DNA of 64,000 nt, taken from Lingula anatina. Taxonomy: Eukaryota > Animalia > Brachiopoda. Both the position numbers and the translations under genes were made by a program. The notes below the pieces were generated by a model, which made no database searches, was not told the origin of the DNA, and worked only from the letters and a program-made list of their open reading frames with translations. The stretch is from positions 18,228,001 through 18,292,000 of the forward strand of contig CM120642.1 of the NCBI GenBank assembly GCA_051362555.1, in the 5' to 3' direction. Each line of letters starts with the position of its first letter. The stretch's first letter is position 1. This document shows positions 1 through 64,000 of the stretch, in pieces.

Positions 1-2570
1 ACAGCAGAGCTGGGGAACGGACTCCTGGAACCAGTGGAGCCAGCCAGCGGGGCAGTATGGCTGGAATGGTGGGGATGGCAGTGGCTATGGGGGAACTCAG
101 GGGGATTGGCAGAATCTCGAACCAGGGGACGAGTGGGCCACCCAGGGGAATGAGCAGTGGAATACCCAGGGGAATGAGGAATGGAATAGTAATACCCAGG
201 GGAATGAATGGAATGCCCATGGGAATGATGAATGGAATACCCAAGGAAATGGTGGGTGGACACAGGATCAGTCTCAGCAGGATGGGGAACAACTGACCAA
301 CCATGTCCAGTCTGGTCAGTTTTACTCCAGTGACCAAGGGCAACATGTAGATGGACATGTGCCACAGAACACTGGGCAGCATGTTTATCAGGAGGACACA
401 GGGGAGCAGAAGGAACAACAGGAAGGTTACCATAGCAACACTGATTATGAACAGTTTCCAAGTTTAAATGTCGATGGTATTGATCAGGTGCCTGATCATG
501 ACAATTTGCAACCTGTGAAAAATAAAGAGGAAATACCTGTTACGTCAGATGTTTCTGGTGGTGATCCAACTGTCAACAATCAGTACCTTGCACCAGGCGG
601 ACAGACTGGTTTGGTGAGGAATTTATCAAACATAAGTGATTCTAGTCTCGTGACAGTGAACTTCTCCCGTCAGAATTCTGAGTATGAGAGGGATGATAGA
701 GAAAAGCTAAGGGAGCAAGTGGCCACTTTATCCATTCAGGATACCCTAGGGGAGCACAGAGGTGATCCTGCTGGTGCACAGGTCTTTAACCCTCATGCTC
801 ACTTCAGTAACCCCGATATGCAATCACACTCCCCCTTTGATGACCTGGTTCAAGGGCAAGGTCATCAGCAGGGTGAAGGTCAGGTCGGAGGTCAAATGGA
901 AGTGAAGGTTGCACCAGGTCACAGTACGGAGAGCTCTTTTAACAAGCCACTTTTTGTTGTAGGGGGTTCTGCTGACACCTCGGCTCACAACAGTGCCGCA
1001 GGGTCCCCTGCTCCTCCGGACGTTCACCCGGAACAGCAACAGCAGAATGCTCAGGTACATTCCCACCCTCAGCACATCCAACAACAACCACCACCAGAGG
1101 GCAGTGGTGCACCAGTCCAAGACAGACTACCTTCAGACCACCAGCAGCATGGAAGACCTCCATCCTCTCAATCTGTTCATTCTAATGCCAGTGGGCAGAG
1201 TGGAGATAGACTGCTCCACAGTCATGGAGAGGCTGCCTCTATTTCTACCACCACTGGTCAGAATACAGAAACTGTGAACCCTGCCAAAGATAATGTACAC
1301 AGTCCTGGGGTAGACCTTAGTAGCCCACTGCCTCCTCCTCCTCCTATGGTGGGCAAAGGGGGAGAGAATCCTTACAGGAAAAGCCCTATGAATGCACCAG
1401 TACCACCAGTGGAGACAACACAGTCGCATCAACCCAGTGTTGGCAGTGGAGATGGCGGCACCTCCCCTGAGGTCCATATGGATATATTTGCCAGCACGAT
1501 TACACCAAGAAAGGAGAGCCCATTCCAACCCCCGCTGAGGGCGCCCAAGATCCTCCCGCACCCGGAGGCACTACAGCACACAGATACCGCTGCTGGTAAG
1601 CCAGAGGTTTCTGAACATTCCAAGTCTGGTCATCCTGTGTCTGTGACCCAGGCGGACCTCAGGAGCGCAGATGCCCCTCCCCCTGGGAGTCCCCAGCGTA
1701 GGTTATCAACACAGAGACTACGAGACCATCACAACATGTCTCCTGCAACAACTCTATGGGAAAATCCAGCTCCACTGTCTCTGGTTGCTAATAATATACT
1801 TTTGGCTCCAGCAGCCTCAACTATAAGTCCGATGACAGTGGATCGGACTCCAGTTAAACCAGCTGGGCCTGCAGGAGTGCAGCCAACTTTACCAGCTGAA
1901 AGTCATTTAGGGATAGTCCCTCATCAAAGTGATAATTACAGTGATACCTCCTCTCTGAAGTCTGAAGACGTCGAGGTCAGTAAGATTACAGCTGCCCCAG
2001 GGGGAGAAACTGCCAAACCAACCCCAGTTAGTAAACCAACGCCAAGTCAGCCAAAACAAAATCCAGTCAATACCCCCAGTGCCAATCAGCCTCTTCCTCC
2101 TCCTCCTTCTCAACCTCCTCCTCCTCCTCAGCAACATGTGAATCAAAACCTGAGTCAAAAGACAGATGGCACGTCCATTTCAGGAAAAGAAAATGCCAAA
2201 GATGAAATCCAAGAGACGCCAAAACGTCCAGTAGAAGATCGCCAGAGAGGCAGTCGAGATCAGAGGTCCAATGAAGATACAGGTGGTGACCGGAGCAGGA
2301 GAGATGACCGACCAGATGAGAGGAACTATAGAAGAGATGACGACAGACTACAGACAGACGACAGAGACAGAGTTAGACCAGGAGATAGAGACAGAGAGGA
2401 GGACAGGGATCGTAGAAAACCACGCTATGACAGATACGGTCGTCCATACGATGACTATGACAGAGATCGAGACAGGTACAGACCCTCTAGTCGCCAGGGT
2501 TACGATGATGACAGATCTAGGGGGGAATATGATAGCTCGGCTGATCCCAGCCCCAGGGGGAGTAGACCTG
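1..2570 (+). CDS. SEC16A: Large N-terminal low-complexity SEC16 exon (Trp/Gln/Gly-rich, Pro-rich, then Arg/Asp-rich)
   Basis: The frame of ORF 359-2593 is open from base 2 ([12 protein letters not shown]...). Donor CCTG|GTGAGT at 2571, phase 1, joins 2949. Confidence 0.85.
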
Positions 2571-5500
2571 GTGAGTATGAAAGAATAAATTGAGAGTGAA
2601 AAGTTAAAGATTTGTAATGAGGTGAACCAAATGTGAAGAAGTAATATGCAATTACTTGTAGCTTGTTTTGCCTGTTGTCGAATAATTTCAAAGATGGTCA
2701 AACACTGTTGATTGCTTCATTGGTTGTTGGTCGATTCAAGCTAGTCTAAAACTGGAAGTTATCCAAATGAAAGTTAAATAAATGATATCATAGAAATTTA
2801 CATTTTTTTTTTACCAATTGCTTATCACCTACAAGAGGTGAAGTAAGTAGTTAAACAAGTGTTGTCTGATCAATGTGGTAGAGAATTTGATTTCTTGCTT
2901 TCAAGAAAGTGAATCCTCTGACAAATGTGTCACCCCTCAAATTTTCAGAAGATCGCGACAGACCAAGATCCAGAAATGATTATGATAGAGATCGACCAAG
3001 ATACAGAGATGATTACGACAGAGACAGGCCTCGATCAAGGACCGATTACGACAGGGATAGACCCCAATCTAGGACTGACTATGATAGAGATCGACCACGA
3101 TCCAGGGCCGATTATGATCGAGATAGACCAAGTTCTAGAACTGATTATGATAGAGATCGCCCCAGGTCTAGAAATGACTATGATAGAGATAGGGGAAGGT
3201 ACCGACCTAGTTCAAGGAATGACGATGGCCGTAGGAGAGACAGGGATTACTATTCAGACAGAAGAGATCCATACTATAGCGATCCGAGATATAGTAAAGG
3301 TAGGTTGACAACATAGAATATATGAAGAGGGAATGTTCTAATAGAAAAGTGTGCTACCACCTAAGACTTGTTGGGTCATTGATACTCATCATTTCCCTGT
3401 TGAAGATCGTTTGTAGGTATCACAATGTCAGAGCTTTTGATGGAAATTCATATGTGTAGTCTGTTGTACATGGTAATCAGTTTTAACTTTTCACTTTCTA
3501 CACTATAGCTATACCTCACAATAATTTTTGTAACTCTGTGACCTGTCTCACTCAGTGTGTAATTATGAGACTTAGCACTACTAATGTCTCAGTAATATTG
3601 TTGCCCCATGTGTGCCACAATTGGGGTCTTCCCCGGGCCCCATCTCAGCCCAGGTATGGAAACTATGCTGGCCTCACCGAGAGGGGATAGGAATGAGAGT
3701 TCCTCAGGCTTGCTTTTTAACAAAAACAGCTGCCATGTTCTAAAAGAAATGTGGAAGTAAATCTATGCAGGTGGTTGTGTTGAACAGTTTATTAACAATG
3801 AAGTTCAAATATCATTGTGCTTTTTAAAATATTGAGACACTGAAAAAAAAAGCACTAGCAAAACGGTAGTGATCAAAAATTTTGCAACAGATATTGCTGT
3901 GGAAAGCAGTTTTTCTCACTGTCCATTCTGTATTCCAGAATATTATGACTACTACAAGAAGTACTATGGCTATGGCAGTGCTGAGGACTATTACAATAGC
4001 TATTACTATGGCAGACAGAGGGACCCCTATAGCAAGGGGTATGCAGAGGAGATGAAGTTACAGGGACAGCAGCCATATGATGACAGGTAGATCTCTCTCG
4101 CTCCTTCTCTTCCACTCTCTCCCTCCCTCTCGCCCTTGTATGCCTCTTGGACTACTTTGACCAAATACTGTCTGTGGCAGGAGTTTAAAGAAAAAAAACT
4201 TGGATAGAAATTCTGACTGATTGTATAATACTTATGAAGTCCTACCATGTGTTTATGCAAAAGTGAAGTTACTCCTTTGAAGGGATCAATAGGAAGTGGG
4301 GTAGAAAACTATATTGAACAGCATTAAAAATCCTTAATTTTTTTCTTATCCAGAAAATATAAAAAAAATTTAATATGTATGTATTTCAGGTATAGAGACT
4401 ACTATGCCAGGCAGTACAGTGGAAGCCAGCAGTATGGATACAACTATGACTATAGTGGGCGTGGCAGTCAGCCTGGCTCCAGGAGTCAGACTCCAGGAAT
4501 GGAGTAAGTATTAAACAGTACTAATATCACTAGGCAGTCAGCCTGGCTCCAGGAGTCAAACTCCAGGAATGGAGTAAGTATTAAACAGTACTAATATCAC
4601 TAGGCAGTCAGCCTGGCTCCAGGAGTCAGACTCCAGGAATGGAGTAAGTATTAAACAGTACTAATATCACTAGGCAGTCAGCCTGGCTCCAGGAGTCAAA
4701 CTCCAGGAATGGAGTAAGTATTAAACAGTACTAATATCACTAGGCAGTCAGCCTGGCTCCAGGAGTCAGACTCCAGGAATGGAGTAAGTATTAAACAGTA
4801 CTAATATCACTAGGCAGTCAGCCTGGCTCCAGGAGTCAAACTCCAGGAATGGAGTAAGTATTAAACAGTGCTAATATCACTAGGCAGTCAACCTGACTCC
4901 AGGAGTCATATTCCAGGAATAGAGTTAGTGTGAACAAGGCTCATATTACCATGAATAGCATATTCATATATCCGATTGGGGTAATGAAGGCCTTGGATTG
5001 GATATATGTTAGTGCGTAGTACAATTTTTTATTTTTTAAAATCATGTATTGAATCCAAATATTTAAACCTCTATATTTTCATTCAGATATTTTGGGCGAT
5101 TTGCAACCAGTTACAAATATAATCATACTTCTATCACACTTGTATTTCCCTTGTATTTCCCCAGAGATCCATATGCTGGTTACTATAGTGACCCTCACAA
5201 CCAATCCTATGCAGACTACTATAACCAGTATTACTATGGTGATACGTCATACAGTCAGCAGTCACAGGCAGGAGCTGGCCAGGAGGGGCAGGGTAAGAGG
5301 AGGATGCAAACGCTACTACTGTGTATAAACACGGGATTCCTTAAAACATGGGATTCATTGAAATTGCTCTGACTTGTGGTGAAATAGGTTTTTCATTGTC
5401 ACTTGTCTAATGATGGTGAAAGTGGTATTTTGGTATTTTTTCCAAAGACTTGAGGTGTATTTGGTCCATTTGGCATGTGCTTTTATCTACAGTTTGCATT

Positions 5501-8500
5501 GATGGGTAAGTCATGTGATTTAGGCTCTTTGATGAGTGATGTTATTACCCTAGCCATACAGGTTGTTTTTGCCTTTGTTGGTTTGTCAACCTTACTCAGA
5601 AAATTGTGCATGGATTTTGATTGAATTTTCAACAATATATAAGTGTCTCAAGGTACAGAATTAACAAACTAAGAATATGTTGTATTTTGGTGGTAAATGC
5701 TTAATTGATAAATTAATTGATAATGAGAATTGAGCTGCATTGATGGTGGTCAGATCAGCTTTCCTAGTTAGCAATGTAAAACAGTAGGAGCATAGAACAG
5801 TGTAGTCATTTAACCAGTATGATATCTTTTAATGAGTTTCAAGCAAAGTCAAACTGACCCACTGAAAGATCATAGTTAATTGAGTTCTTTCTTTTCTCTG
5901 CACAGCATCTGAGTCTCTGGAACCCAAGGAACCTGCCCGCATGACTCCCGTCAAGTTCTCCATCCCCCACGTACGTGCCACCTTCAGTGCTTGTGGTCAT
6001 CTGGTCAAGGTGCTGCCCAACTGTCCATCCAGTGGGGAGCCTGCCATGGTCCACATCAGCGATTTGGAATCTGTGATACCTGAGTCTGACGAGGCAGAGG
6101 AATTACGAATATTCCCTGGACCGTTGATAAAGTAAGATGGAATTGAATCATGGATAAAATGCTCTTTTGATAAGAGGATTTATAAAGAATTTTCTATGTT
6201 ATAGTAATAGGTTATAGGTTTTGTACCTCTGTTGTGACAGATAAAACAGAAATTAACATTGCCCGAAGCACACTTATTAAAATTTTTTATCAAATAAAAT
6301 ATTTGATTATGTTATATTTTTCAAAAGCTATGTTAAACTTGGTTATTTGTTTAAATACAATTTCCTTATTTTTCCAGGGGTCAGACCCATAAGATGTTAT
6401 TGTTTTAAATACAATTTCCTTATTTTTCCAGGGGTCAGACCCATAATATGTTATTGTTTTAAATACAATTTCCTTATTTTTCCAGGGGTCAGACCCATAA
6501 GATGTTATTGTTTTAAATACAATTTCCTTATTTTTCCAGAGGTCAGACCCATAAAATGTTATTGTTTTAAATAAAATTTCCTTATTTTTCCAGGGGTCAG
6601 ACCCATAAGATGTTATTGTTTTAAATACAATTTCCTTATTTTTCCAGGGGTCAGACCCATAAGATGTTATTGTTTTAAATAAAATTTCCTTATTTTTCCA
6701 GGGGTCAGACCCATAAGATGTTATTGTTTTAAATAAAATTTCTTTATTTTTCCAGGGGTCAGACCCATAAGATGTTATTGTTTTAAATAAAATTTCCTTA
6801 TTTTTCCAGGGGTCAGACCCATAAGATGTTATTGTTTTAAATAAAATTTCTTTATTTTTCCAGGGGTCAGACCCATAAGATGTTATTGTTTTAAATAAAA
6901 TTTCCTTATTTTTCCAGGGGTCAGACCCATAAGATGTTATTGTTTTAAATAAAATTTCTTTATTTTTCCAGGGGTCAGACCCATAAGAATGATGTGATAG
7001 CATTCTGCATGCACAAGGCCAAGGAGTGCAGGGAAAACGTGGACATGATAGACAGGGAGAGCGCAGAACTGCTCTGGAAGTTCCTAGTGCTTCTTATCAA
7101 GCAGAATGGGGTAAGTTTGGCCACTTTTACTTCTGGACCTAAAAGGTCTAGTTTGCTATAATTTCCCTTTTCATGTCTTGTGGTATTGTACTTAACTGGA
7201 CTAGTCCAGTTTGAGAGATTGAGAAGTTAATAATCTTGAGTATTGCGTGAGAGCGTCACCTCAATAGAGCCTGCATGCTCAACTAGGCGCATTAATTAAC
7301 ATGCAGTAGGAAGTGAACTTGAGAAGAAATTGTGACAGGGTTCAAATCCCCCTGTATGGTAATTTGTTAGGAGCTTTCAAAGTTGACCACTTCAGTTAGG
7401 AATACCATTTTATGTGAAAAGGGCAAATCTGATTGCTGAAAAATTAGAACGGAAGTAAGGACATTGTTAAGCAATATTTAGAGGATTAATAAGAAAGATT
7501 GAGGTGTGATTTAATAAAATCAAAATAAAATTTAAAAAAAAAACTAAATTGGAAGTAGCATTCTCTGGGATACAGTGGTGCAGGATCTGGTGATGAACTT
7601 AAAGATCTGTGTGAGATATGTTCATTAACAGGGGGGTAGTTTATTTAAAAAAAAAATTGCAGTTCTCAAATTTAAATTTTTTTAAAATTCCAGACTGTGG
7701 TGGGCACAGATGTTTCAGAACTTCTCCTAGAGGGCCACGAGCCGACGACGCGCGAGTACAACCGTATGGGAATGAAGATAGTGTCTAGTGCAATGGAGTT
7801 GGATGCCTTGGAAGAGGAGACGGACAGTGTTCAGCAAGATTCTGTTGCCACTGGCGACGACCTCAATAACACGTCTGTGACGAGTGACAGGTCATTTGTG
7901 AACAAACGAGGGTTGCTACGAGACGAGAGTGTTGATAGGTTTAGACATTTGTTGCTGTTTGGAAGAAAGAAGGTAAGTTGTTTGCCTCCTCTTTGTGTGC
8001 TGTTAGTTTAAATTTTTAAAGGCATTATTTCTACTGCCATGAGTATTTGTGTCAGTAAGTATTTTTTTATATTAATTTAATGAAAGAGTTAAGTTTGGGT
8101 TTGTGATATAATTCCCATTATGAATGCATGGATCTTTCAGCTTTATGATCCAGAAAGTTCAACCTCGGGTTCAAGTTTAGAGATGATTTAGTCAGTGTGA
8201 CTCATTTTTTATGCTCAATTTATTTGATAAAATTCAATATCATCTGTACAGGATGCCCTGGAATGTGCAATGAAAAATCAACTGTGGGGCCATGCTTTGT
8301 TCCTTGCCAGCAAGATGGACAATAGGACATATGCCAATGTCATGACAAGGTCAGTCCTGGGTGCCATATAGCATAATGGTCAACTTTTAGCCCAAAATAT
8401 TTTGTGGTTAATACTTTTTTTACCATAACATATTCATGTGACACTTAATTGCTAGTCTTCTTAATTTGAGTTGTAATTTTGACATTCATTTTGTTTCATT

Positions 8501-9385
8501 AATAGGAGTAAATGTGTTTTCATTTAAATTGGAAAATAATTAGATCTGTAGTATTTTGATAATGACAAACTACACTGTTTTTCTTAGAAGCACTAAACTG
8601 TTATTTTTGTTATTATTTTATTTACTTGAATATTTTCAGATTTGCAAACAGTGCCATGAAGATGAATGATCCCCTCCAGACCATGTATCAGTTATTGTCT
8701 GGTAGACAGCCAGCTGCTGTTACTGTAAGTAAACCAACTAGGGTTGAGATATTATAAAAAATGTTTGTACAGATTTGATACAGATTTGTTTATATTGTAC
8801 TTCACCTTGGTGATAGTCACTTTTCTGATGTTTGGAAAAGGACATATCAACCACAGCTTAAGTCTATAATTGTTTCCAATCATGCACAATACTTTTCTAG
8901 TTCTAAGTGCATCATTTTTTTGTCTCAAATTTAGTCAATGACCGTGTAGTATTTGTTTAGTGAAAAATATGGTTATGTATTGTTGTCCGTGTCTCTCAGA
9001 TGAGAAATTTGGTAAAACTGGGAACAATTATATTGTTTGCTGTTATCCGTCAATTGTTAAATAAGATATTTATTATTTCAGATATTGTTTTGAATGGATC
9101 TCGGAGGAAGGGTGAGGGGTTTGAAGTCCATACTTAGTACAATATGATTTTTTTACTGAGTGTTATTGTGATTATTGTTTTCAGTGTATCTCAGAAGAAG
9201 GCTGGGGAGACTGGAGACCTCACTTAGCTATGATATTGTCTAATACCACTCCAAAGCCTGAACTAGACAGGAAGAGTATATCAACATTAGGGGACAGCTT
9301 AGGTAGGTCACATAACTGTACTTATGTGTGTAATGTATCTTAAATTTGTTTAAGGCATGATATTTTTGTATCTAAAGAAACTGAA

Positions 9386-9427
<42 letters not shown>

Positions 9428-11128
9428 CTTGAAGGCAAGACATTTTGACACTTCATCAAAAGATCTCATGACTGACTCGCCAGTGGAACATTTTCCTCAA
9501 CTTTCACATGAAATAAAAAAAAAGCAAGACTGTATTTTCACTCGGTTAGAAAAATTAAAATAATTGCTGAATCAGTTAACATTTGAATTTCTCTTGTAAT
9601 ATTTTTCAGCTTCTCGTGGCTATCTCCATGCTAGTCATTTCTGCTACCTGATGGCACAGGTAAAGTTTGGAACCTTTGAGAGGAAGACTTCCAAGATTGT
9701 GCTGATTGGATCAAATCACAAGTAAGACACAGATCTGAATATTAGGTCAAGGTGAAGGTTAGACCCCTGTCAAGGTCAGCATGTTTTGGAGACTAAGACA
9801 TAGAAGTCATTGTAAAACAACTTTTTATTTGATAAATCACACAAAACAGAAAAACAGTATAATATTAATTCCCTTACCACAGTGATTTATTAGCATTGCC
9901 TATTTCTATGCCTTACTAAATCCATCTTTCTTCAACTGGACTTATTTTCTCACTTTCAGTCTGTCTCTTGATGAGTTTGCTGTCAACCTGGCTATCCAGT
10001 GTACAGAGATCTATGAGTATGCCCAGTCCCTGGGGAGTCCATACACTGCCATACCTACCTTCCAGCCATATAAGTTCATGTATGCATGCAGACTGGCAGA
10101 GCTTGGCTACTCTGAAGAGGTGAATGTTTTATATTAAGGCATACAATGTGACTTAAATGACTTAAAAGCAAATGGTAATTATGATAATAAAATGTGATAA
10201 CTTCAAAGCTTTTTCCTAAATCACAAAGATGAGCCCTTTCAAATTAAATAACACTCAGGTTTAAAGATCAAAATATCTCAACTTAAAAAGAAAAACACAA
10301 TGATATCATACCTATTATTAATTTATAAAAAATATTTTGAAAAGCAAATTGGAAGTTAGCACACTGTGGTGCAGTTTTGCATATTTGAAAATGATAAATG
10401 ATTGTACTTGAGTGTGCTTGTCCAGCATCTTAACATATGGTGTATTATTTACATAATTTAATATTATCTTGTAGGCGTTGACGTACTGTGAGGTGATATC
10501 TAGTACAATCCAGCAGGCACCTGGTGCATACTCCCCTGTATTGGTCAAACAGCTGTATGAGGTACATCACGGTAGTTTTACTTATTGATCACCACTGTGA
10601 CAATAGTTTAGCAAACTGTTTAAGAGGAGAATTGGATTTGTGGATGCTGTCATATGGAGCCCTGTTTCACAAAACTACTTGGGGGAACATAACTCTTAGC
10701 AAAGGCTGCCAAAATATCCCACGTTGAATTTTTTTTAGCCTTTTATTTAGGTCTTTAGAGAGTTTATGAAGATTTTTATTCTTAATGGTGAAAATAGTCT
10801 GCATTTAATAAAGAAATTACATTTATTGTGGGCCAACAGTCATATAATAAAAGGGTTTTATATCATAAAATCAGCTTTTCATTACAGTTGTTTGTGATGG
10901 AGAATTAAATTAGAGCTGTCTGTTACCCATCTAAATTAAGCCTAAAATGCAACTCTTGAGTAGACATTAAGTCTATTGCACATCAGTTATTTCATGTGTA
11001 TGATTCTAATTGCAGCTTGGCAGCCGACTGAAGTACCACGACCCTCAGACCATCCACTCAGCTGATGGAGAGTTTGATGATCCTTACTGGCTCAAAGCTA
11101 TGCCAAAGATCATGCAGGCTTTCCAGGT

Positions 11129-11189
<61 letters not shown>

Positions 11190-14100
11190 TGTAAGTATTG
11201 TTTGTAATAGAAATTATGTTATGTTGGAATGAGAAAGAAAATAATTAAGATTACTAATCAATCTTATTTGTCAGACATTATAATTTCAAGTTCAGATAAT
11301 GAACATTATCAAATTGGTAGTCTGTAATGCTTCAAAACGCAGCCAAATTAAAACTAAGAATTGTATTTTATTTCTCACAGTACTTCTTTTTGTAGATCCT
11401 GTTATTGTCAGTGAATGTTTTTAAAGTCATACAGAAGAATTAAAATCATGATTACTAGTATATATTATATGAATCAAACTCTGGAACTTGCGATGCAAAA
11501 TTCTACGCCAAACTAGCATGAGGGTCATGACTGACACCTTGGATTGACTGCTGATTGGATGACCTGGTGACCTGGATTATTTTGCCACCTAATATAATTT
11601 TTTTGACCACCAAGGTGCCAGTATTTGATTTCTATATCTTCAAGACCCTAATATTGTAACTTGTGCATAACACAGCTCATGATATTCGTTGTTGGGGTTC
11701 ATCAAATTGATATTGCGTGATTCTCTGTCTTTAGGACGGCAGTATCCAGTACCTAAGTGGAGCAGACACTCCTGCAGGGTTCCTATCCAGTGCTGGCAGT
11801 GAGGACGCGGAGGGATTCAACCAGGATGCGTCCATGACTCATTACCAATCCTCCTGGCAGCAACAGCAGCAGTCTTTATACCAGGGGATAGATAACGTGG
11901 ATGCTCAGCAGGTGCAGGGATATGATACCCAGCAGTATCAAGGTATTACTTGATTAATAAGTTATTATAATAATGCATCTATAAAGATCTACTATAAAGA
12001 TGTTATGTCTAATCCAAGATTTCAGTCCCTAGGTCTTCTTCAGGGATTTGAAAAAAATGCCTAGGGCCCAAAACCTTGGAATAGACATTACATCTTTACA
12101 GTAGATCTGCATAGATGCATCATTATAATAACTTATTTCTTAAAGATCTATAAAGTGATTTGACTAGAAAACACTAATAAGAGAGGGTAGACTTATTAGA
12201 TGTTTGAACAGTAGTGGATAAGCTTTTAAATCATGAACATGTCATTTAGCTGATAGGGTTTCAAAAAATGTACTATTTGTGGGGTTGGCAGCCTGATTTA
12301 GCATGACTTTGTTGAACTTTAGGTTATTACCAGCAGCCAGAGGATGGTCAGCTTCAACAACAACAACAGCAGCAGCAGGGGGACTACCAGTTCTACAACC
12401 CGCAGGCAGGGTTTCAGGGATATGATAGCACACAACAGATACAAGGTAAAATTTTGAGGATTACAGTGTAAAGTTTATTCAGTTATTGTATATATGTGTT
12501 ATAATTTATTACTGACAAATACATATTATGGAAAATTTATGACCGTTTCGGGTTAAAAAAGAAATGAAATGAGGCTTATTTGAAGTAAAAATTAAAAGGT
12601 ATCAACTAGAATATTAGGGAAAGTCATCTGATGTATATTTTCACTTTTGTAAATGCTTTGGCTGATATAATTTTATAAATGTAAAGGTATACATATATAT
12701 TCATTTGTTTATTGATGAGTTAATTGATAGACAATTCCACAATTCCATTGTATGTTTTCTCCACTAGATGTCAGTCAGAGTCAAGACATTCATGATCAGA
12801 CGGGAGAGTTCAAGCCATTTGGTGGCCACGACCTGAACTTAGCGGAAAGCTATGGCTCAAACTATACGACAACAACAGTGACATCTACAGGAAGCACAGA
12901 CGACCCTGATTCACCGTTTGCTCAGAGTGCGGCAACGACAACATTTGATTACTATGACATGAATACCGCACAGCAGGTATAATTACATTCAGCTAGTATT
13001 GAACTTTCCGTTCTTTTTTTCATCCCTCAAAATAGTCATTCTGATTTATGTTTTTTTCTTTAAAAAAAATTAACCACCACTCTGTTTAATGACAAATTCA
13101 TTTTGGATTATTAGAATCACGGTTGTCGACTTCTCATTTTTCAAAGTTCTGAAGTTGAAATTATTATTCATAAACATAAATAATAAAAGAAGTTAAAACT
13201 AAGTACCTGTCCTCATAAAGCTTTTACAGTTACCAAATTAATAATGTGATGATCTTTGTTTGTTGTTTATGTAACAATTGTTACTCTGCCAACATGTTTT
13301 TGCTGCTAACTTTGGTTATGGCTGTTCACAGCGCATGGGTTTGTTCTTATGTTTATTGCTTTTTTTCAGAAATATTTCTGTGCATTAACTTTTTTTCAGA
13401 ACTGTGTTTTATTTTTATTACTGGTTATGCTTATGTTATTTTCTGGTGATTATTACTATGTGAAAACTTCATGGTCTCCTTAATTTGATTTAATTTGGCA
13501 TCATTGTCAAAGATCATCCTTATTCCTGTATATGTGAGTTGACCGAGTACCTGCCATCATCATCTCTGTCTTCCTCATATTTTTCTGTCTTCATCTGTCA
13601 TATTTTATATTTTTTCTAATGAGTTCAGATTTTTCCAAGATTTCTGTAACCACTGGCTCAAATTTATGATTTTTCTTACTCAGTTATATTCTTTTTCTGA
13701 GTTTCACAAAATATTAAAATAATCTGTTGAAGACCAGATGTGAAAATGTACATTGTGCTGTATGTATTTTTTTGCCTGTTAATTTTGCATGCAGCATGGA
13801 GGTCAGGTGGGTGAAGGTACCGGTCAGTTTTCTGGTCAGTTCTCTGGTCAGTTCATATCTAACAGACAAAAGAGAGACTCCCAGTCCACGGTAGGCAGTG
13901 GGTTGAGTGCAGAGCACACCATTACCCCACAAGGGAGCCAGCGCGGCACCCCGGGGGCGGATGCCAAGAGCACCCCAACCAAGGGGATTCAGTCTTATTT
14001 TCGTGCATCACAAAATGCCACCCCTCTGGAGTTCAAGGCAATCCAACAACAGCAACATAGAAGGGACAGTTGTATAGACATGCCATTGGGGAGTAGTGAG

Positions 14101-17100
14101 TCGCTGTTAATGGGTAATATGGGTGTGGCACAAGGACTGGGCAATGGTGGGCAGAAACCCCCGGGGACTTTCACCCCCATCCACAGTACCCCAGGGGGGA
14201 GTCAGAGAGGCACCCCGGTGCCAGAAACCACTGGTCACAGTGGTGGACAGGGTGCTGTCCAGTCCATGGTATCCTGGGTGATGAATCATGCCAGGAGTAG
14301 CCCTGGTCATCAGGTGACCACTCACAACACCGGTGGTCATCAGGCAAGTCCTTTATGTACTCCACAAGGACCTGGTCACAGTAATGCCCACCCATATGTG
14401 AATGCACCTAGCTTAGAACAACACACCAACCATTTGTACTGTGATAGCTCCCCTGTCAAGTGTTCTGCTAACAAGACTGTAGAGGGCACTCCCAGCCAAT
14501 ACAGAACTAACAGTAGCACCCCTGTCCAGTGCAGTGGTAGCAGTAGTATAGATGGCACCTCTCTCCAGTACAGTCCTAGCAGCACTGTAGGTGGCACTTC
14601 TGTGCCATTTAGTTCACTCGATCAGGTGCAGTAAACTTTAAGAGTGATAATATGCTGTGTTTTTTTACTTGCCTAGATTTATTTCTTGTTTTTCTTGTAT
14701 TTTATGTTTGTTGGTATTGATTGCATGATTTTCACCACAAACTGTCACTCATGGTAAGCAGCATTTGTGGCATTTCTATATCTAAGCACTTTGCTGTGGC
14801 ATAGTAACAGTTTCCATGGAGACAAAAATGGGGATGATAACAAGTACCATGGAGATATTGCATTGCACAATACAGTTACCATGGAGACAAGGAAATGCTA
14901 AGCACCATGGATACATTGTACACGTGTCCAATGAATATCCGATCTCATAGACGGCCAAGTGCAGCTATGGCCACTGCTCAAAGTATGGCATGGTTACTAT
15001 AGACACAGGTTTATTATAATATTTGTCTTCTTCATCTCCTTCAACATCTTCACTGAACTGACTCTACCTCATCCCTGTGTTTGAGCTAAAATGTGTATTA
15101 TGAGTGTATCACAAATTCATTAGAGCATGGCTTTTGTTTGGATGGTTAAATCTTCGTGGTGTCTTTCCATAGTTTGATGTGGCATTGTGATAGAGTGCAT
15201 TTTTGTAGATTGGTTAAAGTTTGTGCTGTATTTTATTTAATGGTTGATGTTGCTCATGGTCTTGTGTTTGTGATTCTTCATGGTTGGATCATAATCTAAG
15301 TTGTCTGTATACTTGTGATGCTGGAAGTCATAGTCTGTGAGTACCTTTGTTTGTTTTTAGTGCCAAAAACATTATTCTGTTGCAGAAGACTATGGAAATA
15401 AATTTTCAGTTTCAGTTATGTGATTGATTGCTGGGCATGGTATATGTATGCTTGATATTGTGAAGATGCTTTCATTGTTTTGACTTTGATTTTTGGACCA
15501 GGTGCATTTTCAGCTCTTTAAACTGGAATGATTTCAGCTTCAGTAAATTTTCCAGGGTCTTTGTGATTATTCTTTTTCCCCAGCTGTGCAGCAGCTATTT
15601 TGTGCCAAATTATTCTATTTATTTTAAAAGGCATGAGATTTATACTGCATGGTTTGCATGCATGAGGGCACTGTCACTGAACACACAGTTTCAATCCACT
15701 TTTTATAGGCAGCAGATCAAGTTGTAGAAAATGCCGCACAAGCCACACGGACACGCACAGTAAGCGGCAGCAGCACGGGTTCCGTGATATTCAGACCCCA
15801 TAATAATGTCAACAACCTTGGGAACGCGACGTCGCAACGAGTGCGTACCACGAGCACCAATAGTAATGCCAGCACTATCCGCAGATCTAGTTTTCAGGTC
15901 TGAATTGATTAATGAATAATTGTTGCCCAAATTGCAGCCCTGCACCTTGTGACCCGCACTTGATTTTTTCGAACTTTTTTCTCAATCTTTGAACACAGTG
16001 TGCTTCAAATCTACTAGCATGAATCTGTAAAAAATTAATCAGCTGTTACGCAGGAACTTTGTAAATTTCTTCAATCAGCAGCAAAAATTAGTATTTGCTG
16101 TCCAATATTTCAATGTCTGTTTTGTAATCTTTTCTAGGTAATGAGGTTTAGATCTAAATGTTCAATTGATGCTGCTGATTGAAGAAATTATAGATTGATT
16201 ATGCTTCTGATTTATATACATTTTTTTAAATAGAAAATTGACCCAATGTATCGGGTCTTAAGACTGAAATCCATGCCTGCTTGAAGTAATCCTGGTTATG
16301 CCCTGATTTCATGAAGATGAGCTTGATTTGAGGTCACTGTGTGTTGATGTATTACAGCATGATAAATCTGTCATATAGCCTCTTTCTGACATGTAATGGA
16401 AATCATCTGAGAAAACCTTGAAACGAGGTTGTCAGCACTACATGATATGGGACTAGAAAATGTACGACGGTCAGAATGAGGTGGGATCAACTTTAGGCTA
16501 ATATTTTTGACTCTGCTCTCCTCCACAAGTCTGACAAAATCGCACTTGATTTAGTGCAAAGTCATAAGGCTTTGGTCTATCTCAGATGATTCCCATTGCT
16601 AATGATTATGCCTGCAACTTACATTTAACATGCTGTAGTAAGTAATCTCTCTGCATGCAATCTGTGTCTCAAACTATATAGCACACTGAGAGATTGAATG
16701 TTCTGATTCAACCAGTAGTGCACTATCACATAAGGAAGAATAAATAAATCTTGTGAGTGATAAAGCTTTGATCCAACATTGCAATGAGCACCACCTATAT
16801 TTCACAGAGAAATGAGGGTCAGTGACCTGAAAGACTGGTCATCTGGCAGGTCAGACAATTGGGTATCTGCTGAAGAGCCCCAGTTCAAGATGTGGGAGAG
16901 AGAAAAAATATCTGCCCTTCTTTACAGTTCAGTGACGGGTTTTTTACCACTAGACCATCTCCTCTTTAACTCTCAGTGTTGGATCAATGCTTTACAACTT
17001 TGTATGCATATTCATAACACTTTGCCTTTTTAATTGAGATTAATGTTTATTAATCTTTCGTGTGTAATGTAATGTAATGTAATAGATGTTTTCCCCTTGA

Positions 17101-19598
17101 TCTTGGGACAGGTTTCTCGAGATCTGTTAGAACTAGAAATTTCTACTTCCCTTGTAAGTAACCGCTATAGCTTTTAATAACAGCTCAATCTTTATTTCAG
17201 CTCGAGTCTAGATAAAACTCCTTAATAACCAGGAGAAAGTTTGTTGCATGATTGCCTGTTCTAATATTTATAAATGCATTTTGGGGCTGTTTTCTCATTC
17301 TTACTAGTGAATTAAGATAATTAAATTGGAAAGAGCTTAGTTAAATGTATGCTGTGTTTTTTAGCAAAGTAGTTTATTGCGAAACTAAACTTACTAATAA
17401 CAAGGAAATGTGTATAACAGTATTCAACATGATACACCCTAATATTGCCATGTAATTATGTAACATATATCACGTCACTAATGTTTTCAAGTAAATCACA
17501 AATAATTATGTATATCATACCATAATAATTATGCTTTATATTTCACATTTTGGTCTCATTTTCAGCAGAGAAATCTCCACTTTCAAAAATCCTAGGGACA
17601 AAATTGTATTTTAGAAAGTTATAGTAAATGCTTTTCTCCTTAAAGCAGCAGCCAGTTCGGCAAGAGTCAGCTGAAGAAAAGCCAGCAGCACCACCTCCAA
17701 CGAAGGAAGAAAAGAAGAAAGATTCTGGAGCCAAAAAGGTACCATAATAACTAAACGTTTCAAGTGTCCATTTTTTTCTACATATTTTACTTTTTCATAA
17801 TTAATCATTTTTAGATGCAAAAAAAAAAAAAAAATGTACTTCCTGACTTTAAATCTTTTTTTTTTTTTTCATATTACCATCTAAAAATTTTATGGTTAAA
17901 AGTTTTTACTGATAATTGCACAGTCAGTAACTTCTTTGCAGGGTTGTTTCTGCAGAGTTGTATATTTTTGTATTTGTAAATTTTTTTTATTGCAGGGGGG
18001 CTGGTTAAGTGGAATTTTCAGATGGCCTAAGGGAAAAAATGAGATGAAATTGCCAGATGACAGTAACCCTTCTGTAAGTATTTTGTTTTATTCTATGTAT
18101 TCATCCTGCTTTCTTCTTTTCCACCACTCTACCTTGTCTTGGTTACTTAGAGTTAAGAGTAGAATAGTGCATTTTCATTAGTGTGGCAACTAAATTTTAC
18201 TGAAATTTAAATCTTTCTTTTAATTTTTTACTTTGAAAAGTGTGTGTTTACATCCCATTGATGTGATTAAATCAGCTGGTGGTACATATCTAGGAGGCAG
18301 CTGAGGCTCTTTGCTCCTTAAGTTGTGTTTATATTGTGTTGTAATGGTGATGGGCAACGTGTTTATTATATTTCAGATTGTGTGGGACCCAGTCAAAAAC
18401 CGCTGGGTGAACACGGATGGAGAAGAGGAGGAGACGACTGCGGCACCGCCGCCAAAGGATACTGACCTTATGGGTAAGTGGAGATTGGTTTGCATTTCTT
18501 ATCTGTTATACAGGCTTTACAATAGATCCTTTCTTTTGATTATAGGGCTGTGATGGTTTGACAAAAATGCCAGAGTTGTAGTACATTTATTAAGCCATTG
18601 ACCTTTTGCAAGATGTCAGATTATGAAAAAATAATGGAACAATTCATTTTCTTGCCAGGCAACTATGATTATAAAAAAAGGCTCAGATAAGTGACATATG
18701 AAGTAAAAAAAATATTATTATAACTTGTAATGTTGTTGAAAAAATTCCTGACATATTCTGCATTCTAGGTGGTGCCAAGCCTGCTCCAGCTATGGCTCCA
18801 CCAGGGGGCAGCACAGGTGCAGGTACAGACATGACAGCCCCACCCCCACCTGCTGGGAACAAGTTCTCACGGCCAAAAGCTAGAGGTAAGAGAATACAGA
18901 CTAGAAAATTGAGAATATGTCTGAGGATCTAGATGCACAATGGTATTGAAAACAGAGGTCTCTTTGGTTTCCTTAATTAACTTAAAATACACTGAAATCT
19001 TGTTAAATAAATTGATTTTTGTATTTCAAAGTATAATTGAAACTAATGGTGTTGACTAATTTTTTTGAGAGCTTTTAGCAATTAACCACTACCTTTGAAA
19101 AGTTGTTTTATTTTTTCTCATAAGTACATAGTTATGAGTGTCTGAAAATTAGAAATCTTGAAAAGGTAAAATATTAGAAAAAGAACGGTGTTTGAAATTT
19201 AGAAATTATTAACTTTTAACGATTTTACTGTGTGTGTTGTCTCTCCCTAGGTGCCAGGAACCAGTATGTTGATGTAATGAATCCGACCAGTGCCTCTGCT
19301 GCTGGCCCCCCTCCAAACCTACTGCCCATGATGCCAGCACCATCTGCCCTGCCTGCCAACCTCTTTATACCTCCTCCAGGTCTGTGATGTGCCAGCAACA
19401 CACACACACACATACACACACATGCAGGCACACACACACGCACGCACCTTGCATGCACACATATACACACACACACACATACGCACCTGGCATGCACATA
19501 CACACACACACATGCATGCACCTGGCATACACACACAAACACAAACACACACACACACACACACACCTGGCATGTGCACACACACACATACCTGGCAT

Positions 19599-19633
<35 letters not shown>

Positions 19634-20279
19634 ATCAAGTATGGTCTTTGCAACTATTCAACCTTTATTGTTTTAAATTTTCTCTATAGAAGGACCCTCA
19701 GTATTGATTTTAATAATCATTCAATATTTTTGAAATCAATTATTCCACAGCCTATGCCATTTTTCCATGGAGTTCTAAATTTATAAAATGTTGTCTTCAG
19801 CTCCAGAAGGCAGTGATGCACAGGCTGAAGGTGTTGATCAACAACAGCAAAACACTGATCAACAGCAGCATCAACAACAGGACCAACAACAACAACAACA
19901 GTTTCAGGATCCATACCAACAACAACAGCAGCAGCAACAGCCACCTCAGTCGCAAGTAAGAATGTATCCTGGATTCCTTTCAAATTTGAACAGCCAACCC
20001 AACCAGTCTGTGGGACATTGTAAATTCATCCCCACCCCACCCTACCCCTTAGCTATTTTCATTTATTATGACTCTTGACATTTCTAATTTCATTAAACTA
20101 AACACAGTGAAATACCCGTATTACCTCAGTGAAATACTGTTGAATCAAAGTATTTTTTTTTACATTACAGTTTTACAACCCTGGTCAGTTTGCCCAGCAG
20201 CAAATACAGGATCAGGACCAGGTAGGTTTTGTTTTCTGTGACACATAAATGGTATAGAGTGTGTGTGTGTGTGTGTGTG

Positions 20280-20312
<33 letters not shown>

Positions 20313-23300
20313 GTGTGTTTGCATGTGTATGTGTGAGGGAGAGAGAGAGAGAGGGAGAGAGAGATACAGGGTCAGGGCCAGGTTTATGTTGTGTTCTATG
20401 TCAGATAGTATGGAGTGAGATGCTTCTGCACAGACAGAGCAGCCTTTGCTATTAGGAATTAGTCTGAGGAGACACTGGGCTAGTGAAAATTGACATTTTA
20501 TATGCCACTAGCCCATTTTAAGACCTTGATTTGCCTGAAGGGCTAGTAGCCCAAAACTTTTGTGGCACAGACTGATACGGGTATCATGATAGCAGTGTGT
20601 GAGCATGTGTTATCATTTCATGTACTGGAATGTATGCATAGAGCACGTACAAGCACGCACACCCAGAAGCGTGCATACACGTGAAGTCTAATGCACAGCA
20701 TTGAGTATGAAACAACTTTGTAATTCCCAAATCTCAGATTTTATTTTGATCCAGTTTTACCCGTGTATTATTATGCCATGATTTTCAATAATATTACATG
20801 TTCCCCTAGAGCTACATGTTGCATGGCTGTGGCATGTTTTATTCTTTTAATTATATATTATTGTAGTTGAAAGCCTGTGTAATGCACCTATATAACACAA
20901 ACAGTGCTAGGGCATTGTAATTTGTTAACAACATTAAGTTGTATTTGGGGCTGGTTCCACAAATTTTAAAGGATTTTAGACTGAAAGTAAGTCCTAACTT
21001 TTAGATTTCAATTTTTCTTCAGTCCAGGTGTAAATATGCAGTAGTCAGCTAAAATAAAGTGACTAGAGTCTAAAGCAGTTATAGCTTTTTCTTTCCCTTT
21101 TTTATTTTGATAAAACAGTGTTATCCTGGACTAAGAGACTAAATAACAAGTCAATAGTAAGAATGAAAAAAAGCCAATTATAAGTTTAAGTGAACCACCA
21201 CTGATTTGATTGAAAGTGGAAGATTAGGGTCTGAAATTTTAGACAAGCTTTTAGTCAAAAGATCTTTTGTGAAATATGCCCCAGCATTGTACTATGATCT
21301 CTGATTATTTGGTGACAAAACTTTTTTATCACAAATATTAAGAACAAGATAGTAAGTTTAATATTTTAGTTACACTTATTAAAACCAACCAAGACCAGAA
21401 AATAAATAAATAAATAATAATTAGAAGTAATTAACTAATTTAGGTCTGACTTCAATATCATTACACATAGTAACTTTGCTAAAGTTATGGATGATCACAA
21501 CACTACTTGGTTCCTAGTGCTTTAAAACCCCTCATCTTTAGTTTTAGAAACTTCAGCTTTACACACTGTATTCTTTATGTTTAAGTGATGTCTTGCAGCA
21601 AATTTTAATGCTTGATTATTTTTTCGTAAAGTGAATTTAAAAGAAGCATTCTCTGTCAGTATTGATGCCAGTATCTCCCCCCCCCCCTGAATTTTATAAC
21701 AAGAAAATATGGTGGGTTTAGAGGGGAGGGGGGGTGCAATAAAAGGCATTTTGCTTTAATGAGTACATAAAAATTGCTTTATGGGTCTGTCATAGTTTCC
21801 ATTTTGGGTAGGAGGCTGAATTTGCCATTTTGCACATAAATGGATTGGGAGTCACCTAACTTAGATTGTAGCTCTTTCTAGCGTGATGCTTGCTTTTATT
21901 ATTATTTATTTATTATTGTACCACCAGCGTTAGCGCTGGCGGTACACATGGTTTCGGTCCCGTCCGGATCGTTCCGCCGGCTCCGTTGGCTCCGCCGGCT
22001 CCGCCGGACGGCTACTGTTACCGCTTCTCCTCCTAGACCGTAAGGGCCCCCGTACCCATCTCATGGATTTAGGTCACCTATAATCTCAACTCGTTCCACG
22101 TAAAATTTGGGCTTTGTCGGTATTGGGGTCTGGGTGTGGCACTCATTGCAATGCACCCTTGTCTAAAAATGGCAAAATTAAATGCTAATTATCTACCCTA
22201 CGGAAGGAGTTATGGGAAAAATTTCTATAGACGGCTTTCCAAAAGTCATATGTGTAGATTTCAAATATACCCTTGGATTTGACCTTTGACCTCTACTTCA
22301 AGGTCAAATGGGCCAAAATTTTCAAAAAAATGAAATTTTTTACGAAAAATTTTTTTTTTGCCCTGTTATTCAGACACCACACAGACTTAACCAATAATAT
22401 TATTGGAAAGTGTTACCCTTCAGGTCATCTTTCATCTCCATGAATTTGGGGTCAATCGGTGCATTTTCATGGGAGTAGCGGCCATAAGATACCGAAACTG
22501 AAAACTGTCTCTAATTCGGGAACCGTTAATGCTAGAGACCCATTCTTTTTTTGCATTTTGTAGAGCATGTAAAGCCCAACACTGGAGGTGGTCTCGGTTT
22601 TTTTTGTATTCCATACGGTTTTCGAGTTACGCTGTATCAAAAAGTACATATTGGTGGTAAAAGCAAAATGTGCAGTACGGTAATGGATAATAAATTTTGA
22701 ACTCTGGAAAAATAAAACATAAGGCTTGGCAAAGCAGACAACTTGTGTTCAAAAATGACATTATTTCATCAAATTTGAACTTCTGAAACTTCAGAGCACC
22801 TCCTATTTCAAGAATTTTGACCAAAATGACATTTTCTTTATTTTAATTAATTTTTTCTGTACGAAATATAAGGCACATTATGGTAACTCCAAAATTATAA
22901 CATCTAGTCCCTTATATCTCCAAAACTGGCTGAGATAGGTCCATAGTTACTATTGAAGTTGAATAGGAAGTCATATACTGGCAATCTTACTATGACCTTG
23001 AAATTGACCTTTGACCTACTTTTCACCATGAACTGAACTTTGCAAATTTTTCTTCCCTTTTATCTCCAAAACTGGCAGAGATAGGTCCATAGTTACTATT
23101 GAACTTGAATAGGAAGTCATATACTGGCAATCTAAATGTGACCTTAAAATTGACCTTTGACCTACTTTACACCATGAACTGAATTTTGCAAATTTTGCTT
23201 TCCTTTTATCTCCAACATGGTTTCGGTCCCGTCCGGATCGTTCCGCCGGCTCCGTTGGCTCCGCCGGCTCCGCCGGACGGCTACTGTTACCGCTTCTCCT

Positions 23301-26300
23301 CCTAGACGGTAAGGGCCCCCGTACCCATCTCATGGATTTAGGTCACCTATAATCTCAACTCGTTCCACGTAAAATTTGGGCTTTGTCGGTATTGGGGTCT
23401 GGGTGTGGCACTCATTGCAATGCACCCTTGTCTAAAAATGGCAAAATTAAATGCTAATTATCTACCCTACGGAAGGAGTTATGGGAAAAATTTCTATAGA
23501 CGGCTTTCCAAAAGTCATATGTGTAGATTTCAAATATACCCTTGGATTTGACCTTTGACCTCTACTTCAAGGTCAAATGGGCCAAAATTTTCAAAAAAAT
23601 GAAATTTTTTACGAAAAATTTTTTTTTTGCCCTGTTATTCAGACACCACACAGACTTAACCAATAATATTATTGGAAAGTGTTACCCTTCAGGTCATCTT
23701 TCATCTCCATGAATTTGGGGTCAATCGGTGCATTTTCATGGGAGTAGCGGCCATAAGATACCGAAACTGAAAACTGTCTCTAATTCGGGAACCGTTAATG
23801 CTAGAGACCCATTCTTTTTTGCATTTTGTAGAGCATGTAAAGCCCAACACTGGAAGTGGTCTCGGTTTTTTTGTATTCCATACGGTTTTCGAGTTACGCT
23901 GTATCAAAAAGTACATATTGGTGGTAAAAGCAAAATGTGCAGTACGGTAATGGATAATAAATTTTGAACTCTGGAAAAATAAAACATAAGGCTTGGCAAA
24001 GCAGACAACTTGTGTTCAAAAATGACATTATTTCATCAAATTTGAACTTCTGAAACTTCAGAGCACCTCCTATTTCAAGAATTTTGACCAAAATGACATT
24101 TTCTTTATTTTAATTAATTTTCTCTGTACGAAATTTAAGGTACATTATGGTAACTCCAAAATTATAACATCTAGTCCCTTATATCTCCAAAACTGGCTGA
24201 GATAGGTCCATAGTTACTATTGAAGTTGAATAGGAAGTCATATACTGGCAATCTTACTATGACCTTGAAATTGACCTTTGACCTACTTTTCACCATGAAC
24301 TGAACTTTGCAAATTTTTCTTCCCTTTTATCTCCAAAACTGGCAGAGATAGGTCCATAGTTACTATTGAACTTGAATAGGAAGTCATATACTGGCAATCT
24401 AAATGTGACCTTAAAATTGACCTTTGACCTACTTTACACCATGAACTGAATTTTGCAAATTTTGCTTTCCTTTTATCTCCAAAACTGGCAGAGATAGGTC
24501 CGTAGTTACTATTGAACTTGAATAGGAAGTCATATACTGGCAATCTATATGTGACATTAAAATTGACCTTTGACCTACTTTTCACCATGAACTGAATTTT
24601 GCAAATTTTGCTTTCCTTTTATCTCCAAAACTGGCTGAGATAGGTCCGTAGTTACTATTGAACTTGAATAGGAAGTCATATACTGGCAATCTAAATGTGA
24701 CCTTAAAATTGACCTTTGACCTACTTTTCACCATGAACTGAACTTTGCAAAATTTGCTTCCCTTTTTTCTCCAAAACTGGCAGAGATAGGTCCATAGTTA
24801 CTATTGAAGTTGAATAGGAAGTCATATACTGGCAATCTAAATGTGACCTTAAAATTGACCTTTGACCTACTTTTCACCATGAACTGAACTTTGCAAATTT
24901 TTCTTCCCTTTTATCTCCAAAACTGGCAGAGATAGGTCCATAGTTACTATTGAAGTTGAATAGGAAGTCATATACTGGCAATCTAAATGTGACCTTAAAA
25001 TTGACCTTTGACCTACTTTACACCATGAACTGAATTTTGCAAATTTTGCTTTCCTTTTATCTCCAAAACTGGCTGAGATAGGTCCGTAGTTACTATTGAA
25101 CTTGAATAGGAAGTCCTATACTGGCAATCTAAATGTGACCTTAAAATTGACCTTTGACCTACTTTTCACCATAAACTGAACTTTGCAAATTTTGCTTCCC
25201 TTTTATCTCCAAAACTGGCAGAGATAGGTCCATAGTTACTATTGAACTTGAATAGGAAGTCATATACTGGCAATCTAAATGTGACCTTGAAATTGACCTT
25301 TGACCTACTTTTCACCATGAACTGAACTTTGCAAACTTTTCTTCCCTTTTATCTCCAAAACTGGCTGAGATAGGTCCATAGTTACTATTGAACTTGAAAA
25401 GGAAGTCATATACTGGCAATCTAAATGTGACCTTAAAATTGACCTTTTACCTACTTTACACCATGAACTGAATTTTGCAAATTTTGCTTCCCTTTTATCT
25501 CCAAAACTGGCCGAGATAGGTCCATAGTTACTATTGAACTTGAATAGAAAGTCATATACTGGCAATCTAAATGTGACCTTGAAATTGACCTTTGACCTAC
25601 TTTTCACCATGAACTGAATTTTGCAAATTTTTCTTCCCTTTTATCTCCAAAACTGGCCGAGATAGGTCCATAGTTACTATTGAAGTTGAATAGGAAGTCC
25701 TATACTGGCAATCTAAGTGTGACCTTGAAATTGACCTTTGACCTACTTTTCACCATGAACTGAATTTTGCAAATTTCTTTCTCTTTTAACTTCAAACTTG
25801 ACAGAGATAGGTCCATAGTTACTCTTGAACTTGAATAGGAAGTCATATACTGGCAATTTACTGTGACCTTGAAATTGACCCTTGACCTACCTTACGAAGA
25901 ACTTAAATTTGATTGTACCATATATATTTTTTGCAATAGTTTAAAAATTCTTGTTGATTGCATTTTTACAGCTTGTCAAGCATAAAACTGGTGGCTGTGT
26001 CCCTTATTTTGTGTATGTGGGGGTCTATACGAATGCGTTTGCTCCAGCTGGTGGTACAATATTTGGAGGCGGTATCGCCTCTCTGATCCTCTAGTTTTAT
26101 TTATTTTTTTTATTTTTTTTATTTTATTTATTTATTTATTTATTTATTTATTTTTTTTTTTTTTTTGGGGGGGGGGGGTAATAAGAGGTTTAAGCACCAT
26201 CAAACGCCCTTATACAAACACTGGTATTAAAATGTAGTTCATGGGTTAGTGCCAATAAGCAGTCTCAGCAGTACAAAGAGTAGAGAGTTTGACATGCTGA

Positions 26301-27280
26301 AAGTGCCCTTTCTACTAGCCATGACAGGTTAAAGGACTGATAAAAAATGTGTTCAGTAGTTCCAACAATTATAACAATTTCCTTTTTGAATTTACAGTCA
26401 GTCTGGCAAAAAGTCCTTTCGTCTGGCAAATTTTTCTTAGTTGCCGAGCAAAATGGCTGGCAGTTTTGAAAAGTTTCAGCATGTCCGAAGGTGCAGTAGA
26501 GTAAGCTAGCTCCATGTAACAGTAGAACTGATCCTTGCTGTCACCCTTTCAGCTGTCGCGCTCCAGTTCCATGAGCTCTCTATCCAGAGAGGTGCAACAG
26601 TTTACTCAGGAGGTAAATAACGATAAGGACAAGATCTGTGCTACATTACATATAGTTCTATATTAATGTGTTCTTTACAAATTCTTCCTGTGGGATTTCA
26701 GTGTTGGGAGGGAAATGGGAGATCGCAGGTGACACTTAATGGCAGTGCTTTTGTGTAGTTCTACAGTATGATGTTGTTTTAGACATTAACTTGCTTCGAT
26801 AAAGTCTGTTTTTTGCGACAGTCTTTATTGAGTGTTTGCTTTTCTTAAAAAAAAGAAGCTTGTTTGAATTGGTTTGATAAATGATGCGAAAGCACTGACA
26901 AGGGGTGTCTTCAAAGTAGAGGTTTGACAACTGGTTTCATAAAAAAAGCTTGTGTGTTTACTGTCACAGCTCTTGATAAGATATTTATACTGATTCAGAG
27001 CCAAACCAATATTGACAGAAAAATTGAAAATTGATTTTTTTTTTTTTTTTTTTTTTTTTGTGAAACCAGTCTCTACTAGTTGTTAACTTACAGGCTAATA
27101 CTTCAACTTTGCATGTTATACTGCTTATAGTTTGTTATTCCTGATACTAAAAAACTATTACTTATTAACCATTCTGAGTGTTTTCAGCAAGCTGCAGGGT
27201 ACCTACCAAAATATTCAGAAAGTTAAATGGTTTTCCCCTGTTGATGTATTCTTTCGATTCTGTTTGGTTGGAAAATTATT

Positions 27281-27315
<35 letters not shown>

Positions 27316-28864
27316 TTTTAGTTGAGACTTGTTGGTGTTCATAAGATATTTTCGTCAGTCAAAAAGATCAATATGTACATTTTTTTTAAGTTGGGCATTT
27401 TGTTCTGTTGGGTATGTCTCTCCATTCACTTATGTAAAATTAACTTTTCACCTTGAAAGTTTTTTTGTGTTTTTATTTGAGCCATAAGATATGGTGTCTT
27501 TACTCACCACAGATACAAAATTTTTTTTTTATGTCACACTTTCCTTGTGAAGGTCAAATTAAAGGTTCAGTTAATTCTTCCTTTGTCACATGAAGATGAT
27601 TATCTAACAGTACTGAGAATATCACATTAGTGTAACTTGTTAATAATGGTCATAATTTTCACCATTAAGTAGGCAGGTGTTATTTCATATCCTTCAATTG
27701 GCACTTCGAGGCATTATTGACTTTTACTTCACTGCAATTGAAAAGCTTTTATTGCACTTATTTATTGCCGTTATTCCGTCATCTATTTTTGCTACTTTAG
27801 ATGTTTTATGGTAAAAGAAAGTTTGACTTGATGTATTAAAAAAATTGTGCTTGGATTGGGCAGAAAATGTATGGATAATTTGTCCATGTAGGGGAAAGTC
27901 ATTGGTATTGTTGTGTTTGTGTAGAGTTAAGGTGTATTTTTGGGGGTGGAACATATTTTTAGGTGGTCATGTTAAAGTTTGAGATTTTCAATATTGTAAA
28001 TAGCCTTCATTTTAAAAGATAATAATTATGTTTGTTTTAATTAGTAAGCCATTGTTTGGCACAATATGTGGATGATGATGGCAGGGTTTTTATCCTGGTC
28101 ATTCCACAAAAAAAAAAAAAGTTACTCTGAGTTGCATCCAAGACGCATACATTTTGTGTGATATTTGAATAACTGTTTGATATCACTTTTCGATTAATTG
28201 TTGATTTCTTTCCACATTAAAGGGTATTGCACTATTATTAGTATAAAACAATGTAATTAAGGTGGTAAGACAGAATTATGCAGATGTAACACAAAATGAG
28301 AGCATCACTGATGTAACACAGAGAGTCGCTGTTCTTGTGGAATGACCTTTGCATTAGTTCAGATGTAGGACCACTTCTGAGTCCTTTCACGGAAATCTTA
28401 AGGTATCACATGTTAAATATTGGAAATTATCTGTGAACAGCAGAAGCACGCTAATTAGTTAGTGTTCTTAGAACACCAGGATCTTTTTAAAGAAGATGAA
28501 TGTTTATTATTCTGTATAGTCACTTTTCATTAACCCAGTACTTTTTCTGTTCTATTATTTCTAACCCAGTTTATCTAACATTTCATTTTTTCCCGTTTCC
28601 TGATAGGTCTTGAAAGGCTGTGGCTTTTTTAATCTCCGCTATCAGCGTACTGCACGCAAGGCATTTTACGCCCTGTGGTCTACATGTTGCTTATTACTCT
28701 TATCAGAATCACAGCTAGTTTTTTTTGTTTGTTGTTGTGGCACTTTAAGTAGCAGCATGATAAATGTTTTGTATGAACAATTATAAGTGCTTGTGTATTT
28801 TTATTCCAATTAATTTTCCTAGGTTTTGCAAATTGTAGCAAAGAATAAGTACATAAATAAAGAT

Positions 28865-28895
<31 letters not shown>

Positions 28896-29184
28896 TGAAA
28901 AAATCATAAGTATCTTTTAAAAAACAGGTGATGCCATGTAAAAATGCCTATAACTGATAATGCTTGGTTATTTATTTATATAAATTTAACCATAAGATGA
29001 TTCATTTACTTTTATTTAGTAATTTTGTCTTAATTGTTTCCAGGGCCATGACACAGCAGCTCCCCCTAGTGGCCCGCCAATGATGTTCAACCCAGCGTCG
29101 TTTGGTGCTCAGCCCTCTTCAGTGCCGGCTGCAGGGCCAGGACGAGGACCAAAGTATGGCCAGAGGAGGCAGTATCCTCACTGA
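1..29184 (+). CDS. SEC16A: Protein transport protein Sec16A-like (ER exit site/COPII scaffold), 5'-partial, 29 exons in window
   Basis: Exons with GT-AG boundaries and compatible phases: <1-2570, 2949-3299, 3939-4086, 4390-4503, 5165-5292, 5906-6131, 6972-7110, 7694-7972, 8252-8349, 8640-8724, 9185-9302, 9610-9721, 9960-10119, 10475-10561, 11016-11126, 11735-11942, 12323-12445, 12768-12976, 13795-14625, 15709-15897, 17646-17738, 17996-18073, 18377-18473, 18769-18885, 19251-19379, 19801-19955, 20171-20221, 26553-26612, 29044-29184 (TGA). Recognised Sec16 motifs: [89 protein letters not shown]. Confidence 0.93.
2955..3200 (+). repeat. Coding tandem repeat, about 33-bp unit, encoding (DYDRDRPxSRx)n, about 7 copies
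   Basis: Visible in ORF 2909-3316: [44 protein letters not shown]... Confidence 0.85.
4463..4928 (+). repeat. 70-bp minisatellite (6 intact copies plus 1 degenerate) spanning an exon end and splice donor
   Basis: Unit ggcagtcagcctggctccaggagtca(g/a)actccaggaatggagtaagtattaaacagtactaatatcacta. GTAAGT recurs at 4504, 4574, 4644, 4714, 4784, 4854. The caga/caaa variants alternate, giving a 140-bp dimer. Confidence 0.95.
5906..11126 (+). CDS. SEC16A: SEC16 central conserved domain (ACE1 / Sec13-binding region), exons 5906-6131 to 11016-11126
   Basis: The spliced translation runs ...[19 protein letters not shown]...[37 protein letters not shown]...[16 protein letters not shown]...[14 protein letters not shown]...[11 protein letters not shown]...[13 protein letters not shown]...[16 protein letters not shown]..., colinear with the animal Sec16A central domain as I recall it. 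Confidence 0.93.
6342..6988 (+). repeat. 54-bp minisatellite (12 copies) spanning a splice acceptor and exon start
   Basis: Unit ttttaaata(c/a)aatttccttatttttccag|gggtcagacccataagatgttattg. The acceptor AG ends at 6377+54n up to 6971; the last copy runs into the real exon 6972-7110. Confidence 0.95.
11132..11190. repeat. (ATTT)n microsatellite
   Basis: Pure tetranucleotide run immediately after the donor at 11127. Confidence 0.9.
11956..12137. repeat. Fold-back palindrome (MITE-like), about 75-bp arms
   Basis: aataagttattataataatgcatctataaagatctactataaagatgttatgtctaatccaag... pairs with ...cttggaatagacattacatctttacagtagatctgcatagatgcatcattataataacttatt. Confidence 0.85.
16395..16597. mobile_element. 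Putative MITE with 18-bp imperfect TIRs
   Basis: aatggaaatcatctgaga at 16395 versus tctcagatgattcccatt ending at 16597 (1 mismatch). No clear target-site duplication (TSD). Confidence 0.5.
17646..29184 (+). CDS. SEC16A: SEC16 C-terminal region (last nine exons)
   Basis: [26 protein letters not shown]|[45 protein letters not shown] and the terminal [11 protein letters not shown]...GQRRQYPH* resemble the Sec16A C-terminal motifs. Confidence 0.88.
19398..19630. repeat. Compound (CA)n microsatellite interrupted by cctggcatg
   Basis: Read directly; a shorter version is present in the duplicate at about 55033-55156. Confidence 0.9.
20259..20364. repeat. (GT)n/(GA)n compound microsatellite
   Basis: Read directly; length differs in the duplicate at about 55786-55830. 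Confidence 0.9.
21946..24483 (+). repeat. Internal direct duplication of about 1.27 kb within the Helentron-like element
   Basis: acatggtttcggtcccgtccggatc occurs at 21946 and 23215; matching ORF-track features are offset by 1269 and 1267 bp. Confidence 0.9.
24176..25890 (+). repeat. 146-bp tandem satellite, about 11-12 copies (about 2 more at 22909-23214)
   Basis: ttgacctttg recurs at 24271, 25001 and 25731 (5 x 146 apart). The unit contains gagataggtccatagttactattgaa and gtgaccttaaaattgacctttgacct. Confidence 0.92.
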
Positions 29185-31219
29185 GGACTGAACTGTGTCC
29201 TCACTGAGGACTGCAGAATATCAAATGAGAAAGTTGAACTTAATTGCAGATGAAAGATTTCTGGATTTCTTCAATAATCTGGAAATTGGGGTGGTGTATT
29301 TAGGCCCACTGACCTCCATATAGAACTGCGCGCCAATCAGCCCTTGTATTTTCTGGGTTGTGTCATAAAGTCCGCTTTCATCTCTGCTCAGTGGAGTCCA
29401 GAACATAAACAGAATGGTTGTGCGAGTGAGGAACAGTGCCCACTATATGACACTGCAGGAAATTAGACAGGATTTTGGGTAATGTTAAGATGGAAATGTG
29501 GTCATTCATAAGACAGGCAGCACTAAGGCAAGAGATGGAAAGCAAAGTGATGTTCCAGGATTTCAGTGAAAAGTTTCTGTTAGATAAAGGGAAGAAAGGG
29601 AGGGAGAAAAAGGCTAAGCTGAAGAAAGATGATTACTCTATGTAAGCTGTTGGAGGTGAACTGAAATCATTATGCTGGTTTTGTGAACCATTTGGCTCAA
29701 GTTAAAAGTAAAGATACAGGCAGTACATGACTGCGTAGACAGTGTAGAATATATTTAGTGGAATGAGGGAAGAACCAGGCATAAATGTACATGAAAAAGA
29801 GATTGAAAATTTGCAAAAGGATAAACTGATAGCTAAATAAAACAGGGTCCATGGGCCAATTGACAGATGTGGGATTGAAAAGTTTTGGAACATTTTGGGT
29901 TTCTGAGGATGTAACTGTAAGGTTGCACAACAGGAAATACAGACAGACAGGCCCTAAGTTAAAACCAAAAGAAAAAAATCCTTGCATTGTGAACATGTAA
30001 TAAAACAAAAGGCACCAATATATGGTAGATTTAAATGTTATGCCATGACATACAGATTATTACATAGAAAAGAAAAACCAGAATGCACAGGGAGGCAAGA
30101 GATGGATAGCTAAGTTATGAGTTAAGTGAACTTACGTTGTAGTGTGTTCTGGTTGTAGTAAGTGAATAAATAGGTTGTGTTGCATAGGATTTATCCATGA
30201 GGAGGTCACACAAATGACACCCTGTCTATTGGCATCAAAATTGATTTTTTTGTACTGCAGCCATGGGTAGTAATGCAAGAGTATGCATCAAAATTGGTCA
30301 AGTTTAGAAGTAGCCAGGGTGGTTGTTATACAACAGTTGGTGCTTACATGAATATTTATATGAATGCTAATTAATAAATTTAGAACAGAGGACATGCAAA
30401 ATATTAAGTTTAAAGGATAATAGTGAAATGTATTCACATTTGCTATATGACATATACATATTATATGAACCTGCATGTACAAATAACTATGTTTATGTAC
30501 AGATTATTTCGTATATCTCAATTGTACATAGTTTACTTGGTATTAATATTGTGATGATAACATTTGAGTTTATTTTCAGCTAGCATGCCTTAATCAATAT
30601 ACCAGTATAGGATTTCACTATGACAAAGTCTCATTACACATACTAATTGATCTTTATTGCTTTATATATATATTGCACAGATTTGGGCAAAACAGATTGC
30701 AAGGCATCTGTTAGTGCAATTATAGGTTGGATGAACATTGATAGAGATGATGCTGTGTAAAACAATTAAATGATCTTTTTTGACATTAAAATAGTGTCAA
30801 GAACAAATATTTAGAGGTTAATGTATGCAGAGGTTTGCAATATATGAAAAGTCTTATTCCTAATATATATAAAGAACTCCTAATATTAGTGGGTAGGCTT
30901 ATTGGATCTTTGCATTGAGCTTAGGGAATATGATTTTTGGTCAGCTACCAGATTTTAATGGACTGATTTCAAAGCTTTCAATTACAGAAGATGAAGGGTA
31001 AAGCACAAGAACCAAAATGTAATAGGCAGAAGTAATAAGTGATTTCATATTTAACGTAAGATTTTAATTTACTGATTTGAATGTCATCAAATAATCTTAA
31101 TGGCTCATTAGAATATTCAGCTGCAGTTGTAAATGTCGTTTGCCAATATATCTTTGATAAAAAACATTGTCAGAAAACCAGTGATACTTCAGATCTATGT
31201 AAAAAAAAAGATGCATGCC

Positions 31220-31340
31220 GATTGGTCACAATTGTCGTGTCGTTTTGTTATGGTTGTCGTGATTGGTCAAATGTTAAAATGTTTATATGTTGATGCTCGC
31301 GTGCAATGGTTTACTTTTAAAGATGGACACGGAAGAAGGA
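31220..31340. promoter_or_regulatory. Possible promoter-like cluster: two inverted CCAAT boxes and an ETS-like CGGAAG
   Basis: gattggtca at 31220 and 31261 (41 bp apart) and cggaag at 31330; local CpG content rises relative to the preceding 3' UTR. The target gene is unknown. Confidence 0.25.
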
Positions 31341-31995
31341 ACTAGAAGTCCTGACAGTAGATTTAATGTGTTTGAAATTGTATCTAATTATTTATATAGT
31401 ATAGTATTGAATTTATTACGACGTTAGCGTGAATAACGCCAGCAACGCTGGTATTCTACACTAAATAGAACGACTCCAATGGAAATGTATGATGCGTTTA
31501 CTTTAATTGTCAGTTGAATGGTATACGTTGTTGAGTGATTTGTGAATTATTTACTTGAAAATTATAAAAGGTTGAAAGAGGTCGCCACTTTTTTTCATGA
31601 AGCTCGGAAAGTAGTTTTGTTGTAGACGTTATGCATTACGATAAACCTACATCCAAAAGAAATTATATGGATTATTATCGTTATAAGTACCAATGTTATT
31701 CAAGCTCAATTGGCCCATGCTCTCGCTGTTAATAACGGCGGGGTTGATATTGTGGCAAATTGATTGATTGATTAAACGGATCCTATTGTTGCACTTTTGT
31801 TGATTTATGATATATGATATTCTGAGTAATAAATTGTCACATCATCGAAATAGCGTTTAGTTTTATGTATCAAGTTTGGTACATATTTTCTGTTATTATA
31901 ATTAACAATTCTGTTAAAGAATTGTTCCAGTTTGACTATTCACTATCCCCTGCCCATCTGAGACCATTGAATTCTACCGGTGTCATGTGCAAGGT

Positions 31996-32172
31996 CCGGT
32001 GTAACGTGACTGATAGTCCCCTCCCCTATGATAGAGAGTCCGCTTCCCATTCATTTATACAGGCAACCCTCGCCCTAGATTTTGACCCGCTTAAGTCAGG
32101 CTAAACCTAACCTTTGTAACTAAAAGGAGGGGGGACTTTCTGTTACACGGACCGTCAGTTTCGTTACACCGG
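31996..32172. mobile_element. MITE with CCGGTGTAAC/GTTACACCGG termini (family A)
   Basis: Terminal inverted 10-mer; internal ccctagattttgaccc and taaacctaacc. The same family occurs in reverse orientation at 49528-49730 and duplicated at 63515-63691. Confidence 0.7.
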
Positions 32173-32373
32173 TTTCCATGGATTTAGAAAGCCCCGCCCT
32201 AGGTTATAACCCACTCGACTCACTCTAACCCGTATGAATCAAATTTAGGACATCCTCTGTTAAAGAATTGGCCCATCAGTTTCTTAACGTAACATAAATA
32301 TATGCCTTCCATTGTTTTCCAAAATGAGTTTTGGGCCTCTGTGCATGTCGACCATCTAATACTAGTCATCCTC

Positions 32374-32404
<31 letters not shown>

Positions 32405-33016
32405 GACAATGACGGTGTTACTGAAAAGTTGGCTGATCGGGTAGAAGATACCTCGTGTTATCTTTTTCCTAAATGTAGGTACACACGATCCAAGTCATAG
32501 ACCACTGATTTGATTATTGTTGTTGTTAGGCAATTATCTTCAACGAGTTTGTTGACATCCGGAGATCCAGGGCAGTGCAATTTTATGTGTACCAAAAATA
32601 AATAAATAGATAAATGAAACAACTGGATGATTCTACAAATTAGACGTAAATATTTCAAGGTATATCCTCTAAAAGCCGACGACCTTGAGAAGAATATGCA
32701 TGTTTTTTCATGATGATCCTTCAAATATCCTGCGTTTGTCCTTAAGTAGTTCACCTAAAGTGTATGTGCATGTGATGAATTTGACAGCGGCTTATCATCT
32801 TATCCTGACGTTGCGCCACGTACGTGACAACGAGACCCTTTCAGATGGGCTCAAGCTTGACCTCTGCATGGCGAACGAGACATGTCAGTCATAGTGAATT
32901 GAAAACTGTTTAATAAATTACTCCTGTAATCCGCTTTACGGGGTTGTATCCTGCAAAGGAGTGCAGAACCGTAGGAGATTAAGGAGAGAAAGTGCCAACA
33001 CAGGTGTTGCCTTCTA

Positions 33017-36000
33017 ATGCCAAAGATGTATCAGCGTGCCTTCTGGCTTCCGTTGTTCCTTGCAGTCCTCTTAGTCTCTGAAAGCACAGGTAATTTTTTA
33101 TATAAATTAATAATATTTTATCTTTTGATACACCGTAAAGTGGATCGTTATTAATCCCCGTCTTTAAAATAAACAAACAAATCAATAAAACTGAAGCGTC
33201 AACGTAAAGGTAGAACTTAGTATTAACACCTTTAGCTCATGGCAAATAAGCAACGTGACTTTTTTAGTTCCAAGTCAATCTCCTGACACAAACAAATGCC
33301 GATTTTAATGGGTTTTGACTGAGAACTGCAATTTCAGAAATCTTACCTAAGTGCCTTCTTGTTAACGCTAACGATGATAAACTGTCACACAGAAAAAATT
33401 GATACTTTTTTGTTCTAGAACCATATACACAACTTCAATTTGTAACATTGGTTTTGAACCTTTGACTCGGGCATATCGTGAAATAGCTTGAGTGAAAAAG
33501 CTTCCAAAGTATTGAATGCGTACTTTTAGACAAACCTTTTACTTAGTAGTCCAGGAATTTGGTGAAAAATTGTGCATTTTTTACCTACAAGCATGAAATT
33601 TGGCACACCTATGGACAATGAAATTCTAAGCAAATTTGGATATATGGGCATGTCTGAAAATTCCAAAATGGCCGTCAAATCTAAGATGGCCACCAAAATA
33701 CCTTTTCAAATTAAAACTTCAAGTACATAGTCTTCTACTGACTTAAAATATCATATAAAGGTTAGAAAACACCATGGTATGAATCCTTCAGGTGTATAAA
33801 ATCCAAAATGGCCGCCAAAAGTAAAAAAGCAGACCATTTATTCAAGATATCCATTAGAATGGTGAATTCATCAAGCACTTAAAACTACAAGCATAAAATT
33901 TGGCACGTTTGTGGAAAATGAAATTCTGAGCAAGTTTGGATGTATGGGCATATCCAAAAATTTAAAAATGGCCCCCAAATCCAAGATGGCCTCCAAAAAT
34001 ACGGGTCCTTATTAAAACTTCAAGTATACAGTCTTTTAAGGGTTTAAATATCATTCAAAGGTTAAAAAACACCACAATATGAATTCAGAATCAATATCTG
34101 CTTCTTGAGGTGTATTAAATCCAAAATGGCCGCCAATAGTAAAAAGCATTCTACTAATCCAAGATATCCAGCAGAGTGGTTTATCAAAAACTACAAGCAT
34201 GGCATTTGGCACGTTGTAAAACAGGATTCCAAGCACTTATTGATGTATGGGCATGTCTAAAAATTCCAATATATGGCCCCTAAATCCAATATGGCCGACA
34301 CAAATACCCGTTCAAATTAAAACTTCAAGTATATAATCCTATAATAGCTTAAGATAACATTTTATGGTTAGACAAGACTATGGTATGCATGAAGTATCAA
34401 TATTTGCTTCTTTAGGTGTACAGAAATCCAAAATGGCCTCCAAAAATAAGAAAAACAGGCCACTCACAGCAGCAGTATGGTGAATTGATCATGCACTTAA
34501 AACTACAAGCATGAAAATTGGCACAATTGTACAGAACAGGATTCTAAGCAATTTTTTAAATAGGGACATGTCTGAAAATTCTAATATGGCCACTAAAACC
34601 CTTTTAAAGTAAAAAGTCTACTTCATAATCTGACTTACAACAAGCTTTACTCTTTTTTGGTTATTCGCCCTTTTAGTTAAATTAAGATCTAAATGACCGT
34701 AAAAAGTGGAACAGGACTCCTTTTGGTCCAGTTGTGACACCACATGCAGCAATTCTATAAATGTCAAGGATATGAAAATGTCAAGGTATTTTCAGAAATA
34801 AGTTTCAAATTAACAAAAGTTATTTAATCAAGTAGGTGTTGCACATTTTATGGACGATCAACCTATTACTTTAGTAAATGGACAATATCTCAACAGAGGA
34901 TAACAGCTAGCTACACCGAAATTTCTACTTATTTGGTCAAATAATTTTCATTTATTTATGTGTGCCTAGCTTTAGTTGTGTTTCCCTCAGCTTTCCCAGA
35001 ATTTGCCTAAAGCTATAGCTTCTACATGTAATCCACTTTCCCCAACAAAATACCAAGAGGTATTGGTAATTTTTAACACCAGAAAGCATCAGTTTACATG
35101 CGTGAGGGTCAATAGGAATATGAAAGTGTGGTAGGGCATATGAGTAGATGTAGGTTACTAGTGTGAGCCCTTATAGGACCAGTCTTCCAATGCTTCTGAC
35201 TCCCCTCACCACAGTTAGCAATTGCACACATAACTACAAACAGATGTGGTAGGAGCTACCTGCGAAAAGTAGGTTTTGTTATCTGGGTAAGTGAATACTC
35301 CCCATGGCTTCATTCTGGATTGTCCCAAAGAGACAATGATGCCGGAAATCTCATGAATTTTTACCTTTCAAAGTCCATATTGCACTAATTTCTTGGTGTA
35401 ATCCTCAGAATACACTGTGAATTTTTGAAGCTTTGTATGTATTAACTTTCTGGAGGATTTTAATTCTTTTATTTTCATGTTCAGTTATTTGAAAGCATAA
35501 GTTTGTAACTAAACAAGTTGCCAAATGATCAAATGAAAACCAAAGTTTGGCGCCTATCAGTGCTTCTTTTTTAGTGCACGAAGTGTGAAGCCTGCAATGC
35601 AACTCTTGGATATAGCACGTATCAACACCTGCCCTCTGTTTGGGGTTTTTCTTTGCTCATAAATTTTCAGTAGCCATTACTGCGAATGTACTAAATCCAT
35701 TTCTTGAAATAAGAAGCTTTTCTAATTTACTTTTGAAGCATAAGATAACATCATAACATTACCGAGTGCAAATGTGCCCCTTCTTTTAGTACTTTACCAA
35801 TGCAAAACACCAAATTGTTGAGACCTGTATGTTTGATTAGCTGTCATTTTTGTTATATTTGTGAGCATTTGATGAAGCACCATGCACTGATCTAGCTGAA
35901 TAATCATAACCAACAGACAAAATTGGTACACCCCAAGCTTTTTTATATTTGCCTATTTAAGGCTAAGTTATTCTGGTGTTTCTTTCACATTTTATGGATT

Positions 36001-39000
36001 TTGCACAATACTTTTTTTCTTAGAAAGGGGGAGTCACTCATGAGTGCCATATAAATAGATCGCTAACTGGGAATTGATGTAATTGAGAATCCAGAGCAAA
36101 AAGCCAAACTGCTTATGTTGGTTTATCAAAAGAAGGACTGTTTTCAGTACATAATAAATGTATCATGCTTGATGTTTTTTTTTAACTCTGTAGAATACAC
36201 ACACACCTGTACCTGCACAGGTAGGAATATTCTGATTATACAGGTAGTTGTAAAGCCCACATGCCTATTCACGAGTGATTACAATTCAATAATTGTGGTC
36301 CGCTGACTTTTGGAGGCCATTTTGGAAATTTAAAACCTTAAGTGGCAGATACTTATACTACATACATACTATGGTATTTTCTAACCATTAGATGATATTT
36401 TTTATTAAAGACTATACAAATAACTTTCACCTTGAAAGGGTATTTTTGGGGCCATATTGAAATTGACTGCCATATTGGAATTTTCAGACATGCCCCTATA
36501 TCCAACGTTGCTTAGAATCATGTTCTCCACAACTGTGCCAATTTTTATGCTTGTAATTGTAAGTGCTTGATGATTTCACCAAACTGCTGCATATTTTGAG
36601 TAAGTAGACTGCTTATTTTACTTTTGGAGGCCATTTTGGAATTCTATACACCTGTAGAAGCGGATATTGATAATTCATTCATAGCATGTTATTTTCTAGC
36701 AATAAAATGATATTTTAAACCATTATAGGACTATATATTAGATGTTTTAATTTAAAAGAGTATTTGTGGAGGCCATATTGGATTTGGCGGCCATACTGGG
36801 ATTTTCAGACATGCCCATATATCCAAAAAGGCTTAGAATTCCATTATCTACAACTGTGGCAAATTTCATGCTTGTAGGTAAAAAACGCACAATTCACCCT
36901 TTTTTTCTGCACCAAATTCTTGGACTAAGACGCTCATTATAAACATAAACCTCTTTGCGCTAGTGGTCCATCCTCAGAAAAGTGAACATTGGAGCCACAG
37001 AACTGAAGCACAAATTTTGTGTCCTATTTGCATAATTTTGGCATGCCCCATTATTTTCGTTATTTTATACTATGGTTCCCTCAAATGTGGAAAGAAATCA
37101 ATAGTAATTAAAAACTAGACTGCAACTGGCTGAAGCCAGTGGCGGAGGATTCCCCTGCAAAATAGGCGTGGAAATGCTCTTACAAGGTCATGTGAAGGTC
37201 ATGGGTTAAATTTGATCCAAAATTCTGAAAGAGCATGTGCAAAATTGGGGGGGGGGGGGGGGGGGGGGGAGTCAACAAAACATCACTTTTAGCCCACTTC
37301 AATATTTCTCCATGAAATAGCCAAATGACCTTGAAAATGAGGGTCAAGGTCAAATTTGACATTTGATTTGGGGGTTTTGGGTATATGTTTGGGGTAGTTT
37401 ACTATAGCATGCTATGACCAAAAACCAGTGTTTCACGGAGAAATTGCCAAACTCAAGATTTCTGCAATGTCATAAATATTTAAAAATCTATATTAAAAAA
37501 GTAATTAGGCAGTCGCTACCAAAGTACGGCTAACCTTAGATAAATATATAGGGCATCATTTGCCACTATGATCAGGGCTCTGGGCCTTCCGGTTTTTGAG
37601 ATCTCGGAAACAAACCTTTTTTGAGCCCGTTTGGCCATTAGTGACCTTGACCTTGACCTACTTGCATAAAAGTAGGTCATTATCTGTGGATTTGGCTCAG
37701 TATCATTGGCCATAAGGCCCTTGGCCATATGGCTTATACTTTAGGCCTAATGGTAATTTCAAATTTTACAAATTTTGCCTTTAAAAGCCCCTGTGACCTT
37801 GAAAAGTAGGTCAAGGTCACTGAAACTGGGTCTGTGGCATATTCTTACCATAGGCTACATATGATAATTATTTCAGATTTTTTGCGAAAAAAAAACGCGC
37901 GGAAAGAATAACTATAATAATAATAATAACTAGACTGCAACTGGCTAAAGCCAGTGGCGGAGGATTCCCCTGCAAAAAAGGTGTGGAAATGCTCTTACAA
38001 GGTCATGTGAAAGCCATGGGTTAAATTTGACCCCATATTCTGAAAGAGCATGTGCGAATTGGGGGGGGGGGGGGGGTCAACAAAACATCACTTTTAGCCA
38101 ACTTCAATATTTCTCCATGAAATAGCCGAATGACCTTGAAAATGAGGGTCAAGGTCAAATTTGACATTTGATTTGGGGGTTTTGGGTATATGTTTGGGGT
38201 AGTTTACTATAGCATGCTATGACCAAAAACCAGTGTTTCATGGAGAAACTGCCAAACTCAAGATTTCTGCAATGTCATAAATATTTAAAAATCTATATTA
38301 AAAAAATTAATTAAGCAGTCGCTACCAAAGTACGGCTAACCTTAGATAAATATATAGGGCATCATTTGCCACTATGATCAGGGCTCTGAGACTTCCGGTT
38401 TCTGAGATCTCGGAAACAAACCTTTTTTGAGCTCGTTTGGCCATTAGCGACCTTGACCTTGACCTACTTGCATAAAAGTAGGTCATTACATGTGGATTCA
38501 CCTCAGTATCACTGACTATAAGGCCCATAGCCATACGGCTTATACTTAAGTCCTAATGTCAATTTCAAATTTTACAAATTTTGCCTTTAAAAGCCCCTGT
38601 GACCTTGAAAAGTAGGTCAAGGTCACTAAAACTGGGTCTGTGGCATATTCTGGCCATAGGCTACCTATGATAATTATTTCAGATTTTTTGCGAAAAAAAA
38701 AACGCGCGGAAAGAATAATAATAATACCAAAAACAATAGTATTCCCCTATGGGGAATCCTAATAATAATAATAATACCAAAAACAATAGTATTCCCCTAT
38801 GGGGAATCCTAATTATATCAAACACATATGCAGATATTAAACAAAATGTGTGTCACTAAATGGGGCTGTGCATTAGCGGCCTGAATACTCATCATTATCT
38901 ACATATACAATCATCAGCGGTAACACTAGCAGCAATAACAGTGCCATTTTAAAACTGAAACGTATAATATTTGGGGGAAAAAATCCTAACAAAAAGTAAA

Positions 39001-42000
39001 CGTTTCATTACAGCCGTCCTTAAGGGGCTCTGGTCGTTCAATCAAGCCACATACACGCCAGGAAACTCATTCAGCGATAAGTCAACGCAGAATAATAAAG
39101 CAATCATCAATTCGGGATCTACGGCAACATTTGGTTCTGGATCTGGAACAGGGATAAAATTATCATCCGGTGCCTATATCTCCGTGTCCAACACTGATGG
39201 GGCATTCAGTAGCATGCTTGGAAGCTTTGCCGTGGTAATGGCGATAAAACCAACGGCACTGCAGCCGGCCACTCTGTTTGAGTTCAACAGTGATTATGGA
39301 TCCGTATACGGATCCAAAATAGAAATGGTTGCGGATCCGGCAGGATCGCTGAAAATCTACGCACCGCCGCCTATCTATGGTGAAATCAATGCAAGAACTG
39401 TTCAGGGGATTCTGAAACGTCGCAGCTGGAACTATCTCACCATTTCCTACGATTACCAGACAGGATCAATGAAGATTTACAGCGGGTCCGATTTAGTCAG
39501 AGACTATCAACTCACAGCGTTCCCAACATCTAATACAAAAGGGTTTCGGGTAGGAAAAGGGTTCACGACGTCTTCAACGTTTACAGGCCAAGTGGCGTGC
39601 GTGCAGGTGCACGACCAACCCATTACGACCAGTGCCAGCCTTAAAAAGATGTGGCAACTCTGTGGATATGAAGGTAGGTCACATATTTCTCTTTCTTGAA
39701 ATACCTCTTTGCAATTTTTGACATGCTTTATTTGTGATAAAGGCGATGGACCTTCTTTGTTGATATTTCTTCAATGCATTATGTATTATATTGGTTGCAT
39801 TGATATTTAATACTAAACTAATGACATATTCTATTTAGATTTATTTTCATATTTTAGTCCCTTCGGTTCGGGATTCTCTACCTGCAGGTAAGACTATTTT
39901 AAGTCTTCTTGACTTTTGTTAAAGTGTCTCACTCCTCGGTTGCACAGTTATTTTCTGTGTATTATGATCTACAACTCAGATATACAAATTTAATGTCACC
40001 ATGCAACAAAATATTGTCAAATATCGCATTTTGTCTTTGGCATTTCATGCATTTATAGAAAAAGTAAGTTGAAGGCTTCCTTGACGCTGCCATTGTAGAC
40101 ATTTGCAAATGATCGTCAGCGCACTGAATACGTTTTTGTTATATTTGTACAAAGCAATTAGCATGTATCTCGTGGCATCACAGTCCCATACAAAGTCATG
40201 TATTAATTGAATAAATTTCATGAAAAATTGTTATTATCATTGTATCCTTACACTTCATAAGTTTAGAACGCCGTACTGATATGTTTTCATGTTCATGAAC
40301 TTGTTTGTAACCTATTTGCAAATCTTGTTTTACTCAAATATTATTGCAATAATATAGCATCAGGTTGCCGTGGGTGATATGCTTTATCATGACCAGTATT
40401 TTTATTTATCATAATAAACATTTTGCATAATTATCATCACAGAATCTTCTATCAAAAGGTTGCCTAACGCCTATAGACCTCACCTTTGCTCTGGACGGTT
40501 CGTCTAGCATGAAGGACGAGCTCTTCAACAGCCAACTGGACTTCGTGCAAAACATGGTCGCCACGTTCGCTGTCGAGCAGTCTAAAGGTACCGCTTCGAT
40601 CTTTTTTTCCGTCTTACTTTAGGTTAGAAAACATACCTATATACATATTTTATGTCTTAATTGTCGCCAAAGTTTTTTCAGTAATTGCGTTATCAAAGAC
40701 CGGTGTACAAAGTAGAAAAGACATTGCCACTATCTACTACTGGTATATCTTTTATGGAATGCAAACCATAACACCTGTTTGCAAGTTGTTGCTTGTTTCC
40801 CTCGGAAAATTATCTAAACTTAGGACAAACCATAGGGTAGCTAAGTTAAGTTGCTTTTATTATCAGTGGCGGATCGAGAATTTTGTGAAGGGGGAGGGTC
40901 CAGTATTTTAGAGATTGACAGGCCTCGGATTGCAAGGCCGACCTTCACCCCCTTGGCGTCAGGTTCCGGACACGCTGGAAGACCCGAAAAAATTGGTGTT
41001 TTGGAGGGGAAGTGGCGCCATTTGGTACGCTTTAGAGCTATGATTCAGCTAGATATTGTTTGAAGCGTTTTTTTTTTATCTGAAATCAAAGGAGGGAGAG
41101 GGTCAGGACCCCACTGACACCCCCTTAATCCGCCAATGTATATTATCATAACATTGCATATTTTCTATTATTTTAGATCACGTTGGATTTGTAAGCTACG
41201 GCACAAAAATTGGCACATCTGTGGGTCTTAACAAGTTCAAAACAACGGCGGAGGTACTTGAAGGTCTTGGAAAATTAACCTCTCCTAAAGGGCTGACTAA
41301 CACCTATCTGGCGATAGAAGATATGATCAAGACACTGAATAATGGTAAGTTGTGCATGTTATATTACTTACACGTCCGCCCTCCTGTTCGCTCGCATGCA
41401 TGCAAACAAACACACCACACACACACATAGTAAAATGGATGTGCAACCCGAAAACTAGAATTAGATATATTTTTGAAAACTTTTAATGTTGAAGCTTTTG
41501 TATCTTCATTCTAAGACAAAAAATAATAAATTTACATTTTCTCAAATCACCTTTTCATTGTGAGAGAGTCCTAAGATTCATAATAACTCATTTCTCTCTC
41601 TCTCAAGGTGCACGCACTAACGTTCGCAAAATAGCCATCATTTTGACGGACGGACAATCTCATAATTCGAAACAAACAAACAAGGCCGCCAAAAATCTAC
41701 GTGGTTTGGGAGCTGAGCTCTACGTCATTGGTGTAGGGGTAAAAGACACAACGGGAGTGACGAAGTTGGCGGGAGATGCCTCCAGAGTATTTACCACGAC
41801 CGATTTTAAGAATGCGCTAGATCTGAAACGTAATATTGGATCAGCTGTTTGTGGGGGTAAGTCTTGGTGGAAATGACCCTAATAAATTCTTTGTCGTGCC
41901 ACACTGTCCACACACTGGAGTTCCGAATACCGATCGATATATAAACTTGTGGAAAATATACATGTGCAAGGTCCCATGTATGTTTTACATTGTACACTTG

Positions 42001-45000
42001 TGCCATTTTTCCATAAGTTTAATTTGTGTTATACCTACACTTGCTGGTCTTGTCCATCTATAGAGAATATTCCCAGAGACTATTGTCCTAACTTTGGATC
42101 GATCTATCTCTAAGGGAGTTCTCACTAAATTGCTATCAAGTTAAGTGGCCTAGATGTCTCGCACGCCCACTGAAGCTGTTAGAGGGCAATTAACTATCGT
42201 TCACTGCTTCAGTAAGCGTGTTAGACATCTAAGCCGTTCAAGTTAAAGGCAACCTAGCGAGAAATCCCTTGGAGATTGGTCGATCCAGTTAGGTCGATCT
42301 AGGCATGGGAACCCAGTCTATGTCTTTGCAGTAAACGCATCACTTTAGTTACCTATTACTGTATTTCTTGTTGCTCTGACATACAAGTCTTAAACATCTT
42401 GTTTAACCATTTGTATGAATAATGCAATTGTAAAATACCAGTCTGCCTCACGTTTCTCTCTTTACATCACTAATAAGAACACACTGTCATGGAAAGAGTT
42501 AAAACACTAGTGGAACAAAACTTGAGAACATATGAATATTTGCATTAGTTTTGTTGTAGATAAATGTTCCACAAATGTGTGTAGAAATGGTGGCACGTGT
42601 CACATGGGACCTGGTGGTAAAGAACGCTGTGATTGTGCCCCCGTCTTCACTGGCGACAAGTAAGATTTCACTTTCTTTCTTTGTCTATTATGTTAAATAA
42701 AAAAAGACCTCACTAAATTTCCTAAAGACTGACATTTGAATCTTGGCAAAAGCGTGTTTTTTGAGCGAATGGTCAAAAATGGTTCGGAATGTGTGACAAA
42801 AAAGTACCAAAAGACTCCCAGTATATGATCTCTTAATGGGAACAAATGTAAAAAAAAGTACGCCATGACTTACTTGAATATTCTATTGTGTGATTCAGAT
42901 GTGAGACAAACATCAACCAATGCGGCCTCAACAACCCATGTTTGAATGGTGCAACGTGTAAGGTGGATCTCAAGACTGCTGCCGTCCTCTGCTCTTGTCC
43001 GCCTGGGTTCAGTGGGAAATTGTGTAATATTAAAGATCCCTGCGCTAGTCTTATCTGTGCCAATGGTGGAAAGTGCCTAGCAAATGGAAAGAATGCCATT
43101 TGCAACTGCCCGAAAGGGTTCGCCGGTGATAGGTGCCAAACCATAATTTACTGTGCCTCACACCCTTGTCAAAATGGCGGGAGCTGTCAGGAGGGCAATG
43201 GGAAATATTCTTGTGTCTGCCAGCGAGGGTTTTCTGGGGTGAACTGTGAATTGCCCATTGACCATTGTTTGTCATCACCCTGTAAGAACGGTGCAAGCTG
43301 CTCCAGCGTTCCCGGTCAGTACATTTGTGTCTGTGCCGCCGATTTCACGGGTAAAACATGTGATAAGAAGATAGACAATTGCGCGTCCAGACCATGTCAA
43401 CATGGCGGCGCCTGTGTGGATGGAATCAATGACTTTTCTTGCAAATGTCCAAATGGGTTTAAAGGGAAAACGTGTAGCGAAATCGATGGGTGCCACTCAA
43501 ACCCTTGCCAGAATCAGGGTTTCTGTGTCGCGGTCGACAAATTGGGAGGATTTAAGTGTACGTGCCGTGCAGGATTCACGGGAACCAAATGTGAGAGCAA
43601 TATAGATGAATGTGCATCGCAGCCGTGTGTCAATAACGCTACATGTGTGGATGGTGTGAACTCGTTTCACTGCCAGTGCTATCCGGGTACCGAAGGATCA
43701 ACTTGTAGCATAGTTACCAACGGCTGCTGGTCAAGCCCGTGTAAGAACGGCGCCACGTGTAAAGGGAGGTTTGGAGGCTACACATGCCAATGTCCACCAA
43801 AATATACCGGCAAAAATTGCCAAACTGAGATCAATTTCTGCGCTTCGAACCCATGTCAGAACGGCGCCACGTGCATTGACGGGAAATCCGGATTCAGCTG
43901 CCGGTGTCTCAAACACTTCACAGGGCCTACTTGTGGGACAGCGGTGGATTACTGCGTGTCTTCGCCATGTCGTAATGGAGGCACATGTCAACGAAAACTT
44001 GGCGGCTACACATGTAAGTGCAGTGCAACATTTCATGGGGCTCACTGTGAGACTGCAGTCGACTTTTGCCGATCTTCACCGTGTTCAAACGGCGGCAAAT
44101 GTACAAGCCAGCCGAGCGGGTACCAATGCGTTTGTCCTCCGTTTTACACCGGCAAACAGTGTCAGACGCAAATAAATTTCTGCAATTCTTCTCCATGCCT
44201 GAATGGAGCAACGTGTAACAGTGTGTTGGGAGGTTACAGTTGTAAATGCAGTCCTTTTTACACCGGTAAACATTGCCAGACGCAAGTAGATTTCTGCAAT
44301 TCTTCCCCTTGTTTGAACGGAGCAACGTGTAACAGTGTGTTGGGGGGTTACAGTTGTAAATGCGGTCCTTTTTACACCGGTAAACAGTGCCAGATGCAGG
44401 TAGATTTCTGCAAGTCGTCCCCATGTTTAAATGGAGGTATAGGGGAGAGCGGGGTGGGTTGGAACGCGGGTAAGTTGGAACATTGGCTTTATTTCTTAAA
44501 CCACAAGACCGATCATGTGCTCCTTCAGCATAAAAATGTCACGTGGCATGGTCATTCATCCGGTAAACTTGTGGAAGTTTCGAAAATGCAGTAAAAGTTT
44601 TATGCGAAAAAAACTTATTTTTGCTACTCGAAGTAAGTTTTCATATTTTTGACATTCATCGTGCTGTAAACTAAAGTATAAGGATTATATCACTGAAATT
44701 GTGCATAGCGTTTAGGACCACCTTGATGTTCAAAAAGCTGTCGTTTTTTTTAAACACTTCCCACGTGTTAAAGAAATACAGTGTCATAAGTAGGCCATGA
44801 CGTCATGGGGGCTGGTCGGAACATTTGACATGGGGCCAGTTGGAACACTGTCAGGGGTGTTCCAACCCACCCCGCACGGTGTTTTTCATTTTTTTAAACC
44901 TCTCTAAATATTTTAATTTCAACTTTGAAGAGAGTAGTAACGTAGTAACCCAGTACAACTCCAACTGGAGACGGAATCTAGCTGATAGAACATCTCCATG

Positions 45001-48000
45001 ATGCCGGAATGTACATGCGTTTAGAAGATACAAGGGGGGATGGTCACTGCTTGTTAAATGCAGTTGCTAGCTGTTTGGTCGAATAGGGGTCTGCATGCCC
45101 ACTGTTGCTTTTTGCGATAAATTGCTTTTAAATGTGGAAGGAAATGTCGATTATTACTCTGCTTTTCGCGGCAAAATGAAAATATTCTAGCTGAGAGCCT
45201 ATGTTATGGATAAACTATACAACACCAATTCTGCCGATATTGTTTTAAATGCTTTGTGTAATGGATTGGGGGTTGCTGTCAATGTTTAGTGAACGAGGGT
45301 ACAAAATCCGCCAGAAAAGACAAACATTCACCTCGTAACTTAGGCAAAGATTCAGTTGAAATCTCAGTTGCCCTCACCGGAAGAGGTGCTACAACACACT
45401 AAAGCGCACTTAAGAAAACCCCAAAACAGCTCAAGTCCAGAGGCTCACCGTCGCAGTCCAAAGATTAAAAGAAGAAAACGATGCAGTGCAGTACTAACTG
45501 ACACACCTGAAAATGAGCTACTCGAAAAAGAAAAGGCCAAGCCCAACAAAATTAAAAAGGACAAGCGCAACAAAAATAAAAAACAGTTAAAGATTTCTAG
45601 TCGATAGAGAAAATCAAGAAAAAGGAAATTAAAGATGACCAGCGATTCTGTGTCAGAAGAAGAGTGGCCATGTCTGGTTTGTGGGGAGCCGTTCATTAAC
45701 AGCCGACCAAAAGAGAAATGGGTTAAATGCATTGTTTGTCTAAAGTGGTCACATGAAGACTGTAAGGGTGACCGAGTGTACATATGTCAGAACTGCGATT
45801 TTGATTCTGAGTTGTTGAGTTGAAAGAGATACAGTTTTCATTTGTAGGTCTAACATACTGTTATTAATAGGTTGAAATATATGAGTTCAATTTCGTTTCT
45901 CTTAAACTACACCACTTTTGTTATCATTATGAAATGAAGTGTAACTGGATATGGTTTATACATCGAAAAGACTATTTGAAAGCAAATTGTAAACGTAAAA
46001 AATGCTTACAAACTATGGAGATACGAATACAAAGTAACACTTACTTGTTGGGAAATTAATATAGATAATCCTACTCTTAAAATGAATTATACTTTGAATT
46101 TATATGCAAGCGTTCCAACTCGCCCTCTTGTTCCAACTCACCCCACTGCCTGTTCCAACTGACCCCGCGGGTGGGGTGAGATGGAACGTTTTAGGAGGCA
46201 ACTTTGAGCATTTATAACTCTAAAATAAAAAGACCTACTTGATGTTTTATTTCATAGATGAGTGCGGCATATAATTTTCCCCTATCAGATTTTTTATTTT
46301 TGTCCCCAAAGCTTTGACTGCTGAGATATCGCAAAAAACGTGAAAACTGTTCCAACCAACCCCGCTCTCCCCTATGTGTACCTCAGCTTGGTGGCTTTAA
46401 ATGCACGTGTCCTTCTTTCTACATGGGTAAAACATGCGGTACTCAAATCAATTTTTGTCAGTCTAATCCCTGCCAGCATGGGTCCACGTGTCAGCCTAAA
46501 CTTGGAGGTTATTCCTGTAGTTGTAACAATCATTACACCGGTATGCATTGTCAGACGCAGATAGATTTCTGCAACTCTTCCCCATGTCTGAACGGAGCAA
46601 CGTGTAACAGTGTGTTGGGAGGTTACAGTTGTAAATGCGGTCCTTTTTACACCGGTAAACATTGCCAGACGCAGATAAATTTCTGCAATTCTTCCCCATG
46701 TTTGAACGGAGCAACGTGTAACAGTGTGTTGGGAGGTTACAGTTGTAAATGCAGTCCTTTTTACACCGGTAAACATTGCCAGACGCAGAAAAATTTCTGC
46801 AATTCTTCCCCATGTTTGAACGGAGCAACGTGTAACAGTGTGTTGGGAGGTTACAGTTGTAAATGCGGTCCTTTTTACACCGGTAATCATTGCCAGACGC
46901 AGATAGATTTCTGCATTTCTTCTCCATGTTTGAACGGAGCAACGTGCAACAGTGTGTTTGGCGGTTACAGCTGCAAATGTGGTCCTTTTTACACCGGTAA
47001 ACATTGTCAGACTCAAGTAGATTTCTGCAAGTCGTCCCCATGTTTAAATGGCGGTATATGTGTCCCGCAGCTTGGTGGCTTTAAATGCACGTGTCTTTCT
47101 TTCTACATGGGTAAAACATGCGGTACTAAAATCAATTTTTGTCAGTCTAACCCCTGCCAGCATGGGTCCACGTGTCGGCCTAAACTTGGAGGTTATTCTT
47201 GTAGTTGTAACAATCATTACACCGGTAAACATTGCCAGACGCAGATAGATTTCTGCAATTCTTCCCCATGTTTGAACGGAGCAACATGTAACAGTGTGTT
47301 GGGCGGTTACAGTTGTAAATGCAGTCCTTTTTACACCGGTAAACATTGCCAGACGCAAGTAGATTTCTGCAATTCTTCCCCTTGTTTGAACGGAGCAACG
47401 TGTAACAGTGTGTTGGGGGGTTACAGTTGTAAGTGCGGTCCTTTTTACACCGGTAAACATTGCCAGACGCAAGTAGATTTCTGCAAGTCGTCCCCATGTT
47501 TAAATGGCGGTATATGTGTCCCGCAGCTTGGTGGCTTTAAATGCACGTGTCCTTCTTTCTACATGGGTAAAACATGCGGTACTCAAATCAATTTTTGTCA
47601 GTCTAACCCCTGCCAGCATAGGTCCACGTGTCAGCCTAAACTTGGAGGTTATTCCTGTAGTTGTAGGAATCATTACACCGGTAAACATTGCCAGACGCAG
47701 ATAGATTTCTGCAATTCTTCCCCTTGTTTGAACGGAGCAACGTGTAACAGTGTGTTGGGGGGTTACAGTTGTAAATGCGGTCCTTTCTACACCGGTAAAC
47801 ATTGCCAGACGCAAGTAGATTTCTGCAAGTCGTCCCCATGTTTAAATGGCGGTATATGTGTCCCGCAGCTTGGTGGCTTTAAATGCACGTGTCCTTCTAT
47901 CTACATGGGTAAAACATGCGGTACTCAAATCAATTTTTGTCAGTCTAACCCCTGCCAGCATGGGTCCACGTGTCAGCCTAAACTTGGAGGTTATTCCTGT

Positions 48001-48840
48001 AGTTGTAGCAATCATTACACCGGTAAACATTGCCAGACACAGATAGATTTCTGCAAGTCTGTCCCATGTTTGAACGGAGCAACTTGTAACAGTGTGTTGG
48101 GGGGTTACAGATGTAAATGTGGTCCTTTTTACACCGGTAAACATTGCCAGACGCAAGTAGATTTTTGCAAGTCCACTCCATGTTTAAACGGAGCAACTTG
48201 CAACAGTTTGTTGGGGGGTTACAGTTGTAAATGCGGTCGTTTTCACACCGGTAAACATTGCCAGACGCAAATAGATTTGTGCCAATCATCCCCATGTTTG
48301 AATGGAGCAACGTGTAACAGTGTGTTGGGAGGTTACACTTGTACTTGCGGTCCGTCTTACACCGGTAAACATTGCCAGACGCAGATAGATTTCTGCAAGT
48401 CGTCCCCATGTTTGAATGGCGCTACCTGTAAAAGTAACCTCGGTGGCTATCAGTGTATATGTCCTTCGTTTTACACTGGCAAGCATTGTGGGACCCAAAT
48501 CGATATCTGTCAGCCCAACCCATGTCAGCAAGGGTTCGCTTGCGCTCCAAAGTTTGGGGGCTACGACTGCACCTGCCCGCCTACCCACACGGGAATCCGC
48601 TGTGAGCAATGCCTGTGTCAGAACGGAGGTAGATGTGACTACAGTCCTAGTGACGGTCACGTGTGTCGCTGCAAGGCGGGGTTTATCGGGACGAAGTGTG
48701 AGACTGATGAGAACGAATGCATCAGCTACCCATGCTATCATGGCGTATGTAGGGACTTGGTTAACGACTATAAATGTGACTGTGACCCCGGATACACAGG
48801 TAAAAACTGTGACGTTAAGTCTGGCAGCTTGATTGGTTAA
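33017..48840 (+). CDS. Secreted LamG/ConA-like + VWA + about 36 EGF-repeat protein (fibropellin/Notch-like repeats), EGF exon interrupted by a transposon
   Basis: Exons 33017-33089 ([24 protein letters not shown], signal-peptide-like), 39014-39673 (LamG/ConA-like: WNYLTISYD...[12 protein letters not shown]), 39858-39887, 40459-40587 ([17 protein letters not shown] DxSxS; this acceptor is inferred from phase), 41177-41344, 41608-41856 (IILTDGQS), 42560-42659, and 42899-48840 minus the insertion 44442-46374. Phases are consistent; about 1805 aa if restored; no transmembrane segment seen. Confidence 0.8.
33547..36927. mobile_element. About 3.4-kb DNA transposon relic with long TIRs built of about 300-bp subterminal repeats (TAG termini, possibly Academ-like)
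   Basis: tagtccaggaatttggt at 33547 versus accaaattcttggacta ending at 36927. Four direct units on the left (acaagcat at about 33587, 33887, 34193, 34506) and two inverted on the right (about 36310-36890). TSD unresolved; no recognisable transposase ORF. Confidence 0.7.
37113..38813 (-). mobile_element. Tandem dimer (about 815-bp period) of a second Helentron-type non-autonomous element
   Basis: On the minus strand each unit ends ggggaatcct-ccgcc, hairpin actggct...agccagt, then CTAGTT (ctag at 37115 and 37930). The head has palindrome attcccctatggggaat, itself duplicated (38714-38760, 38761-38810), plus an (AAT)n microsatellite; tgaccttga motifs lie inside. Confidence 0.75.
40864..41138. 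mobile_element. hAT-type MITE
   Basis: Termini CAGTGGCGGAT / ATCCGCCAATG; 8-bp flanks tttattat / tatattat (1 mismatch) are consistent with a TSD. Confidence 0.75.
42061..42320. mobile_element. Fold-back MITE-like palindrome
   Basis: cctaactttggatcgatctatctctaaggga...ggcctagatgtctc...ctgaagc pairs with gcttcag...agacatctaagcc...tcccttggagattggtcgatccagttagg; the ends read TAGA...TCTA. Confidence 0.65.
42899..44441 (+). CDS. EGF-repeat exon, part 5' of the transposon (EGF 2-15)
   Basis: ORF 42942-44594 has repeated CxxxPCxNGxTC...YxCxC...GxxC units and runs into the TIR after ...PCLNGGI. Confidence 0.85.
44442..46372 (+). mobile_element. 1931-bp Tc1/mariner-superfamily (pogo-like) non-autonomous DNA transposon inserted in the EGF exon
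   Basis: TIR ggggagagcggggtgggttggaac / gttccaaccaaccccgctctcccc; TA TSD at 44440-44441 and 46373-46374. Removal restores GGI-CVPQL, identical to downstream repeats. Subterminal ttggaac/gttccaac repeats; an internal relic has a Lys-rich stretch and a PHD-type finger (45635-45823). Confidence 0.92.
45356..45823 (+). pseudogene. Transposase C-terminal relic (basic region plus PHD-like zinc finger)
   Basis: SAVLTDTPE...KKK, a stop, then [10 protein letters not shown]...[15 protein letters not shown]...YICQNCD; this tail is typical of DDE_1/pogo-like transposases. No catalytic core seen. Confidence 0.65.
46375..48840 (+). CDS. EGF-repeat exon, part 3' of the transposon (EGF 15-36)
   Basis: Resumes [12 protein letters not shown] in frame with ORF 46423-48840; near-identical 114-bp (38-aa) units; stop at 48838-48840. 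Confidence 0.85.
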   Translation, partial: CVPQLGGFKCTCPSFYMGKTCGTQINFCQSNPCQHGSTCQPKLGGYSCSCNNHYTGMHCQTQIDFCNSSPCLNGATCNSVLGGYSCKCGPFYTGKHCQTQINFCNSSPCLNGATCNSVLGGYSCKCSPFYTGKHCQTQKNFCNSSPCLNGATCNSVLGGYSCKCGPFYTGNHCQTQIDFCISSPCLNGATCNSVFGGYSCKCGPFYTGKHCQTQVDFCKSSPCLNGGICVPQLGGFKCTCLSFYMGKTCGTKINFCQSNPCQHGSTCRPKLGGYSCSCNNHYTGKHCQTQIDFCNSSPCLNGATCNSVLGGYSCKCSPFYTGKHCQTQVDFCNSSPCLNGATCNSVLGGYSCKCGPFYTGKHCQTQVDFCKSSPCLNGGICVPQLGGFKCTCPSFYMGKTCGTQINFCQSNPCQHRSTCQPKLGGYSCSCRNHYTGKHCQTQIDFCNSSPCLNGATCNSVLGGYSCKCGPFYTGKHCQTQVDFCKSSPCLNGGICVPQLGGFKCTCPSIYMGKTCGTQINFCQSNPCQHGSTCQPKLGGYSCSCSNHYTGKHCQTQIDFCKSVPCLNGATCNSVLGGYRCKCGPFYTGKHCQTQVDFCKSTPCLNGATCNSLLGGYSCKCGRFHTGKHCQTQIDLCQSSPCLNGATCNSVLGGYTCTCGPSYTGKHCQTQIDFCKSSPCLNGATCKSNLGGYQCICPSFYTGKHCGTQIDICQPNPCQQGFACAPKFGGYDCTCPPTHTGIRCEQCLCQNGGRCDYSPSDGHVCRCKAGFIGTKCETDENECISYPCYHGVCRDLVNDYKCDCDPGYTGKNCDVKSGSLIG

Positions 48841-49527
48841 AGTATTGTCAGTTTTATTTACAGTTCAAAACCCTTTCACACTTTTCTGTATTGCACCAAT
48901 TTGAGAGATTGTCAATTTTGTAGCCTGGCTTTTTCATATGAGAGCCACTTTAACCCTCTACTTGATATGTCCACTTTACAGGTATAATTTTGATCCATAA
49001 TTAGTATATTGGTGCTTGTTTAAGAGACAAAAAAACCTTGGCAGCGTAATTACACATTAAGAGCAGTCAAACTGGTACGATACAGAAAAGTGTACCCTAA
49101 AAAGGGCCACAGAGACTAAGACTAAATGCACATGTTTTTGCTGGAAATAAGTCCTTTAGTTGTAGTTCCTAAATAGCATTTTGTGTTATAATAAACGAAC
49201 AATGTCTTCATTCTGTTGGCATTACGAGAAGGCATTCGGTCACATCTAGCTTATTTGCGACCATAGCTTTAAGTAATATTTGTCTCTTGAACTTTTATTT
49301 GTTTAATTGGATCGCTTAAATTTTAAGAATAGTTTACGGAATTTATGAAATATGTAAGGCAAGGCCTTTAAGTAAAAAAAATGTGACCACAGTCACATGT
49401 TTGGTATATACATGGATGTTTTTGTGTGATGCGAAAAGATGCTCCGACTGAAAGCTGCATTGCAATTGGCTGGATTTCAAATTTCTTTGGATTTACAGAT
49501 TGGTCAACACATTATGTTTTCAGAATG

Positions 49528-49658
49528 CCGGTGTAACGAAACTGAGGGTCCGTGTAACAGTAAGTCCGCCCTCCATTTAGTTATAATGGTTAGGGTTAGG
49601 GGTCAAAATCTAGGGCTAGGCTTACCTATACTAATGAATTGGAAGCGGACCCTCTATA

Positions 49659-49700
<42 letters not shown>

Positions 49701-49730
49701 GGAGGGGGGATCTGTGTCATGTTACACCGG
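49528..49730. mobile_element. MITE family A, reverse orientation, with expanded poly-G
   Basis: ccggtgtaacgaaactgagggtccgtgtaacag...ggttagggttaggggtcaaaatctaggg...gttacaccgg is reverse-complementary to 31996-32172. Confidence 0.7.
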
Positions 49731-52700
49731 CCATGTAGGGATGAGCTAAAAGACGTGCTGTTGAGTTTAACCAACTAAATAATTGGTTAGTTCAATTAAG
49801 CGAAATCCGTTTATGGAATGACTTATATTACTAAGTGAGGTTGAAATTAGTGAAACTTAAAACTTTCATTAGGAAAACTTGAAATAATGCCTTGTGTTGA
49901 ATTAAGGCTTGGATGAAGAAAGGGTTTTCGGGTGTATTTTGAAAAGATTCTTGTTTAACTTTAACAAAAACGCTTGTAGTTACATTTAAGAAAATAAAAG
50001 ATCAATAAATTCAAAAACAATACCAGTTTGTCATTGTACTTGTTTTTATATTCAATTTCTATATTCTATACACGAATATAGGCCAATATAATGATTAAAA
50101 CAACAACAAGTCGTCTGTGTAATTAATACATATTATTTACATATTACACCACAGTAGCTTACAGTGAATATACAATGAATATGGCGACAAGTTCACACAA
50201 ATTTTATAAAAAATCATATTGGATGACATTTCGTTCCAATATAAATGACTGACAACATTAAGTTTCTATACCAGCACAGGGACATTGCTTGATGTGAAGT
50301 TTTCATTTTAATGGGAAACGAGGACTGACTTAAAAAGTAAATCCATACACAACTACCAATCTATTTATGAGGAACACAATATGTTGAAAAGGTATTTGGT
50401 AAATAAATCTCAAGTATATAACATCGCACCTCGTCTTGCGCTTATTATGTAAAGGAAACATTGCACTAAAACTACCGGCATTTCATATGAATTTCCCGAT
50501 GCAGTAGTAAATACGTATTAATTGCCGTCATATTTACTCAGAAATATGTATCAATCTATCTGAAAAAGAAATCGAAATATGGCGCTGTTGTCCGACACAG
50601 CTTTATTGAATGTAGCCCATGGTCTTGTATTGGTTTAAAGCAAATCATCTGACAACACACAGGGAAAAGTGCACATCTATACTGTTCAACATGTAAATAA
50701 CTTTGTATAGGGATTGATCGCACAGTCTTTTACATAGGTACCAAAAGGCATTCCTTGCAGTTTGATTTAAATATCTTAAGAAATAGGGCACACAAAACTG
50801 CATGTCTCGGGGCGTCTTACGTGCTTAGCACATATTTAAGAGGATAAATCTGTCATCTGTATACTATAAATAATGTGGAGCCCCTCATTACGTATTTATC
50901 GCTCTAATAAAATAAGTGACTCGTCCTTTGGCAATATACATGTTTGGAACTCCTTATGGTTTTGGACTTTTCAATTAACACTTGGACGATCGCGCGTAAA
51001 TGATAACATGCAAAAATATTTAATAAAAATATAACCCACATTTTACAAATAAAATACAGCTAATATAAAAGCATCATTACTGAAAGAGTTAAGTTATATC
51101 TTTTCTGATATACCAGATATCACGATATACAAAAAATAAGGGTTAGTACAAAACACCTACTTTAAATATCAAGGAACAAATGTAAAACATATTAACAAAG
51201 CATGGATGCATTCTGTTACATCTGTTTATGCTTTAAGCCGTTGTTACATAATTAGCGTAATGCACTAATAACAACAGAAACAGCAATAACTTAGGCCTAA
51301 ACACATTACTTCGACTATGAAGCAAGTGTCACAGTGATGCTAATATAAAACGGGTCAGTTAAAACTTCGTCTAAAATATCACCGTAAAGGCTTAAGCGTG
51401 CGTGTGCTTGGTAAAAATTATTTCAAACAAAAACATTTTCAATTTTCACATTTACACAATCACCATCCAAGTTAATGACTAAAATAAGAATCCTGCATCG
51501 AGTAAAGTTTGTCAATGGGGTTTATGAGTCCCCCATTCCTACATTCATACTACTAATATATGTTTTCAAGTAAATCACAAATAATTATGTATATATTACC
51601 ATAATAATTATGCTTAATATTCCACATTTCGTCTTGATTTCAGCAGAGAAATCCCCACTATCAAAAATCATAGGGACAAAATTGTATTTTAGAAAGTTAT
51701 AGTAAATGCTTTTCTCCTTAAAGCAGCAGCTAGTTCGGCAAGAGTCAGCTGAAGAAAAGCCAGCAGCACCACCTCCAATGAAGGAAGAAAAGAAGAAAGA
51801 TTCTGGAGCCAAAAAGGTACCATAATAACATAAACGTTTCAAGTGTCTTTTTTTTCTACATATTTTACTTTTTCATAATTTATCATTTTTAGATGCAAAA
51901 AAAAATGTACTTCCTGACTTTGAATCTTTTTTTTTTTTTCATATAACCAGCTAAAATTTTTATGGTTAAAAGTTTTTACTGATAATTGCACAGTCAGTAA
52001 CTTCTTTGCAGGGTTGTTTATGCAGGGTTTGTATTTGTAAAATTTTTTTTGCAGGGGGGCTGGTTAAGTGGAATTTTCAGATGGCCTAAGGGAAAAAATG
52101 AGATGAAGTTGCCAGATGACAGTAACCCTTCTGTAAGTATTTTGTTTTATTCCATGTATTCATCCTGCTTTCTTCTTCTCCTCCACTCTACCTTGTCTTG
52201 GTTACTTTGAGTTAAGAGTAGAATAGTGCATTTTCATTAGTGTGGCAACTAAATTTTACTGAAATTTAAATCTTTCTTTTAATTTTTTACTTTGAAAAGT
52301 GTGTGTTTATATCCTATTGATGTGATTAAATCAGCTGGTGGTACATACCTAGGAGGCAGCTGAGGCTCTCTGCTCCTCTAGTTGTGTTTATATTGTGTTG
52401 TAATGGTGACGGGCAACGTGTTTATTATATTTCAGATTGTGTGGGACCCAGTCAAAAACCGCTGGGTGAACACAGATGGAGAAGAGGAGGAGACGACTGC
52501 GGCACCGCCGCCAAAGGATACTGACCTTATGGGTAAGTGGAGATTTGTTTGCATTTCTTATCTGTTATACAGGCTTTACAATATAATAGATCCTTTCTTT
52601 TGATCATTGGGCTGTGATGGTCTGACAAAAATGCCAGAGTTGTAGTACATTTATTAATCCATTGACCTTTTGCAAGATGTCAGATTATGAAAAAATAATG

Positions 52701-53015
52701 GAACAATTCATTTTCTTTTTCAGGCAACTATGATAATAAAAAAAGGCTCTGATAAGTGACATGTGAAGTAAAAAAAAATATTATTATAACTTGTAATGTT
52801 GTTGAAAAAATTCCTGACATATTCTGCATTCTACACACACTGGACAAAAGAAGTGTCACCCCCTAACTCAGAGTAATAAAAGTAGGCAGATCTTGGGTAT
52901 TTATAATGCCTGGTCTACTTATAATGTGACTAATGAGTATAAAACCGCTATACCATTGAATTGTATTGATGGTCTTGTACATGTACAGCAAATGTTATTC
53001 CTGTCTTCCTCCAAT

Positions 53016-54234
53016 ATGGCAAGATACAGGCAATTATCTAACGGTTATAGGTGCAAGTTGTTAACCTGAAGAGGCGGAATATAAGCAATGTCAGAATATC
53101 GATACAATTGAATTGTTCAGTCAGAACCGTGCAGAGGGTCTGGTCTCGGTATAGAAACACTGGATCAAGAGACAAATTTCCTCTGATGGGTCGTCCAAGA
53201 AAAATACTGGCCGTGAAGACCGACGACTGATTTTGATGTCCAATATGGCAAGATACAAAGTTCGACACTGCTTGTCAGTTGACAACACAGTGGAACAATT
53301 TCACACATAAGAATGTGTATGTGAAAATTGCTAGGCGTCGGTTACATGCTCAGAGAGTGTACAGCAGGGTAGCAAGACTGAAACCTCTTATATCGTTACA
53401 AAACAGGCAACGTAGAGTAAACTAGGGTCAACAGGATCTGGAACTGGACAGTTCATGACAATTGGTCCTATATATTTTTCTGATGAGTGTCGCTTTGGTC
53501 TGACCTCTGATGACAGACGGGTACTATGCTGGCAAACTGATGGTAAAGCATTTGAACCACATGCACTGAATTTTCGAACCCGGAGCAGCATATTCATCAT
53601 GGTGTGGGGCTGCATCAGCATGGGGGTGTCTCGATAGTCCGAAGGTTCATTGGTCCGAAGGTTCATTGGTCCGAAAAGCGGTAACATTTTTTATCGATTT
53701 TTTAATCAAGGGTTCATTGGTCCGAATGTTCTATAGTGAACATTCGGACCAATGAACCTTCGGACTATTGAACCTTCGGACTATTGCTACGGCCCCATCA
53801 GCATCCATGGCTTGGGCGAATTGATAGTGGTTAATGGAAACATGAATCACTAGAAATATATCGATGTTTTGGAGTCAGGCTTGCTAGCATCTATTACTGA
53901 CATGTTTGGTGACAGGAATTATCCATTTGTTCACCAGGATGACAATGCTCCTTGTCACAGGCCCAGAGCAGTTGATGATTGGTTTGACCAACAGGACATT
54001 CGCAGGGTGATGTGGCCTGCCCAGAGTCCGGATGCAAACATAATAGAAAATGTGTGGAATGATATGTCAAAACTTTTGACAAATGTCCGTCTAACCAGCA
54101 GAGAAACTCTGTTATATTCAGTGTTTCATGCTTGGGCCAGCATAAGCCCTGAACGCATCAGACAATTATATGAAACCTTGCTTCGTAGACTGGCACCTAT
54201 TATTAGGTCACGTGGTTATGCCACTAAGTACTAA
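53016..54234 (+). pseudogene. Tc1 transposase pseudogene
   Basis: Probable ATG at 53016, in-frame stops and frameshifts, a nested MITE, and an intact C-terminal fragment at 53869-54234 with 34 residues between the catalytic D and E. Confidence 0.85.
53622..53796. mobile_element. 175-bp MITE nested in the Tc1 transposase, 8-bp TSD
   Basis: atcagcat flanks both sides (53614-53621, 53797-53804). Imperfect GGGG...atagtccgaagg TIRs; internal 15-bp tccgaaggttcattg repeats. Removal restores WGCISIHGLGEL. Confidence 0.88.
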
Positions 54235-55123
54235 TTTTGGACTTGAAACTGCATATTTTGGTAGAATGTATATTTTGTGATTTTTTGTGAAATTTGATGT
54301 TAATAAAATGATACCAGGAGCATATCATTCCACAGTCATTTATCTCCCCCATAGTATTGGCTCAGTAGGGGTGACACTTCTTTTGTCCAGTGTGTGTAGG
54401 TGGTGCCAAGCCTGCTCCAGCTATGGCTCCACCAGGGGGCAGCACAGGTGCAGGTACAGACATGACAGCCCCACCCCCACCTGCTGGGAACAAGTTCTCA
54501 CGGTCAAAAGCTAGAGGTAAGAGAATACAGACTTGAAAATTCTTGAGAAAATGTCTGAGGATCTAGATGCACAATGGCATTGAAAACTAGAGAGGTCTCT
54601 TTGGTTTCCTTAATTATCTTAAAATACACTGAAATGTTGTTAAATAAATTGATTTTTGTATTTTAAAGTATAATTGAAACTAATGGTGTTGACTAATTTT
54701 TTTGAGAGCTTTTAGCAATTAACCACTACCTTTGAAAAGTTGTTTTATTTTTTCTCATAAGTACATAGTTATGAGTGTCTGAAAATTAGAAATCTTGAAA
54801 AGGTAGAATATTAGAAAAAGAATGGTGTTTGAAATTTAGAAATTATTAACTTTTAACGATTTTACTGTGTGTTGTCTCTTCCCAGGTGCCAGGAACCAGT
54901 ATGTTGATGTAATGAATCCGACCAGTGCCTCTGCTGCTGGACCCCCTCCAAATCTACTGCCCATGATGCCAGCACCATCTGCCCTGCCTGCCAACCTCTT
55001 TATACCTCCTCCAGGTCTGTGATGTGCCAGCAACACACACACATGCAGACACACACACGCAGACACACACGCACGCACCTTGCATGCACACATATATACA
55101 CACACACGCACGCACCTGGCATG

Positions 55124-55159
<36 letters not shown>

Positions 55160-55785
55160 ATCAAGTATGGTATTTGCAACTATTCAGCCTTTATTGTTTT
55201 AAATTTTCTCTATAGAAGGACCCTTAGTATTGATTTTAATAATCATTCAATTTGAAATCAATTATTCCACAGCCTATGCCATTTTTCTATGGAGTTCTAA
55301 ATTTATAAAATGTTGTCTTCAGCTCCAGAAGGCAGTGATGCACAGGCTGAAGGTGTTGATCAACAACAGCAAAACACTGATCAACAGCAGCATCAACAAC
55401 AGGACCAACAACAACAACAACAGTTTCAGGATCCATACCAACAACAACAGCAGCAGCAACAGCCACCTCAGTCGCAAGTAAGACGTTTCTTCTTGATCCC
55501 TTGAAAATTTGAACAGCCATCCCAACCAGACTGTGGGACATTGTAAATTCATCCCCACCCCACCCTACCCCTTAGCTATTTTCATTTATTATGACTCTTG
55601 ACATTTGTAATTTCATTAAACTAAACACAGTGAAATACCCGTATTACCTCAGTGAAATATTGTTAAATCAAAGTTTTTTTTTTTTTTTTTACATTACAGT
55701 TCTACAACCCTGGTCAGTTTGCCCAGCAGCAAATACAGGATCAGGACCAGGTAGGTTCTGTTTTCTGTGACACATAGATAGTATA

Positions 55786-55833
<48 letters not shown>

Positions 55834-57749
55834 AATACAGGGTCAGAACCAGGTTTATGTTGTGTTCTGTGTTAGCTAGTATGCAGTGAGATGCTTCTGC
55901 ACAGACAGAGAAGCCTTTTGCCATTAGGAATTAGTCTGAGGAGACACTGGGCTAGTGAAAATTGACATTTTATATACCACTAGCCCATTTTAAGACCTTG
56001 ATTTGCCTGAAGGGCTAGTAGCCTAAAAATTTTGTGGCACAGACTGATACAGGGTATCATGATAGCAGTGTGTGAACATGTGTTATCATCTCATGTACTG
56101 GCATGCATGTAAAGAGCACGTACAAGCACGTACACCCAGAAGCATGCATACATGTGAAGTCACATTTGCACAGCATTGAGTATGAAACAACTTTGTAATT
56201 CTTCAAATCTCAGGTTTTATTTCGATCCAGTTTCACCCCTGTGTAACCACGTCATGATTTTCAATAATATTACATGTTATCCTAGAGTTAAATGTTGCAT
56301 GGCTGTCGCATGTTTTTTATTCTTTTAATTATATATTATTGTAGTTGAAAGCCTGTGTAGTGCACCTGTATAACAAATAGTGCTAGGACATTGTAATTTG
56401 TTAACAACATTAAGTTATATTTGGGGCTGGTTCCACAAATTTAAAGGATTGTAGACTGAAAATAAGTCCTAACTTTTAGATTTCAATTTTTCTTCAGTCC
56501 AGGCGTAAATATGCAGTAGTCAGCTAAAATAAAGTGACTATAGTCTAAAGCAGTTATAGCTTTTTCTTTCCCTTTTTTATTTTGATAAAACAGTGGTATC
56601 CTGGACTAAGAGACTAAATAACAAGTCAATAGTAAGAATGAAAAAAAGCCAATTATAAGTTTAAGTGAACCACCACTGATTTGATTGATAGTGGAAGATT
56701 AGGGTCTGAAATTTTAGACAAGCTTTTAGTCAAAAGATCTTTTGTGAAATATGCCCCAGCATTGTATTATGATCTCTGATTATTTGGTGACAAAACTTAT
56801 TTTTATCACAAATATTAAGAACAAGATAGTAAGTTTAAAATTTTAGTTACACTTATTAAAACCAACCAAGACCAGAAGATAAATAAATAAATAAATTACA
56901 ATTAAAAGTAATTAACTAATTTAGGTCTGACTTCAATATCATTACACATTGTAACTTTGCTTAAGTTATGGATGATCACAACACTACTTGGTTCTTAGTA
57001 TTATAAAACCCCTCGTCTTTAGTTTTAGAAACTTCAGCTTTACACACTGTATTCTTTATGTTTAAGTGATGTCTTGCAGCAAATTTTAATGCTTGATTAT
57101 TTTTTTCGTAAAGTGAATTTAAAAGAAGCATTCTCTGCCAGTATTGATGCCAGTATCTCTCCCCCCCCCCCTGAATTTATAACAAAAAAATATGGTGGGT
57201 TTGGAGGGGAGGGGGGGTGCAATAAAAGGCATTTTGCTTTACTGAGTACATTAAAATTGCTTTATGGGTCTGTCATAGTTTCCATTTTGGGTGGGAGGCT
57301 GAATTTGCCATTTTGCACATAAATGGGTTGGGAGTCACCTTACTTAGATTGTAGCTCTTTCTAGCGTGATGCTTGCTTTTATTATTATTTATTTATTATT
57401 TTATTTATTTTTTTTTTTTGGGGGGGGGGGTAATAAGAGGTTTAAGCAACATTAAACGCCCTTATACAAACACTGGTATTAAAATGTAGTTCATGGGTTA
57501 GTGCCAATAAGTAGTCTCAGCAGTACAAAGAGTAGAGAGTTTGACATGCTGAAAGTGCCCATTCTACTAGCCATGACAGGTTAAAGGACTGATAAAAAAA
57601 TCTGTTCAGTAGTTCCAAGGAACCGTCAACAATTATAAGAATTTCCTTTTTGAATTTACAGTCAGTCTGGCAAGAAATCCTTTCGTCTGGCAAATTTTTC
57701 TTAGTTGCCGAGCAAAATGGCTGGCAGTTTGAAAAGGTTCAGCATGTTT

Positions 57750-57904
57750 GGCCTTGTTCAAAATAAGGGACTAACTAGTCGGAGGGTCAAATATGGCCGG
57801 CCCACTTGAATACTTCCCCATGGGATGTTTATTCAGTGTCTATAAGAGGATTAGTTGCCATATTTGACCCTAGGACTAGTTAGTCCCCTATTTTGAATGG
57901 GGCG
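57750..57904. mobile_element. 155-bp MITE with about 48-bp TIRs and 3-bp TSD (PIF/Harbinger-like)
   Basis: ggccttgttcaaaataagggactaactagtc...gggtcaaatatggc versus gccatatttgaccc...gactagttagtcccctattttgaatggggcg; flanked by ttt/ttt; absent from copy 1 at about 26484. Confidence 0.8.
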
Positions 57905-58457
57905 TTTGAAGGTGCAGTAGAGTAAGCTAGCTCCATGTAACAGTAGAACTGATCCTTGCTGTCACCCTTTCAGCTGTCGCGCTCCAGTTCCATGAGCTCT
58001 CTATCCAGAGAGGTGCAACAGTTTACTCAGGAGGTAAATAACGATAAGGACGAGATCTGTGCTATATTACATATAATTCTATATTAATGTGTTCTTTACA
58101 AATTCTTCCTGTGGGATTTCAGTGTTGGGAGGGAAATGGGAGATCACAGGTGACATTCTGTGGCAGTGCTTTTGTGTAGTTCTACAGTATGATGTTGTTT
58201 TAGACATTAACTTGCTTCGATAAAGTCTGTTTTTTGCGACAGTCTTTATTGAGTGTTTGCTTCTCAAAAAAAAAAAAGAAGGTTGTTTGAATTGGTTTGA
58301 TGAATGATGTGAAAGCACTGACAAGGGGTGTCTTCAAAGTAGAGGTTTGACAACTGGTTTCATAAAAAAAAGCTTGTGTGTTTACCGTCACAGCTCTTGA
58401 TAAGATACTTGTATTGATTCTGAGCCAAACCAATATTGACAGAAAAATTGAAAATTG

Positions 58458-58505
<48 letters not shown>

Positions 58506-58726
58506 TGAAACCAGTCTCTACTAGATGTTAACTTACAGGCTAATACTTCAACTTTGCATGTTATACTGCTTATAGTTTGTTATTCCTGATACTAAAAAAA
58601 CTATTACTTATTAACCATTCTGAGTGTTTTCAGCAAGCTGCAAGGTACTTACCAAAATATTCAGAAAGTTAAATGGTTTTCCCCTGTTGATGTATTCTTT
58701 CGATTCTTTTTGGTTGGAAAATTATT

Positions 58727-58761
<35 letters not shown>

Positions 58762-61700
58762 TTTTAGCTGAGACTTGTTGGTGTTCATAAGATAATTTCA
58801 TCAGTCAAAAAGATCAACATGTACATTTTTTTAAGTTGGGCATTTTGTTCTGTTCGGTATGTCTCTCCATTCACTTATGTAAAATTAACTTTTCACCTTG
58901 GAAGTTTTTTTGTGTTTTTATTTGAGCCATAAGATATGGTGTCTTTACTCACCAGAGACACAAAATATATTTTTTTATGTCACACTTTCCTTGTGATGGT
59001 CAAATTAAAGGTTCAGTTAATTCTTCCTTTGTCACATGAAGATGATTATCTAACAGTACTGAGAATATCACATTAGTGTAACTTGTTAATAATGGTCATA
59101 ATTTTCACCATTAAGTAGGCAGGTGTTATTTCATATCCTTCAATTGGCACTTCGAGCCATTATTGACTTTTACTTCACTGCAATTGAAAAGCTGTTATTG
59201 CACTTATTTATTGCTGTTATTTATACGTATGATTGACATCTGTTTTTGCTACTTTAGATGTTTTATGGTAAAAGAAAGTTTGACTTGATGTATTACAAAA
59301 ATTGTGCTTGGATTGGACAGAAAATGTATGGATAATTTGTCCAAGTTTGGAAAGTCTGTGGTAGCATTGTGTTTGTGTGGGGTAGAGGCAAAAACTTCAA
59401 TAATGTATTTATTTAATATTTTTTGGGGTGGAACATATTTTTAGGTGGTCATGTTAAACTTTGAGATTTTCAATATTGTAAATAGCCTTCATTTTAAAAG
59501 ATAATAATTATATTTGTTTTAATTAGTATGCCATTGTTTGGTAGAGTCAAATCCATCTTCTGATGGGCACAATATGTGGATGATGATGGCAGGGTTTTTA
59601 TCCTGGTCATTCCACAAAAAAAAAAATTCCTCTCTGAGTTGCATCCAAGACGCATACATTTTGTGTGATATTTGAATAACTGTTTGATATCACTTTTTGA
59701 TTAACTGTAGATTTCTTTCCACATTAAAGGGTATTGCACTATTACTAATATAAAACAATGTAATTAAGGTGGTAGGACAGAATTATGCAGATGTAACACA
59801 AAATGAGCGCATCACTGATGTAACACAGAGAGTCGCTGTTCTTGTGGAATGACCCTTGCATTAGTTCAGATGTAGGCTCACTTCTGAGTCCTTTCATGGA
59901 AATCTTAAGGTATCACATCTTAAATATTGGATATTATCTGTGAACAGCAGAAGCACACTAATTGGTTAGTGTTCTTAGAACACCAGGATCTTTTTAAAGA
60001 AGATAAATATTTATTATTCTGTATAGTCACTTTTCATTAACCCAGTACTTTTTCTGTTCTATTATTTCTAACCTAGTTTATCTAACATTTCATTTTTTTC
60101 CTGTTTCCTGATAGGTCTTGAAAGGCTGTGGCTTTTTTAATCTCCGTTATCAGCATACTGCACGCAAGGCATTTTACGCCCTGTGGTCTACATGTTGCTT
60201 ATTACTCTTATCAGAATCACAACTAGTTTTTTTTTTTGTTTGTTGTTGTGGCACTTTAAGTAGCAGCATGATAAATGTTTTGTATGAACAATTATAAGTG
60301 CTTGTGTATTTTTATTCCAATTAATTTTCCTCGGTTTTGCAAATTGTAGCAAAAAATTAGTACATAAATAAAGATAACTAATAATAATAATAATAATAAT
60401 GAAAATAATGAAAAAATCATCAATATCTTTTAAAAAACAGGTGATGCCATGTAAAAATGCCTATAACTGATAATGTTTTGTTATTTATTTATATGAATTT
60501 AACCATAAGATGATTCATTTACTTTTATTTAGTAATTTTGTTTTAATTGTTTCCAGGGCCATGACACAGCAGCTCCCCCTAGTGGCCCGCCAATGATGTT
60601 CAACCCAGCGTCGTTTGGTGCTCAGCCCTCTTCGGTGCCGGCTGCAGGGCCAGGACGAGGACCAAAGTATGGCCAGAGGAGGCAGTATCCTCACTGAGGA
60701 CTGAACTGTGTCCTCACTGAGGACTGAAGAATATCAAATGAGAAAGTTGAACTTAATTGCAGATGAAAGATTTCTGGAAACTTCAATAATCTGGAAATTG
60801 GGGTGGTGTATTTAGGCCCACTGACCTCCATATAGAACTGCGCGCCAATCAGCCCTTGTATTTTCTGGGTTGTGTCATAAGGTCCGCTTTCATCTCTGCT
60901 CAGTGGAGTCCAGAACATAAACAGAATGGTTGTGCAAGTGAGGAACAGTGCCCACTATATGACACTGCAGGAAATTAGACAGGATTTTGGGTAATGTTAA
61001 GATGGAAATGTGGTCATTCATAAGACAGGCAGCACTAAGGCTGCCAAAGTGATGTTCCAGGATTTCAGTGAAAAGTTTCTGTTAGATAAAGGGAAGAAAG
61101 GGAGAGAGAAAAAGGCTAAGCTGAGGAAAGATGATTTTCTATGTAAGCTGTTGGAGGTGAACCGAAATCATAATGCTGGTTTTGTGAACCATTTGGCTCC
61201 AGTCAAAAGTAAAGATACAGGCAGTACATGGTTGCACAGACAGTGTAGAATATATTTAGTGGAATGAGGGAAGAACCAGGCAGAAATGTACATGAAAAAG
61301 AGATTGAAAATTTGCAAAAGGATGAACTAATAGCTAAATAAAACAGGGTCCATGGGCCAATTGACAGATGTGGGATTGAAAAGTTTTAGAACATTTTGGG
61401 TTTCTCAGGATGTAACTGTAAGGTTGCACAACAGAGAATACAGCCCTAAGTTAAAACCAAAAGAAAAACCATTGTTGCATTGTGAATATGTAATAAAAAG
61501 AAAGGCACCAATATATGGTAGATTTAAATGTTGTTATGCCATGACATACAGATTCTTACATAGAAAAGAAAAACCAGAATGCACAGGGAGGCAAGAGATG
61601 GATAGCTAAGTTATGAGTTAAGTGAACTTATGTTGTAGTGTGTTCTGATTGTAGTAAGTGAATAAATAGGTTGTGTTGCATAGGATTTATCCATGAGGAG

Positions 61701-63514
61701 GTCACAAAAATGACATCCTGACTATTGGCATCAAAATTGATTTTTTCTACTGCAGCCATGGGTAGCAATGCAAGAGTATGCATCAAAATTGGTCAAGTTA
61801 AGAAGTAGCCAGGGTGGTTGTTATACAACAGTTGGTGCTTACGTGAATATTTATATGAATGCTAATAAATAAATTAAGAAAAGAGGACATGCAAAATATT
61901 AAGTTTAAAGGATAATAGTGAAATGTATGTGCAGCGCTGGAAGATAGACTGCATACATTTGCTATATGACATATACATATTATATGAACCTGCATGTACA
62001 AATAACTGTTTATGTACAGATTATTTCGTATATCTCAATTGTACATAGTTTACTTGGTATTAATATTGTGATGATAACATTTGAGTTTATTTTCAGCTAG
62101 CATGCCTTAATCAATATACCAGTATAGGATTTCACTATGACAAAGTCTCATTACACGTACTAATTGATCTTATTGCTTTATATATATATATTGCACAGAT
62201 TTGGGCAAAACAGATTGCAAGACATCTGTTTGTGCAATTATAGGTTGGATGAACATTGATAGAGATGATGCTGTGTAAAACAATTAAATGATCTTTTTTG
62301 ACATTGAAAAAATGTCAAGAACAAATATTTAAAGGATAATGTATGCAGAGGTTTGCAATATATGAAAAGTCTTATTCCTAATATATATATAAAGAAGAAC
62401 TAATATTAGTGGGTAGGCTTATTGGATCTTTGCATTGAGCTTAGGGAATATGATTTTTGGTCAGCTACCAGATTTTAATGGCCCGATTTCAAAGCTTTCA
62501 ATTACAGAAGATGTAGGGTAAAGCACAAGAACCAAAATGTAATAGGCGGAAGTAATAAGTGATTTCATATTTAACTTAAGATTTTAATTTACTGATTTGA
62601 ATGTCATCAAATAATCTTAATGGCTCATTAGAATATTCAGCTGCAGAGTTGTAAATGTCGTTTGCCAATATATCTTTGATAAAACATTGTCAGAAAACCA
62701 GTGATACTTCAGATCTATGTAAAAAAAAGATGCATGCCGATTGGTCACAATTGTCGTGTCGTTTTGTTATGGTTGTCGTGATTGGTCAAATGTTAAAATG
62801 TTTATATGTTGATGCTCGCGTGCAATGGTTAACTTTTAAAGATGGACACGGAAGAAGGAACTAGAAGTCCTGACAGTAGATTTAATGTGTTTGAAATTGT
62901 ATCTAATTATTTATATAGTATAGTATTGAATTTATTACGACGTTAGCGTGAATAACGCCAGCAACGCTGGTATTCTACACTAAATAGAACGACTCCAATG
63001 GAAATGTATGATGCGTTTACTTTAATTGTCAGTTGAATGGTATACGTTGTTGAGTGATTTGTGAATTATTTACTTGAAAATTATAAAAGGTTGAAAGAGG
63101 TCGCCACTTTTTTTTCATGAAGCTCGGAAAGTAGTTTTGTTGTAGACGTTATGCATTGCGATAAACCTACATCCAAAAGAAATTATATGGATTATTATCG
63201 TTATAAGTACCAATGTTATTCAAGCTCAATTGGCCCATGCTCTCGCTGTTAATAACGGCGGGGTTGATATTGTGGCAAATCGATTGATTGATTAAACGGA
63301 TCCTATTGTTGCACTTTTGTTGATTTATGATATATGATATTCTGAGTAATAAATTGTCACATCATCGAAATGGCGTTTAGTTTTATGTATCAAGTTTGGT
63401 ACATATTTTCTGTTATTATATTAACAATTCTGTTAAAGAATTGTTCCAGTTTGACTATTCACTATCCCCTGCCCATCTGAGACCATTGAATTCTACCGGT
63501 GTCATGTGCAAGGT

Positions 63515-63691
63515 CCGGTGTAACGTGACTGATAGTCCCCTCCCCTATGATAGAGAGTCCGCTTCCCATTCATTTATACAGGCAACCCTCGCCCTAGATT
63601 TTGACCCACTTAAGTCAGGCTAAACCTAACCTTTGTAACTAAAAGGAGGGGGGACTTTCTGTTACACGGACCCTCAGTTTCGTTACACCGG
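63515..63691. mobile_element. MITE family A (duplicate of 31996-32172)
   Basis: Same termini and internal sequence, lying within the segmental duplicate. Confidence 0.7.
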
Positions 63692-64000
63692 TTTCCATGG
63701 ATTTAGAAAGCCCCGCCGTAGATTATACCCCACTCGACTTACTCTAGCCCGTATGAATCAAATTTAGGACATCCTCTGTTAAAGAATTGGCCCATCAGTT
63801 TCTTAACGTAACATAAATATATGCCTTCCATTGTTTTCCAAAATTAGTTTTGGGCCTCTTTGCATGTCGACCATCTAATACTAGTCATCCTCAAAAAAAA
63901 AAAAAAGAAAAAAAAAATGGCGACAATGACGGTGTTACTGAAAAGTTGGCTGATCGGGTAGAAGATACCTCGTGTTATCTTTTTCATAAATGTAGGTACA

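Follow-up and report, generated by a model that had tools for sequence, protein, structure and literature searches.

An apparently polymorphic pogo-type insertion in the last exon of a Lingula anatina LamG-VWA-EGF gene as a probable disrupting allele

The combination of transposon structure, splice-site scoring and read depth leads us to favor one reading of the 64,000-nt stretch of Lingula anatina DNA analyzed here (the window), namely, that a LamG-VWA-EGF gene carries in its last exon a recent, polymorphic pogo-type insertion, placed at a TA, and that this has created a disrupting allele with no working intron (probability of about 0.6). We directly observe the terminal inverted repeats (TIRs), the TA duplication, a transposase remnant, a flanking frame that is intact and, in the DNA contigs of data set X2, an empty site. 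From the sequence and a splice model we infer that most transcripts of the insertion allele would end as a shortened protein, whether by read-through to the stop at 44592, by cutting at the sense poly(A) signals inside the element, or by splicing from the strong 44470 donor to strong internal acceptors, with premature stops as the outcome. The junction 44454-46386, which the original prediction had put forward as a splice that removes exactly the inserted length, would be a minor product at most, and the insertion is likely buffered by an intact allele or a duplicate copy. A disrupted allele as such is ordinary; this one is of value as a test case, being a clean, apparently segregating exonic insertion in which an exact GT-AG intron, imprecise excision of the SOS type and truncation would each leave a distinct RNA junction, with the empty allele as a control.

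When the element is left out, the host gene model (Table 1) encodes 1805 aa with one stop and no other lesion, and its 36 EGF motifs, 14 of them ahead of the insertion, agree with the earlier estimate of about 36. The frame downstream had been described as 805 codons without a stop; it is indeed free of stops but extends for 817 codons after 46386. The same exon holds the target site in three further, paralogous versions (47057, 47513 and 47855). Protein comparison found no match to the LamG exon among longer proteins and at most 40% identity among representative proteins, while the EGF part reached at most 48% identity among the best 120 of 4175 matches; neither comparison found an orthologue or a spliced protein.

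Table 1. Coordinates of the element, the candidate splice sites and the host gene within the window
Feature	Position	Strand	Remarks
Non-autonomous pogo-type (DD35D-related) DNA transposon	44442..46372	+	1931 nt, host-gene orientation; based on TIRs, target-site duplication, transposase remnant
TA target-site duplication, left	44440..44441	.	
TA target-site duplication, right	46373..46374	.	
Left TIR	44442..44465	+	24 nt; contains proposed donor
Right TIR	46349..46372	-	23/24 matching; C-rich on + strand
Further internal GGGG-N-N-N-GTTGGAAC-type motif copies	44827..46193	.	Both strands; nine in element altogether
AATAAA at 45575 and 46224	45575..46229	+	Sense strand; possible early poly(A) sites (predicted)
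C-terminal transposase remnant	45344..45823	+	Retains a basic stretch and a PHD-like Cys motif, with one in-frame stop; lacks DNA-binding and DDE parts
Proposed donor GGG|GTGGGT, GT at 44454	44451..44459	+	Score 6.7; 8/32 window donors equal or lower
Stronger donor CGG|GTAAGT, GT at 44470	44467..44475	+	In second copy of terminal repeat motif; score 11.6, above 30/32
Two stronger internal acceptors, AG ends 46257 and 46288	46238..46288	+	Scores 7.65 and 9.3; branch-point-like motifs upstream
Proposed host acceptor, AG ends 46386	46367..46389	+	Score 4.0; 3/32 window acceptors lower
Host gene model	33017..48840	+	Signal-peptide-like exon, LamG-like, VWA, 36 EGF motifs; exons predicted from sequence
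Last coding exon	42899..48840	+	About 4.0 kb without element; 114-nt EGF repeats
TAA terminating host read-through	44592..44594	+	Unspliced product 1034 aa, 14 EGF motifs
Context repeat: 17481-32483 recurs at 51560-64000	17481..64000	+	91-95% overall; SEC16 exons 98-100%

The insertion adds 1933 nt, that is, the 1931-nt element plus the TA duplication, as had been calculated before. In view of its clean TIRs and TA duplication, we reject an assembly artefact as its source. The two TIRs flanked by a TA duplication match what PMC7386202 gives for pogo-type elements, and the element also falls within the limits stated there for DD35D members of the pogo superfamily (TA duplication, TIRs of 40 bp or less, length of 1.2-5.2 kb). 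A TA|GGGG start is common to it and 10 of 12 related full-length elements. The element occurs once in the window, and the depth of X2 DNA contigs over it (1884-6766, where unique flank has about 124) is consistent with many copies, this depth not being a copy number; metagenome contigs yielded 0 matches to the exact TIR pattern. The two sense AATAAA signals had gone unmentioned in the original prediction.

The remnant matches positions 482-627 of a 629-position profile at 2e-38, and it has 11 hits among 535 candidates, 10 of them with PF03184; the element is thus found to derive from a DDE_1 transposase. All 10 of the DDE_1 relatives that were checked carry DD35D. As this signature belongs to both the Passer and the Fot/Fot-like families of the pogo superfamily (PMC7386202), its presence in the relatives would not separate those two. 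Unlike intact pogo transposons, the element has no DNA-binding domain and no DDD triad, only the C-terminal transposase part with its stop being left, and its sequence marks it as non-autonomous and as derived from pogo-type DD35D transposons.

The X2 contigs join 44439 directly to 46373 at a depth of 121, close to the approximately 124 on unique flank. A one-copy orthologous empty site accounts for this depth better than a three-copy paralogous site would, and the insertion is apparently polymorphic, although a paralogous repeat or a second copy of the gene could instead be the source of the joint, whose shorter side was 41, compared with 35 predicted. Three synonymous differences near the target set the repeat copy that holds it apart from the three paralogues of that copy. 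As an explanation of this variant, post-insertion selection on the acceptor is unsupported, as the X2 empty-site contig fits, inconclusively, the same variant without the element.

The proposed intron was evaluated with a simple matrix built from 32 introns in the window, read off the sequence. Much of the original description of it stands: the phase-0 donor-like GGG|GTGGGT is present in the left TIR, the span from 44454 to the host CAG ending at 46386 is exactly 1933 nt, and the predicted product keeps its length with CVPQ changed to GESG. The right TIR is pyrimidine-rich and next to the host CAG as described, but its C-rich tract stops short of the AG end by 14 nt. Donor 44454 scored 6.7, donor 44470 scored 11.6 and acceptor 46386 scored 4.0, so that the scores of both proposed sites fall among those of real sites in the genome. 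No YTNAY branch-point-like motif was found at -50 to -14 of the 46386 acceptor; such a motif is present in 22 of the 32 window introns. Pair scoring bears out that the GTAAGT donor at 44470 is out of frame with 46386. The internal acceptors at 46257 and 46288, both stronger than 46386, had been overlooked. Among 56 donor-acceptor pairs, 44454-46386 ranks 28th, and all of the top 16 give premature stops, these summed scores taking no account of exon definition or RNA structure. The top-scoring pair, 44470 to 46288, was considered as a rescue and rejected; it retains 114 nt and is in frame by length but contains a TGA. Given a weak acceptor that lacks a branch-point-like motif, rival sites that give stops and sense poly(A) signals within the element, the exact junction is unlikely to be the main outcome.

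An exact-length pair arises in 10-19% of simulated insertions, which counts for the disruption reading: a GT-AG pair of exact length with an open frame, no more than 30 nt from the ends, appeared in 50 of 506 simulated insertions in the host gene and in 107 of 564 in SEC16, and one using the same TIR donor appeared in 32/506 and 38/564, respectively. Two splice-site results speak against the disruption reading. At the real TA, the exact-length acceptor ranks first among the gene's 16 (third of 49 overall), and only 3 of 1070 pooled insertions equal both scores (1/506, which is the real site itself, and 2/564, with a cut-off chosen after seeing the site). Of the left ends of 12 related full-length elements, 3 hold a donor of at least 6.7 within their first 60 nt, compared with 10% of random stretches, and all three are at +30, with none at +13. 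A donor of the 44454 type is thus not kept in related TIRs, and the repetition of the terminal motif in this transposon group likely accounts for the donor-like words.

The main alternative, which we regard as tentative, is a partial and imprecise rescue, by SOS splicing triggered through TIR pairing, by mixed cryptic GT-AG pairs or by both, with some products in frame and the exact junction perhaps among them. The element shares the trigger described for SOS splicing (PMC12779559), as it is exonic and its inverted ends can pair, with a computed TIR-TIR duplex stability of -58.1 kcal/mol; such pairing could also alter the choice of splice sites. SOS splicing, an excision from RNA that depends on AKAP17A, CAAP1 and RTCB, removes exonic Tc1, Tc3 and Tc4 in Caenorhabditis elegans and Tc1 and HSMAR2 in human cells, and in C. 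elegans the excision of Tc1 affected 90-100% of host mRNAs for 6/6 sequenced exonic insertions (PMC12779559), which by analogy would count against disruption. Its excision sites vary near the inverted repeats and are mostly not GU-AG, although GU-AG and hybrid products are also found (PMC12779559), and no exact-length pair would be needed. Frame is kept by 6 of the 56 scored GT-AG pairs, and the protein would probably tolerate damage to one of its 36 EGFs. However, PMC12779559 describes SOS splicing only from nematode and human cells, with an in-frame yield that falls to 2% for Tc3::unc-22; the TIRs here are 24 nt, compared with 54 for Tc1, and the internal poly(A) signals could stop transcripts ahead of the right TIR. 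Recent exonic DNA-transposon insertions are rare in C. elegans, which suggests purging despite RNA-level excision (PMC12779559), and this rarity may, by analogy, be counted for the disruption reading.

It is improbable, in our judgment, that the spliceosome chiefly uses GT 44454 and AG 46386 and thereby creates a new 1933-nt intron, with a full-length protein changed at four residues. Such an intron would be favored by its exact length and frame, by sites in the range of real ones and by the standing of its acceptor among the TA sites of the gene, and introners that borrow a host splice site or alter neighboring codons are known (PMC9860276). Against it are the 11.6 donor only 16 nt downstream of 44454, the 9.3 and 7.65 acceptors 98-129 nt upstream of 46386, the missing branch-point-like motif, the lack of conservation of the +13 donor among relatives and the apparent polymorphism of the insertion.

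The read analysis covered 4 of 21 listed runs. Three RNA runs from three studies (X12, X15 and X18; poly(A) or RNA; 12.4, 9.5 and 11.1 million records) were read to about 6, 6 and 25%, with some reads dropped during placement, and at this coverage every host-only bin had a depth of 0 apart from an intronic repeat. Reads on the element were few and probably stem from other copies, and none of them revealed a joint at the proposed sites. We consider it hardly probable that the gene copy is silent or redundant after duplication, with its RNA processing under no selection, as might be suggested by these empty host exons and by the extensive duplication here (from the repeat, another version of the gene would be expected beyond the window end), given the 1805-aa frame, a secreted-type gene that may be tissue- or stage-specific and the 6-25% of each run that was read.

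The introners of PMC9860276, PMC12130899 and PMC11282704 resemble the present case in being exonic, non-autonomous TIR/TSD elements with a possible donor of their own, a host acceptor and no net length change. The element does lie in an exon. Introners are taken to form at least four similar introns in a genome; the window shows one copy of the element. The filter of PMC9860276 accepts only cases where similarity to the element starts no more than 5 exonic or 10 intronic bases from each intron end, whereas the proposed ends lie 12 nt inside the element (12 exonic nt at the 5' end) and 14 nt outside it (14 intronic nt at the 3' end, 12 past the TA). It is only a distant prospect that a pogo-derived family forms a large (1.9-kb) animal introner whose terminal repeat supplies the donor, whose TIR pairing joins the ends and masks rival sites, and whose new intron is segregating. 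Were the exact junction dominant, intron gain from a pogo element would have been caught before fixation; a full-text literature search of partial coverage returned no title or opening abstract describing such a case. Introner family medians are 30-654 nt, compared with 1933 nt here, and here the stronger rival sites give stops.

The insertion in the last coding exon of the EGF-repeat host gene is best read as a disrupting allele (probability about 0.6). The two TIRs are identical at 23 of 24 positions. The coding remnant, with its stop read as X, gave 11 protein matches in 535 candidates, 10 of which carry a DDE_1 domain. Against a profile built from seven of the matched proteins, the match is confined to positions 482 to 627 of 629, and consequently the DNA-binding and catalytic parts are missing from the element. 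DD35D is present in 10 of 10 relatives checked, a signature that PMC7386202 describes for two pogo families, Passer and Fot/Fot-like. The element is assigned as a recent non-autonomous pogo-type insertion, with placement stopping at the pogo level.

Coordinates of the inserted element, its host gene and neighboring features
Feature	Position	Length	Remarks
Host gene	33017-48840		Signal-peptide-like exon at 33017, LamG-like exon, VWA exons, EGF-repeat last exon; exons inferred from sequence
Element	44442-46372	1931 nt	TA on either side; 24-nt TIRs
Coding remnant of element	45344-45823		Sole one in element; one in-frame stop
AATAAA	45575 and 46224		Sense strand
Tandem arrays in SEC16 introns	4463-4949 and 6342-6988		70-nt and 54-nt units
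Open frame in SEC16 intron	13795-14626	~280 codons	Splice-like ends
Duplicate units	17481-32483 and 51560-64000		SEC16 3' part and DNA downstream
Insertion in first duplicate unit	21921-26121	~4.2 kb	Internal tandem repeats
Decayed element, presumably Tc1-like	52834-54396		TA at 52832-33 and 54397-98

Both TA-flanked ends were found at 12 of 80 related loci in metagenome contigs, and 10 of these 12 start with GGGG, as the element does. A G immediately precedes the left TA in 11 of the 12, which suggests a target preference extending past the TA. A short motif occurs in nine copies spread over both strands of the element, and the two donor-like words at 44454 and 44470 both fall within it; repeats of such kind may bind transposase. 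In the DNA contigs of one run (X2), element depth is 15 to 55 times that of the unique flank, consistent with many copies.

The joined host exons encode a protein of 1805 aa, with a single stop. Its EGF motifs number 36, in line with the roughly 36 originally predicted; 14 precede the insertion, and most sit in a single exon of 114-nt repeats. Protein searches with the LamG-like exon and the EGF part (best 120 of 4175 matches) returned no orthologue, and the protein would appear to be lineage-restricted and of secreted type, without a close relative in these searches. Unspliced RNA is predicted to yield a product of 1034 aa. When 56 donor-acceptor pairs were ranked, each of the best 16 led to a premature stop, and six of the 56 keep the frame; the best-scoring pair retains 114 nt in frame, yet with a TGA.

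The main rival to disruption, which we hold as a tentative alternative, is partial rescue of the insertion allele through imprecise excision. Exonic DNA transposons are known to leave mRNA via ITR pairing, described in PMC12779559 as efficient, imprecise and seldom at GU-AG, so that rescue, if any, could dispense with an exact pair of splice sites. Introners, by the accounts in PMC12130899 and PMC11282704, are removed from exons by splicing at carried or borrowed sites. The filter given in PMC9860276 has similarity beginning no more than 5 exonic or 10 intronic bases from each end, in at least four introns, and the family median lengths there are 30-654 nt. The proposed intron ends lie 12 and 14 nt off the element ends, outside that boundary filter, and the element is accordingly not classed as an introner.

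A precise new intron, from the donor GT at 44454 to the acceptor AG at 46386, is very unlikely. The arithmetic of the original prediction is right, in that this intron is 1933 nt long and CVPQ to GESG is the sole change; likewise, the open frame is restored once the element and one TA are removed, and the frame after 46386 is free of stops, over 817 codons and not 805. When the element was placed in simulation at every coding TA in each orientation, an exact-length open pair arose in 50 of 506 insertions in the host gene and 107 of 564 in SEC16 (any in-frame pair: 366 and 444), and exact length by itself is thus common. With position matrices from 32 introns of the host gene and SEC16, a simple sequence-only model compared with leave-one-out scores, donor 44454 scored 6.7 (8 of 32 window donors equal or lower) versus 11.6 for 44470, which exceeds 30 of 32 and was correctly named as the stronger. 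Acceptor 46386 scored 4.0, with lower scores in 3 of 32 window acceptors, and the proposed pair ranked 28th; acceptors within the element scored 9.3 (46288) and 7.65 (46257). For 22 of the 32 window acceptors, and for the two internal ones, the branch-point-like consensus YTNAY occurs upstream; a search upstream of 46386 found none. Three of the 12 relatives have a donor of at least 6.7 in the left end, each time 30 nt in (equivalent to 44470), and one of the 12 has such a donor in the right end; among random stretches the rate is 10%. The donor at +13 (44454 type) reached that score in none of the 12 left ends and is not a conserved feature. In favor of the precise intron, none of the host gene's 16 exact-length acceptors outscores that of the real site, and both its scores are equaled or exceeded in only 1 of 506 (itself) and 2 of 564 simulated insertions, by a cut-off chosen after seeing the site; the junction may therefore still arise as a minor product.

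Sequence data from four runs (of 21 listed) were compared with 41100-46600. Three RNA runs, each from a different study, left the host exons without a single read (6-25% of each run read; some reads dropped), and no joint at the proposed sites occurred among the few RNA reads on the element. In X2, one contig links 44439 directly with 46373; its depth, 121, is close to the 124 of the unique flank. Predicted unitigs place the orthologous empty site at one copy with a 41-nt right side and paralogous sites at three copies with 39 nt; the contig depth fits the orthologous empty site, and side length agrees only if the X2 left side exceeds the predicted 35. It follows that the insertion is probably polymorphic, or missing from the second copy. 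That it lies in a silent gene copy is the least probable reading, scarcely to be expected.

The gene that we take, from its C-terminal motifs, to be SEC16 has an open frame of 2103 aa, and the duplication begins within it. The duplicate units share 98-100% identity in exons and 91-95% overall, and the duplication may be a true tandem copy or an uncollapsed haplotype. As exons are better preserved than introns, the partial copy would fit two alleles, through an uncollapsed haplotype or unequal crossover, and under either a second host gene version would be expected past the window end.

The SEC16 intronic arrays duplicate an exon edge plus splice site, giving several donor or acceptor copies, and the intronic open frame, which had no Pfam match, is possibly an alternative exon. 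In the first unit, SEC16 carries an insertion in its last intron that the second unit lacks. The element labeled Tc1-like from its motifs lies in the TA of the TAG acceptor of a second-unit SEC16 intron and is not in the first unit (corresponding site, 18768). Its duplicated TA restores TAG, with an acceptor score of 1.4 versus 11.3 originally, and its TIR supplies a CAG (score 7.7) lying 9 nt farther upstream, use of which would add three in-frame codons.
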